A stretch of 64,000 bases of DNA from an uncultured Gammaproteobacteria bacterium (GTDB lineage Bacteria > Patescibacteriota > Microgenomatia > UBA12405). The stretch is from the NCBI GenBank assembly GCA_964463925.1, contig CAYXDV010000004.1, positions 13,080-77,079 of the forward strand, in the 5' to 3' direction. The notes beneath the pieces are model-generated. The model saw nothing but the letters and a program-made list of their open reading frames with translations, ran no database searches and was not told where the DNA came from. The translations under genes were made by a program, and so were the position numbers. This document shows positions 1-64,000 of this stretch, one piece after another (position 1 is the stretch's first letter; the number at the start of each line of letters is the position of its first letter).

Positions 1-1
1 T

Positions 2-127
<126 letters not shown>

Positions 128-158
128 GGTTTTGGGCTTAAAGGTGTAAAATCAGCTT

Positions 159-560
159 ATGACAATTCTCTACAAATATATTCGTTACTTTGCAATTTTC
201 GGCCTATTTTTGGCTAGTTATCTACTTTATCTATATGCTTTTCATCCACCAAATTCCATTTGCTATGTTAACGCCAAAATAAATTGCAACCTGGTTACGA
301 CTGGTGCCTTGGCCACACTTTTTGGGCTGCCAGTTGGTTTATATGGTTTCCTGGGATTTAGCTTTATGCTCTTAGGAAGTTTTCTCAAACTTCCAAAACT
401 TATTTTAGGAATGGCTATTTTTGGATTTCTTTTTTGTGCCAGAATGCTTTATTACGAGATATTTATATATTCAGCCTATTGTCCTGTTTGCTTACTTTGT
501 ATGTTTACTATGATAAGCGAAATATTTTTATCTTGGCGCCTCTTTACCAATCGTTACTAA
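159..560 (+). CDS. Small polytopic membrane protein, VKOR-like thiol oxidoreductase (loop Cys pair plus CxxC at a TM start)
   Basis: 133 aa, about 4 hydrophobic helices; loop cysteines in CYVNAKINC and CPVC at the start of the last helix, as in the vitamin K epoxide reductase family. Confidence 0.4.
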   Translation: MTILYKYIRYFAIFGLFLASYLLYLYAFHPPNSICYVNAKINCNLVTTGALATLFGLPVGLYGFLGFSFMLLGSFLKLPKLILGMAIFGFLFCARMLYYEIFIYSAYCPVCLLCMFTMISEIFLSWRLFTNRY

Positions 561-579
561 TTTGAGTTAAAATATCTCC

Positions 580-1845
580 ATGATTGATCTTAATTTGGTT
601 CGAACTCAACCCGAATTAGTAGCCAAGGCTTTGGCCTCCCGAAGTCTCGACACTTCACTTCTGGAAAAAGTAAAAGAAATTGACACAAATCGTAAAAATA
701 TTTTACTTCAAGTCGAAGAAAAACGAGCCGCACAAAATAAAATCAGCAGAGATATCAAAGGAAAGCCACTGCCAGAACAGATTCAACAAGCCAGTGAAAT
801 CAAAGAAGTGTTAAAACAGCTGGAATCGCAGCTAAAATTTGTAGATGAAGAATTAAAAGAAGCACTCGAAGGCATTCCCAATTTACCCGCAACAGATGTA
901 CCTGTGGGTCGCGATGATTCTGCAAATGTAGTAATCAAAACCGTTGGTACTCCAAGAGATTTTGGATTCAAACCAAAAGATCATGTAGAGTTGGGGAAAA
1001 TTTGCGATATCATTGATATCGACAAATCTGCCCAAATATCTGGTAGTCGTTTTGGTTTTTACAAAAATGAAGCAGCAATTTTAGAAATGACAGTTATGTG
1101 GTATGTTTTTACTAAACTTGCCAAAAAAGGTTTTCATGCCATGATCCCGCCATACATGATTAAGCACGACACTGAATGGAGGATGGGGTACGTAAGTAAC
1201 AAAAATTTAGCTGGTACCTATTACTACATGCCAGAAGATGATCTTAAATTTATAAGTAGTAGTGAACACAGCGTGGGTCCGTATCATATGGAAGAAATTT
1301 TGGCCCTAAAAGATTTACCTCTAAAATACGTAAATTTTTCACCCTGTTTTCGCCGAGAAGCAGGCACCTATGGTAAAGATATGAAAGGAATGCTTCGACT
1401 CCATTGTTTTAATAAAGTAGAGATGATAGTTTTTTGTCCACCTGATTTTGCCATCTCCGATGCTATGTGTCTTGAAATGCTTTCAAACGAAGAAGAAATG
1501 CTTCAAGATTTCAAACTACCATATCAAGTACTTCAAGTTTGCACTGGAGACATGCCCTTTCCAAATCGACGTCAATATGACATAAATACTTATTTTCCCG
1601 GACAAGGAGCCTATCGTGAAACCAGTTCTTGTAGTAATTGTAGTGATTATCAAACTAGGAGATTAAACACCAGAGTCAAAACTAGCATGGGCTTAGAATT
1701 TGTACATTTACTAAACGCAACTGGTATCACCGACCGTGTAGTTTTAGCTATTTTAGAAAATAATCAGCAAAAAGATGGTTCCATACTTATGCCAAAAGTT
1801 CTGCAACCTCTGCTCGGTTTTGATATCATAAAACCCAAGCTATGA
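580..1845 (+). CDS. serS: Seryl-tRNA synthetase
   Basis: N-terminus MIDLNLVRTQPELV, N-terminal coiled-coil arm, class II motif 2 FRREAG, length 421 aa; stop overlaps the secA start (ATGA). Confidence 0.9.
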   Translation: MIDLNLVRTQPELVAKALASRSLDTSLLEKVKEIDTNRKNILLQVEEKRAAQNKISRDIKGKPLPEQIQQASEIKEVLKQLESQLKFVDEELKEALEGIPNLPATDVPVGRDDSANVVIKTVGTPRDFGFKPKDHVELGKICDIIDIDKSAQISGSRFGFYKNEAAILEMTVMWYVFTKLAKKGFHAMIPPYMIKHDTEWRMGYVSNKNLAGTYYYMPEDDLKFISSSEHSVGPYHMEEILALKDLPLKYVNFSPCFRREAGTYGKDMKGMLRLHCFNKVEMIVFCPPDFAISDAMCLEMLSNEEEMLQDFKLPYQVLQVCTGDMPFPNRRQYDINTYFPGQGAYRETSSCSNCSDYQTRRLNTRVKTSMGLEFVHLLNATGITDRVVLAILENNQQKDGSILMPKVLQPLLGFDIIKPKL

Positions 1846-4526
1846 TTGCCTTTCTAAACCAATTTGTTGACCCAACCGCCAGACGGTTATCAGCCTCCAA
1901 TAAAATAGTTTCTAAAATTAATCAGCTAGAGACTCAAATAAAATCATTATCTGACAATGATTTGTACAAAAAAACAACCTATTTCAAAGATCAGTTATCT
2001 AAAGGCAAAACTCTAGATGATATTCTTCCAGAGGCTTTTGCTGTAGTTCGTGAGTCTATCTTTAGAACTCTTGGTGAGCGTGCATACGATGTCCAGCTTT
2101 TGGCGGCCATCACTTTACACCAAGGCGACATTGCCGAACAAAAAACAGGAGAAGGAAAAACACATTCGGTAATCTTTGCAGCCTATTTAAATGCCCTGCT
2201 CGGTCGCGGTGTCCACATTGTTACTCCAAATGATTACTTGAGTCAGGTTGGAGCTGGCTGGTATCCACGCGCCCTTCATAAATTGGGCCTAAAAACTGGT
2301 TGCATTATTCATGAAAAATCATTTGTTTTTGATCCAGACTATGAGGCGGAAGGTGAATCTTTTGATTTGCGACTCTCTCATTTGCATCCCATCTCACGTC
2401 AAGAGGCATACTCGTGTGATTTGACTTACGGCACCAATAACGAATTCGGCTTTGATTATTTACGAGATCATATGGTTAATGATAGTAATCAATTGGTCCA
2501 AAAAGATCATTATTTTGCTATCGTTGACGAGGTCGATTTCGTTCTAATTGATGAAGCTCGTACTCCATTAATTATCAGCTCTCCCGATAATCGTCCAATT
2601 GGCAAATACGAAGACTATGCAGCTCTGGTTGAGCAGTTACAGCCAACGGACTATTCTATTGACGAGAAAACTAGATCGGCAAATTTGTCTGAATACGGTA
2701 TTCGAAAAATAGAAAGACTATTGAAAATCGGGAATCTGTATGAAGAATCATTCGAGACAATTCACTATATTGAAAACGCAATCAAAGCCAAGGCTCTGTT
2801 TAAAAAAGACAAAGATTACGTAGTTAAAGATGGTCAAATAATTATTGTTGATGAATTTACAGGACGCCTTATGAATGGTAGGCGCTGGTCAGATGGCTTA
2901 CATCAGGCTGTTGAGGCAAAAGAAGGAGTTGTTATACAGCAAGAATCACGCACTTGGGCAACTATCACCTTTCAGAATTATTTCCGCTTATATGAAAAAT
3001 TAGCTGGAATGACAGGGACTGCCGCTACTGAGTCTGAAGAATTTCGTAAAATCTACGATCTAGAAGTTGTTCCCATACCTACTCATAGGCCAACAAAACG
3101 CAAAGATACTAACGATTTGATTTTTAAAACTCAACGTGCCAAATATGCGGCTATTGCTAACGAGGTGGAAAAATTGCATGCCACTGGCCAACCAGTTTTG
3201 ATTGGAACCACTTCAGTAGAGAAAAATCAAATAGTTTCATCTCTATTGGCAAAGAAAAAAATTTCTCACCAGGTTTTGAATGCAAAAAATCATATGGCCG
3301 AAGCCGAGATAATTAGCAAAGCTGGTACTAAAGGGACGGTAACCGTAGCCACTAATATGGCCGGAAGGGGAGTTGATATCATCCTTGGTGGCCCGCGTCC
3401 CGAAGACAAAGAGAACAAAAAAATCCAAGAAGATTGGCAAAAAAAACATGATGATGTTGTCAATCTTGGTGGTTTATGTGTAATAGGAACCGAACGTCAT
3501 GAATCGCGTCGTATTGACAATCAGTTGCGAGGACGCGCAGGTCGTCAGGGAGACCCTGGATATTCACAATTTTACGTAGCACTTGACGATGATCTTATGA
3601 GAATTTTTGGAGGCGAAAAAATTGCCGGGGTGATGACTCGCATGAATATGCCTGAAGACGAAGCTATTTCTCACCCCATGGTCAGCAAGATTTTAGAACA
3701 AACCCAAATAAAAGTTGAGGGTTTCCATTTTGATACTAGAAAAAACGTCGTTGAATACGACGATGTGGTCAATAAACAACGTCAAATTATCTATCAAATA
3801 CGGGATAGTGTAGTCAAAACCACCATTAAAAATCCGACAGAAGTAACTCAACAAATTTTTAAATATTTACAAAAACAGCTTGATTTTATTTTTACTTCAA
3901 ATACAGATACTGCTAGTGGTTCTATAGACTTTTCTAAAGTAATTCCAGAATTTGCTGAAATTCTACCTCTTGACGATGCTAATCGTGGTCAGCTAACCAA
4001 GAAAGTAGAGTCAGAACTCGATCCCAAAACATACATGATGGGATTACTACAGAATGCCCTTCAGGAAAGAGAGAAAATATTCGGCCCTGAATTAAACTTA
4101 GAAATGGGACGTTATTGCATACTGTCTACTCTTGATCCATTGTGGGTTGATCACCTGACTGCCCTAGATGATCTGCGAAATGGCGTTCGTCTGCGCGGCT
4201 ATGCCCAAAAAGACCCCTTGGTTGAATACCGTAAAGAAGGTTTTGAAATGTTTCAAGCTCTGATGCATCAATTTGAATACAACGTTTGTCGAAAAATATT
4301 CCGCCTTCAACCAGTGCCTGCAAATCAAGTCCAGTCAAATGTTTCTCTTTCAGAGGGTAGGAGGGAAGAGCCAAACCCTGCCTCCAGCAGTCAAGATCTG
4401 CCGGTCTTACCAAAACAGGAGCAAGCCAAAACAGCTCATCCCAATCTTGGACGCAATGATGTTTGTTGGTGTGGATCTGGCAAAAAATACAAAAAATGCC
4501 ACCTAAACAGTGATGCTAACTCATAA
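1842..4526 (+). CDS. secA: Preprotein translocase ATPase SecA
   Basis: 894 aa; Walker A GEGKTHS, DEAD-like DEVDFVLIDEARTPLIIS, C-terminal zinc-binding tail CWCGSGKKYKKCH. Confidence 0.95.
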   Translation: MIAFLNQFVDPTARRLSASNKIVSKINQLETQIKSLSDNDLYKKTTYFKDQLSKGKTLDDILPEAFAVVRESIFRTLGERAYDVQLLAAITLHQGDIAEQKTGEGKTHSVIFAAYLNALLGRGVHIVTPNDYLSQVGAGWYPRALHKLGLKTGCIIHEKSFVFDPDYEAEGESFDLRLSHLHPISRQEAYSCDLTYGTNNEFGFDYLRDHMVNDSNQLVQKDHYFAIVDEVDFVLIDEARTPLIISSPDNRPIGKYEDYAALVEQLQPTDYSIDEKTRSANLSEYGIRKIERLLKIGNLYEESFETIHYIENAIKAKALFKKDKDYVVKDGQIIIVDEFTGRLMNGRRWSDGLHQAVEAKEGVVIQQESRTWATITFQNYFRLYEKLAGMTGTAATESEEFRKIYDLEVVPIPTHRPTKRKDTNDLIFKTQRAKYAAIANEVEKLHATGQPVLIGTTSVEKNQIVSSLLAKKKISHQVLNAKNHMAEAEIISKAGTKGTVTVATNMAGRGVDIILGGPRPEDKENKKIQEDWQKKHDDVVNLGGLCVIGTERHESRRIDNQLRGRAGRQGDPGYSQFYVALDDDLMRIFGGEKIAGVMTRMNMPEDEAISHPMVSKILEQTQIKVEGFHFDTRKNVVEYDDVVNKQRQIIYQIRDSVVKTTIKNPTEVTQQIFKYLQKQLDFIFTSNTDTASGSIDFSKVIPEFAEILPLDDANRGQLTKKVESELDPKTYMMGLLQNALQEREKIFGPELNLEMGRYCILSTLDPLWVDHLTALDDLRNGVRLRGYAQKDPLVEYRKEGFEMFQALMHQFEYNVCRKIFRLQPVPANQVQSNVSLSEGRREEPNPASSSQDLPVLPKQEQAKTAHPNLGRNDVCWCGSGKKYKKCHLNSDANS

Positions 4527-5118
4527 TAACGAAAATATTAAAGGATGTGTAGAAATATTTGGTACAATTCTGTTTGTTATGATTTTCATTCCTCTTAACA
4601 AATTTATTGTTAGTCACTTTTTTCCCTATAATAGTAAAAAAAATAATGACCCTGTCTCAAGTAAAACAAACCAGTATAACAAAAAAGGTAAGATCTTCTC
4701 CTTTGTAGCATTAAGATATTATGCAATCATATTAAATAGAACTTTTCGCATATTTGTTACAGATAAATATATTTTGGGTGCAAAGGTAGGAAATTTACTA
4801 GCTTCTCCGGGAGGAATTTTAGAAAACATAGAATCAGAGTGGCAAGATAAGGAGTTCTATGTAAACCATCAGCTTGATAACAAATATTCTAAAATTAATT
4901 CAGAATCACCTAAATTTTTAGCCAGTGACAGAGCCAATTTTAGAATATTAAAGTCAGATATTAAGGATGTGAAGTATTTTCCAACGAAATGGGGAATGGG
5001 AAATGTACCTTATTCAGGGCGGATAATAATTACAACAAAAAATCAAAAAAATATTGAATTGATTCTGCTGGGAAGCCAAAACTATAAAAGTATATTAAAG
5101 ATATTATCTGAGAATTAA
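4510..5118 (+). CDS. Hypothetical protein with an N-terminal TM helix (AT-rich, Lys/Asn-rich ORF)
   Basis: ORF only; hydrophobic segment VEIFGTILFVMIFIPL; no recognisable motifs; true start uncertain. Confidence 0.3.
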   Translation: MMLTHNNENIKGCVEIFGTILFVMIFIPLNKFIVSHFFPYNSKKNNDPVSSKTNQYNKKGKIFSFVALRYYAIILNRTFRIFVTDKYILGAKVGNLLASPGGILENIESEWQDKEFYVNHQLDNKYSKINSESPKFLASDRANFRILKSDIKDVKYFPTKWGMGNVPYSGRIIITTKNQKNIELILLGSQNYKSILKILSEN

Positions 5119-5166
5119 TTTACATAATTCCTCTATTTAGTAAGTGAGTTAAAATATAATTAACCA

Positions 5167-5553
5167 ATGTCTACAATTTTTGAGCAAATTATTTCAGGAC
5201 AAATTCCTTGCTACAAAGTTACAGAAAATGCCGACTTTTTCGCTTTTTTAGACATACACCCTCGTTCACCTGGCCATACTTTGGTAATTCCCAAAAACTC
5301 CTACCGCTGGGTTTGGGATGTGCCTAATTTTGGTGATTATTTGGAATTTTGCAAAAAAATCTCAATTGCTATCCAGTTGGCTTTAAAACCAGACTTAGTT
5401 TCGCTTTATACTTACGGTACCGATGTCCCGCATGCACACGTTCATCTGATACCAAAGTATTCTAGCGATACCGAACATACCCAAAAAGACATTTTCCTTT
5501 CATCCAAAGAATTTCAGCAAATTGCAAGTAGTATTTCAAAAATGCTAAAGTAA
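5167..5553 (+). CDS. HIT-family (histidine triad) nucleotide hydrolase, HinT-like
   Basis: HIT motif HAHVHLIP; N-terminus IISGQIPCYKVTENADFFAFLDIHPRSPGHTLVIPK is typical of HinT. Confidence 0.85.
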   Translation: MSTIFEQIISGQIPCYKVTENADFFAFLDIHPRSPGHTLVIPKNSYRWVWDVPNFGDYLEFCKKISIAIQLALKPDLVSLYTYGTDVPHAHVHLIPKYSSDTEHTQKDIFLSSKEFQQIASSISKMLK

Positions 5554-5556
5554 CTT

Positions 5557-5850
5557 ATGGATCCCGCTGAACAGCAACTACTACAAGATATTTTGCAAGA
5601 GCTGAAAAAAATAAATAATACAAAAAATAGCTACACCAGAAGTTTTTTAACAGGAATTTTACAAGCACTAGGATCTTTTTTGGGAACAGCAGTTTTTGCG
5701 GTAGCTATGGTTTATATCTTTAGTCAATTCAGTTCATATCTCATAAAACCAACAAGCCATTTTATAGAAAATGTTTTTAAACAGGTCAATTGGAGTCTTA
5801 TAGTTCCTGCCCCAAAACTTGATTTAAAAAATATTGACCTGCAATTCTAA
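5557..5850 (+). CDS. Small membrane protein, unknown function
   Basis: 97 aa ORF with one or two TM helices; its 3' end overlaps convergent nadK by 4 nt. Confidence 0.4.
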   Translation: MDPAEQQLLQDILQELKKINNTKNSYTRSFLTGILQALGSFLGTAVFAVAMVYIFSQFSSYLIKPTSHFIENVFKQVNWSLIVPAPKLDLKNIDLQF

Positions 5851-6533
5851 TTTTTTGGAGCCAAAATAATTGCTTTTTGTTCGGACTTTTTAATCTCAAT
5901 CTCTTCATTTTCTAAAAGTTCTATGATTTTTGGTTCGTTATCCCAGGCAAGCACTGCTGGCCCACGTAGCAATTTAAGAACAATTTTTGAATCCTCCTGC
6001 AAAACAAGTTCTTTTTTTGAGCTATTGTGTATATTATTTAAAGCCACCCCGATTCCAATTTTAAAAGACAATCGGGTTATAGAATAAAAATAACCTGTCG
6101 AACCAAAAGGGGATGAGCACACAAGTCCGTCACCTATAAAAACCTTTTCTCCGAAACAGTCAATTTGAAATCTTATGGCAGAATTTGGTCTTGCGTGAGC
6201 AATTACTATGTCATTAAAGGCCAATATTTTCTTATCTTTATATCTCGCTTCTAATTTAAGCATTTCCCTTGACATAAGCTTTTTACTGCTAAGCAATTCC
6301 AAAAGCTCTTCGTTGCTGTTGATGTAACAAAGGTGACAATTTTCACTATTTTTTAGCGGAAGCTTTGGAATTCCAGGATAGACAGCTTCCGACCCTATCA
6401 AAGTTCCATCACCTCCAAAAGTAACTACTACATCCGGATTTGTTTTAACTATTTCCAAGCCTTTGTATTTCGACACCAGATCAGCTAGATCCATTGGCAC
6501 TGTTCCGTTTCGACCATATAGTAGAACTTTCAT
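5847..6533 (-). CDS. nadK: NAD(+) kinase
   Basis: GGDGT motif (VVVTFGGDGTLIG); NDIVI; C-terminal GDGLVCSSPFGSTGY substrate-binding region. Confidence 0.85.
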   Translation of the reverse strand: MKVLLYGRNGTVPMDLADLVSKYKGLEIVKTNPDVVVTFGGDGTLIGSEAVYPGIPKLPLKNSENCHLCYINSNEELLELLSSKKLMSREMLKLEARYKDKKILAFNDIVIAHARPNSAIRFQIDCFGEKVFIGDGLVCSSPFGSTGYFYSITRLSFKIGIGVALNNIHNSSKKELVLQEDSKIVLKLLRGPAVLAWDNEPKIIELLENEEIEIKKSEQKAIILAPKN

Positions 6534-6563
6534 CTTACAATCATAACACTACATTCAAGATAG

Positions 6564-8414
6564 TTATCTCCTAGCCTTATCTCTTTCTACTTTTGTCAGC
6601 ATCTTTTTTCTAAGTCTGACATTTTTGGTAGTTACATCAACCAGTTCATCATTCTCAATAAAATCCAAAGCTTCTTCGATTGAATATTTTACCGCGGGAG
6701 GCAGAATAATATTGTCATCATTTCCAGCAGATCGCATATTAGTAAGCTGTTTACCTTTGCATATGTTCATTTCCAAATCTCCTTCTACCGGTCTTACACC
6801 AACCACTTGCCCTTCATATACTTCTTCGTTTGGATTAATAAACAAAATTCCTCTAGCCGTGGCTATATCCAAACCATAAGACAATGCTTTTCCGGTTTCT
6901 GAGGCAATAATTACTCCTGGTCTATTATTACCAGTCTCCTCAACTTTTGGCTCGAATCCCAAAAACAAATAATTTAGAGAAACCATTCCTCGGGTTTGAG
7001 TCATCAATACTGATCGCAAACCTAGCGCATTCCTTTCGCTAATTTTATATACCATTTTGGCATTACCATTTTCACTTATCATGTCAAGCATTTTGGCCTT
7101 TCGCTTTCCGAGTTCAGCGGTTATTACTCCAACATATTCATCTCCAGTAAGTACAGTAAGCTCATTAAACGGTTCGCATACTTGCCCATTAATGGTCTTT
7201 AAAATTACTTCAGGCTTCCCAACCTCCATTGCGTAGCCCTCACGCCTTAGATTTTCAATAAGAATTGCTAAATGTAATTCTCCGCGACCAGACACTATTG
7301 TACGAATACTATCTTCTGGATCTTCAGCCACACGAAGCCCCAAATCAGTTTCAGCAGCTTCATATAATCTGCTTTTTAGCTCTCTGCTAGTCAAAAATTG
7401 TGCTTCTTCCTTTGCAAATTTACCAGTATTTGGACCAAAACTAGCTTTCAATGTTGGTTCAGTTATAAAAATTGTTGGCAAAGCTGTGGTTACTTGGCTA
7501 CTACACACCGTCTGTCCAATTTTCATTTCGCCAACACCAGCAACATACACCACTTCTCCACTACTTGCTTCTTCACACTCAATTTTGTTGATACCTTCGT
7601 TAATATACATCCGCTCAACTCTAAATTGTCCAACTTTTTTACTTTCAGAATCAAGCAAAACTACCGAATCGTTTTTTTTAAGACTGCCGCTATATATTCG
7701 ACCAACGGCCAATTTACCCAAATATGGATTTTTTTCAAAAGCAGAAACCAACATACTAAAAGGCTTATCAGTGTTTTTAGCCGAACTTGGTACTGTTTTT
7801 AGTATTGCCTCAAAAAGAGGAGTGGTGTCGCCTGGCTGAGAAAAATCATCAACCAATGTATTCCAGGTTTTACCATCTCGACCAATGGCATAAACTACGG
7901 GAAAGTTTAATACATCATCATTGGTAGCCAATGACAAAAAAAGTTCCTCACAATCAGCTAAAACTCTTTGTGCCTGGGCATCTTTCCTATCAATTTTGTT
8001 TATGACTAGTATGATTTTGAGCCCAGCATCAAGTGCCTTTTTGAGCACAAATTTAGTTTGTGACAACGGACCCTCAGCTGCATCAACTATTAGCAAGGCA
8101 CCATCAGCCATATTCAAAACTCTTTCTACTTCTCCTCCAAAATCAGCATGTCCCGGAGTGTCAATAATATTAATCTTTACATCTCCAAAAAAGACAGAAG
8201 TATTTTTTGACAAAATAGTTATCCCTTTTTCACGCTCCAAATCATTACTATCCATGATTCTATCTTTACTCATTTCCGCTTGATTATCGCGAAAACTATG
8301 AGTTTGTTTTAGCATTGCATCGACTAGGGTAGTTTTCCCATGATCAACATGAGCGATTACTGCTACATTTCGAATGTCCGAATATTTGCGCATAAGCTTT
8401 CCATTATACAACAA
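6564..8414 (-). CDS. typA: Translational GTPase TypA/BipA
   Basis: N-terminus IRNVAVIAHVDHGKTTLVDAML, G-domain motifs DTPGHADF and NKID, 616 aa EF-G-like architecture. Confidence 0.95.
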   Translation of the reverse strand: MLYNGKLMRKYSDIRNVAVIAHVDHGKTTLVDAMLKQTHSFRDNQAEMSKDRIMDSNDLEREKGITILSKNTSVFFGDVKINIIDTPGHADFGGEVERVLNMADGALLIVDAAEGPLSQTKFVLKKALDAGLKIILVINKIDRKDAQAQRVLADCEELFLSLATNDDVLNFPVVYAIGRDGKTWNTLVDDFSQPGDTTPLFEAILKTVPSSAKNTDKPFSMLVSAFEKNPYLGKLAVGRIYSGSLKKNDSVVLLDSESKKVGQFRVERMYINEGINKIECEEASSGEVVYVAGVGEMKIGQTVCSSQVTTALPTIFITEPTLKASFGPNTGKFAKEEAQFLTSRELKSRLYEAAETDLGLRVAEDPEDSIRTIVSGRGELHLAILIENLRREGYAMEVGKPEVILKTINGQVCEPFNELTVLTGDEYVGVITAELGKRKAKMLDMISENGNAKMVYKISERNALGLRSVLMTQTRGMVSLNYLFLGFEPKVEETGNNRPGVIIASETGKALSYGLDIATARGILFINPNEEVYEGQVVGVRPVEGDLEMNICKGKQLTNMRSAGNDDNIILPPAVKYSIEEALDFIENDELVDVTTKNVRLRKKMLTKVERDKARR

Positions 8415-8438
8415 AATACAAGTTCCCCATATATCTAG

Positions 8439-8813
8439 TTAAGAATATATTTTATTTCTTGGCCCGTTGTATTCAACAAATTTCCCAGAACCATCATAAA
8501 TAAAAACACCAGATTTTAATTTTGGCCAGTTCGGATTATATACATCACTCTTTTGAGTTTTTTGTGATAAGTTATTAAGCTGACGAGTTATCCCATCACC
8601 TGGCTTTGCACCAGATGTGAGTGCCGCCCTCTGTCGTCTAAATTCTTCTCGGCGTATTATTTCATCATCTGTCATAGGATTGAAACTACGCGAATTTCGG
8701 CGTTCCCACCTTTTTCTCTCTCGTTTATTTCCCATTGCCAATTGTAAAATACTTTTTTTAAAAAACAATCTACTTATATCAAAAATGTTAAAATAAACCA
8801 ATGTTGTTTCCAT
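8439..8813 (-). CDS. Hypothetical basic protein upstream of typA (probable true start about 8735, MGNKRERKRW...)
   Basis: ORF only; Arg/Lys-rich N-terminus; no recognisable motifs; the longest ORF would overlap the divergent gene start. Confidence 0.3.
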   Translation of the reverse strand: METTLVYFNIFDISRLFFKKSILQLAMGNKRERKRWERRNSRSFNPMTDDEIIRREEFRRQRAALTSGAKPGDGITRQLNNLSQKTQKSDVYNPNWPKLKSGVFIYDGSGKFVEYNGPRNKIYS

Positions 8814-9409
8814 TAATTCTCCCTTTCACTCTACCTTCAAACACCATTCAAACAGCTTTTGTCGAACAAGCTCCTGAACGTAATTGGGATCAGCCGTGGC
8901 AAGATGCTTGCGAAGAAGCAGGTTTACTCACTGCCATTTACTACAAACAAAACCAAAAACCAAACACCAAAAAAATTGTTGCCGACCTAAAAGATATTTT
9001 TACTTACGAAACCAATCAGAGGTGGGGTCACGACATTCCATTATCTAAATTAAGTCAAATTGCTCAAAAAAAATTTGGTTATAAAACAAAAATTATCGAA
9101 AATCCGACACTTGAGGATCTGAAATCTCAAATTGATCAAAAACGGCCAATTATTGTTCCAGCAAACGGCAAAACTTTATATAAAGAAAATAAAAACTTTA
9201 ACTCTGGCGGACCTTATTATCATAATATTGTAATATTGGGCTATGATAAGGCAAAAAAACAGTTTATAGTTCACGATGTTGGTACCAAAAAAGGTGCCTT
9301 TTTTAGATACTCTTTTGATTTACTTCTTTCTGCCATTCATGATCTGCCCACTACTGACAAAAAGGAAGATATCCAAACTGGTGCCAAAAGGGTCATGGTA
9401 TTGCTATAA
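8801..9409 (+). CDS. Peptidase C39-like (papain-fold) domain protein
   Basis: NWDQPWQDACEEAGLLTAIYY (Q...C...A..YY like the Peptidase_C39_2 catalytic Cys region) and RPIIVPA...YHNIVILGYD...FIVHDVG (His region). Confidence 0.45.
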   Translation: MLFPLILPFTLPSNTIQTAFVEQAPERNWDQPWQDACEEAGLLTAIYYKQNQKPNTKKIVADLKDIFTYETNQRWGHDIPLSKLSQIAQKKFGYKTKIIENPTLEDLKSQIDQKRPIIVPANGKTLYKENKNFNSGGPYYHNIVILGYDKAKKQFIVHDVGTKKGAFFRYSFDLLLSAIHDLPTTDKKEDIQTGAKRVMVLL

Positions 9410-9417
9410 TTGTAAAT

Positions 9418-10029
9418 ATGAAAAAGTACATGCCCATTCTATTGGCCTTTACTATTACCGGTTGTAGCCTAACCGGACCACTTTCAACTCAAAATCAACC
9501 AACTTCTATGCCAACAAATTCACAAACAAACCCCACAACAATTATTAGCAATGCGCCAACTTCTCCAAGCTCCTTGGATTCCAATTCTGAATCAAATCAA
9601 ACTATTGTCAGTCTAAGCACCAAAGATGGAGATATTTTGCTAAAACTATACTCAGACGAATCTCCCAGCACAGTAAAGAATTTCCTGTCTAAGGCCAACT
9701 CTGGTTTTTACAAGAATTTAACCTTTCACCGAGTCGAGCCAGGTTTTGTGGTTCAGGGCGGTGATCCACTCGGAAATGGAACCGGTGGCGGAAACCAAAA
9801 GTCTGAAATCAACAACATACCTTTTAAAAGAGGTAGTTTGGGTTTAGCCAGAGCCAACAATATTGAAATTAGTAATGACAGCCAATTTTTCGTTTGTCTT
9901 GCAACTGAAACTTGCAAACATCTAACTAACCAATATGTCAATTTTGGGGAAGTGATTTCTGGAATGGATGTTGTAGACAAAATTCGCCAAGGTGACAAAA
10001 TCTTGGATTTGTCAGTCAATACCAAATAG
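9418..10029 (+). CDS. Cyclophilin-type peptidyl-prolyl cis-trans isomerase, lipoprotein
   Basis: Signal peptide with lipobox ITGC; S/T/N/P-rich linker of about 45 aa; cyclophilin core FHRVEPGFVVQGGDPLGNGTGG. Confidence 0.85.
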   Translation: MKKYMPILLAFTITGCSLTGPLSTQNQPTSMPTNSQTNPTTIISNAPTSPSSLDSNSESNQTIVSLSTKDGDILLKLYSDESPSTVKNFLSKANSGFYKNLTFHRVEPGFVVQGGDPLGNGTGGGNQKSEINNIPFKRGSLGLARANNIEISNDSQFFVCLATETCKHLTNQYVNFGEVISGMDVVDKIRQGDKILDLSVNTK

Positions 10030-10031
10030 CT

Positions 10032-10358
10032 ATGGCCTCTTTGGCTCGAATTCTTGTATTACTTTGCTTAATTTTTTTAGGCGTTCGCTATTTGACTCCG
10101 AAAAAGCAGCAGGATCTTAAAATAAAAATAGTACAATCCATTCCAAAAAACATAATCCAAGATAGCCCACCGCTGGTAATAAAATATTTAATATCACAAG
10201 TACCAGAAGAAAAACAATCTAAAATCGCTAGCCTATCTGCTGAAATTGCTAGTGCATCCACAAATTTTGACCCATGGAGTCAACAGAAAGTAAAGCAACT
10301 GAAATTAATGATATTAGACGAGATCTATAAATCTCTTTTGGAGAGAGTAAATAAATAA
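10032..10358 (+). CDS. Small membrane-anchored hypothetical protein
   Basis: N-terminal TM helix [12 protein letters not shown]; ORF only. Confidence 0.35.
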
Positions 10359-10359
10359 C

Positions 10360-11430
10360 ATGATCCAGGAGCTTCAGTCAAAACTGAAATTACTAAAATC
10401 AAAGTTAGAATTCGACAAATTAACTTCCGAAGAGTCAAGACTAGAGCAGCTTACGCAATCATCAGATTTTTGGCAAGACACATCTAGGGCCCAGCAGGTC
10501 TCCCAGCAGCTCAGCCATACCAGGTCTACTATCCAAATGCTAAATAATTTATCTACAGAATTAAACTCTTTGTATGAATTAGAAGAAATGCTCTTAAAAA
10601 CCCCAGATTCTCAGTTAACTCAGGAGTTAGATATTAGCACTGCAAAAGTGAATGCCGAGCTAGACAAACTGGAAATACAGGCATATTTGTCCGGACCCTA
10701 TGACAATAAAGATACTGTTTTTTCAATCCATTCTGGCCAAGGAGGTACTGAAGCAATGGACTGGGCAAGTATGTTGCAACGCATGTACATGCACTTTTTT
10801 GATCAAAAAAAATGGAAGTATGAAATCCTCGATATTAACGCAGGCGAAGAAGCTGGAATAAAGTCTATTACTCTAAAAGTAAATCATCCCTTTTCTTATG
10901 GCTATTTAAAGCATGAAGCGGGTGTGCACCGATTAGTGCGGCTTTCACCTTTTAATGCAAATAATTTACGTCAGACCAGCTTCGCTAAGGTCGAAGTTTT
11001 ACCTGTTCTCGATGAAATTACTGCTGTTTCAATCAATGAAGCCGATTTAGAGTTTTCAGCTTTTCGTTCTGGTGGACATGGCGGGCAAAATGTAAATAAA
11101 GTTTCCACAGCTGTTCGCTTGCTCCACAAGCCAACAGGTATTAGTGTCAGCTGTCAAACCCAACGTTCCCAAGAGCAAAATCGAGCTACGGCACTGCAGA
11201 TATTGTCTGCCAAACTTTGGCAGATTGAAGAGGAGAAAAGACATACAGAAACGAGTGGAATTAAAGGTGAGAATGTTCATGCTAGTTGGGGTCGACAGAT
11301 TAGATCCTATGTATTGCATCCATATAAATTGATAAAAGATCTTAGAACTGACTGTGAAACCAGCAATACAGATGACGTTTTAAACGGTAACTTAGATGAC
11401 TTTATCAATTCAGAGCTTAGAACCTTATGA
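10360..11430 (+). CDS. prfB: Peptide chain release factor 2
   Basis: GGQ motif ([11 protein letters not shown]) and the RF2-specific SPF motif (RLSPFNAN); the ORF is uninterrupted, with no +1 frameshift site. Confidence 0.9.
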
Positions 11431-12443
11431 TTAAAAAAATAGTTTTATTATCCTTATTATTAGTTTTCTTGTTAGGATACTTTTTTTATAAAAAGGCAGT
11501 ATTCTATACAGAATTATTTGGATATTCTCTTTCTGGGGCTGTTAATTTGCTAATTAAATCCAATTTGCTAGCAACAGGCATGGATCTTAAGTATTACCAC
11601 AAGCCCACAATACTAATCCTAGGTGTTGATGAACGTAATGACAAATTAGAGCACACTGAAGTAACCGACACCATAATGTTAGCCCAATTGAATCTACTAA
11701 AAAATACCATATCTGTAGTTTCCTTACCAAGAGACACCTGGGATGAAAAATTTAAGTTTAAACTAAATAGTTTTTATCCATATGCAATTAAAAACTACCC
11801 AAATGATTGGCAAATCTTTCTAAAAACCGAATTTGCCAGAGTAACTGGACAATCAATTGACAATATAATACTAATCAATACCCAAAGCTTTGATGAACTA
11901 GCCAGAATAATTGGCCCGGTATCCGTTGACTTGCCCTATTCTTTTACAGATACCCGCTATCCAAATCCAGCCCATATCCAAAATCCGAATTCAAATGCAC
12001 CAATATATAAAACAGTTTCTTTTTCAAAGGGTGCTAACCAAATTGATTCACAAAATGTATTAGAATTTGTTAGATCTCGCAAAAGCTCTGATAATCCAAA
12101 CGAAGGCGGTACCGATCTTGGCAGGATTGCAAGACAGCAACTACTACTTGATGCCTATCTTACCAAACTAAAATCAAAACCAAATGTAAAACTCTTTGCA
12201 TCTTTGTATCAGATATTCCACAGCCAAATAAAAACTGACATTACAGACGAAAGTGCTCTAATATATGCTCAGAGTTTTGAGAACCCAAAATTACTTCAGC
12301 TGAACAAAATTACCCTGCCCGTAAATACCAAAAATGCTGTTATCTCCGATCCTGGCTATCTGGTGGAAAATCAATCAGTTTTGCTCCCAACAAACAATAA
12401 TTTTCAGGCCCTAATTGATTTTCTTAAAACAACTCTCCCTTAG
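11427..12443 (+). CDS. LytR-CpsA-Psr (LCP) family cell-envelope polymer ligase
   Basis: N-terminal TM anchor, then [11 protein letters not shown]...[10 protein letters not shown]...[11 protein letters not shown], the hallmark of the LCP domain. Confidence 0.85.
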
Positions 12444-12460
12444 CTTGCTATACTGTTTAT

Positions 12461-12937
12461 ATGACTAACTTGAATATACCCAATTTTAGCTCTACTTCGA
12501 CTTCTATTAAACCTCAATTTAATATAATTTTACTTTTTGCAGTCCTTCTCCTGGGGCTTGCCTCTGGGCTTTTGCTCGGCAAACTGCAACTAATGCCAAA
12601 ATCAAACATTTCTAATCCAAACTCTCCAACACCAATTGTTTCGAATGTCGAAGAAGTTACAAAAGATAGTCAAATCGAGGTAGGAAAAACATATGGCACA
12701 TCTAAAAGTACATCTAAAGACAAAGCACAGGGTGTTATCAAAACCGGCAATATAAATGGAGTAGGCACCCATATTTTAGAGAGGCAAGGTGGTCAGAGCC
12801 AATGGGCATCCCTAACTTCTTCTGCCCTTGATCTAGATCTATTCGTTGGACGCCAAGTAGAAGTTACTGGTCAAACCAATTCGGCAGCAAAAACAGGTTG
12901 GCTTTTGGATGTCGATCAGATCAAAGTTTTGCAATGA
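12461..12937 (+). CDS. Membrane-anchored hypothetical protein with an S/T/P-rich linker
   Basis: TM helix IILLFAVLLLGLASGLLLG; linker NISNPNSPTPIVSN; ORF only. Confidence 0.4.
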   Translation: MTNLNIPNFSSTSTSIKPQFNIILLFAVLLLGLASGLLLGKLQLMPKSNISNPNSPTPIVSNVEEVTKDSQIEVGKTYGTSKSTSKDKAQGVIKTGNINGVGTHILERQGGQSQWASLTSSALDLDLFVGRQVEVTGQTNSAAKTGWLLDVDQIKVLQ

Positions 12938-13635
12938 GGATAGTTTTTCAGGAGGTTACTAAAACATATGCATCTCATCCAGTTCTTTCTGGTATTAATT
13001 TTACGATAGAAAGCGGAGAATTTGTAGTTTTAGTAGGCCCATCAGGCGTTGGTAAAACCACAATTTTAAAGCTAATCTTGCACCAAATTAAGCCAAATTA
13101 TGGAAAGATACTTGTTGATGATACAAACCTAAGCCAAGCATCATCCAATTTCCTTGATAAATTTCGTAGAAATATTGGAGTTGTCTTTCAAGATTATCAG
13201 CTAATCGGAACAAAAACCCTATCTGAGAACATAATTCTAGCTCTTGATATTAACAATATTTCACCAGATCAGTATCAATCCAGATTGCAGGCAGTACTTT
13301 CCAGAACGGGATTGCTAAACAAAGCAAACAATTTTCCTTCACAACTGTCTGGTGGCGAACTCCAGCGCGCCAGCCTTGCCAGAGCTTTGGCTATCGGTCC
13401 AAAACTTTTGCTTGCCGATGAGCCAACTGGAAACTTAGATCCGGAAAATGCCCAAAATCTTGTCGAAATTCTTAAAGAGATCAACCAAAGCGGCACCACC
13501 ATTATTATGACTACCCACAATATGGATATCGTATCCATGCTAAAAACTAGGGTGATGGTTTTGCAAAACGGAAGTCTAGAAGATAAAACACTACCAGTTA
13601 TTAGTTCTAAAAAAATTAGTTCGAAAAAGAAATAA
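12934..13635 (+). CDS. ftsE: Cell-division ABC transporter ATP-binding protein FtsE
   Basis: MRIVFQEVTKTY..., Walker A GPSGVGKTT, signature LSGGELQRASLARAL, Walker B LLLADEPTGNLD; start chosen at the ATG overlapping the upstream stop (ATGA). Confidence 0.85.
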   Translation: MRIVFQEVTKTYASHPVLSGINFTIESGEFVVLVGPSGVGKTTILKLILHQIKPNYGKILVDDTNLSQASSNFLDKFRRNIGVVFQDYQLIGTKTLSENIILALDINNISPDQYQSRLQAVLSRTGLLNKANNFPSQLSGGELQRASLARALAIGPKLLLADEPTGNLDPENAQNLVEILKEINQSGTTIIMTTHNMDIVSMLKTRVMVLQNGSLEDKTLPVISSKKISSKKK

Positions 13636-13638
13636 TAT

Positions 13639-14511
13639 ATGTCGACATTTTCTACTACATGGCATCATTTGCGCCGCTACCCATACCATACTTTGGCAAC
13701 AACATTAGTGATGACAATAAACATTTTTACACTAAGTTGTTTTCTAATCGCTAGTCTTGGATTTAATCGCGTCATCAATTTTTTTGAGACAAAGCCAGAA
13801 ATTACCATATTTTTAAAAGATGGGCTAGATAAATCTACTCTTGACTCAGCACAGCGAGAAATTGCTGCTGTTCCTGGGGTAAAGGAAATACGTTATATCT
13901 CCAAAGAAAAGGCTCTTGAAAATTATCGAGAACAAAATAAAAACAAACCGATTTTGTTAGAAATGGTGACAGCCAACATTCTTCCTTCTTCTTTTGAAGT
14001 CACCGCCCAGGACCAAAATATCTTATCTCAAGTTGTCCAAAATTTTAGTGTAAAAAAAGATCTAGTCGATGAGATTATCTATCCAGAAGATGTAATCAGA
14101 CCTTTGCTTCAAATAACCAATACATCAAGACTAGCAGGGATTGCTTTAATTATTTATCTTACAATAACTACTGTTCTTTTGGTTGTTGGAACTATAGGGC
14201 AAAAAATAACCACTAATAAAGAAGAAATTAAGGTGAGCAGGCTGCTTGGTGCTTCCTCTTGGTATGTTACAAGTCCCTTTATTTTTGAAGGTTTGGTTTA
14301 CGGCTTGTTCACAGGAGTTTTAGGTTGGTCTTTGGCTCTCGCTATTTTCTTATATTTTAAAAATCAGCTAAATGTTTTCTTTTACCCGGTCACCTTTGTC
14401 GACACTCAAGTTTCTTCACTTGGTGTTCCTCTGGCCGCTACTTTGCTTTTTTCTGTTTTTTGGGGAGTAGTTTCAGCTAGCTTTGCAGCCAGAAGACAGA
14501 TAAAATTTTAA
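13639..14511 (+). CDS. ftsX: Cell-division permease-like protein FtsX
   Basis: 290 aa; TM1, then a large extracytoplasmic loop, then 3 C-terminal TM helices; immediately downstream of ftsE. Confidence 0.75.
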   Translation: MSTFSTTWHHLRRYPYHTLATTLVMTINIFTLSCFLIASLGFNRVINFFETKPEITIFLKDGLDKSTLDSAQREIAAVPGVKEIRYISKEKALENYREQNKNKPILLEMVTANILPSSFEVTAQDQNILSQVVQNFSVKKDLVDEIIYPEDVIRPLLQITNTSRLAGIALIIYLTITTVLLVVGTIGQKITTNKEEIKVSRLLGASSWYVTSPFIFEGLVYGLFTGVLGWSLALAIFLYFKNQLNVFFYPVTFVDTQVSSLGVPLAATLLFSVFWGVVSASFAARRQIKF

Positions 14512-14515
14512 AATC

Positions 14516-15700
14516 ATGTTTTTAATCTTCGTAATCTTCTTTCTTCTAATCAATCCAAATTTCACTCGTGCTCAAAGTTCCGCAGACGAACTTCAAGCAA
14601 AAATAGTTGAGTATACCGCCAAAATTACACAGTTACAAAAAGCCCAAGATACCTTAGAAAATCAGCTAGCTTATTTAAACTCTCAAACACAATTAACTCA
14701 GTTAAAAATAACCCAAACAGAAGTAACAATCGATATTCTGAAAAAGGATATTAGTAAATTATCAAACGATATAGACAATCTTGATTCATCTCTAAACCAA
14801 CTTTCCTCAGCTTATTTAACTCAGATTAGTCAGTTGTACAAGCTAGGTAAAACCAACAACTTGCTTACTATGGTTTTAAAAAGAAATTTCAATGACTTTT
14901 ATCGTGATTACAGATATCTAAGTGATATCCAGACTAATCATAAAAGTTTATTAGTTAATATGGAAACTACTCGCACAAACTTCGACAATCAAAAGCAAGA
15001 AAAGCAAGAAAAGCAGACACAGTTACAAAAACTCCAAACTGAGTTAGACAGAGAAAAACAAAGCCTGGCTAGTCAAACAAAAGCCAAAAATAATTTACTT
15101 GCTGATACAAAAAATAGCGAACAAACATATCAGCAAAAATTATCAGAGGCCAAAGCACAACTTGCTTCTTTTCGCCGATTTATTACCAGCCAAGGAGGTG
15201 CTTCTATCCTTAAAAACCAAACCAAATGTGATGACTGGGGTTGTTATTATAATCAGCGGGATTCACAGTGGGGCAATATGGGGATTGGGCTAAGCCCAGA
15301 TTCTATGGCTGAATACGGTTGTCTTATTACGTCCTCGGCCATGATAGCTACTCATTATGGGAAAAATATAAAACCTTCAGATATAGCTGGAAATTCGAGC
15401 AACTTTTTTGGTAGGACAGCCTATATGCAGCAAGGGAGCATTACTGCCAATGGTGCAAGTATTACCAGAACTCGAGTTGCCGCAACCTTGGCAAATATTA
15501 CCTCCGAAGTTAGTGCTGGCCGGCCTGTAATCGTTGGTGTAAGAATATCCGGCGGTGAGCATTTTGTGGTCATAAAAAAGAAAGAAGGGGATCAATTTAT
15601 TATGAACGACCCATTTGTGGAATCAGGCAAAGATATCGTCTTTACTACTAAATATTCCTTATCCTCAATCTACAAAGTTGATTATATTAAAGTAAATTAG
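14516..15700 (+). CDS. Secreted coiled-coil protein with a C-terminal C39-like cysteine peptidase domain (PcsB/EnvC-like candidate FtsEX-regulated hydrolase)
   Basis: Signal peptide; about 200 aa of coiled coil (QKQEKQEKQTQLQKLQTELDREKQ); C-terminus YNQRDSQWGN...YGCLITSSAMIATHYG...GRPVIVGV...GGEHFVVIKK...FIMNDPF, matching the Peptidase_C39_2-like Cys/His pattern. Confidence 0.65.
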   Translation: MFLIFVIFFLLINPNFTRAQSSADELQAKIVEYTAKITQLQKAQDTLENQLAYLNSQTQLTQLKITQTEVTIDILKKDISKLSNDIDNLDSSLNQLSSAYLTQISQLYKLGKTNNLLTMVLKRNFNDFYRDYRYLSDIQTNHKSLLVNMETTRTNFDNQKQEKQEKQTQLQKLQTELDREKQSLASQTKAKNNLLADTKNSEQTYQQKLSEAKAQLASFRRFITSQGGASILKNQTKCDDWGCYYNQRDSQWGNMGIGLSPDSMAEYGCLITSSAMIATHYGKNIKPSDIAGNSSNFFGRTAYMQQGSITANGASITRTRVAATLANITSEVSAGRPVIVGVRISGGEHFVVIKKKEGDQFIMNDPFVESGKDIVFTTKYSLSSIYKVDYIKVN

Positions 15701-15724
15701 GCCGGGGCCTTCCAACTGATACAA

Positions 15725-15758
15725 CAAAAAACCGCCAGAGCTTCCTCTGGCGGCATCA
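15725..15758. terminator. Bidirectional intrinsic terminator between convergent genes
   Basis: aaaaaa-CCGCCAGA-gcttcc-TCTGGCGG hairpin (8-bp GC-rich stem); the A-run reads as a U-run on the minus strand. Confidence 0.6.
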
Positions 15759-15768
15759 TGTGTCTGTT

Positions 15769-16374
15769 TTAATATCCTCGGGCTAGTCTCCTTGCGGAGT
15801 AGCCAACAACGATCAAGCCAACAGATAACATAGTTTTTACAACAATATCAGCAGCTCCAGTATCTGGCACTGGTACTGCACCTACATATACAGCTGAAGT
15901 ATCAGAATCGCTAGCACCATTACTACAAACAGCTAAGCTAGCAGCAACTTTTTTGCTACTTACACAGTTCTCGCCAACTTTGGCTCTAACTGTATAAACT
16001 TTTTTCTCGCCAGCTTTTAGCTCATCAATTGTCCAACTCAGTTTATTATTGGTCATTTTATCTTGATTTGGGCCAAAAACTAGTGAAAAACACTGTGGCA
16101 AACTAAAATCTACTTTAACATTTGTCTGACTTACACTGTTTGGATTTTCAATAGATACCTGATATTCCACCAGATCACTCTTTTTGAAAATATACTGATT
16201 AATAGACAAATTATCAGAAAACTTATCAAGAGACATTGACCTTACTTGAACATCGTCAACTACACAGGAATTGTTACTACCCGTGCTGGTATATTGTGCC
16301 AAAACTACAGGTCTACTTAATAGTAGAACAGTCAAGGCAAGAGACAAGGTTATTAGTATATTTCTTTGTTTCAT
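15769..16374 (-). CDS. Secreted surface protein with a sortase-type C-terminal sorting signal (VPDTG + TM + RRLARGY)
   Basis: N-terminal signal peptide; C-terminus PVPDTGAADIVVKTMLSVGLIVVGYSARRLARGY has an LPXTG-like motif, a hydrophobic helix and a basic tail. Confidence 0.5.
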   Translation of the reverse strand: MKQRNILITLSLALTVLLLSRPVVLAQYTSTGSNNSCVVDDVQVRSMSLDKFSDNLSINQYIFKKSDLVEYQVSIENPNSVSQTNVKVDFSLPQCFSLVFGPNQDKMTNNKLSWTIDELKAGEKKVYTVRAKVGENCVSSKKVAASLAVCSNGASDSDTSAVYVGAVPVPDTGAADIVVKTMLSVGLIVVGYSARRLARGY

Positions 16375-16403
16375 ATTATTAATTATAAGTCATTTTGTTT
16401 AAT

Positions 16404-16423
16404 TTGTCAATCGCTGGTATACT
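16404..16423 (+). promoter_or_regulatory. Putative extended -10 promoter (TGgTATACT) giving a near-leaderless transcript for the downstream GT2 gene
   Basis: TGGTATACT at 16415-16423 lies only 6 nt before the ATG at 16430; TTGTCA lies upstream but with too short a spacer. Confidence 0.3.
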
Positions 16424-16429
16424 GTCTAC

Positions 16430-17158
16430 ATGAACTCAAATAGCAAATATCTTTTATCCGAGCTTTCAGTTTTTTTCCCTTGTTACAATGAATCCGAAAA
16501 TATCGAGAAAACAGTAACTTCAGCCATCACTGTTTTGAAAAAGATCGCAAAACAATGGGAAGTAATCATTGTTAATGATGGTTCAAAGGATGATACTCTG
16601 GGAAAAGCCAAGTCTTTACAGGTAAAGTATCCCAAAAATATTATCATTATTGATCATCCAAAAAATCTTGGTTATGGTGGTGCTTTTAAATCAGGCTTAT
16701 TTAAGGCCAAATATCAGTGGATAACTTTTACGGACTCTGATGGACAATTTGATTTTTCGGAATTAAAAAAACTTATCACTACTCAGCAAAAAGATCAGGC
16801 CGATGTAGTTGTCGGTTATCGCCTAAAACGACAAGACCCGAAAATTCGCAGTCTAATTGCCGGTATGCTTAAGGCTTGGAATTTTGTTTGGTTTGGCTTT
16901 CACGGAATAAAAGATGTTGATTGTGCTTTCAAGCTTTTTAAAAAAGAAGCAATTGATTCGGTTGCACCATTAAAAACCCAAAGTGCCATTACCACAACAG
17001 AATTACTAATTAAATTACAAAAGCACGGCTACAAAATCAGCCAAGTTGGCGTACATCATTACCCTAGAAAATTCGGTAGTCAAACAGGTTCTAACTTTAA
17101 AGTTATCAAACGTGCCGCAGTAGACAGTTTCAATTTATGGCGTGCTCTAAGCGCATAG
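16430..17158 (+). CDS. GT2 polyprenol-phosphate glycosyltransferase (DPM1/GtrB/ArnC-like)
   Basis: FFPCYNESENIEK...VIIVNDGSKDDT...DSDGQFD; 242 aa, DPM1-like. Confidence 0.85.
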   Translation: MNSNSKYLLSELSVFFPCYNESENIEKTVTSAITVLKKIAKQWEVIIVNDGSKDDTLGKAKSLQVKYPKNIIIIDHPKNLGYGGAFKSGLFKAKYQWITFTDSDGQFDFSELKKLITTQQKDQADVVVGYRLKRQDPKIRSLIAGMLKAWNFVWFGFHGIKDVDCAFKLFKKEAIDSVAPLKTQSAITTTELLIKLQKHGYKISQVGVHHYPRKFGSQTGSNFKVIKRAAVDSFNLWRALSA

Positions 17159-18552
17159 TTCTAACTAAAGTGCTTCTTGTTTTAGTCTTAATCTTTTCCG
17201 CTTTTTTGCGCCTATATAAAATAGATGGCTATATGGAATTTTTAGGAGACCAGGGCAGAGATGTCGTTCATGTTTGGGAATTTATAACCAAGGGTAATCT
17301 TATGTTTATTGGTCCCCAAACTTCAATCGGGAATATGTATCTTGGCCCCTGGTACTACTATTTGATCGCACCTTCTTTGTGGCTTTTCCATTTCAATCCC
17401 ATAGGTCCGGCAGTTTTTGTAGCAATTCTTGGAGTATTAACTACCTACTTGATTTACAAGGTCGGATCAAATTGGTTTGACAATAAAGCTGGCCTATTTG
17501 CTAGCCTAATTTTTGCTATTTCACCGGTAGTCATTAAATACACAAGTTTTTCATGGAATCCAAATATAATGCCTTTTTTTTCATTATTATTTATCTATTA
17601 TCTATCCAAAAAACGCTATCTCTTGGCAACTATCAGCTTTGTCTTTGTTCTAAATTCTCACTATCTCGGTTTATTGCTTTTAATTCCTGCCGCGTATATT
17701 TTTTATATAACTAATCCAAAACCAAACAAAAAAACCATTTTGACTAGTCTGTTTGTTTTACTACTTGGATTTCTGCCACTAATATTATTCGACCTAAAAC
17801 ATCATGGTCAAAACGTTGGAAATATATGGCATTTTTTTTCAAACAGACAAGAAACAGTTAATCTAAAAGCATATAAAGCATTACCAAACCTATGGCCACT
17901 ATTTACCCAAATTACTGGTCGAATCTTCTCATTGTGGGATCAATCTTTTTTAAATATCTTTTCATTACTCTTTTTGGGATTAACCATTCTTTTTATAGCA
18001 AAAAAACGCAGTCAAAATTTAATTTTAGTTTCAATCTGGATTTTTGGTGGCTTAGTTGGTTTTGGTCTTTATAAGCAACATATTTATGACCACTATTTTG
18101 GTTTTCTTTTCCCTGCCTTTTGTCTTTTAATGGGTTATATAGCTTCAAAAACCAAATTGCTTGGATCACTAATGGTTTTGCTAATTGTTTACTTTTCTTA
18201 TTATCATTCATCTCTACATTTTCAGCCAAACAATCAACTTCAGAGAACACAAAAAATTGCAGCAGAGATTTTATCAGATTCACGGGGGGATGATTTTAAT
18301 CTGGCCCTTCTTGCAAAACAAAATTATGATCCTCCATACCGCTATTTTCTGTGGCTAAATGAAGCACCAATGTATTCAATTACCGACAAAAAGACTTCGC
18401 AGCTATATGTAATTTGCGAGATGGAAATAGACCAATGCAAACCACTTGGTAATCCTGAATACAATATTGCTGCTTTTGGTGTTGCTAAACTCAAAAAGCA
18501 GTGGCAAGTAGACCAAATCACTATATATAAATTGGTAGCTGATAAAATTTAG
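17137..18552 (+). CDS. Polytopic membrane protein, putative GT-C fold glycosyltransferase; paralog of 58948-60267
   Basis: At least 10 predicted TM helices; shared N-terminal motif LRLYKI...FLGDQGRDV...IGPQTS...PWYYYL. Confidence 0.5.
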   Translation: MACSKRIVLTKVLLVLVLIFSAFLRLYKIDGYMEFLGDQGRDVVHVWEFITKGNLMFIGPQTSIGNMYLGPWYYYLIAPSLWLFHFNPIGPAVFVAILGVLTTYLIYKVGSNWFDNKAGLFASLIFAISPVVIKYTSFSWNPNIMPFFSLLFIYYLSKKRYLLATISFVFVLNSHYLGLLLLIPAAYIFYITNPKPNKKTILTSLFVLLLGFLPLILFDLKHHGQNVGNIWHFFSNRQETVNLKAYKALPNLWPLFTQITGRIFSLWDQSFLNIFSLLFLGLTILFIAKKRSQNLILVSIWIFGGLVGFGLYKQHIYDHYFGFLFPAFCLLMGYIASKTKLLGSLMVLLIVYFSYYHSSLHFQPNNQLQRTQKIAAEILSDSRGDDFNLALLAKQNYDPPYRYFLWLNEAPMYSITDKKTSQLYVICEMEIDQCKPLGNPEYNIAAFGVAKLKKQWQVDQITIYKLVADKI

Positions 18553-18553
18553 T

Positions 18554-19312
18554 ATGCAGTTGTCGATTGTTGTCCCATGTTATAACGAAGAAAATAATCT
18601 AAAACGTGGAGTCTTAGAAGAAATTTCCAAGTATCTCTTAAAGCAGGATTTTAGGTGGGAAGTAATAGTTGTTAACGATGAATCAACTGACTCAAGTGAA
18701 ACAATTTTACAAAAAAAGATTAAAAATCTACCAAATTTTTCACTTATCACCATAAAACATGGAGGCAAACCAGCAGCCGTTTGGGCAGGTATACAGCGAG
18801 CAAAATATTCCAACATTCTTTTTGCAGATATGGATCAATCTACCCCTATTACTGAATTACCAAAATTACTGCCCTGGCTAAAAGATGATTATTCTTTTGT
18901 AATAGGTTCCCGAGGTCACAGTAGAGATGGTACAACTTTGGTCAGAAAAGCAATGGCTTTTGCTTTTCTAAATTTTCGAAAAACAATGCTACTTTCAAAC
19001 ATAAACGACACCCAATGTGGCTTTAAAATAATAAATACTAAACTCGCAAAACGAATATTCCCTAAACTTGGTGTTTTCAATCAAACTGCCCAAACAGGTT
19101 GGCGTGTTTCTGCATTTGATGTAGAGCTACTATTTTTAGCCCAGAAAATGGGTTATAAAATTAAAGAAGTTGAAGTTGTTTGGAAAAATGAAGATACAAG
19201 CAATACTAAGGGTTCTGATTTGGCAAGATTTAAAAAAGAATCCAAGCAGATGCTAACAGAAATCATTCGAGTCAAAAAAAATGATTTATTAGGAAAATAT
19301 GAAAATATCTAA
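18554..19312 (+). CDS. GT2 polyprenol-phosphate glycosyltransferase (DPM1/GtrB-like)
   Basis: LSIVVPCYNEENNL...VIVVNDESTDSS...DMDQST. Confidence 0.85.
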   Translation: MQLSIVVPCYNEENNLKRGVLEEISKYLLKQDFRWEVIVVNDESTDSSETILQKKIKNLPNFSLITIKHGGKPAAVWAGIQRAKYSNILFADMDQSTPITELPKLLPWLKDDYSFVIGSRGHSRDGTTLVRKAMAFAFLNFRKTMLLSNINDTQCGFKIINTKLAKRIFPKLGVFNQTAQTGWRVSAFDVELLFLAQKMGYKIKEVEVVWKNEDTSNTKGSDLARFKKESKQMLTEIIRVKKNDLLGKYENI

Positions 19313-20807
19313 AGAATTATTCATCTTTTCCTTTTTTGCAATTGTTTTTTTCTCAAGCCGATTAGCCAATTTAACATCTCTACCAGTTTTTGCTGACGAA
19401 GCCATTTATATTCGTTGGGCCCAAATTATGAAAGCAGTAGAGACACTGCGTTTCCTTCCTCTAACTGACGGAAAACAACCATTGTTTATGTGGTCAATTA
19501 TTCCTTTTCTAAAATTCATATCTGATCCACTGTTAGCAGGTCGATTCGTTTCTGTTTTTTCTGGATTTTTATCTTTTACCGCTCTCTGGTTTCTTTGCGG
19601 ACTCGTCAACTTATCTGAAAAAAAACCTGAAAACCCCATAGATTTATTACAAGTTACCTTTTCCAAAAATTTGATATTAAAGTCAATCTTGAGTTTGTTA
19701 TTTTTAGCAAACACTTATACATTTTTCTTTGATCGTCTGGCAACTGCTGACAATTTATTGCTTGCCTTTTTGTTGCTGAGCCTAGATTTAGTTTTGCTAC
19801 AAACGGTCTATCTAAGGCTTGATTTAAGTTTGTTAATTGGCGGTTTTTTGGGGCTTGCCTGGCTAACCAAATCACCAGCAATCATTTTTCTTTTTCTAAC
19901 CACCATCTATCAATTAGTCTTTGCCAAAAACAAAATCAAATCGTTTTCTCTCTCTTTGATCTCTGCTTGCTTGATGTTTACAATTTACAATTTGCTACGC
20001 CTTGGTCCACAGTATCACATGATTGCCTTACGCAACCTTGATTATGTTTGGCCGCTCTCTGAAGTTATCAAACACCCCCTAGATCCACTAAAGCCACACT
20101 TTTTTAGTTATCTTCATCTGCTTTTTCAGTATCTTGGCCCAATAATCATCTTAATTCCCATTGGTTTGCTTCTCAATAATTTTAAAAATAAAATCTTTTT
20201 TCTCTTATTTTTTTTATTGCCAACTCTGGCAGTTTTATCCACCACTAAAGTTTTTACTGCAAGATATCTACTATTTACCTTACCGTTTTTACTTATATTT
20301 CTTGCAAATACTATAGATAACATTTTCAAAAAGAACAGATCCATATCAATCGGACTACTGTTGATTGCAGTCTTGCCCTGCCTTCTCTCAACCACCAAAA
20401 TCCTACTAGACCCCTATAAATATAAGTTCCCCACAAGTGAATCAGGATACAACTTGGATTGGACTAGTGGCTGGGGGATTAAAGAAGTTGCTAAATATGC
20501 CAAACAGCAAGCCGAAAAGGGTAACAACGTAATTCTCGCTGCTGAGGGGAATTTTGGAAATCCAAAAGATGGGCTTCAAATGTATCTAAATAATCAAAAA
20601 AATGTTACGGTCATACCTCAAGAACCACTCTTATACCAAGTATCCCCAGATTTGGAAAAAGCAAAATTGGCAGGAGATTTAGTGCTAATTGTTCACAATA
20701 GCCAACGTTTTCATATAACTGACCCAATTCAGCTTAGTCATTTAAAATCCATCGCCTCATATCCAAAACCTGATGGAAGTCAACTATTATTATTCCAATT
20801 AAAATGA
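19299..20807 (+). CDS. PMT_2/ArnT-like GT-C glycosyltransferase (GT39/GT83-like)
   Basis: FADEAIYIRWAQ...DGKQPLFMW...AGRFVSVFSG matches the DEx(Y)...KPPL...R loop of ArnT/Pmt enzymes; polytopic. Confidence 0.6.
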   Translation: MKISKELFIFSFFAIVFFSSRLANLTSLPVFADEAIYIRWAQIMKAVETLRFLPLTDGKQPLFMWSIIPFLKFISDPLLAGRFVSVFSGFLSFTALWFLCGLVNLSEKKPENPIDLLQVTFSKNLILKSILSLLFLANTYTFFFDRLATADNLLLAFLLLSLDLVLLQTVYLRLDLSLLIGGFLGLAWLTKSPAIIFLFLTTIYQLVFAKNKIKSFSLSLISACLMFTIYNLLRLGPQYHMIALRNLDYVWPLSEVIKHPLDPLKPHFFSYLHLLFQYLGPIIILIPIGLLLNNFKNKIFFLLFFLLPTLAVLSTTKVFTARYLLFTLPFLLIFLANTIDNIFKKNRSISIGLLLIAVLPCLLSTTKILLDPYKYKFPTSESGYNLDWTSGWGIKEVAKYAKQQAEKGNNVILAAEGNFGNPKDGLQMYLNNQKNVTVIPQEPLLYQVSPDLEKAKLAGDLVLIVHNSQRFHITDPIQLSHLKSIASYPKPDGSQLLLFQLK

Positions 20808-22477
20808 AATATTTTTTATCCCTAATCCTACTAATCATTCCTGCTTTTCTAGTTCTTTTAAAACCTGGCTATTACACCATGCATGATGATATGCAATTAA
20901 TACGCCAATTAGAAATGGACAAGTGTTTTTCAGATGGACAACTTCCGTGCCGTTGGGCTCCAGATCTTGGTTATGCTTATGGTTATCCTCTTTTTAATTT
21001 TTATCCACCATTGCCATATTATTTAGGGCACATAATTAGGCAGTTTGACTTCAGCTATATTGATACTGTAAAGATTCTTGGAATTTTGCAAATAATATTA
21101 TCAGCAACAACAATGTTTTTTCTTGGAAAAACACTACTAGGTGATCAAGGGGGTTTTATTTCTGGTCTGGTGTACACCTACGCACCATATCGCTTTAACA
21201 ATATCTATATTCGTGGTGCTTTTAATGAAGCCTGGGCTTCGGTATTTTTCCCGTTAGTCATCCTCTTTATTTATCGACAAATTCAAAAACCTAGCTTTTC
21301 CAACACAATACTGCTAAGTATGTCAATGGCAGGGGTTCTTCTATCACACAATCCGATGGCTTTGCTATTTTTTCCACTTGCAGGGTTTGTAGGAATCTTC
21401 TGGCTGGTTAAAAAGTTTTCATTCAAAACCATTTTGTATCTCATTTTTTCAGGAGTTCTTGCCCTTGGCTTGACCTCGTTTTTTACTCTGCCAGTTATTT
21501 TTGAAAGTAAACTAGTACAGATAGAAACAATGTTTAGTAATTATTATTCATTTGACGCACACTTTACCTCTATAAAACAGCTATTCTTTAGCAATTTTTG
21601 GGGAGATGGTCCATCACATTTTGGTCCACAGGACGGAATGTCTTTTTCCATCGGCTATATCCATTGGATGTTGCCACTTATTGGCTCTGTAAGTAGTTTA
21701 CTTTTAGTAATTAAGAAAAGAAAGTTCGACCATCTATCACAAACCATACTTATATCGTGTTTCATTGGTTTTATATGTCTTTTTTTATCACACGAGCGTT
21801 CGGCTTTCTTTTGGTCCCATATAAAGATTATTCAAAAAATACAGTTTCCTTGGCGCTGGTTAAACTTAGCAACTTTTTTTCTTTCCATTTCAACATCTAG
21901 CTCTCTCATAAGGCTTTCTAAAACTAAATTTTTTAAACCAAGTGTATTTTTTATATTAACAAGCGTCATTCTAGTTAATTATTATTATGCTTCACCTTTG
22001 CGTTGGGGGCCGCTAACTGACGAACAAAAATTCTCTGGACAATCATGGACAAATCAAATCACCTCGGGAATCTATGACTATTTACCAAAAACAGCCAGAA
22101 TTGCCGCTCAAAAACCCAGTGGGGGAGGTATCGATCAAACTATCCCTCCAGAAACTCTAAAAAACTTCACTCATCGTCAGGGTACTGATTGGGATCTTAT
22201 CAATCTGAATCTATCCTCAGCATCTACTGTTTATCTCAGTCGTCTAGATTTCCCAACTACCAATGTCTACGACAATGGTAAGCCTATTTCTCATACAGCC
22301 GAGCCAGAGCTGGGACGTATATCTGTTGACTTAACATCTGGTTACCACCAGCTTTATATTAAGTTAACAAATACGCCAATTAGAGAGTACGGAAATTTGC
22401 TATCTTTGTTTAGCGTATTACTTATTCTCTTGGGTGTTTTATGGAAACCTTATCTTCGTCAGATTCGAGCCAAATAA
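20804..22477 (+). CDS. Large polytopic membrane protein, putative GT-C/YfhO-like glycosyltransferase; paralog of 32544-34193
   Basis: 557 aa; shared N-terminal motif ...MHDD...R.L.......DGQ.PCR......G...GYPLFNFYPP. Confidence 0.5.
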   Translation: MKYFLSLILLIIPAFLVLLKPGYYTMHDDMQLIRQLEMDKCFSDGQLPCRWAPDLGYAYGYPLFNFYPPLPYYLGHIIRQFDFSYIDTVKILGILQIILSATTMFFLGKTLLGDQGGFISGLVYTYAPYRFNNIYIRGAFNEAWASVFFPLVILFIYRQIQKPSFSNTILLSMSMAGVLLSHNPMALLFFPLAGFVGIFWLVKKFSFKTILYLIFSGVLALGLTSFFTLPVIFESKLVQIETMFSNYYSFDAHFTSIKQLFFSNFWGDGPSHFGPQDGMSFSIGYIHWMLPLIGSVSSLLLVIKKRKFDHLSQTILISCFIGFICLFLSHERSAFFWSHIKIIQKIQFPWRWLNLATFFLSISTSSSLIRLSKTKFFKPSVFFILTSVILVNYYYASPLRWGPLTDEQKFSGQSWTNQITSGIYDYLPKTARIAAQKPSGGGIDQTIPPETLKNFTHRQGTDWDLINLNLSSASTVYLSRLDFPTTNVYDNGKPISHTAEPELGRISVDLTSGYHQLYIKLTNTPIREYGNLLSLFSVLLILLGVLWKPYLRQIRAK

Positions 22478-23874
22478 AATCGAAAACAATTCAAGGTGCA
22501 CTGTATTTAACCATAAGAAATTTGGGGCTTCAGGCGATATCCGCCATAGGTTTTTTTATACTAAGTATTTATTTATCTGTATCAGAAATTGGAATTTTTG
22601 GAGTTGTGGTAGAAATTGTTGGAATTTTGGGATATTTTTCTGACATCGGTTTAGCAGCTTCATTAATTCAAAAAAAAGAAGAAGTGACCACTTCAGCTCT
22701 CCAAACCGTGTTCTTAATTCAACAAATATTAACACTAGTGGGCATTTTAGTGGCTACAATAATATTTATACCCTTAGCTTCTCAGCGTGGCTATGGAACA
22801 ACAGAAATTACAATCTTTACCACCCTGTGTTTCGCATTTTTTATTTCTTCATTAAAAACTATACCTTCGGTTCTATTAGAAAGAAAATTGTCATTTGAAA
22901 AGCTAGCAAGTGTAGATATTATAGAAAATCTAACCTTTTATTTAGTAGCAATCCTTGGGGCAGCTGTTGGTTTGGGTGCCAAATCATACGCTCTGGCCAC
23001 GGTCATAAGGTCGCTTTTTGGTCTCTTATTGATATATCGCCAAATGCCTTGGAGAATCGGTTTTGCCTTAGATACAAAATCAATAAGAGAACTACTAAAA
23101 TTCGGAATTCCGTTTCAGCTGAACAGTTTTGTAGCTCTTGCCAAGGACCGGCTATCAAATCTAGCACTTTCGGGAATCTTAAGCAGGCAGCCGTTTGGCT
23201 ATCTAACATGGGCAAACAAAATATCTCGTCTTTCAATTAGCCTAATGGATGCATTTATGAGAGTTCTCTTTCCTGCGCTTTCCAGACTACAGCACGAACC
23301 TGAAACTATAAAAAAACTTTTGTCAAAATCTTCATTTTTAATTGCTTCAGCTTCTTTTGGATTACTTGGTTTTGCCAACTTTTTCATACCAGTTTTAGTC
23401 AACCTATTTCCTAATTATCAAAAGTGGCAACCGGCGCTTGTATTGCTCCCATATCTATCAATCAATGCAGGTATTGCAGCTTTAACTACTCCTTTAAACA
23501 ACGCATTTAGCGCAGTTGGCAAAATAAAAACTAATAGTAAATATATGTTTATGTGGTTAATCTTAACTTGGCTTACTTACCCAACCTTAACCACCCGTTT
23601 GGGCCTGCAAGGTAGTATCTTAGCCATTATGATTGTAGGATTTAGTTCCTTCTTTGTTTGGTTTGAGGCCAACTCTTATTTTAAGATCAATACTTTCTCT
23701 GACATAGCTGCACCACTTTTCTCTTGTTTTTTGGGAATTATCTTTGCACTTCTTTTGCCGATAAGTTTAATCAAAGGACCAGTATTTCTAGTTGTGTATA
23801 CCCTTTCACTATTCTTATTAAAAACAGCTGAGTTTCAAAATATTTATCAAAGCTTTCAAAAACACCGTGCTTAA
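22441..23874 (+). CDS. Wzx-type (MOP superfamily) oligosaccharide/polysaccharide flippase
   Basis: 477 aa; about 12-14 TM helices; N-terminus KTIQGALYLTIRNLGLQAISAIGFFILSIYLSVSEIGIFGVV is typical of polysaccharide biosynthesis protein (Wzx/RfbX). Confidence 0.75.
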   Translation: METLSSSDSSQIKSKTIQGALYLTIRNLGLQAISAIGFFILSIYLSVSEIGIFGVVVEIVGILGYFSDIGLAASLIQKKEEVTTSALQTVFLIQQILTLVGILVATIIFIPLASQRGYGTTEITIFTTLCFAFFISSLKTIPSVLLERKLSFEKLASVDIIENLTFYLVAILGAAVGLGAKSYALATVIRSLFGLLLIYRQMPWRIGFALDTKSIRELLKFGIPFQLNSFVALAKDRLSNLALSGILSRQPFGYLTWANKISRLSISLMDAFMRVLFPALSRLQHEPETIKKLLSKSSFLIASASFGLLGFANFFIPVLVNLFPNYQKWQPALVLLPYLSINAGIAALTTPLNNAFSAVGKIKTNSKYMFMWLILTWLTYPTLTTRLGLQGSILAIMIVGFSSFFVWFEANSYFKINTFSDIAAPLFSCFLGIIFALLLPISLIKGPVFLVVYTLSLFLLKTAEFQNIYQSFQKHRA

Positions 23875-25507
23875 AATAAAATATTTTGCCATAATCTTCA
23901 TTTTTTCATTAATAATTTGTTTAACTACTTTCCAAAGTGGCCTTGTCAAATCCTATGGAATGGGCTTCTGGGGTCCAAATGGCCACGATGCCATTTGGCA
24001 TTTGGCTTTAATTTCCCAAATAAACTTTTTAAAACCAATTATCAATCCAATATATGCACCAGAATATCTCCAGCATTACCATTTGGGATTTGATATTTTT
24101 GTTGCCTATGTATCTAAGTTATTACCACTCTTTTCGGTGTCAGATTTATATTTTCGTTTCTTACCACTAGTTTTCTCAATTTGTTTAGGAATTTTGTCAA
24201 TCAAATTATACGCAAGCTTAAATCAAAGCAAAAAAGGTACAATACCATTGTTATTTTTTATTTATTTTGCCGGATCTTTTGGTTGGATTATCAACTTAAT
24301 ACGTTTTAAATCTCTCGGAGGTGAATCGCTTTTTTGGTCAATGCAAGCAGCTTCCGCACTTCTTAATCCTCCATACATTCTGTCTTTATTATTATTACTT
24401 TTTGGTCTAATCTCGTTTGATAACAAAAAAAACCCATTGTTGGTTGGTATCATCTTTTCTCTTTCTACTGCAGTCAAAGTTTATGCAGGAATTTTAATCG
24501 GCTTTTCCCTTTTAACCTTAACAATTCTTAGACCTAATCGCTACAAATTAATCATCACATTAGTCCATGGCCTACTTTCATTTTTTGTATTGTATTTATA
24601 TGGTGCTTTGCGTGGACCGTCACTTTTACACTTCCAACCATTTTGGTTTACACACAGCCTCATTAGCGCCTATGACAAATTGTACCTACCTTCTCTGGCC
24701 ACGCTTCAAGCAAATCTTAGTCAGAATATCTTTAGCTACAAACTTCCAATCTTGGTAGCTATAGAGCTATTTCTTGTATTTGTTTTTTGGTTTGGCAATA
24801 TGGGTACTCGGATATTGGGATTAAAAGAAATATTTCAAACAAAAAATACAGATTTAGTCATCTTGCTTAGAACCACTGTTTTGCTAGGTTTCTTAACACC
24901 GGTTTTTTTTATTCAAAAGGGAACTGCTTGGAATACTATTCAATTCTTATATTATAGTCTGTTTTTTCTTTCGTTCTTCGCAACCTTTGCCGTCAAAGAC
25001 TTTTCAACTCCAGTGTTAATCGTCGTCTTGGTCTTTACCTGTATTGGTTCCATCTCAACCATAAAAGATTATCTTGGATTCCCACCCCCAACAGCTATTT
25101 ATCCAGCAGAGCTTGAAGCCTTGGGTTTTCTTAAACAACAGCCAAAAGGATTAGTATTGACCTATCCTTATGATCAGTTCGAAAAAGACAAATATGCAAA
25201 AACACCACTCCCAATATATGCCTACGAATCAACTGCCTACGTCAGTGCAATAAGCCATCAATCAACCTTTCTTAGCGACGAGGTGAATCTTACCATCATG
25301 GACATCCCGTATCAGAGTCGTTTAAAGGATATAAGAGACTTTTTTTCCAATCCGGAAAAGTACAAAAACCGCGGCTTTCTTCTAAACAACCAAATTACTT
25401 ATATTTATCTAACCCACCAGCAAAAGTTGCCTCTTTCTACCGAAATTTTACAAATTGATAAAATTTTTAACAACTCCCAAGTCGAGATTTATAAAGTTCG
25501 CAGGTGA
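23867..25507 (+). CDS. Large polytopic membrane protein, putative GT-C glycosyltransferase
   Basis: 546 aa, more than 10 TM helices; GFWGPNGHDAIWHL motif; family uncertain. Confidence 0.4.
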   Translation: MLKIKYFAIIFIFSLIICLTTFQSGLVKSYGMGFWGPNGHDAIWHLALISQINFLKPIINPIYAPEYLQHYHLGFDIFVAYVSKLLPLFSVSDLYFRFLPLVFSICLGILSIKLYASLNQSKKGTIPLLFFIYFAGSFGWIINLIRFKSLGGESLFWSMQAASALLNPPYILSLLLLLFGLISFDNKKNPLLVGIIFSLSTAVKVYAGILIGFSLLTLTILRPNRYKLIITLVHGLLSFFVLYLYGALRGPSLLHFQPFWFTHSLISAYDKLYLPSLATLQANLSQNIFSYKLPILVAIELFLVFVFWFGNMGTRILGLKEIFQTKNTDLVILLRTTVLLGFLTPVFFIQKGTAWNTIQFLYYSLFFLSFFATFAVKDFSTPVLIVVLVFTCIGSISTIKDYLGFPPPTAIYPAELEALGFLKQQPKGLVLTYPYDQFEKDKYAKTPLPIYAYESTAYVSAISHQSTFLSDEVNLTIMDIPYQSRLKDIRDFFSNPEKYKNRGFLLNNQITYIYLTHQQKLPLSTEILQIDKIFNNSQVEIYKVRR

Positions 25508-25523
25508 TAAACTATATTAGACC

Positions 25524-26456
25524 ATGAGTTCAATTTCAGCAGTCATCAATGTCACACAATCAGAGATATCAGATTTAAAACACGCACTACGATCAATTAG
25601 GAGTCTGGTAGATGAAATAATTCTCGTCGACATGGCCAGTGGTGTCAATCTGGCTCCACTGGCTCATCGCTATCAGGCAAAAATCTATCCACATGAGTTA
25701 ATACCTGTGGTTGAACCAGCAAGAAATTTTGGCATTAGTAAAGCCACTTGCGATTGGATACTACTTTTGGACCCAGACGAGCGCCTCACACCTGAGCTTA
25801 AATTAGAACTAAAACGAATTTCCAGTCGGGACGATATCGATTATGTCCGCATACCTAGAAAAAATATTATTTTTAAAAAATGGCTACATTATAGCGGTTC
25901 TTGGCCAGACTATTTAATTCGGTTTTTTCGCAAGGGAACCGTTACCTGGAGTTCAAAAATACATAGTCAACCAAATTTACGTGGCAACGGACTAAGCTTA
26001 CAAGAAGAACCAAATTTTGCAATAAAACATTATAACTATAAGTCAGTCAGCGCTTATTTATCTAAAGCACTTCGATATAGTCATAAAAAAGCCAGAGAAC
26101 TCCTACAAAATCCAAATTATCACTTTAAGCTTGCTGATCTATTGTTAAAGCCAACCCAAGAGTTCAATAGTCGTTATTTTAGTCAAAAAGGATACAAAGA
26201 TGGTTTGCCTGGACTTGTCTTTTGTCTTCTCCAGGCTGCCCAAGAAATTTTAATTTATTCTTTAGTTTGGGATCAATCAAAAGACAGAAGAGTTTTGGTT
26301 AACAGAAAATCACTCATATCAGCCTTTGGTCAGGCAATCTATGAATTTGGCCACTGGTACACGAGTTTTCTTTTCCAGGAATATACCAAGAACCCGTTAA
26401 AATTCTTAATTTTCAGACTACGTCAGTTGTTAAATCGAATTACAAAAAATTTGTGA
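25524..26456 (+). CDS. GT2 glycosyltransferase (WaaE/KdtX-like subfamily); paralog of 27372-28145 and 38729-39520
   Basis: DEIILVD...WILLLDPDERLTPEL pattern shared with the two paralogs. Confidence 0.65.
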   Translation: MSSISAVINVTQSEISDLKHALRSIRSLVDEIILVDMASGVNLAPLAHRYQAKIYPHELIPVVEPARNFGISKATCDWILLLDPDERLTPELKLELKRISSRDDIDYVRIPRKNIIFKKWLHYSGSWPDYLIRFFRKGTVTWSSKIHSQPNLRGNGLSLQEEPNFAIKHYNYKSVSAYLSKALRYSHKKARELLQNPNYHFKLADLLLKPTQEFNSRYFSQKGYKDGLPGLVFCLLQAAQEILIYSLVWDQSKDRRVLVNRKSLISAFGQAIYEFGHWYTSFLFQEYTKNPLKFLIFRLRQLLNRITKNL

Positions 26457-27385
26457 TTAATTTGAGCACGGTTATAGTTAACTGGAATCAGGCTAGATTA
26501 ACGATTGATACTCTAAATTCTATTTTGGATTCAAAATTTCGATTTGAAATAAATCATTCAATTTTCGTAGTCGACAACGGTTCAAGTACTAAAGAGGTAG
26601 ATGTGCTTCAAACCTACATCCAGCAGCATTCAAATCTGCACTTAATTAAACTGAATACCAATACGGGATTTTGTCATGGATACAATCAAGGTATTCAAAA
26701 AGCCCTTCAGAATAATCCAGACTACATTACAATTGCAAATAACGATATTCGCCTTAAAACTGACACCATCGAAAAACTCATATCATTTTTACAAAAAAAG
26801 ACTATCTATTCGGCAGTTTCTCCATTAATTTATTTTGAAAAAGGCTACGAGTATCAAAAGAATAGATACAACAAAAAACAACTTGGCCATGTCATCTGGG
26901 CTGCTGGGGGGAATATTGACTGGAAAAACATTTATGGTAGCAATAATCTGATTGACAAAGTAGATACAGACAACTTACCAAAAATTATCCAAAAAATAGA
27001 TTTACTCTCAGGTTGTTTTGCAATTTTCAGGGGTAATGCTATTGAGCAAATTGGTGGCTTTGATGAAAAATATTATTTGTACTACGAAGATGCAGATTTG
27101 TTTACCAGATTACGTCAAAAGAAACTAAAGTTTGCCTGCTATACACCTGCAAAACTTTGGCATTTAAATTCAGCTAGTTCTAGCGCTGGTTCTGCTCTAC
27201 ATGATTATTTTTTAACCAGGAATAGACTGATTTTTGGCTTTCAATATGCTTCAATCAGGACTAGGGCAGCTCTATTAAAACAAGCCCTTATTCAATATTT
27301 TAAGCCAAGAAATAATTGGGAGAAGCAAGCAATACATGATTTTTTTACAAAAAAGTTTGGAAAAGGGAGCTGGAATGTCACTTAG
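26453..27385 (+). CDS. GT2 glycosyltransferase
   Basis: STVIVNWNQARLTIDTL...VVDNGSSTKE...D(x)D region YYEDADLF. Confidence 0.8.
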   Translation: MINLSTVIVNWNQARLTIDTLNSILDSKFRFEINHSIFVVDNGSSTKEVDVLQTYIQQHSNLHLIKLNTNTGFCHGYNQGIQKALQNNPDYITIANNDIRLKTDTIEKLISFLQKKTIYSAVSPLIYFEKGYEYQKNRYNKKQLGHVIWAAGGNIDWKNIYGSNNLIDKVDTDNLPKIIQKIDLLSGCFAIFRGNAIEQIGGFDEKYYLYYEDADLFTRLRQKKLKFACYTPAKLWHLNSASSSAGSALHDYFLTRNRLIFGFQYASIRTRAALLKQALIQYFKPRNNWEKQAIHDFFTKKFGKGSWNVT

Positions 27386-28145
27386 TGTAATTTTGCTCAC
27401 AGGAAATGAAGAACAGATTATTTCAAATGCTGTTAATTCTGTTTCCAAATGGTGCGACGAATTAATCTTAGTTTGTGCCAATTCAAAGGACAAATCTGAA
27501 GACATTGTAAGGACTGCTTACCCTAAAGTAAGAGTGGTAAAAATTGACGATGACTATGGGAAAAATTTTTCAAAATGGCGTAATGCTGGTTTAAAACTAG
27601 CAAAGTGTTCATGGGTTTTATATTTAGATGCAGATGAAGTTGTCAGCCAAGAACTAAAAGAAGAGATTAGTAAAATTATAAAAGTTGACGGCAATTCTCA
27701 CTATGCAATTCCAAGAGCTAACCATTTCTTAGGAAAAAGGGTGTTTTACGGAGACTCATTTCCTGACTATCAAAAAAGATTATTTCAAAAAAATAAAATC
27801 ACAAAGTGGCAAGGAAATTTGCATGAATCGCCGGTAGTAATTGGTAAGTTAGGTTATTTGTCAAATCCAATAAATCATTTTACCCACCGCAACCTGTCAG
27901 ACATGTTTAAGAAAACAAATATTTGGACCGATCTTCAGGCAGAAAATTTATATCAATCCAAACACCCGCTAATTCGAAGTTGGCGACTTTTTAGGATGTT
28001 TTTTACCAAATTCTTTCAAAGATATCTGCAGCAATCCATGTACAAAGACGGAACAGTTGGTTTAATTTCAAGCATTTTTGAAAGTTACGATACAATAATT
28101 ATTTATTCCAAGTTGTGGGAAAAACAAAATGCGAATAATAATTAG
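27372..28145 (+). CDS. GT2 glycosyltransferase (WaaE/KdtX-like subfamily)
   Basis: MSLSVILLTGNEEQII...DELILVCANSKDKSEDIV...WVLYLDADEVVSQEL; start placed at the internal ATG to limit overlap. Confidence 0.7.
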   Translation, partial: GMSLSVILLTGNEEQIISNAVNSVSKWCDELILVCANSKDKSEDIVRTAYPKVRVVKIDDDYGKNFSKWRNAGLKLAKCSWVLYLDADEVVSQELKEEISKIIKVDGNSHYAIPRANHFLGKRVFYGDSFPDYQKRLFQKNKITKWQGNLHESPVVIGKLGYLSNPINHFTHRNLSDMFKKTNIWTDLQAENLYQSKHPLIRSWRLFRMFFTKFFQRYLQQSMYKDGTVGLISSIFESYDTIIIYSKLWEKQNANNN

Positions 28146-29175
28146 TAGTCCCTACCTAGATAGCCTTGGTGGTGGAGAACGCTATATATTAACCATTGCG
28201 GAAATTCTTAGCAAAAAACATGCTGTTAGTTTGCTTTGGGACGGTAACAAAAATATTCTAGTTGAGGCTAAAAGACGTTTTAATCTAAATTTAGAGCAGG
28301 TAACTTTAATTCATAAATCACTGGCAAAAACTAATCTATTCCAAAGATATTTCTTGCTAAAAAACTACGACATTTCAATCGTTCTAACCGATGGAAGCAT
28401 ACCTTTCTTATTTGCTAAAAAAAATTTTCTCCATATTCAAGTACCCTTTAATAAAATTCAACACCACAATTTCTTGGCCAAACTAAAATTCAAATTTATT
28501 GACGGCGTTATTTGTAATTCAAAATTTACAAATACTTGGGTAAAGGAGACTTACCCTGCAAATAATTATTTCATACTATATCCACCAGTAGATACCTTAA
28601 ATATTACTTCAGCTACAAAGGAAAATATTGTATTTTCAGTTGCCAGGTTTGCCAGTCATTTAAACAGCAAACGTCAGGACATATTATTAGAAGCCTTCAA
28701 GAAATTTTATAAAAAAAATCCAGATTATCAGCTGGTTCTCGCTGGCTCGAGTAATCAGGAAAATAGCTATTTGTCACACTTGATAAAAAAGTCTTCTGGC
28801 CTGCCGGTAAAGTTTTTAGTCAATCCATCAAACGAAGAACTACTTTCATATTATAAAAAAGCTAAATATTTTTGGCATGCTGCTGGTTATGGTGTGGATC
28901 AACAGCTGAACCCAGAACAAACGGAACATTTTGGCATAGTTCTAGTTGAGGCTATGGCCGCAAAATGCCTTGTTTGTGCAGTTAATCGAGGTGGCGCAAC
29001 CGAAATAATCCAGTCTGGAAAAAACGGTTTTCTCTGGGAAAAAATTGATGAGCTTGCTAATTGTCAACAATATTTAAAACCAAAAATTATAGCTCAAGCA
29101 AAAGTTGACTCTGCAAAATTTTCAAAACAAAAATTCCAACAGTCGCTATTAAAAATTTTAAATATATCTCAATGA
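28129..29175 (+). CDS. GT4 (glycosyltransferase group 1) enzyme
   Basis: C-terminal EHFGIVLVEAMAAKCLVCAVNRGGATEII (E-x7-E GT4 motif). Confidence 0.8.
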   Translation: MRIIISSPYLDSLGGGERYILTIAEILSKKHAVSLLWDGNKNILVEAKRRFNLNLEQVTLIHKSLAKTNLFQRYFLLKNYDISIVLTDGSIPFLFAKKNFLHIQVPFNKIQHHNFLAKLKFKFIDGVICNSKFTNTWVKETYPANNYFILYPPVDTLNITSATKENIVFSVARFASHLNSKRQDILLEAFKKFYKKNPDYQLVLAGSSNQENSYLSHLIKKSSGLPVKFLVNPSNEELLSYYKKAKYFWHAAGYGVDQQLNPEQTEHFGIVLVEAMAAKCLVCAVNRGGATEIIQSGKNGFLWEKIDELANCQQYLKPKIIAQAKVDSAKFSKQKFQQSLLKILNISQ

Positions 29176-30044
29176 AAATATCAGTAGTTATTACTAATTG
29201 GAACGGACTTAATTTAATTACCAAGAGCCTACCAGAAGTGCTTAAATACAGCCAAGAAGCCTATGAATTTATTTTCGTAGATGATGGGTCTACAGACAAT
29301 AGTCTGTCATTTGTAAACAATCTGGCCAAAAAGAACAAAAAGATAAAAATTATTGCCCAAAAACAAAACAAAGGTTTTATTCATTCTTCAAACGAGGGCG
29401 TTTCTAAATCTTCTGGCGAATTGGTTGTACTGCTAAACAACGATATCTATCCAAAAAGAAATTATATAAAGGAATCGTTGTCTCATTTTCAAGATAAAAC
29501 AGTGTATGGAGTTGGTTTTGCTGAAATTGGTCAGGAAAATTGGCCACGCCTTTTTTGGAGTGAAGGCTATCTCCAATACGAACCTGTTTTTTCAACCAGC
29601 ACCCACATTACCGGTTGGTTATCAGGGGGTAGTAGTATAGTCCGCAAGGAATACTTTCAAAAGTTGAAAGGTTTTGATCCGGTGTATGAGCCATTTTATT
29701 CCGAAGATTTAGATTTAGGATACCGCGCCTGGAAGTCGGGTTATAAGCTTTTGTGGGAACCATTATGTCGTGTTCTACACCAGCATGAATCAACAACGTC
29801 TAAGTTCAACAAACACTTTACTGATTATGTCAAAGAAAGAAACAGACTGCTTGTGGTTTGGCGAAATATAACAGATGTAGACCTGCGAGCAAGCAACACC
29901 AGAGGTATTATTTTTAGGACACTTTTGGGTCCAAACTACATTAAAATCATCCGTTCAGCCAAAAGACAATTGGGTTCCTATCCACCAGCCACAGTCTTTC
30001 CATTACTAACTGATCGTCAAATATTTTCACTTTTTTCAAAGTAA
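29172..30044 (+). CDS. GT2 glycosyltransferase
   Basis: ISVVITNWNGLNLITKSLP...FVDDGSTDNS...LLNNDIYP. Confidence 0.8.
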   Translation: MKISVVITNWNGLNLITKSLPEVLKYSQEAYEFIFVDDGSTDNSLSFVNNLAKKNKKIKIIAQKQNKGFIHSSNEGVSKSSGELVVLLNNDIYPKRNYIKESLSHFQDKTVYGVGFAEIGQENWPRLFWSEGYLQYEPVFSTSTHITGWLSGGSSIVRKEYFQKLKGFDPVYEPFYSEDLDLGYRAWKSGYKLLWEPLCRVLHQHESTTSKFNKHFTDYVKERNRLLVVWRNITDVDLRASNTRGIIFRTLLGPNYIKIIRSAKRQLGSYPPATVFPLLTDRQIFSLFSK

Positions 30045-30838
30045 TGACACCTGAATTTTCAATAATAATTGTTAACTACAACACAAAACAACTATTATTA
30101 AACTGCATCCACAGTTTACAAATAAAACTTAAAAATGGGCCGAAATACGAAATTATTGTTTTAGATAACGCCTCCACCGATGGTTCACCAATTGCCCTTA
30201 AAAAAATAAGCCTAAAAAATTTAAAAGTGATTCAATCGAAAATTAATCTTGGTTTTGCCAAAGGAAACAATATAGCTGCAAAACAAGCCAAGGGAAAGTA
30301 CCTTTTTTTTCTTAATTCCGATACTCTTATAAAAGAGATAAATCTATCCAAAATTGCACAGCTATTCGAGAAAGACCAGCATATTGGACTAATAGCACCT
30401 AAACTACTTAATATAGATAACACAATTCAACCTTCTTGCTATCATAGTCAAAACCTTAAAAATGCCATAAAAGAATACTGGCTTGGTCAGAAAAACGCCT
30501 TTTCCAAATACACTCCTAACAAAAAAACAGCTTCAGAAGTAGATTTGGTAGTTGCTGCTGCAATCTTTCTGCCGACAAAACTCTTTTGGCAAATTGGCGG
30601 TTGGGATGAACGCTATTTTATGTATTTTGAAGATCTAGAATTATGTAAAAAATTAAAAAGTGCCAACAAAAAAATTTTATATGTACCTGATTTGCAGGTT
30701 GTTCATCTACATGGTTCAAGTCCACACTCGCAGAATCCTCCATCAAACACTTTGGTCAAAAGCAGCAAGATTTTTCATGGGCATGTAAAATACTATTTAC
30801 TCTATCTAATCTTATGGACAGGACAAAAAAAATCCTAA
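30044..30838 (+). CDS. GT2 glycosyltransferase
   Basis: FSIIIVNYNTKQLLLNCIHSL...VLDNASTDGS...FLNSDTL. Confidence 0.8.
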   Translation: MTPEFSIIIVNYNTKQLLLNCIHSLQIKLKNGPKYEIIVLDNASTDGSPIALKKISLKNLKVIQSKINLGFAKGNNIAAKQAKGKYLFFLNSDTLIKEINLSKIAQLFEKDQHIGLIAPKLLNIDNTIQPSCYHSQNLKNAIKEYWLGQKNAFSKYTPNKKTASEVDLVVAAAIFLPTKLFWQIGGWDERYFMYFEDLELCKKLKSANKKILYVPDLQVVHLHGSSPHSQNPPSNTLVKSSKIFHGHVKYYLLYLILWTGQKKS

Positions 30839-31995
30839 TTTTTGCCTCACTTTTAAGATTTTTACTTTTACCTTTCTTATACCATCCAGACTTAAAGTCT
30901 CAATATTTCCAAGCACAATTCTTATCCAAAGGATATTTAAATATATACACTTTCCTTTCCCAAAACTCAGCAAATTTACCATACAGAGACACATTTAATT
31001 ACACCCCGCCCATCTATCTGATCCAAGGTGGCTGGTATTATATTGTTTCCCACTTAGCTCCAGGGAATATCTCTCAGTGGATAAATGACTGGAGTCAGAA
31101 TCAATACGGTTACTCGAATCTTCCATGGTTTCTTTTGCTCCTAAAATTACCATATTTTCTAGCTGATATGCTCTTGGGTTATTTTATTCTAAAAAGGTTT
31201 GGCAGAAAAGCAGGTATCTTATGGTTATTTAACCCATTTCCAATTTACGCCATTTATTTTCACTCAAATTTCGATATTCTTCCAGCTGCTTTAGCTTTTA
31301 TTGGACTCACGCTAATTGAAAAGAAAAAAAATCCTATATTTTCTGCTCTTTGTATCTCAACAGCAGTTTCCCTAAAAATTTTTCCTATTTTTATCTTACC
31401 GATTGTCTGGATACAATCTGCAAATGTTCAAAAAAAATTCTATTTTTATACTACGGTTTTTATATTTTTATATTTGATCATATTTCAACTGTATTTCCCG
31501 GGCTGGTGGCAATCACTAAGCTCGTCCGGATTACTTCAAAAAGCATACGAAACAAAGGTATTGGTTTTTCCTATTTTCCCTTTGGTGTATTTATCTTCTT
31601 TATTTTTCTTGCTCTTTAATAAAATAAAACCTTGGTTTTTTATTTTATTATTATCTACTAGTTTTTGGATCTTTGTACCCATGCATGGCCAATGGCTTGT
31701 TTGGTTTTTGCCACTCTTAATTACCCAAGAAGAAATCTACAATTCAAAATTGAACATGGTTGTCATCAGCCTAGTTTTATCCGTGGCGGTTTTTAAAATT
31801 TTTTCTTTAAACGATTTATTTATGACTTTTGGCCATTTTGTGCCAATAAATCAACTTTTTCAATTTCAAACTATTCCGTATGATTATCTTTCTAACCACT
31901 TGCCATTAAAAATGGTGAATGGTTTTTCATCACTAATCCAAGCTTTTTCTTTTATTCTACTTATTGGTAAATATGTTCACAAAAATATTACTTAG
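30814..31995 (+). CDS. Polytopic membrane protein, putative GT-C (DUF2029/GT87-like) mannosyltransferase-type enzyme
   Basis: 393 aa, about 10 TM helices; N-terminal loop motif YRDTFNYTPP; family uncertain. Confidence 0.4.
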   Translation: MDRTKKILIFASLLRFLLLPFLYHPDLKSQYFQAQFLSKGYLNIYTFLSQNSANLPYRDTFNYTPPIYLIQGGWYYIVSHLAPGNISQWINDWSQNQYGYSNLPWFLLLLKLPYFLADMLLGYFILKRFGRKAGILWLFNPFPIYAIYFHSNFDILPAALAFIGLTLIEKKKNPIFSALCISTAVSLKIFPIFILPIVWIQSANVQKKFYFYTTVFIFLYLIIFQLYFPGWWQSLSSSGLLQKAYETKVLVFPIFPLVYLSSLFFLLFNKIKPWFFILLLSTSFWIFVPMHGQWLVWFLPLLITQEEIYNSKLNMVVISLVLSVAVFKIFSLNDLFMTFGHFVPINQLFQFQTIPYDYLSNHLPLKMVNGFSSLIQAFSFILLIGKYVHKNIT

Positions 31996-32533
31996 CTTAA
32001 CTACTTTACTGTGTCTTTGGGTCATTACACCCACATTGTTTTTAAGAAAAATTCCAGTATTAATCCAAGAAGGAACTGGTTATACACAAGAAATAGGTCC
32101 CGGAAAGAGTAAAGATATTGATTTATTTGTTAAAGCAGAAAGTTTGAGTCAATTACAACTTTTGCTAAAAAACAAAGGACTTCAAAACAACGACCAATTT
32201 ATTGTTACCATATCTAGTGGTAAAAATGCCAAGGCTTTTCTATTAAATGGTTCTAATGTTGGCGATCCTTCGTGGTTAAAGATTAAGCTAAGTAATTTTG
32301 CAGTTACAGACAATCTAATTAATATTAAATTGTCTGTGGCCAGTACTAGCAAATACTCACTTTTTTGGCATGGACAAGCAGAGAAACATTTAAGCCTTCA
32401 ACTATATACAACGCCAGATTATAAACAAAGATTTATCTCCTCTTTAAGAAATCTGGCAGCTTGGCTACAAACGACAGATAAAAGTTATCTAATACTATAT
32501 ATATCCGTTTTACTGTTTTTATGTATAATTTAA
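31964..32533 (+). CDS. Hypothetical protein with TM helices at both termini
   Basis: ORF only; N-terminal TM, about 130-aa soluble domain, C-terminal TM. Confidence 0.35.
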   Translation: MVNMFTKILLSLTTLLCLWVITPTLFLRKIPVLIQEGTGYTQEIGPGKSKDIDLFVKAESLSQLQLLLKNKGLQNNDQFIVTISSGKNAKAFLLNGSNVGDPSWLKIKLSNFAVTDNLINIKLSVASTSKYSLFWHGQAEKHLSLQLYTTPDYKQRFISSLRNLAAWLQTTDKSYLILYISVLLFLCII

Positions 32534-32543
32534 GGCTATAATT

Positions 32544-34193
32544 TTGGTTATGTACAGATTTTTTCCAATATTTTTGTTTTTTTTGCTTTTATCATGTCTT
32601 GCGGGAAGCCAATTTTTCAGGGCTGGTTTTTTTGACACTCAGGATAACATGCATCCCCTGCGACTATTGCAGTATGAAGAATGTCAAAAGGACGGTCAGT
32701 TCCCTTGTCGTTATGTCCAGCAATTAGGATTGAACTGTGGATATCCTTTGTTTAATTTTTATCCGCCAGCAAGTTATGAATTTGCCCTAGGGATAAAAAC
32801 ACTTTTTTTAGGACACATAGGTTATCTCTCAACTATCAAAGCATATTATTTCCTTACGATCTTATTAGGGTCCGCTGGAATGTTTTTTCTATCAAAGTAT
32901 TTATCAAAGAACCAGTACACCGCACTCTTGGCTACTACCTTATATACTTTGGCTCCTTACAGATCAGTTAATATTTATGTTCGAGGTGCTTTTGCAGAAC
33001 ATTTTTTACTTAGCATAGTTCCCTGGTTAGTATTTTTCTTACTCTCCTGGTTAAAAAGTTTTATTCGCCGCCTGCTTTATATTTTAATTTTATGCTTATC
33101 AATCCTTTCTCACAGTCTATTTCCTATTCTTTTTGGACCAATTTTTATTACCATCCTAATTCATAAACTAATTGCTGACAAACAAAGCTGGTCAACAAAA
33201 GGAAAATTATTGCTAGATAGTTTTTTCAGTCTTTTACTATCCTCCTTTTTCTTACTACCAGCGCTATTAGAAAGAAAAAATACAACCAATTATTTGATGT
33301 CTACTGGATACTTTAACTTCATAAACCATTTTGTAACTTTTAAACAACTTTTTTTAAATACCTTTTGGGGTTATGGTCCCTCAACCTGGGGAAACCTAGA
33401 CGGAATGTCTTTTCAGATTGGCCCCATCCATCTATTGGCGATCTTATTTTGTCTTATTAGTTTTTTTATAAACAAATCAGTTAAGAAAAATTCACTCTTT
33501 GCAATCACGGGACTTTCTTTTTTTATTTTTTTAACCCACAATCGTTCAACATTTTTGTGGCAAATTGTGCCTTTTATTTCGTATGTTCAGTTTCCCTGGC
33601 GTTTTCTGGGTCCAATAATCTTTACAGTTGCAATCCTAGTTTCAATTAACATAAAGGATAAGCATGTTATTTTTTTTCTAATTCTATCTTGTGTAATATT
33701 TTATTCTAAACTCTTTTATTCAAATAACTGGAATCTATTCGAAACTGACCAGCTCAAGTTTTCTGGCAGCTATCTTTATGACCAGCAAGCAGCAGGATTG
33801 GGGGATTATTGGCCATCATATGGTAAAACCATGCCAAACGAAGCTTGCCAGAACATGCCAACTTTTACATCAGGAAAAGGCAACATTGAATTTTTTTCCA
33901 AAAAAACAAACCGTGTATCTGGAAAAGTTCTTTCCAATGGAAATTCAACTATCACCCTACCTCTAGTTTTCTTTCCAGGTTGGCAAATATCCCAAAATGG
34001 ATCAATTTTTACCAGTCCTAATTATGAACCAAAATACGGATTAATATCACTAAATTTACAACCAGGAGAGAATAACTTCACACTTACTTATGTTGGTACC
34101 AATGTTCAGCAGTTATCAAATCTCCTATCTCTTATCAGCCTCGGTTTAATGCTTTATTATTTGATAATCAGTCATGACCCAAAAAATAACTAA
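32544..34193 (+). CDS. Large polytopic membrane protein, putative GT-C/YfhO-like glycosyltransferase; paralog of 20804-22477
   Basis: 549 aa; conserved ...DNMHPLRLL...DGQFPCRYV...CGYPLFNFYPP block shared with 20804-22477. Confidence 0.5.
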   Translation: MVMYRFFPIFLFFLLLSCLAGSQFFRAGFFDTQDNMHPLRLLQYEECQKDGQFPCRYVQQLGLNCGYPLFNFYPPASYEFALGIKTLFLGHIGYLSTIKAYYFLTILLGSAGMFFLSKYLSKNQYTALLATTLYTLAPYRSVNIYVRGAFAEHFLLSIVPWLVFFLLSWLKSFIRRLLYILILCLSILSHSLFPILFGPIFITILIHKLIADKQSWSTKGKLLLDSFFSLLLSSFFLLPALLERKNTTNYLMSTGYFNFINHFVTFKQLFLNTFWGYGPSTWGNLDGMSFQIGPIHLLAILFCLISFFINKSVKKNSLFAITGLSFFIFLTHNRSTFLWQIVPFISYVQFPWRFLGPIIFTVAILVSINIKDKHVIFFLILSCVIFYSKLFYSNNWNLFETDQLKFSGSYLYDQQAAGLGDYWPSYGKTMPNEACQNMPTFTSGKGNIEFFSKKTNRVSGKVLSNGNSTITLPLVFFPGWQISQNGSIFTSPNYEPKYGLISLNLQPGENNFTLTYVGTNVQQLSNLLSLISLGLMLYYLIISHDPKNN

Positions 34194-35748
34194 ACTTCTA
34201 ATATTACTTCTAGTAGTCACACGAATTCTATTTCTAAACAGCTTTCCAATTTCTCTAAATTGGGATGAAGTTAGTCATGGTTATAATGCCTACAGCATTT
34301 TGCACACATCTTATGATCAGTGGGGCAAGAAACTGCCAATGTTCAATTTTCGTGCTTATGGTGATTACCCAACCACTTTAAACATGTACGCCTCCATTCC
34401 TTTTATTTCGATATTTGGACTAAATTCCTTTTCAATACGAATATTTTCAGCAATTATGGGAATTTTAATTGTTCTTTCAGTTTACAAACTATCTGACTTT
34501 CTCAAACTAAGACACAGAAATCTATTCTTCCTAATTTTGTTATTTTCCAACACACTCTTTTTTACCAGTCGTGGTGTTTTTCAGTCAACAGTTGCCTCGG
34601 GTCTTTATTTCCTGGGACTTTATCTGATTTTGTCAAAAAGTAAATATAATTGGTTTGGACTTTTAAGTCTAACATTTAGCCAATATGCTTATCACAATGC
34701 TCGTATTGTTACACCATTTGTTCTGATCTTCTTGTTTATTAAAGGAAAAGAGTATATTCAAAAAATTCCAATATTTGTAATCTTAATTTCCATAATTTTC
34801 AGTATCTTTTCCATAAACAATTTACTAACAAATAAAGATGCATCTGCTCGTAACAAATGGGTTTCAATTGTCGGCATTGAGGCAACAAATCAAATAATTG
34901 TTAATCGTCAGAATTTTTCAGGACCTCCGCAGCTGAATCGAATCCTAAACAACAAGCTGACATATGCAGTAAAAGCAATTTCGAAAAATTACCTATGGTA
35001 CATATCTCCGTATCCTTTATTCTTTCAAGGAACGGGGAACTATCAGTTTAATTTGCCGCACCTTGGACTTTGGCCAACCGTGGCTTTACCATTTTTCTAT
35101 TTTGGACTCTTTTTTGTTCTCAAAAATAGGAAAAAGTACCAATTCTTTCTATTTTTTATAATTATAGGGTTTTTACCGGCAGCCATTACCCAAGGTGATT
35201 TTCCTGTTCTCAGATTAAGTTTAGTCTTACCACTATATGCTGTCTTGATTTCAATGGGAGTCGAACAGGTTTCTAGGCGCATCTTTTGGATCGTTCCAAT
35301 ATTTGTTTTTGTATATTCAATACAATTTTTGCAGTTTGCAAGAGATTATTTCACAAATTACCCCTTTGCCTATGCCGATACTTGGCAATACGGCTACAAA
35401 CAAATCGTCGATATTTCTAAGGAAAATTATAGCCGATATTCAAATATCGTAGTTACAAAAAAATACGGTGAACCCCATGAGTTCTTTTTATTCTATTGGC
35501 CATGGAATCCAATACAATATCTGCTAGATCCTAAGAAAAAAACTGATATGCATTCAGATTGGTATTGGGTTGATTCTTTTGACAAATTTCACTTTGTAAA
35601 TGATTGGGATTTGCAAAAATACGTCCAAAATACACCAGGTAAAAAATTAGTTTTTTCCAGTCAAAACAATCTCTCTGGATCACTAATGGGTATAATAAGA
35701 TATCCAAACCAAGATCCAGTGTTCTATGTATACAACTATGAAAATTAA
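34174..35748 (+). CDS. PMT_2/ArnT-like GT-C glycosyltransferase, tandem paralog 1 of 3
   Basis: WDEVSHGYNAYSIL...FRAYGDYP...GLNSFSIRIFSAI; more than 10 TM helices. Confidence 0.65.
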   Translation: MTQKITKLLILLLVVTRILFLNSFPISLNWDEVSHGYNAYSILHTSYDQWGKKLPMFNFRAYGDYPTTLNMYASIPFISIFGLNSFSIRIFSAIMGILIVLSVYKLSDFLKLRHRNLFFLILLFSNTLFFTSRGVFQSTVASGLYFLGLYLILSKSKYNWFGLLSLTFSQYAYHNARIVTPFVLIFLFIKGKEYIQKIPIFVILISIIFSIFSINNLLTNKDASARNKWVSIVGIEATNQIIVNRQNFSGPPQLNRILNNKLTYAVKAISKNYLWYISPYPLFFQGTGNYQFNLPHLGLWPTVALPFFYFGLFFVLKNRKKYQFFLFFIIIGFLPAAITQGDFPVLRLSLVLPLYAVLISMGVEQVSRRIFWIVPIFVFVYSIQFLQFARDYFTNYPFAYADTWQYGYKQIVDISKENYSRYSNIVVTKKYGEPHEFFLFYWPWNPIQYLLDPKKKTDMHSDWYWVDSFDKFHFVNDWDLQKYVQNTPGKKLVFSSQNNLSGSLMGIIRYPNQDPVFYVYNYEN

Positions 35749-37297
35749 ATTGCTCCTTGTGCTTCTTTTTATCCTAGGAACTTTTTTTCGCCTTTACAGA
35801 TTGAGTTCATATCCACCACTACTATGGGATGAGGCAGCTCTTGGCTACAACAGCTATTCAATTCTAAAAACTGGGCGTGATGAATTTGGTCAAGTTTTAC
35901 CTCTAATTTTTAAATCATTTGGCGACTATAAGCCTGGCTTGTATATCTACCTGACCCTTCCTTTTGTAAAGCTTTTAGGACTCTCTGTTTTATCAGTCCG
36001 TCTACCTGGCGTGATCTTTGGGCTAATATCTTGCTATCTTTTATATCTAATATTAAGAAACTTTGGGAAAAATCTGGCTATCACCACCACAGCTATAGCT
36101 CTATTTTTCCCATGGAGTATTCATTTTAGTCGCGGTGCCTGGGAAAGCAATCTTGCCACTATGCTCTTATTGCTGTCCTTTTATCTCTATTCCCAAAACA
36201 AATATGTTCTTTCTAGTTTGATCCTTGGTCTTAATCTTTACGCATATCAATCATCAAAATTTTTTTGTCTTGTATTTTTATTATTTTTTATAATTTCAAA
36301 CTTTAAATCTAAAAATACTCTTGTAAAGTTAATCATTCCTGTTTTCCTATTATCTTTGCCATTATTGTTTGGTGTATTTTCAGGAAATGATGCCAATAGG
36401 TTAAAAATATTAAGTATTCTTAGCTACCCACAAACCAGCACAGAAATAGCCAAAGTTCAGAATCTAACTAGCCCTTTCTTGCAAAAAGTTTTTTTTAATA
36501 ATCATTTTTATTTTTTGCGAGAAATATCTAGACGTTATTTAAATAACTTCTCACCACAGTTTCTTTTTTGGCAAGGTGATTGGCAAAACCCAAGACATTC
36601 AGCCCCATATACAGGGCTTCTTTTGTGGCCACTAATTTGGCTATTGCCATTAGGGCTTCTAAAAGCATTGACGTGGCCAAGACGAAAAATAAGCCTATTT
36701 TTTCTACTCTGGCTTCTAACTGCTCCGCTGCCTGCAGCACTAACACGTGATGAGATACAGGCAAACAGAACATTGGGCTTGTTCTTACCCATAAGCTACT
36801 TCTCAGCAATGGGCTACATAAATTTAAAAAATAATTTCTACAAATACTCTACGATCCTTATTTTTCTTTTTAGTCTTGGATATTATCTCGATTTGTATCA
36901 CATACACATGGTACAGAAGTCTCCAGACCAATGGCTATCAGGATACCAAACGGCAGTAGATCTTGCTCAAAACCATAATTACAATCAGATCTATTTTACT
37001 GATTTCTATGGTCAACCATACATCTACTTTTTATTCTTTAGTCAATACAATCCGCTAATCTATCAGCAGAAAAACCATTTCACAGATAATAAAGCAGGGG
37101 ATGTAGGCTCAGTATCTACTTTAGATAATATTTCATTTGGCTCATTTAATTTTAACAATTTAAAGAGCAAACCAAACTCATTGATTGTTCTCTCAAGAGA
37201 CGAACTGTTAAGACAGGGACTCAATTTTAACCAATTCAAAGCCATAGCTCCAGAAAACGGAGTATCTAATTTCTATGCATATTCTACGCAGCCATAA
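35726..37297 (+). CDS. PMT_2/ArnT-like GT-C glycosyltransferase, tandem paralog 2 of 3
   Basis: WDEAALGYNSYSILKTGRDEFG...FKSFGDYKPG...GLSVLSVRLP. Confidence 0.65.
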   Translation: MYTTMKIKLLLVLLFILGTFFRLYRLSSYPPLLWDEAALGYNSYSILKTGRDEFGQVLPLIFKSFGDYKPGLYIYLTLPFVKLLGLSVLSVRLPGVIFGLISCYLLYLILRNFGKNLAITTTAIALFFPWSIHFSRGAWESNLATMLLLLSFYLYSQNKYVLSSLILGLNLYAYQSSKFFCLVFLLFFIISNFKSKNTLVKLIIPVFLLSLPLLFGVFSGNDANRLKILSILSYPQTSTEIAKVQNLTSPFLQKVFFNNHFYFLREISRRYLNNFSPQFLFWQGDWQNPRHSAPYTGLLLWPLIWLLPLGLLKALTWPRRKISLFFLLWLLTAPLPAALTRDEIQANRTLGLFLPISYFSAMGYINLKNNFYKYSTILIFLFSLGYYLDLYHIHMVQKSPDQWLSGYQTAVDLAQNHNYNQIYFTDFYGQPYIYFLFFSQYNPLIYQQKNHFTDNKAGDVGSVSTLDNISFGSFNFNNLKSKPNSLIVLSRDELLRQGLNFNQFKAIAPENGVSNFYAYSTQP

Positions 37298-38732
37298 ATT
37301 ATTATTTTTAATCTGTTTATTTGGCTTATTTCTCAGATCTTATCATCTCGATTCTTATCCTAGTTTAAATCCCGACGAAGCATCCCTGGGATACAATGCC
37401 TATTCGTTAATAAAAACAGGTAAAGATGAACATGGAACATCATGGCCTATTCATTTCAAATCATTTGGTGATTACAAGCCCGGTGGCTATGTTTATGTTC
37501 TATTACCCTTTATTAAATTTTTTGGACTCAATACTCTGTCAGTTAGATTGCCAAATCTTATAGCTTCGGTTTTGATTCTAGCCTTAGCTTACAAAATAGT
37601 TAACTTTCTATCAAAAAACACCTCTTTGTCGTTACTTACAACTTTTTTCTTATCTATATCTCCTTGGGCTATTCATTTTAGTCGTGGTGCTTGGGAAAGT
37701 AATTTTGCCTTTTTCTTAATTTTGGCAGCAACTTATTGTTTCCTTAAAAATCATTTAATTTTTTCAGCCCTCTTCTTCTCGGCTAGTCTTTACACCTATC
37801 ATTCTGCACGATTGTTTGTGCCACTCTTAATAATATTTCTAATAACCTCAAATATTGTAAATAGAAAAAAATTTGTGTCTAAGAAACATATAATTTTTTT
37901 ACTATCTATGGCTTTCTTTTCTCTACCGGTAGTTTTCTCCTTCCTAAACACAGGGGGCACATCTCGATTTGCGGGAGTGGGATTAGGAGCTGATCAAGGG
38001 CCTATATGGCGCGCAAATGAACTTATAAATGATCATCATACAACAAAACTAGCAGTTAGACTTTTGCACAACAAGCGAGTTTTATATTTACTCTCCTGGG
38101 CAGAAAAATACACCAGCCATTTCAATCTAAATTTTCTCTTCTTGAATGGCGATCAGGTACCTCGATCCAAAGTTCCAAATATGGGAGAGTCATATCTTAT
38201 TTTTTTACCTTTTTTTCTTTTTGGACTTCTTTCTTTGCTTAATAAAGAAACCCCACCCAAATTTAGAAATCTACTCATTTTTTGGTTGCTTGCGTCTCCG
38301 CTTGCTTCGTCGCTCACTTATCAGGCTCCATCAAGTTTGCGCTCTTTACCTGAGGTTTTTGCAGTTGAAGCCATCAGTGCTTTTGGGTTGTATCATTTTA
38401 TATATCATATAAAACAAAAAGCAAAACTATTATTATCTACATCCATAGTTTTTTGTTTACTGATTGTCTATTCAGTCGGATTTTATCTTGTAAATTACTA
38501 TCTACTTTATACATCAGAATATCCACAAGCTTGGCCATGGGGAGCAAAAGAAGCAATTGCCAAAAAAGATTATGATCAAATAAATGCGGACCAACCCTAT
38601 ATTATGTATTTGTTTTATACCGCTTACGATCCCCAAAAACTGCAAAAGCAGATTCAGCTCACTCCACCGGATCAATACGGTTTTTCAACCGTTAATAAAA
38701 TTGATAACATTACTTTTAGTAGTAAAAAATGA
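37275..38732 (+). CDS. PMT_2/ArnT-like GT-C glycosyltransferase, tandem paralog 3 of 3
   Basis: PDEASLGYNAYSLIKTGKDEHG...FKSFGDYKPG...GLNTLSVRLP. Confidence 0.65.
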   Translation: MHILRSHKLLFLICLFGLFLRSYHLDSYPSLNPDEASLGYNAYSLIKTGKDEHGTSWPIHFKSFGDYKPGGYVYVLLPFIKFFGLNTLSVRLPNLIASVLILALAYKIVNFLSKNTSLSLLTTFFLSISPWAIHFSRGAWESNFAFFLILAATYCFLKNHLIFSALFFSASLYTYHSARLFVPLLIIFLITSNIVNRKKFVSKKHIIFLLSMAFFSLPVVFSFLNTGGTSRFAGVGLGADQGPIWRANELINDHHTTKLAVRLLHNKRVLYLLSWAEKYTSHFNLNFLFLNGDQVPRSKVPNMGESYLIFLPFFLFGLLSLLNKETPPKFRNLLIFWLLASPLASSLTYQAPSSLRSLPEVFAVEAISAFGLYHFIYHIKQKAKLLLSTSIVFCLLIVYSVGFYLVNYYLLYTSEYPQAWPWGAKEAIAKKDYDQINADQPYIMYLFYTAYDPQKLQKQIQLTPPDQYGFSTVNKIDNITFSSKK

Positions 38733-39520
38733 AACCCAATAAAAAAATATTACTTTCAGTAGCCATTGCTACTTTTAATGAACAAGAATTCATCGGCAGA
38801 TGTCTCGATTCTGTCAAAAATTTGGCTGACGAAATAATTATTGTTGATGGCCAATCAACCGACAGGACAGTGTCTATTGTGGATAAATATCAAAACTCTA
38901 AAATAATTTCCACTAATAACAAGCCCATGTTTCACATTAACAAACAGCTTGCCTTGGATAATTGTTCTGGAAAATGGATATTGCAATTAGATGCCGACGA
39001 AGTCGTCTCACCTAGTCTGTCAAAAGAAATAAAATCAACAATACAACAAGATCATTCATATGATGGTTATTGGTTAAAAAGAGCTAACTACTTTCTTGGC
39101 AGGTTCTTAAAAAAGGGGGGGCAGTACCCAGATCCGACATTGCGACTATACAAAAATAAACTAGCCAGCTTTCCATGTAAAACTGTTCATGAACAAGTAA
39201 AACTAGAAGGAACAAGTGGATATCTAAACGCAGACCTTTTGCACTACGCGGATTATTCCTTTTCTCGTTACATCCTCAGACAAAATCGTTATACCACCGA
39301 GATGGCAACCCAACTTTTTGATCAAAAAAAGACTCCATCTTTTTTACTTTTCACAAAATATTTCTTTGTTTTTCCCACTTTCTGGTTTTTAAAAACATAT
39401 CTAAGACATAAAGGCTTTTTAGATGGCTTCCCAGGATTTGTTTTTAGTCTTTATTCAAGTCTTCGGTATCCAGCCGCCTATGTTAAGCTTTACGAACTTT
39501 ATAACCGTGAAAAAACATAA
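38729..39520 (+). CDS. GT2 glycosyltransferase (WaaE/KdtX-like subfamily)
   Basis: LSVAIATFNEQEFIGRCLDSV...DEIIIVDGQSTDRT...WILQLDADEVVSPSL. Confidence 0.75.
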   Translation: MKPNKKILLSVAIATFNEQEFIGRCLDSVKNLADEIIIVDGQSTDRTVSIVDKYQNSKIISTNNKPMFHINKQLALDNCSGKWILQLDADEVVSPSLSKEIKSTIQQDHSYDGYWLKRANYFLGRFLKKGGQYPDPTLRLYKNKLASFPCKTVHEQVKLEGTSGYLNADLLHYADYSFSRYILRQNRYTTEMATQLFDQKKTPSFLLFTKYFFVFPTFWFLKTYLRHKGFLDGFPGFVFSLYSSLRYPAAYVKLYELYNREKT

Positions 39521-40586
39521 AGTAGTTATAAACATAGCCGCTCTGCATACTCAAAGTTCAAATAGAGGTATTGGATTCTACACAAAAAGGCTAATAGATT
39601 CTTTACAAAAAGTTGTCAAAACTAACCCAACTTACAAGGATTTTCAAATAGATGTTTTCGATGGCAACGACCAGAAAATAATAAGCGATTGCAATCTGAT
39701 CCATTATCCTTATTTCGACATATTCCAAAAAACGCTAATTATAAATGACAAGCCAACTATTGTTACAGTGCACGATTTAATTCCACTTTCATTTCCAAAT
39801 CAGTATCCAGTCGGCATTCGCGGTCGAATCAATTGGATGCTGCAAAAAAAGGAGCTTACAAAAGCATCCTATATCATTACCGATTCAATTAGTTCCCGTT
39901 TTGAAATTACCAGGCATTTAAAGTTTCCGCAGGATCGTATTTTTAGTATATATCTAGCAGCTGATGGTGACTTTAAACCAATAGAAAAGAGAAAGGCCAG
40001 ACTACTAACAAAAAATCTAGGCTTGCCAGATAAATTTGTGCTATATGTTGGTGACGTAAATTGGAACAAAAATCTAGAAAGTCTGGCCAATGTTTGCATT
40101 TCTCTCAATTATCCGCTAATAGTCGTTGGCGCGGCAGCGGCAACTGCAATAGCACCCATTCACCCCTGGACCAAAAGTTTACAAAATTTTAAGCTACTGC
40201 AAGCAAAAAATGAAAATCTAGTCAAAACATTGGGCTATCTTCCAAATGATGTTTTAAATTCTCTCTACAATTTAGCAACTTTTTACTGCCAACCATCACG
40301 GGCCGAGGGTTTTGGTTTACCACTTGTTGAAGCTATGCAAGCTGGTTGCCCTGTGGTCTACTCACAGACTAGCAGTTTACCTGAAATCACAAACTATCTA
40401 GGCCTTTTTTTTGATCCTAATTCATTACAAGAAATGAAAAAGAGTTTTAAACAAATGTGGCATGATGACTCTTTACAAAAAAGGACAAGACAAGACGGTA
40501 TGCAAAGAGCAAAAATGTTTACTTGGGAATCTACCGCAATTCAGACCCTAGAAGTCTATCGATTAGCATTATTGGAAAATGCTTAA
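39480..40586 (+). CDS. GT4 (glycosyltransferase group 1) enzyme
   Basis: EGFGLPLVEAMQAGCPVVYSQTSSLPEI; start placed at the internal ATG (or GTG 39507) to limit overlap with the upstream gene. Confidence 0.8.
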   Translation: MLSFTNFITVKKHKVVINIAALHTQSSNRGIGFYTKRLIDSLQKVVKTNPTYKDFQIDVFDGNDQKIISDCNLIHYPYFDIFQKTLIINDKPTIVTVHDLIPLSFPNQYPVGIRGRINWMLQKKELTKASYIITDSISSRFEITRHLKFPQDRIFSIYLAADGDFKPIEKRKARLLTKNLGLPDKFVLYVGDVNWNKNLESLANVCISLNYPLIVVGAAAATAIAPIHPWTKSLQNFKLLQAKNENLVKTLGYLPNDVLNSLYNLATFYCQPSRAEGFGLPLVEAMQAGCPVVYSQTSSLPEITNYLGLFFDPNSLQEMKKSFKQMWHDDSLQKRTRQDGMQRAKMFTWESTAIQTLEVYRLALLENA

Positions 40587-41319
40587 CTCTAAACATTTTT
40601 TATCTGTTGTTGTTCCAGTATATAAACAAGAAAAAACAATAAAACAAGATCTGTTAAACATCATAAAAACACTAAATCAAATACGGTATGCCTACGAGGT
40701 GATTGTAGTTGTAGATGGTACTTCTATCGATCATTCTTACAATAAAGCTAAAACTTTAAAAAATAAAAACTTAAAAGTTTTTGGATACTCCAAAAATAAA
40801 GGCAAAGGATATGCTGTTCGATTTGGCATGAGAAAAAGTCGTGGAGACTATGTTGCCTTTTTAGATTCAGGTATGGAAATAGATCCAAATGGAGTTTCTA
40901 TGCTGATTGAGCACTTAGAATGGTACAGGGCAGACATTGTTGTTGCAAGTAAACGACATCCAGCATCACAAGTTTCTTATCCACCCACTCGTCGTTTAAT
41001 AAGTTTTGGAGCTCAAATTTTTGCTAGAGTATTTTTGGGCCTAAAAGTTCGCGATACCCAAGCAGGTCTTAAGATCTTCAAAAGACAAGTACTTGAAAAG
41101 GTTTTGCCTAAACTATTGGTCAAACGCTATGCTTTTGATTTAGAAATGCTTGCAGTAGCTTCACATCTTGGATATTCCAGGATTTACGAGTCACCAATCC
41201 GTTTAAAATACAACTTCCAGGATCTCACCCATGCTTCAGATTTAATCACTATCTACAATTCTCTGATAGATGCTATGGCAGTGGTATATCGTTTAAGAAT
41301 AAAAAAATTCTATGACTAA
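40579..41319 (+). CDS. GT2 glycosyltransferase (DPM1-like)
   Basis: LSVVVPVYKQEKTIKQDL...VIVVVDGTSIDHS...FLDSGMEIDP. Confidence 0.8.
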   Translation: MLNSKHFLSVVVPVYKQEKTIKQDLLNIIKTLNQIRYAYEVIVVVDGTSIDHSYNKAKTLKNKNLKVFGYSKNKGKGYAVRFGMRKSRGDYVAFLDSGMEIDPNGVSMLIEHLEWYRADIVVASKRHPASQVSYPPTRRLISFGAQIFARVFLGLKVRDTQAGLKIFKRQVLEKVLPKLLVKRYAFDLEMLAVASHLGYSRIYESPIRLKYNFQDLTHASDLITIYNSLIDAMAVVYRLRIKKFYD

Positions 41320-42271
41320 AATTCTCTTTTTTTCGGTAATCATACCTGTGAGAAAAGAAACAACGTATTTGAAACAGAATTTAGCTATTTTAAAAAAAAT
41401 ACCCAACCTTGAAGTCATCGTGGTTACCGATAAATTAAGCCATTCTCCAAATCCTGCATTTAAAAGAAATCTAGGAGCCAAAAAGGCAAAAGGGGATATC
41501 CTAGTATTTTTAGATGACGATTCATATCCAACAAAATCATACTTCGTCAAAGCTGCTAAGATATTCTCAAACCAAGAAATTCAAGCCGCCTGTGGTCCAC
41601 AGCTGACACCGCCAGATGACAATGCAGAACAACAAGCTTCGGGACTCATTCTGGCTTCCATTTTAGGAAGTGGCGGCGCGGGAACCTATCGCAACACCGT
41701 ATCATCTGCACGTTTTTTAGATGATTATCCATCTGTAAATCTGCTTGTTAGAAAAAAAACATTTTGGAAAGTTAATGGATTTGACACTTCCCATTGGCCA
41801 GGTGAAGATACTCTCTTTTGCCGACAGTTAAACCTTGTTGCAAATACAAAATTATTTTATTCACCAGAACTAGTTGTTTATCACCATCGTCGACCCATTG
41901 GAATCTCATTCTTAAAACAACATAGTCGTTATGGACAACATCGAGGTTATTTTGCAAAAAAATATCCAGAAAATAGTGCAAAGATTGGTTATTTTATACC
42001 AACACTTTTTACATTTTATCTCGTATCTTTAATATTTTTTCACCCAAGTTTTTATTTTCTTCCTGCCCTTCTCTATATTACTTTGTTAATTGCTCAGTTC
42101 TTGAACTTTATCTACTTGAAAAACTCTGTAAAAATCAGTCTGTTGGCAATTATGTTTATTCCTCTAACACATATTGTTTATGGGTTCTTTTTTGTTTTCG
42201 GACTATTGAAATCAGATCTAAAGTTTCAGCCACACCAAACAAAGCCAAATGGAAACTATTTAGGTGGCTAA
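41312..42271 (+). CDS. GT2 glycosyltransferase with a C-terminal 4-TM domain
   Basis: FSVIIPVRKE...FLDDDSYP...; C-terminal hydrophobic block. Confidence 0.75.
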   Translation: MTKILFFSVIIPVRKETTYLKQNLAILKKIPNLEVIVVTDKLSHSPNPAFKRNLGAKKAKGDILVFLDDDSYPTKSYFVKAAKIFSNQEIQAACGPQLTPPDDNAEQQASGLILASILGSGGAGTYRNTVSSARFLDDYPSVNLLVRKKTFWKVNGFDTSHWPGEDTLFCRQLNLVANTKLFYSPELVVYHHRRPIGISFLKQHSRYGQHRGYFAKKYPENSAKIGYFIPTLFTFYLVSLIFFHPSFYFLPALLYITLLIAQFLNFIYLKNSVKISLLAIMFIPLTHIVYGFFFVFGLLKSDLKFQPHQTKPNGNYLGG

Positions 42272-42289
42272 GTTTGCTACACTTATCTA

Positions 42290-43795
42290 ATGACTAAAGG
42301 TAAAAAACTATCAATTAGTATTAGCTACCCACCTCTAGAAACCAACAAAGGTACTGCATTTTTGTCACAAAACAGACAGTTCCAATGGACAAATACAGGC
42401 AATGTAATATACCCAGTTATCCCAGCTTATGCTGCTTCTCTCTTAAAAGAAAACGGATATCATGTCTTTTGGGATGACGCCATTGCAGAAAAATTAACCA
42501 AAGACCAATGGCTTCAGCGTTTATTAGACAACAAACCAGACGTTATTGCAATTGAATCTAAAACACCTACGATCAAGGGGTATTGGCGGCTTATTGATGA
42601 AATAAGACAATATCAAACAAAATCTTGGCAGCCAACAATCATATTGTATGGAGATCATTTAACTGCCCTACCAGAAGAGTCCCTAAACAATAGTTCAGTT
42701 GATATTGTCTTAACTGGTGGAGACTATGACTTTATGTTGTTAAACCTTTGCAATCATTTATCAACCGGCTCGGATTTAGAGCCTGGCTTTTACTACAAGG
42801 ATGACAGCGGAAAAATAAAAAATACTGGACCATATGCCCTAAAACATCACAATTTAGATTCTTTACCTTTTATTGATAGAGATCTTACTCGCTGGGAGCT
42901 TTATGCTTATCACAATGGTAACTACAAATACACTCCTGCCACATATCTGATGACTGGACGTGATTGCTGGTGGGGTAAATGTACCTTTTGTTCTTGGACC
43001 ACCATCTTTCCCGGTAAAGGATATCGTTTTTTTAGCCCCAAAAGAACCCTATCTGAGGTAAAGCATCTAGTAGAAAATTATGGGATCAGAGAGATCTTTG
43101 ATGATGCTGGAACTCTTACACCAGGCGCCTGGATACACGAATTCACAGCAGGATTAATAACTTCAGGCTTGCATAAAAAAGTAAGATATGGAGCCAATAT
43201 GCGCTTTAATGCTGTTGGGGAAAAAGAATATGCAGCTATGGGCCGGGCAAATTTCCGCTTCATGCTTTATGGACTAGAATCTAGTAATCAAAAAACCCTG
43301 GATATGCTCGAAAAGGGCACAAAAACAGAAGATGCCAGAAAATCCTTGTCTTTGGCCAAAAAGTACGGAATGGAACCACATTTGACAATTATGATCGGCT
43401 ATCCTTGGGAAACCAGACAAGATGCCCTAAATACTTTAGAAGAAGCAAGGCGCTTGTTTCGCGATTGTCTTGCAGATTCCATGCAGGCCACTATCGTGAT
43501 CCCTTATCCTGGAACACCTCTCTTCAAACAATGCCAAGAAAACGGATGGCTTTTAACAACCGACTGGGATGACTATGATATGCGTCAAGCTATCATGAAA
43601 TGCCCAATGGATACTCAAGAATTGAATATCTTGGTTCAAAGCCTATTTAAAGGTGTGCTTACTCCTAACTTTTTATTTAAAAAAATTGCTTCTATTCGCA
43701 ACCCAGATGATGTAAAGCACCTAGCAAGTTATGCTTACAAATTCGTAAAAAAACTTTCAGATTTCCCAGTTGGACATGTTAATCCAAGTCGCTAA
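42290..43795 (+). CDS. B12-binding-domain radical SAM enzyme
   Basis: N-terminal Rossmann-like B12-binding region (DVIAIESKTP); radical SAM cluster cysteines GRDCWWGKCTFCSW, a non-canonical Cx4Cx2C spacing; about 500 aa, typical of class B radical SAM enzymes. Confidence 0.75.
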   Translation: MTKGKKLSISISYPPLETNKGTAFLSQNRQFQWTNTGNVIYPVIPAYAASLLKENGYHVFWDDAIAEKLTKDQWLQRLLDNKPDVIAIESKTPTIKGYWRLIDEIRQYQTKSWQPTIILYGDHLTALPEESLNNSSVDIVLTGGDYDFMLLNLCNHLSTGSDLEPGFYYKDDSGKIKNTGPYALKHHNLDSLPFIDRDLTRWELYAYHNGNYKYTPATYLMTGRDCWWGKCTFCSWTTIFPGKGYRFFSPKRTLSEVKHLVENYGIREIFDDAGTLTPGAWIHEFTAGLITSGLHKKVRYGANMRFNAVGEKEYAAMGRANFRFMLYGLESSNQKTLDMLEKGTKTEDARKSLSLAKKYGMEPHLTIMIGYPWETRQDALNTLEEARRLFRDCLADSMQATIVIPYPGTPLFKQCQENGWLLTTDWDDYDMRQAIMKCPMDTQELNILVQSLFKGVLTPNFLFKKIASIRNPDDVKHLASYAYKFVKKLSDFPVGHVNPSR

Positions 43796-44777
43796 AAAAC
43801 TACCACTTGTATCTGTTGTTATTGCCACCAGAAATTCTGACAAAACTTTATATGATTGTTTATCTAGTCTCAAAAAACAATCATATACAAATTACGAATT
43901 ACTCATACTAGACGCAAACTCTATTGATTCAACCCTGAAAATCGCTAAAAGTTTTGACGGAAAGATATATACAAACCCTCTGAAAACTGCTGAGGCTGGG
44001 AAGGCTCTTGGTCTTAAAAAAGCCAAAGGGGAATACATATTATTGCTAGATTCAGACAACATGCTGACTAGCCAAAATTATTTAGAAGACTCAATCAACT
44101 TGCTTTTAGCTAACAATAAGATTGTTGGCGTAGAACCATGGGCCTTCACTTATAGGAACAAATCTGGATACATTGAACGCTATTGCGCACTTATTGGGGC
44201 CAATGATCCCTATGCCTGGTTTACTAAACATTTAGACAAAATAAATTACCTAGACCACTCTTGGCCACATCCAGAATTGGTTATTAAAGACAAAAAAAAT
44301 TTTTTATTACTAAAACTAACTCATAAAAAAACTATTCCTACTATTGGCGCCAATGGAACAATATTTAAAACTGATTTTCTTAATAAATATCAACAAGGAG
44401 ACTATCTTTTTGATATTGATATTTTAAACAGGGCGATACAAAATCATTCTGTTGTTTTTGCCAAAATAAAACAGGGGATAATCCATACTTATTGCGAGTC
44501 ATCATTGACTAAGTTTATTAAAAAACAGTCACGGAGAATTAGTGACTTTTATATCTATCAACCTCTAAGAAAAACCAATTGGGAGACTAGCCCTAGCTCT
44601 AGCAATAATTTACTATTTCTACTTTATAGCTTTACTCTTGCTGGACCACTTTTAACCGCTCTAAAAGGTTATTTGAATAAACCAGATTTTGCCTGGTTTT
44701 TTCACCCGATAGCCTGTATTGTAACCTCCACAATTTATATTTATTTTTCACTAAAACATGAGATTTTTAAAAGTTAG
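43770..44777 (+). CDS. GT2 glycosyltransferase
   Basis: LVSVVIATRNSDKTLYDCLSSLKKQSY...LLILDANSIDST...LLDSDNML. Confidence 0.75.
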   Translation: MDMLIQVAKKLPLVSVVIATRNSDKTLYDCLSSLKKQSYTNYELLILDANSIDSTLKIAKSFDGKIYTNPLKTAEAGKALGLKKAKGEYILLLDSDNMLTSQNYLEDSINLLLANNKIVGVEPWAFTYRNKSGYIERYCALIGANDPYAWFTKHLDKINYLDHSWPHPELVIKDKKNFLLLKLTHKKTIPTIGANGTIFKTDFLNKYQQGDYLFDIDILNRAIQNHSVVFAKIKQGIIHTYCESSLTKFIKKQSRRISDFYIYQPLRKTNWETSPSSSNNLLFLLYSFTLAGPLLTALKGYLNKPDFAWFFHPIACIVTSTIYIYFSLKHEIFKS

Positions 44778-45756
44778 TATTTTGCTCCCAATTTACAACG
44801 GTGCCAAATATTTGCCAAAAACCATAGAAAATATATTGAGCCAAGACTTTTACGAATTAATCATTCAAGATGATTGTTCTACTGACAATAGTTTAGAAAT
44901 TGTTAAATCCTACAATGATCCGCGTGTCAAAATTTTTACTAATTTTCATAATCTAGGCTACCCCAAAAATCTAGAAAAGGCCCGTCTAAATGCAAGGGGA
45001 GACTTATTATTTTTAATGGGACAAGATGATTTGCTAAAAATAGGGACAATAAAAAAAATCCAAAAAATTTTTTCTGGTAATCCAAACATTGGAGCTCTCA
45101 CTCGATCATATTATTGGTTCGAAAATGATCCGAATTCTCCCAATCGGGCTAAGCCAAATTTAAAACAAGACCAAATAGTTTCTCTTTCCAGCAGTTATAC
45201 CAAACTCCAAGTTGTGATCGATTCATTAGATCAACTTTCAGGCCTAACTTTTCGCACAAAAAGCTTTCCCGGCAAATTCCATGAAGATGTTTTTCCTTGC
45301 CATATTTATCCCTTCCTAAAAATTCTAACCAAGCAACCAGTTTACTTTTTAGCCGATTACTGTGTTGCCGTAAGAACTGAAAGTAGTCAAACTCGCTCTC
45401 ATCCAGAAATCTACAAGAAGTCCCCCTTGCTAAGCTGGGTAGAAATGATTCAACAAACCTTTTTTAAAACCCCAAATCTTTCCGCAAAAATCATCAAAAA
45501 TTTTGTCGCCAAAAATTATTTTGGTCTTTTTCAAATAAAAAATTATGGTACCTATTGGCAATTTTTAAGAGAAAGCTTTTATCTAATAAAATATAGAATA
45601 AAAAATATTTTTTCTCCAACCTTTTGGCTAATTTTTCTATTTCTCTTATTTACTCCAAAAAAAGTGAGTATATTTTCTGTCTACTTTTACAAAAACAAAT
45701 TCCTAAAATCAAGATTAAGTTCTATAATACCAATCACTTATGTCACTGCTAGCTAA
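44758..45756 (+). CDS. GT2 glycosyltransferase
   Basis: [26 protein letters not shown]...[12 protein letters not shown]. Confidence 0.7.
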
Positions 45757-46276
45757 ATTCATTTTGTTTTTAGCAAACATCCCGGCTAGAATTAAAGGCC
45801 TAAAATTTTCTAAGAATAGTTATTTAGTCCCTCCTTACGATTTCTATCAAAATAATTTATCTGATGTTTCAATAGGCCGGAATGTTTTGATAGGCAAAAA
45901 TTCTTGGCTTGACTGCCTACATAATGGAAAAATTTGTATTGGCGATAATACGGCAATTGGCCGAAATGTAGTTATCTCAAGCAATAATTCAATTAAAATA
46001 GGGGCAAACTGTTTGTTTTCCTACAATGTTTCCATAATTGATCATGATCATATACTTAATTCCAGTAGCAATTCACCTATAAACAGCGGAATAACCAAAG
46101 GTTTACCCATATCTATTGGGGATAACACCTTTTTAGGTGCACACAGTTTTATCTTCAAAGGTGTTACGCTGGGAAAACATGTTGTTGTTGGTGCCAACTC
46201 AGTGGTCACAAACAACTTTCCAAGTTACAGTGTAATTGCAGGAAATCCAGCTAGATTAATCCGAAAAAACAAATGA
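45740..46276 (+). CDS. Hexapeptide-repeat (left-handed beta-helix) sugar O-acetyltransferase, WbbJ/Mac-like
   Basis: Tandem hexapeptide repeats [13 protein letters not shown] / [13 protein letters not shown] / [13 protein letters not shown], then DHDH. Confidence 0.8.
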
Positions 46277-47439
46277 AGTCTAAAAAACCAAATGTCTTTA
46301 TATATGGTTTTTTACCAAATTACCCAAAATATGTGTTAAGTGGCAGCGACAGTCGTTTTTTAAACATATTTAGCCGCCTACATACAAAGTTGAATCTGCA
46401 TTTTTTAGGAACCAAAAACTTCAAGTCCAGATTAGACAATTTCTTCAATGTCAAAAACTATACTTTTATTAAAATATCTTGCCCCTTTACTTATACGAAT
46501 CAAATAGACTTCAGTTTCTATAGTTTTTTATTGTTTGTTTTTTCAATACCAAAATTGATTTTCTACAAATATCCAATTAATAGTTATCATTACGCCACTT
46601 CTGACCTGCCTTGGGATACACTTCCTTGTTTATTTGCAAAAAAATTTCATAAAAAACAGCTATGGATTCAGTGTATTCATCATTTATATCCACATTGGTC
46701 AACCAGAGAAGGCAATAAATTAATCAGTTTTTGCGGTTACCATATTCAGCAGCTTTCACTTTTTTTAGCAAAACATAATGCCGACGGTGTTATTGTTGTA
46801 AACCCAAATCTGAAAAATTCACTTGAAAAAATCGGTTTTAGATCAAATGTTATTTTTGTAAACCAAAACGGAATTTGCACACCACCAAAAACTCCGAAAA
46901 AACACAACAAAGATCAGGTGATTTATCTGGGTCGCCTCTCAAAATCAAAAGGCATAGATCAATTACTTGAGTCATGGAGCTACGTTACCAGGCAAATTCC
47001 AAGATCACTTTTATATTTAGTTGGTCACTATCTCAATTCCGACTTTGAAAAATACCAGCAAAAAATAAAAAAGCTAAACATAGACAAAAAAGTAGTTTTC
47101 ACAGGTTATGTCTCAGAGTCACAAAAGCACAGACTGTTGTCCCAAAGTAGTTTGTTTGTATCTTTGTCAAACGAAGAAGGGTTTGGGATTACAATTTTAG
47201 AAGCGATATCGCATCACCTTCCGATAATTTTAAAGCCGCTAAATAACTATTATCCAATATACGGAAAATGTCCTATATATACAAAAAAAGAAGACGGCGC
47301 TCAGGAGATTGCTAACAAAATAATTGATACTCTTAAAAATCCCAAAATAAACAAGCAAGAATATCAAAATCTCTTAAACAAATACTCGTGGCAATCAATA
47401 TCTGGCAATGAATTTAAAATATTAAAGAATATAAAATGA
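46273..47439 (+). CDS. GT4 (glycosyltransferase group 1) enzyme
   Basis: C-terminal [23 protein letters not shown] motif. Confidence 0.7.
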
Positions 47440-48236
47440 AAACAGTTCCAGCAAACATTTACAATCACAAATATTTTAAACGATACATTGACCAGAGTAT
47501 TACCGACCCAAAATATATATCCAAAAAAAACCAAGAAATATTAAATTATTTGATATTAAACCCAGCTAAAAAAATTGTCGACTTTGGTTGTGGAGCCGGA
47601 GTTTTATCTATATTAATGGCTAAATCTTTTAACTCAAAAATAATCGGACTTGATTATTCTATGTCGGCTATAAAAATTTGCAAAGAAAACTTAAAGAAGG
47701 CATCCAAAGAAAAACTAAAAAACATACCCATTTTCACACTTGCAACTATTAGCCAAGTCCCCAAACAAAAAAACATTGACCTTATTATCCTAGCTGATGT
47801 AATCGAACATCTAACTGATAAAGAAATCGTCAAAATTTTTACGATTTTTAAAAGCTGGGGTAAAGAATGCAAAATACTAATACATACTGATAATAATTTT
47901 TATCTAAAAACTATTGGCAGATTATTGTACTATTTGAATTTCATAATTTATCCAGCATCTCGTAAAAAATTACTACAACAGAAACATGAAGATGAGATTA
48001 TGCATATCAATCTAACCACCCCAAAAGAACTCAGACAAAAATTATACAGTCTTGGTTATGAACAAAATGAGCTATTCTTCCCAAAAGTTACCAAAAATGC
48101 CATCAAGATCCAGTTAGGGATCTTTTCTAAAGTCCCATTTCTAGTCAATTTTTGCCTCTTCCTACTTAAAAAAATGACTTTAAAGAATTTTTTTTATCCA
48201 AGTTTCTACGCAGTATATTCCCTTCCTAAGTCGTAG
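47436..48236 (+). CDS. Class I SAM-dependent methyltransferase
   Basis: Motif I KIVDFGCGAGVLS; post-I acidic LDYS; motif II/III LILADVIEHL. Confidence 0.7.
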   Translation: MKTVPANIYNHKYFKRYIDQSITDPKYISKKNQEILNYLILNPAKKIVDFGCGAGVLSILMAKSFNSKIIGLDYSMSAIKICKENLKKASKEKLKNIPIFTLATISQVPKQKNIDLIILADVIEHLTDKEIVKIFTIFKSWGKECKILIHTDNNFYLKTIGRLLYYLNFIIYPASRKKLLQQKHEDEIMHINLTTPKELRQKLYSLGYEQNELFFPKVTKNAIKIQLGIFSKVPFLVNFCLFLLKKMTLKNFFYPSFYAVYSLPKS

Positions 48237-50019
48237 AACTCAATTGTATTCTTGCTTGGTTAAAGTTGGGATCAATTTGCAATGCTTTCGTAAATGCCTT
48301 CTTTGCCTCTTCACTCTTTCCTATCTGTTTATACAAAACACCAAAAATATAATGGACTAGGGGATTATTTGGTTGATATTTCAAAAGAGTATTGCCATAA
48401 GAAAAAGCCTCCTCTACTTTGTTTTCTGACATAGCAACTTGAATAAGTGCAACATAACTTTGATACAAGCCTGGATTATATTTTAAGGCAGTCAGATAAC
48501 TATCTCGTGCCAAGTCCAATCTGTTTATCTTAAAAAAGATGTTGGCTCGATTATGATAAGCATCTGCATAATCATTTTTTACAACAGTAGATTGGGTAAA
48601 GCCTTTAACTGCATTTTCATACTGTTTTAATTTATCGTAATCATCTCCAATATTATTCCAGGCATTATGAGAATTCGGAGAAACCTGACAAGTATTAACC
48701 CACAGATTATGATTAGTCTGCCAATTAATATTTCGCAAAAAAATTCTGTAACCAAAAAAAGATATCAGAATAGCTGTTAGCAACCACTTAAATAAATTTA
48801 GCTTTTCAGAAAAATTTTCAAGCATCAGGGCTAAAACAATAGCGATACCCAATCCTCCTAAAAACATATATCTCTCGGCCACCATCCAGCTAACTTTTAA
48901 CGGGGTCATTGATCCGGCAGAAACAATAAAAACAAAGGCCATTGCAAAAGCCAAATTTATATTACCCCTTAGATAAAAGTAAAAGGTTGTCAAAACATAC
49001 AAAACTAAAACTAACCAATTTAGCCAATTCGGAATAACCTGAAGCATTGTGTGATATAAAGTCAAGTCAATAGGGAAAAGAATGAGTTGTAAATATTTTG
49101 TAACAGACGTTGGATATTGAAACCATGGTTCATAAAATTTATCCCAGACACCACCACCGCTAGCGGCAACAACACTCAATCTTGTCATAATCATCGGCAA
49201 AAATATCAATACGCCAACTGCCAACACAGAAAGAATTGTAGTAACCACCTTTATCAGTTCACTTTTACTTTTAGCACCAAAACAAAGCCAGTATAGTAGA
49301 AAAAGTAGCAGTACAACTAAACCTCTCGGACCAAAACAAAAACATGCAAAAACCACCGAAGCCACAAGAATAGTCATATTAACAAGATTTCTTTTTTTAA
49401 ACCATTTTAAAAATGCCAAAAAACTAGCCAAAAAGGATATTGCCCCTAGCAAATATGGTTTACCCGAAATCCAAGTAACAGCTTCTACATTAATCGGCAA
49501 GAAAGCAAAAATTAGGGTTGCCGTAAAAGCTAGCTTTTCGTTGTAAATTTTAGTAACTACAATAAACGCCAAAAGTAAAACCAACTCAAACAAAAACAGA
49601 TTAGTCAGATGGAAAGGGATAGGGTTATTTTTTCCAAAAACTGCAGCAACAAAAAAATTCACCACAGCTGAACCAGTGAAAGTAACTCCGGGATCTGAAA
49701 AATAAGCAGTCGAAAGTATTGTTTGACTGTTTATGATAGTAGCATAGTCGTCAGACACAAAATCAGCTTTAATCCCATTAAAATATACAATAAGCGACAA
49801 AGCACAAATTAATAACAGCTGCTTCCAGTTGCCAGATATCACTTTGGCTATTGAGTCATTTTTTGGAAAAGTCGAATCAATAGGCTCAAAAACAGATTTA
49901 AACTTTGCCGCACGTCTTTCTTTTTTACTCAAACCCATGTAGCTAGTATAATCAAAACAATGCTGCTTATCATCAACGAAATAAAACTTCTGTTTAAATA
50001 TCACGAATTGCTCCTGCAA
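48226..50019 (-). CDS. TMTC-like membrane protein: N-terminal polytopic PMT_2/DUF1736-type domain plus C-terminal TPR repeats (true start possibly 49938)
   Basis: About 10 TM helices, followed by WNNIGDDYDKLKQYENAVKGF...AYHNRANIFFKINRLDLARDSYLTALKYNP...YIFGVLYKQIGKSEEAKKAFTKALQIDP, which are TPR units. Confidence 0.7.
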   Translation of the reverse strand: MQEQFVIFKQKFYFVDDKQHCFDYTSYMGLSKKERRAAKFKSVFEPIDSTFPKNDSIAKVISGNWKQLLLICALSLIVYFNGIKADFVSDDYATIINSQTILSTAYFSDPGVTFTGSAVVNFFVAAVFGKNNPIPFHLTNLFLFELVLLLAFIVVTKIYNEKLAFTATLIFAFLPINVEAVTWISGKPYLLGAISFLASFLAFLKWFKKRNLVNMTILVASVVFACFCFGPRGLVVLLLFLLYWLCFGAKSKSELIKVVTTILSVLAVGVLIFLPMIMTRLSVVAASGGGVWDKFYEPWFQYPTSVTKYLQLILFPIDLTLYHTMLQVIPNWLNWLVLVLYVLTTFYFYLRGNINLAFAMAFVFIVSAGSMTPLKVSWMVAERYMFLGGLGIAIVLALMLENFSEKLNLFKWLLTAILISFFGYRIFLRNINWQTNHNLWVNTCQVSPNSHNAWNNIGDDYDKLKQYENAVKGFTQSTVVKNDYADAYHNRANIFFKINRLDLARDSYLTALKYNPGLYQSYVALIQVAMSENKVEEAFSYGNTLLKYQPNNPLVHYIFGVLYKQIGKSEEAKKAFTKALQIDPNFNQARIQLSSTT

Positions 50020-50760
50020 TTGGCTGGCAGAGAAATAAAATCACGATACAAACAATCAATTCTTGGCTATTTTTGGGTAATTATCCAGCCATTATCCCAA
50101 TTGTTAGTCATGACTTTTGCCTTTTCAGTAATTTTAAAAGTTCAAACATTTGCAACAGGTAGCATTCCCTACATAATATTTCTTTCTGTTGCCCTTCTTC
50201 CTTGGAATTTATTTGTAAATAGCCTCAATTCTGCTTCCGGATCACTGGTAGCAAACGCAGGTTTAATTTCCAAAACATACCTTCCAAAATCAGTTTTTAT
50301 ATTGGCAACTTTAATCGCCAAACTAGTTGATTTCGGATTCTCACTTTTAGTTCTTATTCTATTTTTTATTTGGTACCAGCTTCCAGTACTATCTAGCTTT
50401 TTATGGATTGTACCAATTTTTTTACTTCAAAATATTTTCACTTTAGGACTCTCATATTTCTTAGCAACAGCAAATCTAATTTACAGAGATATTCAATATC
50501 TGTTGTCGCTAATATTGATGCTTTGGATGTACTTTACCCCAATTTTTTATTCAATCGACAACATCCCGCTTAAATTTCGGTTTATTTTTCAATTAAACCC
50601 AATGTCAGTAATTGTTAATGCCTATCGTCAAGTAATTCTTGCTGGCGGAAGTCCAAACTATAGTAGTTTGTTACTATGTACCATAGTTTCTTTTTTGACT
50701 TTATATCTTGGCGTTAAATCATTTAAATCCGCAGAACCAACTCTAGCTGACCATGTCTAA
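49960..50760 (+). CDS. ABC-2 type polysaccharide/teichoic-acid exporter permease (Wzm/TagG-like)
   Basis: REIKSRYKQSILGYFWVIIQPL N-terminal motif; 6 TM helices; translationally coupled to the downstream ATPase. Confidence 0.75.
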   Translation: MLLIINEIKLLFKYHELLLQLAGREIKSRYKQSILGYFWVIIQPLSQLLVMTFAFSVILKVQTFATGSIPYIIFLSVALLPWNLFVNSLNSASGSLVANAGLISKTYLPKSVFILATLIAKLVDFGFSLLVLILFFIWYQLPVLSSFLWIVPIFLLQNIFTLGLSYFLATANLIYRDIQYLLSLILMLWMYFTPIFYSIDNIPLKFRFIFQLNPMSVIVNAYRQVILAGGSPNYSSLLLCTIVSFLTLYLGVKSFKSAEPTLADHV

Positions 50761-51439
50761 TCAAAACAATGTACCACCTACCGTAATAAAATTTGAACAT
50801 GTAACTAAAGTTTTTAGCCTTCAAAAACAAAAAACTTTCAAAGAATTCCTCCCAGCTCTTGCTTCTGGCAAAGATACAAAGACAACTTTTACTGCCCTAA
50901 ATAATATCAGTTTTGAAATTAAAAAAGGAGAATGTGTCGGTATCGTTGGGCCAAACGGTTCAGGTAAATCAACAATTCTAAAAATAATTGCTGGAGTTAC
51001 CGCACCCACTTCTGGATCAGTTTTTGTCAATGGAAAAGTATCGCCTTTAATCGAATTGGGTTCAGGAATGCATCCAGAGCTTTCCGGACGGGAAAATGTT
51101 TTTTTAAATGGGGCCATTTTGGGACTTAGTCAAAAGCAAATCCATGATAGATTTAAAGAAATTGTTGATTTTGCCGAACTATGGGACTTTATTGATGAAC
51201 CAATCAAGCATTATAGTAGTGGAATGTTCATGCGACTAGCATTCTCTGTTGCCATTCATGTTGACCCCGAGATATTGTTAATTGACGAGATTTTGGCTGT
51301 AGGTGATGCCGCCTTTCAGGACAAATGCTTCAAGAAAATGGAAGAGTTTAAAAAACAAGGCATAACCATGCTATTGGTATCACATAATACAAAACAAATT
51401 GCAGATTACTGCGATAGAAGTCTATCCTTCGATAGGTAG
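50753..51439 (+). CDS. ABC exporter ATP-binding protein (Wzt/TagH/KpsT-like), short form without a C-terminal carbohydrate-binding domain
   Basis: Walker A GPNGSGKST, signature YSSGMFMRLAFSVA, Walker B LLIDEILAVGD; only 228 aa. Confidence 0.85.
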   Translation: MSNQNNVPPTVIKFEHVTKVFSLQKQKTFKEFLPALASGKDTKTTFTALNNISFEIKKGECVGIVGPNGSGKSTILKIIAGVTAPTSGSVFVNGKVSPLIELGSGMHPELSGRENVFLNGAILGLSQKQIHDRFKEIVDFAELWDFIDEPIKHYSSGMFMRLAFSVAIHVDPEILLIDEILAVGDAAFQDKCFKKMEEFKKQGITMLLVSHNTKQIADYCDRSLSFDR

Positions 51440-51448
51440 ATAATATTT

Positions 51449-54400
51449 ATGAAGATTAAAAAACAAACAATCGATAAACCAAATCCAAAAATATGGGATC
51501 TTGTTTCTAAAAAATACACATTCAAAATCACAGACAGCGATCTTGAAATAGGGAGTTTTTTGCTTGATTTTCTTGGTAAGAATAAAAAGGCAAAAAAACA
51601 AACTATTGCCGAATTTGGTTCTGGAAGTGGACACATATCGGCAGTTTTAGCTCAGAAGAAATTCAATACAACTTTAGTTGATTTTAGTACGGAAGCTCTT
51701 AAAAAATCCAAATTATTGTATTCCAAACTTAATCTTAGTGGAAATTTCATAAATGCAGATATTTTAAACTTCCACAAAAATACATCCTATGATTTGGTAT
51801 GGAATAGTGGAGTTATGGAGCATTTTAACGACAAAATGCTTTTAAAAGCATTTGAAGAGATTTACAAACACACAAATTCCTATTTTATTTTTATTGTTCC
51901 AAATCCAAAATCAATCCCATATTTATTATGGAGATCGAAATTAATATGTGAGAAAGAATGGGATTTTGGATATGAATATTTAAGGGATAATTATGAAGAA
52001 TTCATAGAGCATTCAGGGTTTTTATTACAAAAAAAAACCTACATTGGAAAAAACATCTCCAGTTGGCAGTTAACGCAAACAACAAATGAACAATCTCTAA
52101 AAGACTTTTATAAAGAAATGTATCAGGAGGATATAATTACACCTGAAAATTATTATTTAACAGTATACGTATGTAAAAAAAATAATAACTTCACAAGTAA
52201 AGATGCAAAATTTATTTTAGATGAGGATACAACAAGAAAAACAAATTTATTTCTTGAAATTGTAAATCACTCTAATCTCAAAGAAAAAACTAATGCAGTA
52301 GATAACTTAAAAAATGATTTAGAAGATCTAAAAATAAAAAACCAGCAAAAAGATAAGTGTTTAGAAAACCTCAAGGGAGATATTGATATGGCAAACCTAA
52401 AAATAAGTCAATTATCTGTGGCCTTGAACAAAATATATAATTCGAAAACTTGGAGATTACTTTATTTGTACAAAAAATTTGCTGAAAAAAGCAAAAATTG
52501 CCTAAAATTATTAATACCAATAAAAACAAGAAAGGCAATAGTTTCAAGTGTAGAGCTGGTCAAATTGACTAGAACCATCAAAAACAAAATACCAGAAATT
52601 GTAATTTCAGACTGGCAAGATCATTTAAAGAGTCAATATAGTAAACAGATAGTAGATTACATCATCTTTTCTGTAATTGCTTGGGATTTTAGATATCAAA
52701 GACCACAACAATTATCTAAGTTTTTGGCACAAAAAAATGAAGGTACAAGGGTTTTTTACATAAAAAACGAATTCTTAGTATCTCCATCTGCCAAGGCCAG
52801 CCCATCGATCAGAGTAGAGAAAAAAGAAAGCATGGTCTACGAAATAACTCTCTCTGCATCCAAAAATCTCTTCATATATTCTGATACTCCAACCATGAAA
52901 GATAAACAAACTATCTTTGAGTCTTTAAAAACTCTTATATATGAAGCAGGGATAATCAATCCAATTGCCGTTATCGATCACCCTTTTTGGGCAAATCTTT
53001 TAGAAAGTTATGGTATGCCTGTTATCTACGACTGTATGGACAACCATCAGGGTTTCCTTGAAAATGATAAAAGGTTGGCAGTCTTGGAGCAAGAATTATT
53101 CACAAAATCAGATATTGTGCTTACAACTTCCAAGTATTTGAGTAATATGGCCAAAAAGGCAGGTTCAAAATCAGTTAGTTTGTTACCAAATGCAGGAGAT
53201 TATAAACATTTTGCAAAAGCGCTTAATCCAAAAAATTTTACAAGACCAGCAGATCTACCTAGAAACAAAAACCCAATAGTTGGCTACTACGGGGCAATCG
53301 CAGAATGGTTCGACACAGAAATACTTAGTGATGTAGCCCAAAAAAACAAAGACAAAACGATTGTCCTGATCGGTTCTGTTACCAACAAAAAGGTAGTAGA
53401 CTTGACAAAAATCAATAAAAACATCTATTTATTAGGCGAAAAGCCATATTCCGAATTACCTGCATATTTGGCACATTTTGATGTTTGTATAATTCCTTTT
53501 AAGTTGACAGAATTAATAAAAGCAACACACCCTGTAAAAGTCTTTGAATATTTAGCTGCAGGCAAGCCAATAGTCGCAAGCAGAATGCCAGAAATATCTA
53601 ATTTACACAAAGTTGTTACTTTTGCCAGCAAAAAAGACTTCTCAGAACAAATTAATTTTCTTCTAAAGAGTGGTAACCAAAAGAGTAAAAAAGATAGGCA
53701 AAAATTGGCTCTAAAAAACACATGGATAGAAAGGGCAGATAAACTTACAAATTTAGTAATGAAAAAATTTTTTCCAAAAGTTTCTATTGTCGTACTCTCG
53801 TATAATAAGCCAGAAATGCTTAAAAAAACTTTGGATAGTATTATCCAAAGATCATATTATTCAAATTTAGAAGTCATTGTTGTAGACAATGCATCTAACA
53901 AAGAAACAATCAGTCTTCTAGAAAATTATAAAACAAATCCGATAGTGAAAGTAATATACAATAAACAAAATTATGGGTTTGCAAAAGGCAACAACATTGG
54001 TCTAAAAGTATCAACAGGAGATTATATTGTTGTTTTGAATAATGATGTGATTATAACCCCCGGTTGGATAAGCCGTCTTATTTTTCATTTGTCCAAAAAT
54101 AAAAAAACAGCAATCGTTGGTCCTGTAACCAATAACATAGGGAATGAAGCAAAGATAGATATAACATATGATGCGGAAAATGCTTCTGAACTAGAAAAAA
54201 AGTCCAGAGAGTATACTTCAAAACACTGGAACCAAAGCCTTGGTGTAAATAATCTTGCGGCTTTTTGCTGGATTTTCTCTAGAAAAACTTATAAAGAATA
54301 TGGAGGGTTTGACGAAAGGTATGGGATGGGACTTTTTGAGGACGACGATTACTGCTACATGATAAAAAAAGCAGGACTAAATCTAAAAATCTCAGATGAT

Positions 54401-54544
54401 GTATTTGTTCATCATTTTGGAAGCATGTCATTCAAACAACTTAATAAAGAAAAATACCAAAATTTATTTAACGACAATAAAAGAAAGTTTGAAACCAAAT
54501 GGAAAATTAAATGGAAAAAACATGTGAATAGAAATATTAATTAA
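51449..54544 (+). CDS. Multidomain glycan assembly protein: N-terminal SAM methyltransferase, coiled coil, GT4 domain and C-terminal GT2 domain
   Basis: 1031 aa; MT motif I AEFGSGSGHIS; coiled coil about residues 265-340 (NLKNDLEDLKIKNQQKDKCLENLKGDIDMANLKISQLSVALNKIY); GT4 region (GYYGAIAEWFD...VFEYLAAGKPIVAS); GT2 region (VSIVVLSYNKPEML...VVDNASNKET...LNNDVI). Confidence 0.8.
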   Translation: MKIKKQTIDKPNPKIWDLVSKKYTFKITDSDLEIGSFLLDFLGKNKKAKKQTIAEFGSGSGHISAVLAQKKFNTTLVDFSTEALKKSKLLYSKLNLSGNFINADILNFHKNTSYDLVWNSGVMEHFNDKMLLKAFEEIYKHTNSYFIFIVPNPKSIPYLLWRSKLICEKEWDFGYEYLRDNYEEFIEHSGFLLQKKTYIGKNISSWQLTQTTNEQSLKDFYKEMYQEDIITPENYYLTVYVCKKNNNFTSKDAKFILDEDTTRKTNLFLEIVNHSNLKEKTNAVDNLKNDLEDLKIKNQQKDKCLENLKGDIDMANLKISQLSVALNKIYNSKTWRLLYLYKKFAEKSKNCLKLLIPIKTRKAIVSSVELVKLTRTIKNKIPEIVISDWQDHLKSQYSKQIVDYIIFSVIAWDFRYQRPQQLSKFLAQKNEGTRVFYIKNEFLVSPSAKASPSIRVEKKESMVYEITLSASKNLFIYSDTPTMKDKQTIFESLKTLIYEAGIINPIAVIDHPFWANLLESYGMPVIYDCMDNHQGFLENDKRLAVLEQELFTKSDIVLTTSKYLSNMAKKAGSKSVSLLPNAGDYKHFAKALNPKNFTRPADLPRNKNPIVGYYGAIAEWFDTEILSDVAQKNKDKTIVLIGSVTNKKVVDLTKINKNIYLLGEKPYSELPAYLAHFDVCIIPFKLTELIKATHPVKVFEYLAAGKPIVASRMPEISNLHKVVTFASKKDFSEQINFLLKSGNQKSKKDRQKLALKNTWIERADKLTNLVMKKFFPKVSIVVLSYNKPEMLKKTLDSIIQRSYYSNLEVIVVDNASNKETISLLENYKTNPIVKVIYNKQNYGFAKGNNIGLKVSTGDYIVVLNNDVIITPGWISRLIFHLSKNKKTAIVGPVTNNIGNEAKIDITYDAENASELEKKSREYTSKHWNQSLGVNNLAAFCWIFSRKTYKEYGGFDERYGMGLFEDDDYCYMIKKAGLNLKISDDVFVHHFGSMSFKQLNKEKYQNLFNDNKRKFETKWKIKWKKHVNRNIN

Positions 54545-56000
54545 CAACTATCTTTTGTATCAAAAATTCAGGATTATTTTCCGGAAACGACACTTCATTC
54601 TGCAAGCTATAACCAAACGAATTAATCAACTTCTCAAAATTTTTGCCGCAGGTTACATTTTCGTCACCACTAACAACTCTTACATATCTATATTCAGCAT
54701 TAACTAGATAGGTTTGTCTTATCCATTCTTGTGTCTTTGGTTCAAGATTTTCAGTACAAAAAAAGGGCCAATAGTCATAATATTTGTTCTTTATATGATC
54801 AAAAGCAATTAGCTCATTATTTATTCCCCAATCTACTGATACAAATTTACTATCACTTTTTTTTACATGCTCGACCAAACTAAACACACTCCGAGACCAA
54901 TATTTATTAAGCAATCTGCCGTTATTCAAATTGTAAATAAAAAAAACATTTATTGCAAAAAATAAAAATGGAAGAAATTCAAAAATAAATTTAGGAAATA
55001 GATCTATCATAACATAATAAGCATATGGGAAAAGCATGTAAAAATGCCAAGAAGCTCCAGCTTTATTTGTCATCAATATTTGAAAAAAGATCCCAACAAA
55101 GAACATTCCATTCAATACTTTTACATCACAAATATTCCTTCTAATTTTTAAAACATTTAGTAAAAAAACGTAAGTCAATAGGAGTAAAACAAACACAGAT
55201 GAAACTATCTGGGGTACTGAGAACTGTGGTTTGTACAAATAATCATAAATGCTAAGACCTGAAAAGAAATGCAAAAAAGATTCACTCACGGTGACAAAGC
55301 GACTGACAAAAGATGTATTCGATGTCAACTCTGTGGTAAGTCTAAAATTTGAAAAAATAGTAAAAAAAAGAACATATGGGATTAAGAAACATTTAACAAT
55401 GAAAAAAAGATCCGAGAGTGTTCCTCTCCTCACAAAAAATGCATACACAACACAAACAACAAAAACTACATTTATGAACCAAATAAAATTTAGCTTGTTG
55501 AAAACTCCTAAAGACAGTAAAAAAGATAATAAAAAAGGCGATACTTTTTTTATCTCAGACATATTTATAAGCAAAGCAAATATGATTGTTCTAAGAAATA
55601 AATCGATTATCACTGGACCAAAGTCAGTTATAGACAAAAAAAGGATCGTGGGATTTAACAAAAAAGTTGCAACGAGGAAAAAAGTATATTTTTTTTCTAC
55701 CACACGCAAATTTAATAGTGTAAAAATCGTAACAATGAACAAACACAAAGTGGGTATTCTGATACTCAACAAACTAACGCTAAATATTTTAAAAATAAAA
55801 AAATACAAAGCAGATTTAAGAGCTCCGATGTATGGCATCAACATTATCGGAAAACCTAACAAACGTTTAAACACAAAATCGTTTGTTACTCCTCCTAATG
55901 CTGCATTTATCCAAAAAACTTCATCGTAATGTATGCCGATCGTGTTAAACCATAAAAATACTAAAACAAAAAAAGCAATTACCAATATAAAGTACCTCAT
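54537..56000 (-). CDS. PMT_2/ArnT-like GT-C glycosyltransferase
   Basis: HYDEVFWINAA...PIMLMPYIGALKS...SLLSIRIP loop followed by more than 10 TM helices. Confidence 0.55.
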   Translation of the reverse strand: MRYFILVIAFFVLVFLWFNTIGIHYDEVFWINAALGGVTNDFVFKRLLGFPIMLMPYIGALKSALYFFIFKIFSVSLLSIRIPTLCLFIVTIFTLLNLRVVEKKYTFFLVATFLLNPTILFLSITDFGPVIIDLFLRTIIFALLINMSEIKKVSPFLLSFLLSLGVFNKLNFIWFINVVFVVCVVYAFFVRRGTLSDLFFIVKCFLIPYVLFFTIFSNFRLTTELTSNTSFVSRFVTVSESFLHFFSGLSIYDYLYKPQFSVPQIVSSVFVLLLLTYVFLLNVLKIRRNICDVKVLNGMFFVGIFFQILMTNKAGASWHFYMLFPYAYYVMIDLFPKFIFEFLPFLFFAINVFFIYNLNNGRLLNKYWSRSVFSLVEHVKKSDSKFVSVDWGINNELIAFDHIKNKYYDYWPFFCTENLEPKTQEWIRQTYLVNAEYRYVRVVSGDENVTCGKNFEKLINSFGYSLQNEVSFPENNPEFLIQKIVVN

Positions 56001-57652
56001 AATGGCATGGAACCTTCCAACAAAACAATTCTCTGATATTTATACCCCAAAAAATTATCAATTTCTTTTTCATTTTCAATTTTGCCACCTAAGTTTATAA
56101 TATTCAGCTTACAATCATTTAAGTTCACAGGTGAAACCATACTATAAAAGTATACATTTTTCATTTTTACTTTACCGCTGATTACAGCTCGTTGCATATT
56201 CATATATTTTTCAGACCCTGTCAGTTGACCATATGATCTTTTGTCTATGTTGTAAACCGGCATTGAGCTCAAATCTGAAACAACTAAATACCCAAGTGAA
56301 GGCAAAGAACAATTCAAATAAATCGTTTTATCTTTAGTCTCATCGACATTTTCTCCTGTTATCAATGTATTTTCAAATAGAAACTTTTTCTGAGAAATAT
56401 AGTTACTCTGATTGTCAATATAGCTACCCCTCCAAGACCAATCATAAGTTAAGGCAGACATATATGTGTCTTTTATATTTAAAAGAAAAAAGATAAAAAA
56501 GAAGAAAGATATCAATAAATTATGACTTTTTTCACTAACCACAATCTGATACACTGCAGATGCAACAACTCCAGAAAAAAATTCCATTGCAATAAAATAT
56601 CTAGAATATCCAAACAATAATGACCATGTAAAGAAACATAGTAAACAGTAGGCAGACAATATTAATAGTGTTTTGTTTATTTTCTTTGGTAAAAACAAAA
56701 TGGCAACTACAGTTGTCAAAAAAAAGTATGTTAGTCTGTTATCAAAATAAAATCTTGATAGTTCAGAAAGTCTATTCTGGTGCAGTATGGAAAAAACAGG
56801 CCAAAAAATAATCTCAACGACGCTTCTTCCTCCAAAATTACCATTCTGAAAATTTTCTCTTAAGGCATAAGGTGAATTAAAAAATGCATTATAAAATGGG
56901 AAAAAGGGATTACTCGATTTTGTAAAATTCACAAATAAAAAATGAGACGAAGGCAATAAAATCAATAACACGCACATAAACAAAGATGAAATCCCTATCT
57001 TCCTGTCTAGAAAAAAATAAAATAGAAAAAAAATAAAAGGAAGTGTGTAGATAATATTTGTATTTTTCAAGAAAAAAGATAGGCCGAAGAAAAATGATGA
57101 GAAGAATAAGAATTTATTCTTGGTAAGGGTGAGGAACAAAGAAAAGAAATACAGGGCGACAAGGACAATAAAAGCTGACGGCAGATCATTGTAGTAAGTA
57201 GATATTTGAGACAAAGCCTCAAAATTAAATATTGCCAATATAAAAATAAATAAGGCGAAGAAACTGTTAAAAAAATATTTGTTTATGTTCAAAACAAGTA
57301 TGATTTTTATTGAAAGAAGCACAATCATAAAATAAACTATCAAGTTAGATACGGTTCCTAATCTATACCCAAGTAGTTTTCTAAACAGATATCCAAAAAC
57401 TTCAATAAATGGAGGGAAATTCTGTAGACCGGTAGGAAAAAAATCTACATTGCCGGCTATTGAAAAGAACTTCCATGGAAGAAATAGGTGATAATTAATG
57501 GTATCAAAAGATAAATCTGGGTATAAGAATTTATTTAAAAAAACCGAGAGAGGAAGAACGAAGCAAAAAACAAAAAAAACTACAAAAAGCGTGGATGATT
57601 TTAAAAAAAATCTCTTTTTGGCTAAACAAATCGATACTTTATTAGTGTCCAT
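55997..57652 (-). CDS. Large polytopic membrane protein, putative GT-C glycosyltransferase
   Basis: 551 aa, more than 12 TM helices; downstream (minus strand) of a DPM1-like GT2. Confidence 0.45.
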   Translation of the reverse strand: MDTNKVSICLAKKRFFLKSSTLFVVFFVFCFVLPLSVFLNKFLYPDLSFDTINYHLFLPWKFFSIAGNVDFFPTGLQNFPPFIEVFGYLFRKLLGYRLGTVSNLIVYFMIVLLSIKIILVLNINKYFFNSFFALFIFILAIFNFEALSQISTYYNDLPSAFIVLVALYFFSLFLTLTKNKFLFFSSFFFGLSFFLKNTNIIYTLPFIFFLFYFFLDRKIGISSLFMCVLLILLPSSHFLFVNFTKSSNPFFPFYNAFFNSPYALRENFQNGNFGGRSVVEIIFWPVFSILHQNRLSELSRFYFDNRLTYFFLTTVVAILFLPKKINKTLLILSAYCLLCFFTWSLLFGYSRYFIAMEFFSGVVASAVYQIVVSEKSHNLLISFFFFIFFLLNIKDTYMSALTYDWSWRGSYIDNQSNYISQKKFLFENTLITGENVDETKDKTIYLNCSLPSLGYLVVSDLSSMPVYNIDKRSYGQLTGSEKYMNMQRAVISGKVKMKNVYFYSMVSPVNLNDCKLNIINLGGKIENEKEIDNFLGYKYQRIVLLEGSMPL

Positions 57653-58332
57653 GCTGCATCAAAAAAATCTGAAAATTTAATTTTTTTACCTTGGTCAACA
57701 TGTCTCGGATTATAGATAATTGGCACCTCGTGTATTGATTCTCCAGATCTTAAAACTTTAGATGTAACCTCAGGACAAAATTCAAATCTCTTCGATACTA
57801 AATTTAGAGAATCTAACAACTTTTTATCAAACATTTTGTAACAAGTGGGTTCATCAGTAATATTTGAACCATATAAAAAGTTTGTTAAGTGTGTAAGTAA
57901 CAAGCCACCCATATAAAAACTCAGGCCGGAATACTGCTTGTTTTGTCTTTCTAATCTACGAGACCCGTATACTACTTTCACTCCCTTTCTTTTCATAACA
58001 TCAAGCATTTTTATAAAATCTTTCGGATCATATTCCATATCTCCGTCTTGAACAACAACAACATCACCTTTCGAATGTTTAAATCCCGTCCTAAGCGCAG
58101 AACTTTTTCCTTTGTTAATTTCGTGGGAGATCAGAGTAAAATCGATCTTTTTACTTTTTTTGAGATCAGTCAATAATTTTAAAGAAGAATCTGTTGAACC
58201 ATCGTCAATTACTATGATCTCTTTTTTCACACTGCCAAAATCTACCGCATTTACCTTGTTCAAGACATCCAATACAGTTCTTTCCTCATTAAAAACTGGT
58301 ATAACTATCGAAATCGTTTTAATATTTTTCAT
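57622..58332 (-). CDS. GT2 polyprenol-phosphate glycosyltransferase (DPM1/GtrB-like)
   Basis: ISIVIPVFNEERTVLDVL...IIVIDDGSTDSS...VVQDGDMEYDP. Confidence 0.85.
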   Translation of the reverse strand: MKNIKTISIVIPVFNEERTVLDVLNKVNAVDFGSVKKEIIVIDDGSTDSSLKLLTDLKKSKKIDFTLISHEINKGKSSALRTGFKHSKGDVVVVQDGDMEYDPKDFIKMLDVMKRKGVKVVYGSRRLERQNKQYSGLSFYMGGLLLTHLTNFLYGSNITDEPTCYKMFDKKLLDSLNLVSKRFEFCPEVTSKVLRSGESIHEVPIIYNPRHVDQGKKIKFSDFFDAAWTLIKYRFV

Positions 58333-58895
58333 TTTACAAAAACAATTTTACTGTTTAACCCAAACTGGAACAATTCATAGTTAGATACACTGAAGCCATT
58401 ATTTTTACCCAGTAATAAAACATCACTTTCAGAATAATACTTTTTATGATCTTTAATTTCGTCTTTATTTATTATGTTTAATGAAGCCAAAAGCTCCAAA
58501 AGCGGTTTTGAAAGTTGAGTTGGTGTTGTCATAACAATCTTACCTTTCGTTTTTAAAACACGAGAAAATTCTTTAAAAAGCAAATCTACCTTGTTAGGGT
58601 CAATATGTTCCAAAACGGCTAGCATAAAAATACTATCAAAATAATCATTAGTAAATGGCAATTTATCAATAAAATTAAACTTCTTCAAAACCAAATTATT
58701 AAAACTAGTATCGTCAACATCGTAGTCTAGACCATAACCTAACCTAATACTTTGACTAATTTGTTTCAAAAAATATGCTTGAGAGCCGCAACCAAAATCT
58801 AAAACGCAACTATTTATCTTAGATTCATTCATTATTTTCGATAATCTAAGTTTTGCAATCAGCTTGTCAAAAACATTAAAATCTTTTGTCCCCAT
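58329..58895 (-). CDS. Class I SAM-dependent methyltransferase
   Basis: Motif I CVLDFGCGSQAY; LDYD acidic residue; IFMLAVLEHI. Confidence 0.7.
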   Translation of the reverse strand: MGTKDFNVFDKLIAKLRLSKIMNESKINSCVLDFGCGSQAYFLKQISQSIRLGYGLDYDVDDTSFNNLVLKKFNFIDKLPFTNDYFDSIFMLAVLEHIDPNKVDLLFKEFSRVLKTKGKIVMTTPTQLSKPLLELLASLNIINKDEIKDHKKYYSESDVLLLGKNNGFSVSNYELFQFGLNSKIVFVK

Positions 58896-58947
58896 TTATT
58901 TTTTAGAGTTTTTAAATAAGATTAAGTAAATACTGCATTCTACACTA

Positions 58948-60267
58948 ATGAAAAAAATTTTAATCACTTTAGTAATACTCTTTTTTCTCTTTCTTCGTCT
59001 TTACAGGATAAACTCATCTTTTTTTTATTTTAACGATATGGGCAGAGATTCTTTAGTCTTGTACCAATGGCAACAAACCGGCAAACCACCTCTATTAGGA
59101 CCACAGAATAGCGCCCTTCCATTTAACCAAAGTCCGATCTATTTTTACCTGCTTTACCCTATTTTTTTAATAACAAATGGCAGCCCATTGTCAGCCATAT
59201 ACACCAATTTGCTACTTTATCTGTTTACTTTTACGATATTATTTATCAGTTTTAGAAAAAGTCCACATTTTTGGGCAACAATCTTCACCATTCTTGTTAT
59301 TTCAGTCCATCCACAACAAGTAATTCAGTCACGGTTTGTTTGGAACCCGTCGTTTGTAAGTGCATTCTTGTTGCTGGGACTGTGGGCACTTGTAGAAGAA
59401 AGGATTAAGTTAGCAACCATATGTTTATCGCTTGCCATTGCCTGTAGTTTTTCAGTTCTACCTACAATTATTGCGCTTACCATAGGAATACTTTTCTGCA
59501 AAAGAAAAATCTTTGTTCGTTTTTTGTTGAATATGTTTTTATTTACCTTGATTTTTCATTTTCCCATAATCCTATTCGAACTGCGTCACCATTTTCAGCT
59601 AACAAAATCCGTATTTCTGCGAGGAACTGAGATGCAAATTGGTTTTTCATATGTACAGCAAATCAATAAAATTAATCAGTATGTTTTTTTAAACCAAAAT
59701 ATTTTTTGGTTTACTTCTATGCTTTTTATCACACTGCTAGTGGGTATTTTTTATTACAAGACAAAAAACAAAAATGGCTTATTCTTTTTTATTATTTTTA
59801 CAATAAATCTAATATCAACCACTATTTTACCAATAAACTTCCAGAGTCATTATATATTCGGTCTTTTAGTTACTTTTATATTTCTTTTATCATTTTTGCC
59901 AAAACCAATTTTCATAATTCTCTTAACTCCGTTTTTATTAAAATCTGTAAATCCTAATCAAATACTTTCATATTTTTCCCCAGCTCCAAGGACTTATGAG
60001 CAGCTGATGGCCTGTTTCCAGAACTATTGCCAAACTAATAAAACACCCACCTTTGTATCTGTCCAGTCAGAATACCATCCCTTCCATAATGGACCAGAGC
60101 ACAGGTATTTGTTACAAAAATCTGGTTGTATTGTTTACAATATTGAAGATGATTCAAACAAAACTAATCAAATGACTGTAGTTGTCGACGGAGGACAATT
60201 CTCGCCTGAAAAAACTAGTTACAACGAATTAACAACTTTTGGTCCTTATACTGTCAAAAGAACTTAG
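58948..60267 (+). CDS. Polytopic membrane protein, putative GT-C glycosyltransferase; paralog of 17137-18552
   Basis: LRLYRIN...FNDMGRDS...LGPQNS...PIYFYLLYP shared with 17137-18552. Confidence 0.5.
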   Translation: MKKILITLVILFFLFLRLYRINSSFFYFNDMGRDSLVLYQWQQTGKPPLLGPQNSALPFNQSPIYFYLLYPIFLITNGSPLSAIYTNLLLYLFTFTILFISFRKSPHFWATIFTILVISVHPQQVIQSRFVWNPSFVSAFLLLGLWALVEERIKLATICLSLAIACSFSVLPTIIALTIGILFCKRKIFVRFLLNMFLFTLIFHFPIILFELRHHFQLTKSVFLRGTEMQIGFSYVQQINKINQYVFLNQNIFWFTSMLFITLLVGIFYYKTKNKNGLFFFIIFTINLISTTILPINFQSHYIFGLLVTFIFLLSFLPKPIFIILLTPFLLKSVNPNQILSYFSPAPRTYEQLMACFQNYCQTNKTPTFVSVQSEYHPFHNGPEHRYLLQKSGCIVYNIEDDSNKTNQMTVVVDGGQFSPEKTSYNELTTFGPYTVKRT

Positions 60268-60280
60268 AAATTTACCAACT

Positions 60281-61204
60281 TTATAAAAACACAAATAACC
60301 CCGATAGAAGTGCTCCTAACAACTGAATTACTCCTATGAAGGCAGATAAGGCTAACAACGGCTCTACTGCAAATCCCATCGGAACAAAAAATAATTTATA
60401 CATTGCCTCTCTTGCTCCAAAACCACCAAAACTGATAGGGAATGCCAAAAAAAGACTGATTATCGGCATGTACACATATATAGCCAGAATTGGCAATCCT
60501 GGAACAAAAAAAATGGAAGAAAAAACAATTGGTAGAATCCAAACAATTTGAGCAAATACTGAAACCATAACAGCTATAAAAATCGTTTTTCTTTGTTCCT
60601 GCCTAAATGCTTGATCAATCCTAATCAGTTTATCTAAATATTTATTTTTACCAAGAAATCGTTCAAAATCAAATGCCAGTAAAAGCAAATAAAAAATAAT
60701 TATGCCCACAAAAAGCATGGTTATCATTAACTCGGCTTCAAATACGAGCTTGTATTTGAAAAATTTAGAAATTATCAAAGATATGAATCCCATTATCCCT
60801 AAAGTAGACAAGCCTATCACTCGGTCGACTAAAATAGAAGCTAAAATTTTTCCTTTTGGAATATTCGCAAAGCTTGAAGCATTTTTTACCCACTTTATAC
60901 CATCGCCAGCCAGTGGCGTGGGCAAGAACATAGAATAAAAACTAGCCACATTAGCATTTTTGTACATTGTTAGAAGCTGTCTAAAACTAGGTTGTCCAAA
61001 CAACACAATTCCCCAGCGAACCACAGCCAAAAAACCAACCAAAAAAGTGTAAATCAACAAAAAAATCACGAACCAAAGCGGAACTTTTGAGATTCGATTA
61101 AAAACACTAACAAAATCAACAGTTTTGTATACATAGTACAAGGCCACTGCCGATAAACCAAGCTGTACCACACGATTGTTTAAAAGATTTATAATTTTAT
61201 GCAT
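60281..61204 (-). CDS. Flippase-like domain membrane protein (LPG-synthase-TM/UPF0104-like)
   Basis: 307 aa, 7-8 TM helices; N-terminus LGLSAVALYYVYKTVDFVSVFNRISKVPLWFVIFLLIYTFLVGFLAVVRWGIVL resembles the flippase-like domain pattern. Confidence 0.5.
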   Translation of the reverse strand: MHKIINLLNNRVVQLGLSAVALYYVYKTVDFVSVFNRISKVPLWFVIFLLIYTFLVGFLAVVRWGIVLFGQPSFRQLLTMYKNANVASFYSMFLPTPLAGDGIKWVKNASSFANIPKGKILASILVDRVIGLSTLGIMGFISLIISKFFKYKLVFEAELMITMLFVGIIIFYLLLLAFDFERFLGKNKYLDKLIRIDQAFRQEQRKTIFIAVMVSVFAQIVWILPIVFSSIFFVPGLPILAIYVYMPIISLFLAFPISFGGFGAREAMYKLFFVPMGFAVEPLLALSAFIGVIQLLGALLSGLFVFL

Positions 61205-62234
61205 GCGAATATTAGCATTATCACATATTTTCCCTCCAGCTATCGATGGTGGCAGTCAGATTGTCTATCAAGCTGCTAAAAGTTTGCAGGATAGGGGACA
61301 CATCCTTCATTTTTTAAGCAGTAGTCATGCTTCCACAGACACATTTATACAAAATCCACCAGGGCGAGTATTAAGAAAGCTTGGTCAACCACCAGGACCT
61401 ATTTTGAACCCCCTAAAAATCATCAAAGCAATATTCTTTAGGCCGCAAATTATCATCGCTGGACCGCTACCTACTTCTATAATTTTTTATGCCAGATTTT
61501 TACAGCTTATGACTGGGTCAAAAGTCATATTTATACCTTGTTTTCACCCTGATAATCAGGATTTTTACAAAAAAGGTTCACTCGATTTGCTAAAACACTT
61601 TTCGCTTTGGACCTTTACTGATTTTGAAGCGGCAATATTAAAACCTTATTCACTGGATATTAAAACTCATTTTCCTGGTATCTTGCAATTGTTTTTTGAC
61701 GCCAAAACTATTCCAAAAATAATTACAAAAAAACGTAAAATATTATTCTTAGGCAATTTTGCCGCCCACAAAGGTATCTTGCCACTAATCCAATCTGTTA
61801 AATATCTACCTAAAAGCTTTTATTTGACACTGTGTGGACAACCGACACTTTACAGTAAATCCTTGGAAAAATTTTCTTCTAACTCTAGGTTAAAAATAAT
61901 ACCTCAAAAGTACTCAGCCAAAGAGGCTATCGTGCTTTTAGACCAGCACGACTTATTAGTTTTGCCTTCTCACGAAGAAAGCTTTGGTTTGGTCTTTGCC
62001 GAGGCATTGTCTAGGAAAGTTCCAGTCTTAGGGTTAAAACAATCTAGTACCACCGAGGTGTTTTCAAAATTAAAAACTGGTTATCAATTAAATAATTTAG
62101 GCCCAAAAGAACTAGCAACTGCAATTAAGTTAGCCGCAGAACAAAAAGTTACCCCCGCAACCTACACACTAGTACACCAGCTTTGTTCATGGGAAAATGT
62201 TGCTATATGGCTAGAAAGGGAATTCTTATCTTAG
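61203..62234 (+). CDS. GT4 (glycosyltransferase group 1) enzyme
   Basis: MRILALSHIFPPAIDGG (typical GT4 N-terminus) and ESFGLVFAEALSRKVPVLG. Confidence 0.75.
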   Translation: MRILALSHIFPPAIDGGSQIVYQAAKSLQDRGHILHFLSSSHASTDTFIQNPPGRVLRKLGQPPGPILNPLKIIKAIFFRPQIIIAGPLPTSIIFYARFLQLMTGSKVIFIPCFHPDNQDFYKKGSLDLLKHFSLWTFTDFEAAILKPYSLDIKTHFPGILQLFFDAKTIPKIITKKRKILFLGNFAAHKGILPLIQSVKYLPKSFYLTLCGQPTLYSKSLEKFSSNSRLKIIPQKYSAKEAIVLLDQHDLLVLPSHEESFGLVFAEALSRKVPVLGLKQSSTTEVFSKLKTGYQLNNLGPKELATAIKLAAEQKVTPATYTLVHQLCSWENVAIWLEREFLS

Positions 62235-62668
62235 TTTTATTTACCTTAAGTTTTTTAATCTATTTAAAATTCAGTACACAAGCTACAAAACCAGCTAAAT
62301 TTTCAAAACTCATACTAAAAGATAAGATTATCCAATTAGAAGTGGCCGATACTGATAATCTAAGAGCCCTTGGTTTATCAAACAGGACCAGTTTGTGTCA
62401 AAATTGCGGCATGATTTTTACCTTTACAAACCCAGGAATTTATCCATTTTGGATGAAAGACACTCTAATTCCCTTAGATATGCTTTGGCTTGACGAAAAT
62501 TTCAAAATCACAACAATCCACACGGCACTTCCAGAACCAAATCATTCTACTTGGGAGCTTACTTTGTACCAAAACGACACACCTTCCAAATACGTCCTAG
62601 AACTAAATCAGAATTTTGCTAAAAACAATGGATTAAAAATAGGAGGTCAACTTGAAATTCGCCTTTAG
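62183..62668 (+). CDS. DUF192 (COG1430) family protein with an N-terminal TM anchor
   Basis: LEVADTDNLRALGLSNRTSL...CGMIFTF...PFWMKDTLIPLDMLWLDEN matches the DUF192 signature (GLM.R..L...GMLF.F...FWMKNT.IPLD). Confidence 0.65.
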   Translation: MFMGKCCYMARKGILILVLFTLSFLIYLKFSTQATKPAKFSKLILKDKIIQLEVADTDNLRALGLSNRTSLCQNCGMIFTFTNPGIYPFWMKDTLIPLDMLWLDENFKITTIHTALPEPNHSTWELTLYQNDTPSKYVLELNQNFAKNNGLKIGGQLEIRL

Positions 62669-63443
62669 TATTATTATTCCAAATTACAACGGCAAAAAAT
62701 TTTTAAAAGAATGTCTTAGTTCAATCAAGAAACAAAAATATCAACCAATAGAAATTATTATAGTCGACAATTGCTCTACTGATTCTAGTCTAAAACTCCT
62801 AGCAAACTTCCGAAGCCTAATAATATTAGAAAATTCTCAAAATGTTGGTTTTGGACAAGCAGTCAATCAAGCTGCACAAGTAGCCAAATATCCGCATTTA
62901 ATAGTCTTGAATAATGATGTAATTTTGGAAAGTAATTGGATAGACAAAATTTCCCAAACCATAGAGAAAAACCCAAATTTTTTTGCTTACTGTGGCATTA
63001 TTTTAAAACCAGACAAAACTATCGAAAATACTGGCTTTGATTTTTACCATTTTGGACGTGCAACTTTACGTCAGCAAACAAAATCAACTGCTATTTGGGG
63101 TGCGCCGGCTACCGCCACAATTTACAACAAAGAAAAATTCCAACAGTTAAATGGTTTTTCACCAAGCTATTTTGCCTATATTGAAGACGTAGATCTTCAC
63201 TATAGGGCCAATAAATATAAATTCCAAACTTATTTTTCAAACAACATATATGCAACTCATTATGGTGGGGGAACCGCTGGCAAGGACACTGTTTTTAGAG
63301 CCTGGCACAGTTTCAAAGGCTGGCTAATTTTTATCAAACAAAATTATTCTTTTAAAGAAATTATTCAAAATTTTCCAGAGATTACAACTGAACGCCTCCG
63401 CAACATTAGCTATTTACTTAGATGTTTAGTAAAAGTAAAATAA
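62652..63443 (+). CDS. GT2 glycosyltransferase
   Basis: FSIIIPNYNGKKFLKECLSSIKKQKY...IIIVDNCSTDSS...VLNNDVIL. Confidence 0.8.
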   Translation: MKFAFSIIIPNYNGKKFLKECLSSIKKQKYQPIEIIIVDNCSTDSSLKLLANFRSLIILENSQNVGFGQAVNQAAQVAKYPHLIVLNNDVILESNWIDKISQTIEKNPNFFAYCGIILKPDKTIENTGFDFYHFGRATLRQQTKSTAIWGAPATATIYNKEKFQQLNGFSPSYFAYIEDVDLHYRANKYKFQTYFSNNIYATHYGGGTAGKDTVFRAWHSFKGWLIFIKQNYSFKEIIQNFPEITTERLRNISYLLRCLVKVK

Positions 63444-63446
63444 AAC

Positions 63447-63695
63447 ATGTCTCATACTAGGGAAGAAATATTAAATAGACAGAGGGATCAGCTTTTGAGT
63501 GGAGTCGCTCGTTTGACAGTTGATGACGAAGGTCATGCTATTCATCGCAACATGCCGCCAAAGAATCTACCAGGTAGGCATTCACACCGAAGATGCTATC
63601 CAAGCTCCGCTAGACGGATCAGTTTTGATTTTGATCCTAATGGGATATTGTATATAGACGGAACACGCGTAGATACTTCTCTGCATAAAACATGA
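63447..63695 (+). CDS. Small hypothetical ORF with atypical (Arg/His-rich, apparently higher-GC) composition
   Basis: 82-aa ORF only; no motifs; its composition differs visibly from the neighbouring Lys/Asn-rich genes. Confidence 0.2.
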   Translation: MSHTREEILNRQRDQLLSGVARLTVDDEGHAIHRNMPPKNLPGRHSHRRCYPSSARRISFDFDPNGILYIDGTRVDTSLHKT

Positions 63696-64000
63696 TCATC
63701 GGCATCGATATTTCCAGTATTCCCTATGGCACCGGAGTATCCGAATATACCAGGCAGTTAGTTTTAAACCTTTTACTAATCGACTCCAAAAACCAATACA
63801 AACTCTTCTTTGGTTCATTGCGCCAAAAGCTTCCTGTTGATTTCTTAAATCAAATTAAAAAACATCCAAACTGCAAACTCTATTCTTATCCTTTACCACC
63901 AACTCTTTTAGATTTATTGTGGAACAAGCTACATATTCTCCCAATAGAATATTTCATTGGATCTTGTGATATTTTTCATACCAGTGATTGGACTCAGCCA
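63692..64000 (+). CDS. GT4 (glycosyltransferase group 1) enzyme, N-terminal fragment continuing beyond the window
   Basis: MIIGIDISSIPYGTGVSEYTRQLV... is the typical GT4 N-terminal domain start; start overlaps the upstream stop. Confidence 0.55.
   Translation, partial: MIIGIDISSIPYGTGVSEYTRQLVLNLLLIDSKNQYKLFFGSLRQKLPVDFLNQIKKHPNCKLYSYPLPPTLLDLLWNKLHILPIEYFIGSCDIFHTSDWTQP

Follow-up and report, generated by a model that had tools for sequence, protein, structure and literature searches.

Several families of polytopic GT-C glycosyltransferases provide points of reference for the locus described here. ArnT (GT83), the undecaprenyl-phosphate-L-Ara4N:lipid A transferase, is encoded by one gene and has 13 TM helices, and the lysine of its EKP motif binds the lipid phosphate. 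The PMT enzymes (GT39) include Pmt1, Pmt2, and Pmt4 as well as bacterial Pmt. Gtr-type multicomponent systems combine a GtrB/CsbB-type GT2 and a flippase with a GT-C enzyme (see also YfhO/CsbB), and in S. mutans, SccN/SccM and SccP/SccQ pair a GT-A Und-P-sugar synthase with one GT-C enzyme for each side-chain position of an ABC-exported wall polysaccharide (PMC11754754). The closest known analog of a conserved GT-C trio is the mycobacterial embC-embA-embB operon (GT53), retained across a lineage, in which three side-by-side homologs with 40-46% mutual identity serve distinct acceptors and use polyprenyl-phosphate-sugar donors outside the membrane (PMC7341804).

The three GT-C paralogs studied here lie one behind the other on the forward strand of a 64-kb window (the whole stretch of DNA that was analyzed), and we refer to them as A (34174..35748, 524 aa), B (35738..37297, 519 aa), and C (37275..38732, 485 aa). 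The Emb proteins are ~1,050-1,100 aa long, with 15 TM helices and a pair of carbohydrate-binding modules. By comparison, A, B, and C are half the size (485-524 aa), have no such modules, share only 27-35% mutual identity, and are distant fold relatives (TM-scores of 0.32-0.34). A preliminary description of this DNA had reported three consecutive polytopic proteins of ~500 aa with overlapping starts, and the genes are located exactly as it stated.

The reading frames of A and B overlap by 11 nt (23 nt with an earlier ATG of B) and those of B and C by 23 nt; in related loci, the medians for these two overlaps are 11 and 20 nt. The gene upstream of A (32544..34193) overlaps A by 20 nt. The trio is probably translationally coupled. 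For B, the start is more probably M5 (35738, 519 aa) than the ATG at 35726 (523 aa), because M5 is invariant in the orthologs, because the closest orthologs have 519 aa, and because the protein collection contains no 523-aa form, yet holds A (entry P0121) and C (entry P0241) as exact matches.

Homology and motifs shared by A, B, and C

Pairwise alignment (blastp, composition correction) gives 35% identity over 488 aa for B and C (E 3.5e-72), 30% over 472 aa for A and B (E 6e-38), and 27% over 469 aa for A and C (E 1e-25), with A being the most divergent of the trio. A profile built from B orthologs matches A with 99.9% and C with 100% probability in hhalign. The three proteins are homologous along their full length, well past chance, and share a motif block, WDE..GYNAYS...GDY(K)P...LPF...R; mere hydrophobic composition does not account for their similarity. 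This block, with its DE motif, is present as the preliminary description had written it: A reads SLNWDEVSHGYNAYSIL...YGDYPTT...IPF...GLNSFSIRI, B reads PLLWDEAALGYNSYSIL...FGDYKPG...LPF...GLSVLSVRL, and C reads SLNPDEASLGYNAYSLI...FGDYKPG...LPF...GLNTLSVRL. WDE corresponds to residues 30-32 of A and 34-36 of B (523-aa numbering), where it is followed by GYNSYS and FKSFGDYKPG, and is replaced by PDE in C. Protein A has FRAYGDYP rather than FKSFGDYKP, and the K of YKP is missing.

Across the orthologs, conservation is 90% or higher in every clade for D35, E36, GYNAYS, D52, D67, R92, R136, R225, and R348 (B numbering for D35-E36), and the D-E pair and ~30 other core positions are kept in all three ortholog clades. 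Judging from this retention of the catalytic motif, A, B, and C are probably each catalytically competent. Half of the sites conserved in all clades (19/38) are in the first loop, which also holds five sites specific to the A clade. Further clade-specific sites fall in the long loop (nine for B and five for C) and in the C-terminal domain (12 for A and five for C), with at most four per clade in the TM blocks. Paralog-specific conserved residues cluster in the predicted outward-facing loops and the C-terminal domain. The C-terminal domain of A contains an invariant, aromatic DWYWV motif that is specific to A, and that of C is ~55 aa shorter than in most C orthologs, whose median length is 540 aa. 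The preliminary description had noted divergence outside the shared block and had suggested that the array diversified in acceptor or donor specificity; the divergence is concentrated in regions predicted to be extracytoplasmic, which would fit diversified specificity.

Predicted fold and relation to characterized families

The AF2 models of A (pLDDT 90.3, pTM 0.89) and B (pLDDT 82.2, pTM 0.84) carry a predicted GT-C fold closest to that of ArnT. In Foldseek searches against the PDB, ArnT is the best match of both, with a TM-score of 0.53 for A (5ezm) and 0.55 for B (5f15, E 1.6e-6), and all significant matches are GT-C enzymes: ArnT, STT3/PglB/AglB, ALG9/ALG12, Pmt4, AftA/AftB/AftD, PimE, and Emb. 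The TM-scores of these fold matches are modest (0.44-0.55). About 11 TM helices are predicted for the trio proteins. The predicted topology places the N terminus inside, and the first loop, a long loop of ~80 aa, and a C-terminal alpha/beta domain of ~120 aa outside the membrane, with the DE pair in the outward-facing loop after TM1. The distribution of positive charge in A follows this orientation, with 10 K+R among 25 residues of the "in" loops versus 1 among 27 residues of the "out" loops.

ArnT, which over the full length is the structure that A and B match best (TM 0.51-0.55), resembles the trio in its length (~520-550 aa), in its layout of a polytopic membrane domain and then, at the C terminus, a soluble domain outside the membrane, and in the acidic pair of its first outer loop. 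In addition, the YKPG of B and C aligns with the KPP of ArnT, though A lacks this K, and an ArnC-like GT2 is encoded in the same operon as the trio. The trio differs in being only 10-13% identical to ArnT, in having fewer predicted TM helices, and in comprising three conserved paralogs rather than one gene. No ArnT-specific NCBIfam or Pfam model matches at threshold: the NCBIfam ArnT model gives no match, and the only NCBIfam matches are weak ones (~20 bits) to Agl23 and the LA_3751 family. Since the window contains an LCP enzyme and no recognizable LPS genes, lipid A is unlikely to be the acceptor.

Sequence searches point in part to the PMT family. Pfam PMT_2 scores are 17 bits for A, 26.6 for B, and 28.6 for C; these, the ArnT fold matches of A and B, and the register of the DE pair with that of Pmt2 and Pmt4 bear out the earlier assignment of the genes to a PMT_2/ArnT kind of GT-C. 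C also matches Pfam PMT (PF02366) with 33.6 bits (cut-off 22.7), over profile positions 3-155 of 245 only; the Pfam scan found no PF02366 match in A and B. The same family is precomputed on many orthologs, and orthologs are automatically annotated as "glycosyltransferase family 39 protein". Full-length queries gave no matches among PDB sequences. A profile of the N-terminal 230 aa matched, within the PDB, only Pmt4 (best, E 0.0024), ArnT (E 0.036), and Pmt2, with its lnwDEaalG aligned with vvFDEVHFG and vvWDEAHFG, which contain the DE of Pmt2 and Pmt4. Overall, the sequence ties to characterized families are weak, with Pfam scores at or below threshold and TM-scores of only ~0.5.

The trio could be read as PMT-like protein O-glycosyltransferases, each modifying Ser/Thr on its own secreted or surface proteins (for example pilins, proteins of the S-layer, or disordered regions rich in Ser/Thr). 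In favor of this, the DE pair that follows TM1 lines up with the catalytic DE of Pmt2 and Pmt4, yeast Pmt2 has the identical WDEA, Pmt4 is the best PDB sequence match of the N-terminal profile, and Pfam PMT is above cut-off for C and found on many orthologs. The GT2 directly downstream of C (38729..39520, forward strand; Pfam GT2, position conserved in synteny) has GmaR (best PDB match, 8e-16), SunS, and TarP-type GT2s as its closest solved relatives, GmaR and SunS being protein- or peptide-glycosylating. A report on streptococci describes membrane-associated proteins that are glycosylated in disordered regions rich in Ser/Thr (PMC12041528). However, the match to PMT is limited to the N-terminal third of the trio proteins, and neither PMT_4TMC nor MIR domains are found in A, B, or C (Pfam, E up to 0.1), their place being taken by the soluble alpha/beta domain. 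The overall fold is nearer to ArnT than to PMTs (TM 0.51-0.55 versus 0.27-0.44), and the surrounding operon is of the polysaccharide type, encoding a Wzx-like protein and an ABC-2 exporter in addition to its more than 15 GT2/GT4 genes. We consider this reading unlikely, though a protein may serve as acceptor for the trio.

The fold search scores OST-type enzymes, whose donors are lipid-pyrophosphate oligosaccharides, nearly as high as ArnT, and the trio may for this reason use a PP-linked donor. At least one of the three, most plausibly A, might accordingly be an en bloc transferase or ligase acting on polyprenyl-pyrophosphate oligosaccharide, similar to PglB, AglB, or STT3. These enzymes rank 2-7 in the search with A and 3-8 in that with B, with E-values near those of ArnT, and A both lacks the lysine that aligns with ArnT KPP and has its own aromatic DWYWV motif in the C-terminal domain. 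Yet the WWDYG motif is absent, the C-terminal domain of ~120 aa is far smaller than in OSTs, and ArnT remains the best fold match. Pfam STT3 has no match in A, B, or C, and Dpm1/ArnC-like synthases are encoded in adjacent positions. An en bloc transferase among the three is hence improbable.

Conservation and age of the trio

Homologs of B number more than 2,000, and those with a source name come from Cand. Shapirobacteria, Woesebacteria, or Patescibacteria; the wider family is large, with 4,253 clusters (50% identity) at E<=1e-30. We compared 81 related loci, most of which name Candidatus Shapirobacteria or Woesebacteria in their titles. In 66/81, the three genes are adjacent and in the order A-B-C, with their orthologs at 34-53% identity. 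The other 15 loci either reach a contig end or have a fourth paralog between A and B, and no member is demonstrably missing. The fourth paralog is present in at least seven loci (L007, L019, L022, L030, L038, L050, and L065), with L041 as a possible eighth. Proteins at the same position share on average 45-52% identity across genomes, versus 28-34% between positions. In a neighbor-joining (NJ) tree, each of the three positional sets falls into a clade of its own that excludes the other two, with bootstrap values of 100/81/93, and the A ortholog clade has a bootstrap of 100/100.

These data speak to the age of the duplications. The preliminary description had called the genes a recent duplication array, which would make A, B, and C diversifying or partly redundant tandem duplicates. 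The tandem arrangement is as expected for such an array, as is the varying number of family members per neighborhood (3-7 among related genomes, with many carrying 4-7). Against this stand the low protein identity of 27-35%, the single shared stretch at the DNA level (48 nt, 85% identity, B versus C), the orthologs of each gene in the same order in the related loci, and the separate positional clades, which together leave a recent origin with next to no chance. A, B, and C very probably arose from ancient duplications and have been kept adjacent across the Microgenomates, a lineage within the Candidate Phyla Radiation. Our confidence is high in the combined observation of a GT-C fold, an ancient orthologous trio, and a catalytic motif kept in all three members.

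The term triplication, also used earlier, understates the extent of the family, since the window has at least two distant relatives of the trio and a second GT-C-like paralog pair. One of the distant relatives (17137..18552, forward strand) follows an ArnC-like GT2, scores 36 bits with PMT_2, and matches the B profile over its N-terminal 210 aa with an hhalign probability of 97%; the other is encoded at 58948..60267. The wider family expands and contracts, as the number of members varies among related genomes.

The strict co-occurrence and fixed order, seen in every locus long enough to judge, could also indicate that the three proteins assemble into a single, obligate hetero-oligomeric GT-C complex. 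The overlapping frames suggest coupled translation, one 1060-aa protein in the representative library resembles a fusion of two members, and solved GT-C heterodimers are among the fold matches (EmbA-EmbB, 7bvc; Pmt1-Pmt2, 6p25). On the other hand, a fourth paralog sits between A and B in several loci, the one fusion may reflect a frameshift or gene-calling artifact, and a fixed operon order is equally expected for the enzymes of one pathway. Such a complex is possible but rather doubtful, and it could coexist with the function that we favor below.

In bacteria of the Candidate Phyla Radiation, genomes are very small and most biosynthetic pathways have been lost. The order of the trio is kept down to ~35-50% identity, and the preservation of both the order and the separate paralogs argues that each enzyme is indispensable and distinct at the cell surface.

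Genomic context and proposed function

The upstream neighbor of A (32544..34193, forward strand) encodes a 549-aa polytopic protein with counterparts upstream of A in many related loci. It is a paralog of the protein encoded at 20804..22477 (32% identity over 524 aa, E 8e-62), which matches the PTPS_related membrane family (PF10131, Pfam). The trio lies in a conserved module of GT2-GT4-GT2-GT2-radical SAM inside a ~32-kb glycan operon. Beyond the GT2 following C, the module continues on the forward strand with a GT4 glycosyltransferase of GT-B fold (39423..40586; Pfam Glycos_transf_1, synteny), a GT2 of 246 aa (40579..41319), a GT2 of 319 aa with a hydrophobic C-terminal region (41312..42271; Pfam, synteny), and, as its last gene, an HpnJ-like B12-binding radical SAM protein (42290..43795; Pfam Radical_SAM and B12-binding). 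The last scores 146 bits against TIGR03471 HpnJ, under the cut-off, and a radical SAM gene follows the module in 34 loci.

The 246-aa GT2 is a candidate polyprenyl-phosphate-sugar synthase, with the Pyrococcus Dol-P-Man synthase (5mlz, 1e-13) as best PDB match, followed by GtrB and ArnC, and an alignment to NCBIfam PpgS (positions 4-220 of 226) that is under the cut-off. It is the best conserved glycosyltransferase of the module: its identity to the window is 47-69% for the majority of the listed loci, reaches 82% for L001, and is lower for a few. At the start of the operon is an ArnC-like GT2 (16430..17158, forward strand), for which ArnC is the best PDB match (4e-14 over residues 10-226). 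The operon thus contains both Dol-P-Man-synthase-like and ArnC-like GT2 enzymes among its more than 15 GT2/GT4 genes, and the window further encodes a Wzx-like protein (22441..23874), an ABC-2 pair, and an LCP enzyme. No priming phosphoglycosyltransferase was found in the window.

We propose, with a probability of roughly 60% for the whole statement including its mechanism, that A, B, and C are three nonredundant GT-C transferases that would use polyprenyl-phosphate-sugar donors to decorate an extracytoplasmic envelope glycoconjugate, much as embCAB or SccM/SccQ do. First, cytoplasmic Dpm1/ArnC/GtrB-like GT2s (genes starting at 40579, 16430, and 18554) would load single sugars onto polyprenyl phosphate, and a putative flippase would turn these lipid-linked sugars across the membrane. 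A, B, and C would then each pass a sugar, with inversion, from polyprenyl-phosphate-sugar to an extracytoplasmic acceptor, differing in acceptor position or step. The shared first-loop core would serve catalysis and donor-phosphate binding, and the diverged long loop and C-terminal domain would confer acceptor specificity. The acceptor would most likely be a cell-envelope glycopolymer or glycolipid. The GT2/GT4 enzymes of the operon would make its backbone, the Wzx-like or ABC-2 transporters would export it, and the LCP enzyme might anchor it. The function assigned to the trio draws entirely on homology and gene context.

The predicted logic is that of Gtr-type systems, and the window holds the corresponding elements: an ABC-2 exporter, an LCP enzyme, several Dpm1/ArnC-like GT2s, and many GT-C genes. 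It differs in that no GtrA-type flippase was found, with no GtrA Pfam match in any protein scanned and no free-standing ORF of 70-149 aa inside 16430..48236; the Wzx-like protein is present instead. The candidate Und-P-sugar synthases (242-252 aa) lack membrane anchors, that is, the C-terminal TM helices of GtrB, ArnC, and the Pyrococcus enzyme, and all of their NCBIfam matches are under the curated cut-offs. Moreover, the three GT-C genes stand in a fixed tandem instead of being paired one by one with a synthase, and they form a distinct GT-C subfamily.

A more far-reaching idea, speculative and quite unlikely as it stands, is that the trio is an obligate three-enzyme extracytoplasmic assembly line, possibly a complex and a hallmark of Microgenomates. 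With the Dpm1-like GT2, the membrane GT2, and the HpnJ-like radical SAM enzyme, which are conserved alongside it, the trio would then assemble an envelope glycoconjugate specific to the lineage. If so, this product might carry an unusual radical-SAM-modified sugar and could mediate the attachment of epibiotic ultra-small cells to their hosts; nothing equivalent is known to have been described.

Family, structure, and literature searches returned no characterized member of the trio's family. The trio represents an uncharacterized subfamily within an enzyme class that is known, and its context is typical; the assignment is solid rather than surprising. The product of the trio would inform on the composition of the Microgenomates envelope. 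This compact ArnT-like subfamily also presents natural specificity variants side by side for structure-function work. Glycan assembly takes up roughly half of the 64-kb window.

Overlapping frames and end-to-end homology

The trio of neighbouring GT-C glycosyltransferase genes comprises A (34174..35748, + strand, 524 aa), B (35726..37297, + strand, 523 aa from the earliest ATG) and C (37275..38732, + strand, 485 aa). The ORF listing reproduces exactly the three consecutive, overlapping + strand frames reported in the preliminary description. A overlaps the upstream gene by 20 nt, B overlaps A by 11 nt (23 nt if the earlier ATG is used), C overlaps B by 23 nt, and the downstream GT2 gene overlaps C by 4 nt. 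Translation of B probably starts at the fifth codon (35738), yielding 519 aa: the methionine at this codon is invariant among orthologues, the nearest of which are 519 aa long, and the 523-aa form has no exact entry in the public protein collection, where the exact sequences of A and C are both present on a 118,372-bp NCBI contig.

C ends approximately 55 residues short of the 540-aa median C orthologue, and its counterpart in the closest relative (locus L001, 11544-12992) is likewise short, at 482 aa. Judged from sequence, the predicted outward-facing C-terminal domain of C is trimmed in this lineage. The window contains no leftover frame after the C stop codon, which the next gene overlaps.

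The three proteins can be aligned pairwise from end to end, with 35% identity between B and C (488 aa aligned, E 3.5e-72), 30% between A and B (472 aa, E 6e-38) and 27% between A and C (469 aa, E 1e-25), and profile-sequence comparison returns probabilities of 99.9-100%. The motif block quoted in the preliminary description recurs in all three almost letter for letter. Given these full-length alignments, profile matches and shared motifs, the similarity is not an artefact of hydrophobic composition. At the DNA level, similarity is confined to a single 48-nt stretch of 85% identity, coding for PW.IHFSRGAWESN. With amino acid identities of 27-35% and DNA similarity gone, synonymous sites are saturated, so dN/dS between the paralogues would be meaningless.

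Fold, topology and family assignment

Domain searches place the proteins near the edge of known families. Pfam PMT_2 scores are marginal (A 17.1, B 26.6 and C 28.6 bits; cut-off 26.1), C additionally matches the N-terminal part of Pfam PMT at 33.6 bits, and an NCBIfam scan of A, B and C gave nothing meaningful. Sequence searches of the PDB with full-length C and with a 30-sequence B profile returned no match at E<=1. The decisive evidence for what these proteins are is structure prediction. AlphaFold models of B (30 orthologues as input; pLDDT 82, pTM 0.84) and A (32 orthologues; pLDDT 90, pTM 0.89) both find their best solved fold match in ArnT from Cupriavidus metallidurans, with TM scores of 0.51-0.55 at 10-13% identity, and every remaining significant match is a GT-C protein (STT3/PglB/AglB, ALG9/ALG12, Pmt4, AftA/AftB/AftD, PimE and EmbA/B). 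A, B and C are members of the GT-C superfamily, and most probably operate like ArnT- or PMT-type enzymes.

Both models share one layout, in which TM1 is followed by a first loop of ~65 residues with short helices, six TM helices, a long loop of ~80 residues that includes four short helices, another four TM helices and a C-terminal alpha/beta domain of ~120 residues. Lysine and arginine account for 10 of 25 residues on the "in" side of A and 1 of 27 on the "out" side (4 of 18 and 2 of 19 in B). These positive-inside counts argue for a cytoplasmic N-terminus, and hence for a predicted placement of the first loop, the long loop and the C-terminal domain outside the membrane.

When the N-terminal 230 residues of 17 triplets were used as a profile, the PDB yielded just four sequences at E<=10: Pmt4 (0.0024), ArnT (0.036), Pmt2 (0.048) and yeast Pmt4 (0.28). 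These E-values are weak, and all four matches fall within one superfamily. In the resulting alignments the family motif lnwDEaalG lies over vvFDEVHFG and vvWDEAHFG of PMTs, and Kpg over KPP of ArnT. The family aspartate-glutamate pair is therefore in register with that of the PMTs, in agreement with its earlier description as a catalytic-loop motif. Alongside this shared register, the match of A, B and C to bona fide PMTs is limited to the N-terminal third and the PMT_4TMC domain is missing; accordingly, they should not be classed as bona fide PMTs. We regard PMT-like protein O-glycosylation as an unlikely role for them. They should not be classed as ArnT either, since they match no ArnT family model, differ in TM count and are unlikely to have lipid A as acceptor.

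A, B and C belong to a large subfamily. Searching with a profile built from all three recovers 4,253 representatives of 50% clusters at E<=1e-30; at E<=1e-3 the number rises to 13,971. No characterised member emerged from family, structure or literature searches, and the searchable full-text literature yielded no published work on such proteins in CPR, Patescibacteria or Microgenomates. There seems to be no earlier description of a conserved trio set inside a conserved module of ten genes.

Age of the trio and distribution of conserved sites

The homologues of B number more than 2,000, with two close relatives at 86% and 64% identity followed by hundreds at 43-49%. Where a source is named, it is Candidatus Shapirobacteria, Woesebacteria or Patescibacteria, and the annotations read "phospholipid carrier-dependent glycosyltransferase", "glycosyltransferase family 39 protein" or "ArnT-like"; the homologues of A are alike in both respects. 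We compared gene order across 85 related loci (81 non-redundant), typing every ORF of >=150 aa by its best match to the window proteins. An uninterrupted A-B-C order is found in 66 of the 81 loci; in the other 15, a contig edge cuts the trio or a fourth paralogue lies between A and B. The commonest string downstream, present at 34 loci and identical to that in the window, is GT2-GT4-GT2-GT2-radical SAM. No loss of A, B or C was seen among the 81 loci where the locus extends far enough. Such joint retention would suit an obligate hetero-oligomer of the three proteins, as it would suit separate enzymes serving one product, and we consider the hetero-oligomer rather doubtful.

On a 360-member family alignment, mean identity is 45% among A proteins, 49% among B and 52% among C, and 28-34% between positions. 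In a neighbour-joining tree (capped distances, 100 bootstraps, root placed at 17137, a distant paralogue in the window), each set forms a clade without the other two, with bootstraps of 100, 81 and 93 of 100 for A, B and C, respectively. Positional identities, synteny and separate clades together indicate that the duplications predate the divergence of these genomes. The array had been taken for a recent duplication; the separate orthologue clades, the conserved synteny and the 48-nt limit of DNA similarity show it to be ancient instead. The original observation is real and its family assignment right, its evolutionary interpretation is corrected here, and the biology seems plausible.

Several variations on the trio were observed. 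A fourth family member, ~30-34% identical to C, sits between A and B at seven loci (L007, L019, L022, L030, L038, L050 and L065), and L041, whose contig begins at the inserted gene, is a possible eighth. Other loci carry 4-7 family members inside ~21 kb, and as many as 5 can follow one another in tandem without interruption. One protein of the representative library (P0286, 1060 aa) matches the entire A/B/C profile with residues 537-1056; it looks like two adjacent family members joined together, and could be a real fusion, a frameshift or a gene-calling artefact. Among L006-L085, the record title "uncultured Gammaproteobacteria bacterium" is frequent, and "Candidatus Methanoperedens" and "Clostridia bacterium" occur singly. 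The synteny and identity range of these loci equal those of named Shapirobacteria, and the titles are probably generic or mis-binned labels.

At 32 positions the same residue is >=90% conserved in all three clades, among them (B numbering) D35, E36, G40-S45 (GYNAYS), D52, D67, R92, S135-R136, R225 and R348. The possibility that one paralogue is an inactive pseudo-enzyme was ruled out, as the D-E pair and core motifs are kept in every clade; by this measure none of the three resembles a dead paralogue. At an 85% conservation threshold, the first loop holds 19 of 38 clade-shared sites and 5, 0 and 1 sites specific to A, B and C, respectively. The long loop holds 3 shared sites (A 2, B 9, C 5), the C-terminal domain 6 (A 12, B 1, C 5) and the TM blocks, summed over all three, the remaining 10 (A 2, B 1, C 3). 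This pattern is as expected if the first loop provides common catalysis and donor binding and the other outward-facing parts provide paralogue-specific acceptor recognition. To this extent it supports the suggestion of diversified specificity, albeit through an event far older than was claimed.

A is the outlier of the three. FRAYGDYP replaces FKSFGDYKP in this protein, which thereby lacks the lysine that aligns with KPP of ArnT, and its C-terminal domain carries invariant motifs of its own, DWYWV and KYGEPHEF. The invariant aromatic motif around DWYWV, specific to the A clade, reads HSDWYWV.xFDKF.F.NDW and lies at A residues ~458-478 in the outward-facing C-terminal domain.

Genomic context and a putative glycosylation pathway

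The window is chromosomal (SerRS, SecA, BipA, a release factor and FtsEX), has a GC content of ~34% and gave no matches in tRNA and Rfam scans. Approximately 30 tightly packed or overlapping + strand genes at 16430-48236 form a glycan operon, flanked upstream by an LCP enzyme (11427) and downstream by an ABC-2 exporter pair (49960..51439). The operon encodes more than 12 GT2 and three GT4 glycosyltransferases, a Wzx-like protein, a hexapeptide acyltransferase, a methyltransferase, a B12-binding radical SAM enzyme and nine polytopic proteins. The window also encodes a distant relative of A, B and C at 17137..18552 (hhalign 97%; PMT_2 36 bits) and a second pair of polytopic paralogues at 20804..22477 and 32544..34193 (32% identity over 524 aa, E 8e-62). 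One of the two has a match to the "PTPS_related" membrane family PF10131 and a weak one to PMT_2; many related loci have a gene of this type directly upstream of A.

Three small GT2 proteins are candidate polyprenyl-phosphate-sugar synthases. The best PDB match of 40579..41319 is Pyrococcus Dol-P-Man synthase (1e-13), followed by GtrB and ArnC, that of 16430..17158 is ArnC (4e-14), and 18554..19312 has below-threshold matches to PgfS, ArnC and a Dol-P-hexose transferase. A GtrA-type flippase was not found in the window, and no priming phosphoglycosyltransferase was detected among the window proteins scanned.

For genes with the fold, topology, motif retention, orthology and synteny observed here, multi-component extracytoplasmic glycosylation is the best-supported reading. 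Cytoplasmic GT-A enzymes would produce polyprenyl-phosphate monosaccharides, these would be flipped across the membrane, and inverting transfer by the GT-C enzymes would then deliver the sugar to an acceptor on the outer side. In Streptococcus mutans, the synthase/GT-C pairs SccN/SccM and SccP/SccQ decorate a wall rhamnan, exported by an ABC transporter, with glucose at different positions (PMC11754754), and the mycobacterial EmbC, EmbA and EmbB are homologous GT-C proteins of one operon, 40-46% identical, with different acceptors (PMC7341804). By analogy with SccM/SccQ and the Emb proteins, each of A, B and C may contribute its own sugar or linkage to a single envelope glycoconjugate. Transfer by one or more of them from a pyrophosphate-linked donor, in the manner of an oligosaccharyltransferase, is improbable. 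The A-clade HSDWYWV motif is reminiscent of the WWDYG motif of oligosaccharyltransferases, yet different.

The radical SAM protein (42290-43795) is HpnJ-like at 146 bits, below cut-off; HpnJ is the hopanoid cyclitol-ether ring-contraction enzyme. Its gene is syntenic with the Dol-P-Man-synthase-like GT2 and a membrane-anchored GT2 at a minimum of 34 Microgenomates loci. This arrangement is a hint that a lipid-linked sugar may undergo unusual chemistry.

Between the glycan operon and the ABC-2 pair lies a 597-aa protein (48226-50019, - strand) with C-terminal TPR repeats and a hydrophobic N-terminal region that has no match in a Pfam scan. Next to the exporter, 51449-54544 encodes a 1031-aa fusion of methyltransferase, GT4-like and GT2 domains, presumably similar in layout to enzymes that terminate or polymerise chains in ABC-dependent polysaccharide pathways. 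A further envelope-gene cluster spans 54537-58895 (- strand) and 58948-60267 (+ strand). It includes a 487-aa polytopic ORF for which a Pfam scan gave no match, a 551-aa protein that matches PMT_2 weakly (22 bits), a 236-aa GT2 next to it and a methyltransferase; the 439-aa protein encoded at 58948..60267 is a probable relative of A, B and C (hhalign 83% to the B profile).

Follow-up and report, generated by a model that had tools for sequence, protein, structure and literature searches.

Locus and gene neighbourhood

The window, i.e. the whole stretch of 64,000 nucleotides that was analysed, carries a radical SAM gene (42290..43795, forward strand, like all features described below) embedded in an array of glycosyltransferase genes. 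Its open reading frame, called from an ATG start, runs without frameshifts and encodes a protein of 501 aa, which is classed as soluble as a search for hydrophobic or transmembrane segments in it found none. The Pfam model Radical_SAM (PF04055) matches residues 224-385 with 45.5 bits, above the gathering score of 29.5.

Directly upstream lies the gene of a GT2 enzyme (41312..42271; Pfam) with at least three C-terminal hydrophobic segments, and a homolog of it is present in 43 of 46 related loci, usually adjacent to the radical SAM gene, and in Methanocaldococcus indicus too. Directly downstream, and overlapping the radical SAM gene by 26 nt, follows a further GT2 (43770..44777; Pfam, GT2_335) with a C-terminal hydrophobic segment, whose homolog is adjacent in 40/46 related loci and reaches 41% identity in M. 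indicus. The third partner is a soluble GT2 (40579..41319; GT2_246), which according to Pfam, NCBIfam and PDB searches resembles polyprenyl-phosphate glycosyltransferases of the Dpm1/GtrB/ArnC/PpgS/AglJ type. Its NCBIfam matches to PpgS, AglJ and ArnC all stay under the cut-offs, its PDB matches include P. furiosus DPMS (5mlz, 1e-13), GtrB and ArnC, and homologs with a median identity of 64% occur in 43 of the 46 related loci. The Dpm1/GtrB-like GT2, the membrane GT2, the radical SAM gene and the second membrane GT2 form a conserved four-gene module, adjoined by PMT-like GT-C genes, and this module recurs in M. indicus. An earlier note, made from the sequence alone, had placed the gene between GT2 genes; the flanking genes are indeed GT2s by Pfam, and the arrangement is conserved over the 46 related loci.

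The region upstream of the module contains a GT2 (263 aa) and a GT4 (387 aa) gene (38729..40586; Pfam), both of which have homologs of at least 56% identity in all 28 loci of the Shapirobacteria-like clade and occur in 6 of the 18 others, i.e. they are co-conserved with the module only in this clade. Further upstream are four tandem genes of membrane proteins of about 485-549 aa (32544..38732), which have syntenic homologs in related loci. Two of them match Pfam PMT/PMT_2 (GT-C), and such GT-C proteins are presumed to use polyprenyl-phosphate-sugar donors. Class I SAM methyltransferases are already encoded in the cluster. No other gene for a class B radical SAM enzyme was found in the window, and related genomes have one to three paralogs with the canonical motif near the locus. 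The genes beside the radical SAM gene are generic GT2, GT4 and GT-C genes, with no hopanoid gene (hpnI, hpnK, shc) among them. Over the 46 related loci all conserved partners are glycosyltransferases, and no lipid-synthesis gene is conserved alongside. The window was also scanned with Rfam, which matched neither a cobalamin riboswitch nor any other element.

Predicted fold and cluster-binding motif

In the AlphaFold2 model of the 501-aa protein (pLDDT 87.4, pTM 0.89) a unit of five strands and five helices (residues 8-159) precedes a (beta/alpha)6 barrel. The N-terminal unit, which extends over residues about 8-159 (42311..42766), is a Rossmann domain of the B12-binding type with five strands at 8-13, 58-63, 85-89, 116-120 and 139-141, helices between them, and conserved loops that read PPL..KG.PFL.QNRQFQW, ESKTP, GDH and TGGDYDF. 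The Pfam model PF02310 (B12-binding) scores 26.8 bits in the window copy, under the gathering score of 32.1, whereas relatives exceed this threshold with 34-40 bits. The radical SAM core (residues about 217-418; 42938..43543), delimited by the AlphaFold2 secondary structure and an alignment with HpnJ, is modelled as six beta/alpha units over residues 217-418. A Foldseek search with the model returned full-length matches to AprD4, MgmA/QCMT, OxsB and TsrM (E 1e-17 to 1e-13). The model thus shows a class B architecture, i.e. a B12-type Rossmann domain followed by a radical SAM barrel. Together with the Radical_SAM score, the Foldseek matches to class-B-type enzymes and the PF02310 scores of the relatives, this bears out two claims of the earlier note, namely that the protein is a radical SAM enzyme of class B architecture and that a B12-binding-like Rossmann domain precedes its barrel. 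We know of no sequence motif that is diagnostic of base-off/His-off cobalamin binding. A Rossmann fold alone is insufficient for cobalamin binding, as AprD4 and ArsL homologs have related domains but bind no cobalamin (PMC12931638).

The cluster-binding motif C226-WWGK-C231-TF-C234 (42965..42991), which is invariant in homologs, lies at the start of the barrel, at a site that by alignment is homologous to that of the cluster motif in HpnJ, BchE and OxsB. The Cx4Cx2C spacing, one residue longer between Cys1 and Cys2 than the canonical Cx3Cx2C, had been reported in the earlier note and can be read directly in the DNA: positions 42950..43000 are atg act gga cgt gat TGC tgg tgg ggt aaa TGT acc ttt TGT tct tgg, translated as MTGRD-C226-WWGK-C231-TF-C234-SW, with the Cys codons at 42965-67, 42980-82 and 42989-91. 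In the AlphaFold2 model the Cys loop (residues 227-241) has a pLDDT below 50. The core also contains the motifs FDDAGT (GGE-type), YGLES (ribose motif) and IMIGYPWET (GxIxGxxE-type), of which F270, D271, D272, G274, T275, G328, E330, S331, G370, Y371, P372, W373 and E374 are invariant in an alignment of 58 sequences. The gene is therefore real and intact, with a complete Cys triad and complete SAM-binding motifs. Apart from the triad, the Patescibacterial set has a single invariant cysteine, C415, which is absent from M. indicus, and this rules out an auxiliary Fe-S cluster; C286 and C302, present in most relatives, are absent from the window copy. The protein is thus predicted to have a single Fe-S site.

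Whether the unusual spacing is a property of the family had been raised in the earlier note, and the answer is clear. Cx4Cx2C is kept in all 120 best database homologs (58-90% identity) and in 78/83 orthologs from GTDB genomes, i.e. from independent assemblies, which rules out a sequencing error or a private insertion into an otherwise canonical motif. In the alignment of 58 Patescibacterial sequences C226, C231, C234, W227, W228 and W236 are invariant and the mean column identity is 68%, i.e. the protein is under strong purifying conservation. Identity to the window copy is 58-66% among genomic orthologs of the Shapirobacteria-like clade and about 50% for the M. indicus ortholog WP_423792393.1. 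The remaining orthologs have Cx7, as in M. indicus, or Cx16-18, so that Cys1-Cys2 loops of X3, X4, X7, X10 and X16-18 occur within the family. HpnJ and BchE, the nearest relatives with a name, have the canonical Cx3, and so does every relative of about 33% identity or less, so that the loop must have been expanded within the clade of the window copy. The RadicalSAM.org Megacluster-2-5 (Cx7Cx2C) was considered as the family of this enzyme and rejected, as it contains ELP3/YhcC and has no B12-binding domain.

Some relatives have lost the motif: the triad is wholly missing in five of them (P0134, P0140, P0152, P0158, P0159), and in the ortholog L064 Cys3 is replaced by Trp. These losses could suggest that the odd spacing marks a decayed, non-catalytic copy or an assembly artefact. 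The identical motif in close homologs and independently assembled orthologs, the invariant SAM-binding motifs, the uninterrupted reading frame and the functional spacing of OxsB (PMC9204698) leave this explanation next to no probability, and the conservation data effectively refute it. In relatives, inteins with LAGLIDADG homing endonucleases interrupt the protein precisely at Cys1 or Cys3, a sign that the triad site is essential. Other long relatives are tandem B12/radical SAM modules or, in one case, a methyltransferase fusion, and no fusion of a radical SAM enzyme to a glycosyltransferase was found among the long relatives. The spacing is therefore a genuine, clade-conserved family trait and is indeed non-canonical, but it is not novel: the crystal structure of OxsB shows a [4Fe-4S] cluster bound through Cx4Cx2C (PMC9204698), and GenD1/Sis14 have the same spacing (PMC4340712).

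Family placement and proposed reaction

Among the curated NCBIfam models HpnJ (TIGR03471) scores highest. HpnJ is a hopanoid-associated B12-binding radical SAM protein with a proposed role in the contraction of the glucosamine ring of BHT-glucosamine to a cyclitol ether. The match is full-length (residues 40-486) with 145.9 bits, as compared to an equivalog cut-off of 577.6, and is followed by a near full-length match to BchE (TIGR02026), the anaerobic Mg-protoporphyrin IX monomethyl ester cyclase, with 98.2 bits (equivalog cut-off 481.35). Lower scores were obtained for MgmA (65 bits), TIGR04072, a lipid biosynthesis B12/radical SAM family (62), a RiPP C-methyltransferase (60), HpnR (57), PhpK (42) and the AprD4 family diol-dehydratase model NF033070 (33.2 bits vs a cut-off of 500, residues 296-438 only). 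HpnJ, BchE and the ladderane enzyme, all of them non-methylases, account for three of the five best curated matches. The best sequence match in the PDB is MgmA/QCMT (E 5.5e-10). Representatives with decreasing identity to the window copy, from 42% to 32%, all have HpnJ as their top hit, with scores that climb from 191 to 471 bits. These relations place the protein on a divergent branch of the HpnJ-like clade, within the enzymes of class B architecture. As it scores 146 bits against a cut-off of 577.6 and hopanoid genes are absent, it is not an HpnJ ortholog. An HpnI/HpnJ pair was ruled out as well, since the upstream GT2 is unlike HpnI, with just a generic GT-A match to a real HpnI (E 0.005). 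Patescibacteria, to which the host of the window belongs, are not known to make hopanoids. A literature search for a radical SAM family of this kind in Patescibacteria/CPR found nothing relevant.

Our tentative reading is that the protein is an active enzyme of class B architecture from the HpnJ-like branch that modifies a lipid-linked sugar, with an HpnJ-type rearrangement as the favoured reaction. Radical modification of a lipid-linked sugar is the most likely role, the substrate being suggested by synteny only. In such a scheme, a [4Fe-4S] cluster on C226, C231 and C234 would cleave SAM reductively, and the resulting 5'-deoxyadenosyl radical would take a hydrogen from a sugar that one of the partner GT2s has just put on a membrane lipid, which may be polyprenyl phosphate or another lipid. 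After elongation and flipping, the modified lipid-linked sugar could be transferred to the cell surface. An active enzyme is supported by the Radical_SAM score, by the invariant Cys triad, GGE-type, ribose and GxIxGxxE motifs, by the inteins at Cys1/Cys3 and by the tolerance of the spacing in OxsB (PMC9204698). A lipid-linked sugar fits the partner GT2s in 40-43 of the 46 loci, the recurrence of the module in M. indicus, the likeness of the GT2 at 40579..41319 to DPMS, GtrB and ArnC, and the adjoining GT-C genes. For HpnJ and Cds, action on a hexose that is already attached to a lipid has been proposed (PMC9204698, PMC13459092, PMC9092360).

The nature of the radical step is less certain. A non-methylating rearrangement of the HpnJ type, e.g. 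ring contraction or carbocycle formation, is a possibility that we place only slightly ahead of cobalamin-dependent C-methylation of an unactivated sugar carbon, in a surface glycan or its lipid-linked precursor, as by GenK, GenD1 and MoeK5. Such a rearrangement has to be reconciled with a score that is a quarter of the HpnJ cut-off, the absence of hopanoid genes, an adjacent GT2 that is not HpnI-like, a Cys loop modelled at low confidence, a window free of cobalamin riboswitches, and a function of HpnJ that itself rests on a knockout only. C-methylation, which the earlier note had given as an example of an unusual sugar modification, is possible, if somewhat doubtful: it relies on a prior, as methylases form the majority of the class B enzymes characterised so far (PMC9204698, PMC13598231), and lacks specific support. 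It is favoured by the Cx4Cx2C spacing of the sugar C-methylase GenD1 (PMC4340712), by MgmA/QCMT, a methylase, as best PDB match, and by published similarity networks in which the C-methylases MoeK5 (sugar) and Fom3 (phosphonate) group with HpnJ (PMC9204698). However, the curated methylase models compared (MgmA, HpnR, PhpK and RiPP C-methyltransferase) reach 65 bits at most, far under HpnJ and BchE, non-methylases prevail among the top five curated matches, and class I SAM methyltransferases are available in the cluster. Overall, the interpretation of the earlier note is thus partly supported.

It is rather unlikely that the enzyme works without cobalamin, with a purely structural Rossmann domain as in AprD4, and catalyses 1,2-diol dehydration (deoxygenation), epimerisation or oxidation of a sugar. 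Such a reaction is favoured by the general inability of Patescibacteria to make cobalamin and by the sub-threshold PF02310 score of the window copy. It is also favoured by the top Foldseek rank (E 1.3e-17, TM 0.66-0.75) of AprD4, a sugar diol-dehydratase without cobalamin (PMC12931638), but AprD4 may rank first only because it matches best in length and domain content, and the sequence match to its family is weak and partial (33 bits vs 500, residues 296-438). Moreover, relatives pass the PF02310 threshold, and the loops atop the Rossmann strands rank with the best-conserved segments of the sequence, which would be unexpected for a purely structural domain. Still less probable is a modification of an isoprenoid or acyl chain, in the lipid carrier or in a membrane lipid, instead of the sugar, as by HpnP, HpnR, the ladderane enzyme or tetraether-modifying radical SAM enzymes. 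TIGR04072 and HpnR are among the curated matches and the partner proteins are membrane-anchored, but both models score below HpnJ, which acts on a sugar head group, and the partners kept alongside are glycosyltransferases, not lipid-synthesis enzymes.

Significance and relation to known systems

Patescibacteria are abundant and mostly uncultured, have tiny genomes, and their cell-surface chemistry is almost unknown. By the standards of this group the conservation of the radical SAM enzyme is unusually high, and the enzyme is tied to the same three glycosyltransferases. Its product is thus probably a core sugar of the envelope with an unusual chemistry. We speculate, with low expectation, that the product of the module might be a radically rearranged lipid-carrier sugar, e.g. 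a carbocyclic cyclitol that results from ring contraction, as in the HpnJ/calditol type, placed on the surface by the GT-C proteins. If so, HpnJ/Cds-type chemistry would for the first time extend beyond the head groups of hopanoids and tetraethers, and the sugar would be a signature envelope component of Patescibacteria, laterally shared with some archaea such as M. indicus. As M. indicus SL43 is a completely sequenced, named and presumably cultured strain, the presence of the module there suggests an experimental route. With Cx4Cx2C already precedented, the gene by itself adds one more class B radical SAM family, but this family provides a natural series of Cys1-Cys2 loops (3, 4, 7, 10 and 16-18 residues) in enzymes that are otherwise homologous, a series that lends itself to studies of the effect of loop length on the cluster and on the cobalamin site, if there is one.

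Of the known systems, HpnJ is similar in domain order, size (473 vs 501 aa) and sequence (full-length match; 28% identity to a real HpnJ, with a one-residue gap at the Cys loop). In both proteins strand 1 leads into a long conserved loop and the second residue past Cys3 is aromatic, both genes adjoin a membrane GT2, which for real hpnJ is hpnI, and the relatives form a continuum of climbing HpnJ score. HpnJ differs in its canonical motif CRSKCTFC, and the window copy in its score under the cut-off, its non-HpnI GT2 neighbour and its surroundings without hopanoid genes. BchE, the second-best curated match over nearly the full length, shares the class B architecture and is non-methylating (PMC13598231), but has a canonical motif and a porphyrin substrate, and there are no photosynthesis genes at the locus described here. 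AprD4 (PDB 6FD2), a radical SAM 1,2-diol dehydratase acting on paromamine, is the best structural match, with similar length and two-domain layout and a sugar substrate, but it binds no cobalamin (PMC12931638) and its sequence similarity is low. The sugar C-methyltransferases GenD1, GenK and MoeK5 of antibiotic pathways, compared by description only, are likewise class B enzymes acting on unactivated sugar carbons, and GenD1 is reported to have Cx4Cx2C (PMC4340712). They belong to secondary-metabolite clusters of actinomycetes, whereas the gene described here belongs to a cell-envelope glycan module. OxsB (PDB 5UL2-5UL4), the cobalamin-dependent radical SAM enzyme of ring contraction in oxetanocin A biosynthesis, differs in size (744 aa, with additional N- and C-terminal domains), in its nucleotide substrate and its partner protein OxsA, and it is very distant in sequence (E 0.003 with a single sequence, 2e-5 with a profile). 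Nevertheless, it shares the Rossmann and radical SAM fold (Foldseek E 2e-16), a sugar-ring substrate (PMC9204698) and the Cx4Cx2C motif, which aligns without gaps (CDYSRCTFC in OxsB, CWWGKCTFC here). Because closer relatives of the enzyme described here have canonical spacing, the spacing common to it and OxsB is probably convergent.

Fold and family of the radical SAM protein

An open reading frame with an ATG start codon occupies 42290..43795 (+); its product is 501 residues long. Translation of 42950-43000 yields MTGRD-C-WWGK-C-TF-C-SWT, confirming the Cx4Cx2C triad described in the earlier note, with C226 encoded at 42965-67, C231 at 42980-82 and C234 at 42989-91 (+). In Pfam, Radical_SAM is above threshold (45.5 bits vs 29.5) and B12-binding slightly below (26.8 vs 32.1). 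The AlphaFold2 model, calculated with 58 homologs as input (overall pLDDT 87.4, pTM 0.89), has five beta-alpha units in its N-terminal part (residues 8-159) and six more thereafter (217-418), i.e. the layout that OxsB, TsrM, TokK, and QCMT have according to a 2026 review (PMC12931638). In a Foldseek search of the PDB this model matches AprD4 (E 1.3e-17, TM 0.66-0.75), MgmA/QCMT (9ccb; E 6e-17), OxsB (E 2e-16), and TsrM (E 1e-13), each in a full-length alignment. The Cys loop (residues 227-241) has a pLDDT < 50, and the geometry of the three Cys is of low confidence. The protein is under strong constraint, with a mean column identity of 68% and invariant triad and SAM motifs, has a single Fe-S site and lacks membrane segments. 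At the sequence level, it has every hallmark of a catalytically active member of the radical SAM superfamily. Positions 286 and 302 are Cys in at least 90% of the family members; as they are Thr and Ala in the window copy, C286 and C302 are dispensable and not part of a conserved auxiliary cluster.

The top NCBIfam match is HpnJ, a hopanoid-associated B12-binding radical SAM protein (145.9 bits, residues 40-486), followed by BchE (98 bits), whereas ApyD, MgmA, a ladderane-type lipid enzyme, RiPP C-methyltransferases, and HpnR reach at most 65 bits. The protein is not an HpnJ ortholog: its score is far below the HpnJ cut-off (577.6 bits), its gene neighborhood lacks hopanoid genes, and the neighboring GT2 is not HpnI. 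Family representatives with less identity to the query (from 42% down to 32%) score higher against HpnJ (from 191 up to 471 bits), HpnJ being top-scoring in every one of them; the family is therefore a diverged lineage within the HpnJ-like clade. Public names are generic ('radical SAM protein', 'B12-binding domain-containing radical SAM protein'), some records are mis-labelled 'BchE' or 'YgiQ', and our literature search found no paper on this family, which is large, with 487 representatives at E <= 1e-30 and 11,640 at E <= 1e-10 (50% clustering). The long relatives consist of B12/radical SAM modules arranged in tandem. The gene is a new, uncharacterised subfamily member of the class B-type radical SAM enzymes, although similarly unassigned radical SAM families number thousands.

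Spacing of the cysteine motif

The earlier note had considered that homologs might have canonical spacing and this copy an error; instead, Cx4Cx2C is present in each of the 120 best-matching database homologs (58-90% identity), most of which share the identical GRDCWWGKCTFCSW. GTDB species genomes yielded 83 orthologs: 78 with this motif, and four, one of them from the completely sequenced Methanocaldococcus indicus SL43, with Cx7Cx2C (CWWRENGGC-SF-C). The remaining one (locus L064, 9923-11416; CWWGKCTFW) has Trp for Cys3, its codon TGG being one base away from a Cys codon, and is either inactivated or affected by a sequencing error. Exhaustive searching of 1.84 billion cluster representatives added Cx16 and Cx18 loops (relatives P0213 and P0129), Cx10 and Cx17 in a sister group at 33-38% identity, Cx3 in a few members, and only the canonical SRGCPxxCxFC under ~33% identity. 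This natural series of lengths adds to the interest of the family. The canonical motif is also that of bona fide HpnJ (Paraburkholderia graminis), of BchE, and of a Lawsonia plasmid homolog, and in a rough neighbour-joining tree without support values the expanded-loop sequences are a derived group within a canonical HpnJ-like grade. The extra residue is therefore characteristic of the clade and does not stem from an error.

The spacing itself is a known type of motif variant, and its presentation as a novelty was overstated: the crystal structure of OxsB shows a cluster bound via Cx4Cx2C (PMC9204698), the same motif has been reported for GenD1 and Sis14 (PMC4340712), and further spacings are catalogued across the superfamily (PMC9477430). 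The OxsB motif aligns gap-free with that of the window protein; as OxsB is far more distant than the canonical HpnJ relatives, the common spacing is probably convergent.

Five near-full-length relatives at 33-40% identity (P0134, P0140, P0152, P0158, P0159) have lost all three cluster Cys, e.g. RDSDWGQSSLGSAA, and are possibly non-catalytic paralogs that arose from the expanded-loop clade. Six other relatives carry inteins, called from their junction sequences, that split the Fe-S motif, the ligand Cys at the insertion being the +1 nucleophile. In P0127, P0130, P0135, P0136, and P0155 the intein lies directly before Cys3 (...CTF↓C(F/V)P..T......(K/A)N↓CSWT, arrows marking junctions), equivalent to the F233/C234 boundary of the window protein (nt 42988/42989), and in P0129 directly before Cys1 (GRD↓CFPAGT...VHN↓CWWRR...; C226 equivalent, nt 42964/42965), where splicing would yield Cx18Cx2C. 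A Pfam scan of P0127, P0129, P0130, P0135, and P0136 detected Intein_splicing in 5/5, with P0127, P0135, and P0136 exceeding the gathering score, and a LAGLIDADG homing endonuclease domain in all except P0135.

Genomic context

An array of ~37 kb for glycan biosynthesis (roughly 17-54.5 kb) surrounds the gene and encodes GT2, GT4, and PMT-like GT-C enzymes, a Wzx-like flippase, an acetyltransferase, class I methyltransferases, and a Wzm/Wzt ABC exporter. In 46 related loci with at least 6 kb on each side, the soluble GT2 (40579-41319; median 64% identity) and the membrane GT2 (41312-42271; usually directly upstream) are each co-conserved in 43, and the GT2 at 43770-44777 (usually directly downstream) in 40, showing that the radical SAM gene is genetically tied to membrane-associated glycosyltransferases. 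A GT2/GT4 pair and PMT-like genes further upstream are found in 28/28 Shapirobacteria-like loci vs 6/18 elsewhere, i.e. they are fixed only in that clade.

The soluble GT2 matches P. furiosus DPMS (1e-13), GtrB, and ArnC in the PDB, and PpgS, AglJ, and ArnC in NCBIfam, each under its cut-off, and is most like polyprenyl-phosphate glycosyltransferases, which make lipid-linked monosaccharide donors for GT-C enzymes. Four tandem genes (32544-38732) encode membrane proteins of ~485-549 residues, two of them recognisable as PMT/PMT_2 (GT-C) and the other two unmatched in Pfam but with syntenic counterparts elsewhere; upstream lie genes for additional membrane proteins of GT-C-like or PTPS_related type (17137-18552 and 19299-22477). 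This set of polyprenyl-phosphate-sugar-dependent transferases is unusually large for a small genome. Directly after the exporter genes (49960-51439), a 1031-residue ORF (51449-54544) fuses class I SAM methyltransferase, GT4, and GT2 domains, resembling chain-terminating/bifunctional enzymes of ABC-transporter-dependent O-antigen pathways. Across the 64-kb window, Rfam at gathering threshold gave no match to a riboswitch or other modelled RNA, GC content is 30-40% and GC skew persistently negative.

The conservation of the four-gene module across Patescibacteria raises its interest, as does the fact that a named methanogen strain with a complete genome carries it. In M. indicus SL43 (L070; NZ_CP186926.1, 1153223-1174671; genes at 8348-8992, 9017-9997, 10001-11464, 11922-12941) the ortholog is 51% identical and all three partner GT2 types are nearby, the membrane GT2 upstream, as in the window, another GT2 downstream and the Dpm1-like GT2 on the opposite strand ~6 kb downstream. 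An IS240-type transposase gene immediately precedes this region and a UDP-glucose dehydrogenase gene is close by, which suggests that the module has moved laterally between Patescibacteria and archaea.

Many related genomes harbor one to three extra class B paralogs of the same glycan cluster within 10 kb (22-31% identity, each with a canonical Cx3Cx2C motif), e.g. L036 (14571-16112, 16014-17594, 19496-20944), L014 (17612-19099, 19108-20670), and L066 (17605-19092, 19139-20584); the 64-kb window contains no further one. The best plasmid-borne relative (L005, Lawsonia intracellularis plasmid 1, NC_008012.1, 7962-9425; 29% identity, canonical motif) is clustered with GT2s, GalE, a SIS-domain isomerase, a HAD-IIIA phosphatase, a GHMP kinase, a second radical SAM gene, and five class I methyltransferases, and provides a further case of an HpnJ-like enzyme that belongs to a sugar pathway (heptose-type) instead of a hopanoid one.

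Possible chemistry and related systems

By analogy with HpnJ and calditol synthase, the radical SAM enzyme may abstract a hydrogen atom from a sugar that is already attached to a membrane lipid. For these two systems (BHT-glucosamine and glycosyl-GDGT, respectively) contraction of the lipid-bound hexose to a cyclopentitol has been proposed from knockouts only (PMC9204698, PMC13459092, PMC9092360).

As to the fate of the substrate radical, we tentatively favor a non-methylating rearrangement of the HpnJ type, without holding it to be probable outright. Cobalamin-dependent C-methylation, which would give the C-methyl sugar predicted in the earlier note, is one of several live options, but not the best supported, and we consider it only slightly less probable than the rearrangement; a cobalamin-independent, AprD4-like transformation is clearly less probable still, with lipid-chain chemistry or other reactions making up the remainder.

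The ArnC/ArnD/ArnT and DprE1/E2 pathways modify polyprenyl-phosphate sugars ahead of GT-C transfer and provide a second analogy for the proposed modification of a lipid-linked sugar. The possibility that chemistry similar to that of HpnJ and calditol synthase operates in a surface glycan adds to the interest of the enzyme.

Follow-up and report, generated by a model that had tools for sequence, protein, structure and literature searches.

WbbB of Klebsiella pneumoniae O12 and Raoultella is the prototype of a single protein that combines a terminator, a coiled-coil ruler and a C-terminal two-module polymerase (PMC11231755). ORF6 of K. pneumoniae O7, encoded in a wzm/wzt cluster, contains a methyltransferase, a central coiled coil and two glycosyltransferase modules, and its terminator function is experimentally established (PMC11231755). 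WsaE of Geobacillus stearothermophilus NRS 2004/3a, encoded in the slg cluster in the order wzm–wzt–wsaE with overlapping codons, carries an N-terminal 2-O-methyltransferase that caps the chain and two rhamnosyltransferase domains that elongate it (PMC2943079), and the TET operons of Pseudomonas syringae include fused glycosyltransferase/O-methyltransferase genes (PMC7820976). Wherever a terminated system has been studied experimentally, its Wzt bears a cap-reading module (PMC11231755; PMC11127046). The Klebsiella O1/O2 transporter is built without this module; in it, chain extension is coupled to export, and chains leave the cell whether or not they bear the terminal group (PMC11231755).

The locus described here lies in a window of 64 000 nucleotides (the whole stretch of DNA that was analysed) and consists of three close-packed genes on the same strand, wzm, wzt and a gene for a fusion protein, flanked by genes on the opposite strand (Table 1). 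The three ORFs occupy exactly the stretch indicated in the earlier note. The wzm stop and the wzt start overlap by 8 nt (ATGTCTAA), a gap of 9 nt separates the wzt stop from the fusion start, and the fusion stop overlaps the end of the convergent gene. The best promoter-like site, TTTACT-17-TATAAT (49924–49952), is located immediately upstream of wzm, but the count of such sites equals that expected by chance. With its listed TTG start (50019) the divergent neighbour would run 60 nt into wzm; a start at the ATG at 49938 is more plausible. A TPR protein is likewise encoded on the opposite strand upstream of wzm in the related loci L081 and L083, which, together with L001, are the closest relatives and share the order wzm–short wzt–fusion. 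The permease matches Pfam ABC2_membrane (1.4e-18) and the Wzm/RfbD-like (3e-20) and KpsM-like (1e-14) models of NCBIfam, both below the equivalog cut-off.

Table 1. Features of the wzm–wzt–fusion locus (positions in the window).
Feature	Position	Strand	Residues	Description and evidence
Divergent neighbour	48226–49938	−		Polytopic membrane protein, ~10–12 hydrophobic segments, C-terminal TPR repeats (Pfam TPR_1/2/8; hydropathy)
wzm	49960–50760	+	266 aa	ABC-2 permease, ~6 hydrophobic segments (hydropathy)
wzt	50753–51439	+	228 aa	ABC ATPase, short form (Pfam ABC_tran)
Fusion ORF	51449–54544	+	1031 aa	Soluble multidomain protein: methyltransferase, heptad helix, amphipathic helix, GT-B, GT-A
Methyltransferase	51485–52180	+	13–244	Class I SAM-dependent, putative chain-capping module; Pfam, Rossmann fold (AlphaFold2)
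Heptad helix	52289–52438	+	281–330	Single α-helix with heptad periodicity, putative coiled-coil spacer/ruler; AlphaFold2, heptad score
Amphipathic helix	52445–52513	+	333–355	Cationic, putative membrane-association/docking element; AlphaFold2, conserved motif S-x-x-W-[KR]-x-L-x-x-Y-K
Two further linker helices before GT-B	52520–52633	+	358–373, 383–395	AlphaFold2 secondary structure
GT-B glycosyltransferase	52655–53770	+	403–774	GT4-like/TuaH-like; NCBIfam, Pfam, AlphaFold2, Foldseek
GT-A glycosyltransferase	53774–54502	+	776–1018	GT2; Pfam Glycos_transf_2, AlphaFold2 (fold at 778–1018), PDB, Foldseek

No transmembrane segment was found in the fusion by hydropathy, and a search for tandem repeats in it was likewise negative. 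With a mean pLDDT of 86.9, the AlphaFold2 model bears out, together with Pfam and NCBIfam, the domain order methyltransferase, putative coiled coil, GT4 and GT2 proposed in the earlier note. The contig derives from a metagenome-assembled genome, and the homologous locus L069 looks split into a methyltransferase and a glycosyltransferase part, both of which would suit an assembly or annotation artefact joining separate methyltransferase and glycosyltransferase genes. However, the split in L069 is itself an assembly gap, with a run of Ns within a heptad tandem repeat; the ORF here is uninterrupted by stops or frameshifts; and more than ten independent full-length homologues, from different samples and phyla, are colinear with it and align without a break through both suspected junctions (52200–52650 and 53700–53800). 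Two proteins (P0002 and P0003) share 47–50% identity with the fusion, and a Saccharibacillus protein 35%, in each case across 99% of the length. Because such full-length colinear homologues exist, the fusion is not misassembled, and the artefact explanation, to which we assign almost no chance, is effectively refuted.

The methyltransferase domain matches Pfam Methyltransf_25 at residues 37–155 (3.4e-12) and also Methyltransf_11, 31, 12 and 23. Its SAM-binding residues, on which the earlier assignment depended, are in place and conserved: motif I reads E55-F-G57-S-G59-S-G61 in the fusion, and E55-x-G57-x-G59-x-G61, D78, D104 and E124-H125 are kept in homologues from six phyla. A profile of the domain retrieved class I methyltransferases from the PDB, with 3cc8 as the top match (1.8e-18), and WbdD was absent among the best 60 matches. 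No kinase family was matched in the fusion by Pfam or NCBIfam; in the model the methyltransferase ends at about residue 245, just ~15–35 residues ahead of helices 260–274 and 281–330, which therefore leaves no space for a kinase.

The helix that follows was assessed with an in-house heptad score, judged against the 95th percentile of shuffle maxima, which exceeded the threshold only in scoring windows across residues 272–314 of the fusion. The heptad helix predicted in the earlier note is thus present according to both the model and the score, but it comprises 50 residues (pLDDT 55–80 in the monomer model) rather than 75; the larger figure fits only when helix 260–274 is included. The equivalent linker segment was flagged as heptad-bearing in 36 of 56 homologues, compared with 0 of 54 870 catalytic-domain residues. 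Linker length ranges from 85 to ~420 residues among homologues while the flanks are conserved, as a spacer or ruler would be expected to show; the ~50-residue putative coiled coil of the fusion ranks with the shortest linkers of the family. Helix 333–355 has the second-highest hydrophobic moment in the fusion (0.54) and a net charge of +5, and may function in membrane association or docking. It is conserved in both the A1 and the A2 consensus, whereas the linker before it is not.

The C-terminal part of the fusion contains two polymerizing-type modules, GT-B and GT-A, each with invariant catalytic-site residues. The GT-B module is matched at residues 414–763 by NCBIfam TuaH (7.4e-29, covering the entire domain, under the equivalog cut-off), Pfam Glyco_trans_1_4 (9e-11) and Glycos_transf_1, and in Foldseek by MshA, PimB', BshA and sucrose-phosphate synthase, with TM scores of 0.68–0.72 relative to the target. 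Gln417, Arg418, Asp531, Asn581, Tyr613, Gly615, Lys697 and Glu700 are invariant in 38 homologues. The GT-A module matches Pfam Glycos_transf_2 at residues 776–1002 (2.6e-31), K4 chondroitin polymerase in the PDB (1e-16) and ppGalNAc-transferases in Foldseek; its invariant residues are Asp813, Asp866 (in a DXD-like NND motif) and E964-D965-D966-D967. The family motifs D[CY][MI]D[ND]xxGF and G[MFL]FEDDDY occur in the fusion as DCMDNHQGF (528–536) and GLFEDDDY (961–968), and members of the GT4–GT2 core from more than ten phyla are 33–51% identical to it.

This core was found in at least 564 loci of GTDB species-representative genomes, of which the best 80 were inspected. A homologous N-terminal methyltransferase is present in 26 of these 80, and wzt lies directly upstream of the fusion in 21 of the 47 loci in which a wzt was found. 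In L066 the N-terminal module is a pyruvyl transferase, in L020 an additional GT4 domain, and in L028 it gives a weak sulfotransferase-like match; like the methyltransferase with which they are swapped, these modules represent the kinds of chemistry typically seen in chain caps. The GT-B/GT-A pair forms a conserved and widespread core, usually placed right after wzm–wzt, with an exchangeable N-terminal partner. The order methyltransferase–linker–GT4–GT2 also occurs in Stenotrophomonas maltophilia, Pseudomonas, Lysobacter, Ampullimonas, Desulfuromonadaceae, Saccharibacillus and other Patescibacteria. Linkage of the family to wecB was seen in 38 of the best 80 loci; this frequent association with a UDP-GlcNAc 2-epimerase suggests ManNAc in the relatives, and the epimerase gene is absent from the present operon.

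Wzt is the short 228-residue form that the earlier note described, with ABC_tran (7e-24) as its sole Pfam match. Its best NCBIfam matches, to TagH-like (1.9e-64) and galactan Wzt/RfbE-like (1.3e-52) models, are both below the cut-off. A search of all six frames of the window with an HMM made from 32 Wzt C-terminal domains detected no Wzt_C-type domain (best E-value 0.28), while the long Wzt proteins adjacent to homologous proteobacterial fusions carry this domain with scores of 1e-15 to 1e-18. Among 39 loci with an N-terminal extension, Wzt is module-less in ten; among the methyltransferase fusions of the family, the partner Wzt has the module in 18 of 23 cases. The pairing of a terminator-type fusion with a module-less Wzt is mildly atypical and is the single point out of the ordinary in this locus. 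Since neither Wzt nor the window contains such a module, the part of the model in which termination is coupled to export is weakened. The one observation that might suggest a different coupling of termination and export is this missing module.

The architecture had been regarded as unusual and distinct from the WbdD/WbdA and WbbB types, a view that is not sustained by the precedents of WsaE, WbbB, ORF6 and TET and by the common homologous fusions. Because the design has already been described elsewhere in bacteria and is common in genomes, the fusion is an ordinary further example of it. It resembles WsaE, by comparison of domain descriptions, in having an N-terminal methyltransferase and two glycosyltransferase domains in one polypeptide whose gene directly follows wzm–wzt. 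The slg cluster also contains a gene for a TPR protein (wsaA), as in the neighbour here, and the Geobacillus host is also devoid of an outer membrane (PMC2943079). Both WsaE activities make α-L-rhamnosyl linkages, for which rml genes are needed in the cluster, whereas GT-B (GT4/TuaH-like) and GT2 modules are combined here in a window without rml; a coiled coil is not mentioned for WsaE in PMC2943079, in contrast to the heptad helix found here. ORF6 of O7 shares the N-terminal methyltransferase and the pair of C-terminal glycosyltransferase modules, with a central coiled coil where the present fusion has a putative one, but is longer (1414 residues), carries a kinase and an Ig-like module in addition, inserted after the methyltransferase and before the coil, produces a methyl-phosphate cap and uses two GT2 modules, whereas the present fusion has no kinase and combines one GT-B with one GT2. 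WbbB joins two glycosyltransferase modules to a terminator and a coiled coil, both of which are putative in the present fusion; its terminator, however, is a β-Kdo glycosyltransferase (GT99) instead of a class I methyltransferase, its polymerase modules founded GT102 and GT103, and the Wzt of its system has a cap-binding module. The WbdD–WbdA–Wzt systems of E. coli O8/O9a (Klebsiella O5/O3) and P. syringae TET follow the logic proposed here, with a methyl(-phosphate) cap, a coiled-coil spacer and a multi-module polymerase beside wzm–wzt, and differ in that the terminator is usually a protein of its own, distinct from the polymerase, with a long coil and a membrane anchor on the terminator and an export-gating module on Wzt. 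The short ATPase without a carbohydrate-binding module is shared with the Wzm–Wzt of Klebsiella O1/O2a and with TagGH-type exporters, systems that have no coiled-coil terminator setting the chain length (PMC11231755).

The O-antigen setting in which the locus had originally been placed does not fit. SecA places the contig among Microgenomates/Shapirobacteria-like CPR bacteria, an LCP ligase is encoded at 11427–12443 and no LPS genes were found in the window. O-antigen is the wrong frame because the host is a Microgenomates (CPR) bacterium; CPR bacteria are not known to have an outer membrane. The 64 kb contain no initiating phosphoglycosyltransferase or nucleotide-sugar genes. Homologues of RmlA, RmlB, RmlC and RmlD were found neither in the six-frame ORFs nor by a Pfam scan of all window ORFs of at least 120 residues, and may lie elsewhere in the genome. 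Many GT-C-type enzymes are encoded nearby.

We consider it fairly probable that the operon is a self-contained transport–elongation–termination unit for a surface glycan, made by an ABC-transporter-dependent route in a Microgenomates (CPR/Patescibacteria) host. The earlier idea of a single-polypeptide terminator, spacer and polymerase is plausible, and the large fusion probably assembles a surface polysaccharide, gauges its length and caps it with methyl. This reading is in line with precedents that have biochemical support, namely WsaE, WbbB and ORF6, in the last two of which a coiled coil lies between terminator and polymerase, and the P. syringae TET operon. The GT-B (retaining-type) and GT-A (inverting-type) modules would alternate at the cytoplasmic face of the membrane, extending a polyprenol-linked glycan with a repeat of two linkages, one per module. 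The heptad helix would mediate oligomerization and hold the methyltransferase ~7 nm away from the polymerase, and the amphipathic helix would seat the fusion on the membrane. As the fusion carries no kinase domain, its cap would consist of methyl alone, like that of E. coli O8 or WsaE. The lipid-linked chain would be exported by Wzm/Wzt; as Wzt has no carbohydrate-binding module, recognition of the cap by Wzt probably does not gate this step. The chain would then be passed to a final acceptor (wall or protein) and possibly be decorated by the GT-C-type enzymes. Counting against a ruler are the shortness of the helix and its modest pLDDT, given that WbdD and WbbB are described with an extended coiled coil, and the in-house nature of the heptad score; a fused methyltransferase alone is no proof of a ruler. 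The lack of initiating phosphoglycosyltransferase and nucleotide-sugar genes in the 64 kb also speaks against the model.

Alternatively, the methyltransferase may be a decorating enzyme that methylates internal or terminal sugars without stopping growth, with the helix serving for oligomerization or scaffolding only. Chain length would then follow, as it does in Klebsiella O2a, from the obligatory link between polymerization and a promiscuous module-less transporter, and from the transporter-to-polymerase ratio. The short Wzt, the lack of a Wzt_C-type module in the window, the short helix and the ability of the module-less Klebsiella O1/O2 transporter to handle both kinds of chain (PMC11231755) all suit this explanation, as do the ten module-less pairings among 39 extended loci, which therefore represent a stable state of fusion and short Wzt. 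On the other hand, the N-terminal module is exchanged among typical capping chemistries, and the heptad linker, variable in length and fixed in position across the family, shows the published hallmark of terminators (PMC11231755). The module-bearing Wzt partners of 18 of the 23 same-family methyltransferase fusions also imply that the homologous methyltransferase there makes a recognized cap. On balance, a purely decorating role seems unlikely, if still a serious candidate.

The product could instead be a wall polymer of the teichoic/teichuronic-acid type rather than a lipid-linked surface heteropolymer, made by a TuaH-like glycosyltransferase, exported by a TagGH-like system, attached to peptidoglycan by LCP and methylated on a non-sugar substituent. 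TagH and TuaH are indeed the best NCBIfam matches of Wzt and GT-B, but their scores are far under the equivalog cut-offs (218 versus 538 and 101 versus 550, respectively). The LCP ligase, a host taken to be without an outer membrane and the wecB linkage would also be in keeping with such a product, ManNAc being a common wall-polymer component; against it, the window has no match to a glycerol- or ribitol-phosphate transferase of the CDP-glycerol type or to the TagB/TagF family. We regard a wall polymer of this kind as quite improbable. It concerns largely the product class and the acceptor, and is compatible with a polymerase–capper mechanism.

The wzm and wzt genes and the fusion ORF (1031 residues) were recovered in the ORF list exactly where the earlier note had placed them. 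An overlap of 8 nt connects the wzm stop with the wzt ATG, and 9 nt separate the wzt stop from the start of the fusion ORF, the stop of which overlaps the 3' end of a convergent gene; the gene upstream of wzm is divergent. With opposite-strand genes on both sides, the three thus make up a compact unit. The divergent gene encodes a TPR protein; from the TTG listed as its start (50019) it overlaps wzm by 60 nt, and it more probably starts at an ATG at 49938. A TTTACT-17-TATAAT site in the region 49924–50019 ends 8 nt 5' of the wzm ATG, a position from which the wzm transcript could be leaderless or nearly so. Counts in a promoter and terminator scan matched the shuffled expectation, with promoter-like sites around the wzm start no more frequent than by chance.

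The window also encodes SerRS, SecA, BipA, RF-1, FtsX and an LCP ligase. Among named relatives, its SecA matches those of Candidatus Shapirobacteria, Woesebacteria and Microgenomates best (65–67% identity), and the fusion likewise has its closest relatives in Patescibacteria. These affinities indicate a Microgenomates-type CPR host, for which the O-antigen frame adopted previously is unsuitable. A literature search combining Patescibacteria with Wzt returned no match.

Pfam, NCBIfam and an AlphaFold2 model built from a 38-sequence alignment (mean pLDDT of 86.9) all support the proposed order of methyltransferase, GT-B and GT2 in one protein, and the model places a helix between the first two. 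The SAM-binding residues that were sought in the N-terminal domain are present (E55-x-G57-x-G59-x-G61, D78, D104 and E124-H125) and are kept in homologues of several phyla, in agreement with its assignment as a SAM methyltransferase. Invariant residues of the GT-B module in the 38-sequence alignment include Q417, R418, D531, K697 and E700, and those of the GT2 module are D813, D866 and the run E964-D965-D966-D967. Foldseek searches against the PDB returned only generic GT4 and GT2/GT27 folds: the GT-B part matches the GT4 enzymes MshA, PimB', BshA and sucrose-phosphate synthase, while the GT-A part matches ppGalNAc-transferases and K4 chondroitin polymerase, in PDB searches that included Foldseek. 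[quoted passage not shown] The methyltransferase-domain profile retrieved only generic class I methyltransferases from the PDB; WbdD was absent from the best 60 matches and specific homology to it is therefore not claimed. Neither a hydrophobic segment in the hydropathy profile of the protein nor tandem repeats in its gene were found.

Coordinates of features in the window (nucleotide positions) and in the fusion protein (residues)
Feature	Position	Strand	Remarks
Peptidase_C39-like protein	8801–9409		Just upstream of glycan region
LCP (LytR_cpsA_psr) ligase	11427–12443		Just upstream of glycan region
FtsE/FtsX-like genes	12898–14511		Adjoin Peptidase_C39-like, LCP and DUF11-repeat genes
Peptidase_C39-like protein	14516–15700		Just upstream of glycan region
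DUF11-repeat protein	15769–16374		Just upstream of glycan region
Wzx-like flippase	22441–23874		
B12/radical-SAM enzyme	42290–43795		
Hexapeptide acyltransferase	45740–46276		
Stand-alone methyltransferase	47436–48236		
wzm	49960–50760	+	266 aa; ABC2_membrane match (Pfam)
wzt	50753–51439	+	228 aa; sole Pfam match ABC_tran
Fusion ORF	51449–54544	+	1031 aa
Stand-alone methyltransferase	58329–58895		
Class I methyltransferase	residues 37–155		Pfam/NCBIfam
TuaH-like GT-B, whole-domain match	residues 414–763		Pfam/NCBIfam
GT2	residues 776–1002		Pfam/NCBIfam
Rossmann methyltransferase	residues 13–244		AlphaFold2 model
Short helix	residues 260–274		AlphaFold2 model
Single unbroken helix	residues 281–330		AlphaFold2 model
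Helices	residues 333–355, 358–373, 383–395		AlphaFold2 model
GT-B fold	residues 403–774		AlphaFold2 model
GT-A fold	residues 778–1018		AlphaFold2 model

A protein identical to the fusion, encoded on a 118-kb NCBI contig, is present in the protein database, together with two full-length homologues (P0002 and P0003; 47–50% identity over 99% of its length) and a Saccharibacillus endophyticus protein (35% identity over 99%), all of which are colinear with it. These relatives rule out a misassembled joining of separate ORFs, which had been raised as a concern, and the fusion is a single genuine gene.

The architecture, previously called unusual, is of a kind already described. In WsaE of G. stearothermophilus, two rhamnosyltransferase domains are joined to an N-terminal 2-O-methyltransferase by which the S-layer glycan is capped; wsaE comes after wzm and wzt, with codons that overlap, in a cluster that includes a TPR protein gene (PMC2943079). 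In Klebsiella O12 the single protein WbbB comprises a terminator, a coiled-coil ruler and a polymerase of two modules (PMC11231755). In Klebsiella O7 ORF6 a central coiled coil lies between an N-terminal methyltransferase(-kinase) and two glycosyltransferase modules at the C-terminus, and the terminator/coil/polymerase strategy has been called widespread across bacteria (PMC11231755). Glycosyltransferase and methyltransferase are also fused in the TET operons of some Pseudomonas syringae isolates (PMC7820976). With these precedents the architecture itself settles no open question, and the interpretation in the earlier note is partly supported. The locus is best read as a transport–elongation–termination operon of a CPR bacterium in which a putative methyl-capper is fused to the polymerase. 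If this model is right, the locus adds a CPR/Patescibacteria example to the well-studied strategy of defined-length surface glycans.

Homologous fusions, for which the earlier note had suggested a search, proved to be numerous. In a pattern scan that took one genome for each GTDB species, relatives of the GT4-GT2 core were encoded at a minimum of 564 loci, spanning Proteobacteria, Acidobacteriota, Chloroflexota, Firmicutes, Planctomycetota, Patescibacteria and others. Among the best 80 of these, a wzt homologue was found in 47 (in 21 of them as the gene immediately before the fusion) and an N-terminally fused homologous methyltransferase was detected in 26 with an iterated methyltransferase-domain HMM. 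Pfam confirmed the order methyltransferase–linker–GT4–GT2 in Stenotrophomonas maltophilia, Pseudomonas rustica, Ampullimonas, Lysobacter, a Desulfuromonadaceae MAG and a Patescibacteria MAG. Elsewhere the N-terminal position is taken by a pyruvyl transferase (locus L066), a weak sulfotransferase-like domain (L028) or an extra GT4 (L020), a variety that points to a conserved bimodular polymerase joined to exchangeable modules of kinds known as glycan caps. A tblastn search of plasmids returned only 'glycosyltransferase' annotations; in an Azospirillum plasmid locus (L084), the neighbours of two homologues include rfbCBDA, wecB, a separate methyltransferase and a long Wzt.

The closest relatives (loci L081, 5393–11201; L083, 5105–10910; L082, 454–5886) were set against window positions 49960–54544. 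They keep genes for a TPR-membrane protein (−) and CofD (−), wzm and a short wzt, followed by a UDP-GlcNAc 2-epimerase gene, the methyltransferase-GT4-GT2 gene and an Acyl_transf_3 gene; L082 additionally has a Stealth (CR1/CR2) gene in this stretch. CofD, epimerase and acyltransferase are absent from the window by comparison. A block of LPG_synthase_TM, GT4, DUF192 and GT2 genes is common to L081 (downstream) and the window (60281–63443), and this sharing marks the intervening segment as a variable cassette.

Genes for nucleotide sugars, an initiating phosphoglycosyltransferase or a kinase were not found in the 64-kb window. Among the best 80 loci, a UDP-GlcNAc 2-epimerase gene (wecB) lies within 10 kb in 38, and rml genes in 13. 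In the closest relatives the epimerase gene directly precedes the fusion, in L081 and L083 between it and wzt. This linkage and position make ManNAc-containing repeats plausible for the relatives and hint that many family members make such polymers; the window operon has lost, or never had, the epimerase gene. At the level of families the GT-B module is of the retaining type and the GT2 module is inverting, which points to a repeat unit that contains two different linkages.

The linker from the end of the methyltransferase to the start of GT-B varies from 85 to ∼420 residues across homologues and comprises ∼155 in the window. A coiled coil of ∼75 residues had been proposed here. With a self-written heptad-periodicity score, thresholded at the 95th percentile of the maxima of 200 shuffles, the only windows of the fusion above threshold are those over residues 272–314. 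Applied to 80 homologues, the same threshold flagged none of the 54 870 residues that make up the catalytic GT4-GT2 parts, but did flag a segment just N-terminal to GT-B in 36 of the 56 homologues with a long N-terminal extension. By this measure a heptad helix is indeed found at the family-typical place, with a length of ∼50 residues (∼7.4 nm as an ideal helix) rather than 75; an oligomeric coiled coil is putative. It is followed immediately by a conserved cationic amphipathic helix (residues 336–353; hydrophobic moment of 0.54, net charge of +5) with the motif S-x-x-W-[KR]-x-L-x-x-Y-K, a putative membrane-docking element. In a Rugosibacter MAG (L069, 2344–3700) the methyltransferase–glycosyltransferase linker consists of perfect AERDSAV heptad tandem repeats, which the window gene does not have. 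The assembly breaks (run of N) within them, and this gap accounts for the sole apparent methyltransferase/glycosyltransferase split encountered. Expansion or contraction of repeats of this type could alter spacer length rapidly.

The interest of the locus lies not in the fusion itself but in its short spacer and in the exporter. Wzt is, as had been noted, the short form without a carbohydrate-binding module; its nearest NCBIfam models, TagH and galactan Wzt/RfbE, both score far below their cut-offs. A profile of 32 Wzt C-terminal domains, run against all frames of the 64-kb window, detected no separately encoded module. All studied terminated systems have a cap-reading module on Wzt (PMC11231755), which is elsewhere said to be 'typically' present (PMC11127046). 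The module-less Wzt is the sole departure of the locus from the textbook model, and a putative capper beside a transporter that lacks the cap-reading module is its only point of wider interest. Among loci in which the fusion is extended N-terminally and a Wzt is detectable, Wzt_C is present in 29 and absent in ten, five of which are among the 23 methyltransferase fusions. The pairing recurs in about a quarter of comparable loci and could serve to test whether capping and export uncouple or are coupled otherwise. Loci without the module include those of the CPR relatives L001, L081 and L083, of Saccharibacillus and of a Eubacteriales MAG.

A rival, less likely explanation is that the methyltransferase decorates the chain and does not terminate it, length being set by polymerase–transporter coupling as in Klebsiella O2a; the lack of a carbohydrate-binding module on the window Wzt speaks for it. 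A bolder reading draws on the window, L001, L081, L083, Saccharibacillus and the Eubacteriales locus: in CPR and several outer-membrane-less lineages, terminator–spacer–polymerase fusions would be paired systematically with a module-less Wzt, constituting a second coupling of termination to export that is independent of the Wzt module. We regard this reading as rather unlikely. Were it true, the transporter would not read the cap; the selection of capped chains for export would take some other route, for example direct hand-over from a fusion docked to the membrane through its conserved cationic amphipathic helix, or recognition by Wzm itself, or there would be no selection at all. The very short spacer (∼7 nm) would then give unusually short chains on an ultra-small cell.

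Positions 16430–63443 of the window form a nearly continuous glycan-assembly region with at least 17 GT2 genes, ∼6 GT4-type genes and at least 12 polytopic membrane proteins (7–13 hydrophobic segments) that are PMT_2/GT-C-like or unassigned. Under the transport–elongation–termination model, very small, reduced genomes still spend a large contiguous region (∼45 kb) on envelope glycosylation. An adjacent pair of a small GT2 (236–252 aa) and a polytopic membrane protein, either PMT_2-like or without a Pfam match, recurs at 16430–18552, 18554–20807 and 55997–58332 (minus strand). These pairs resemble the polyprenyl-phosphate-sugar synthase and GT-C of three-component extracytoplasmic glycan glycosylation (PMC11127046) and could decorate the ABC-exported polymer. 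The Peptidase_C39-like, LCP and DUF11-repeat genes may have a role in wall attachment or surface-protein processing.
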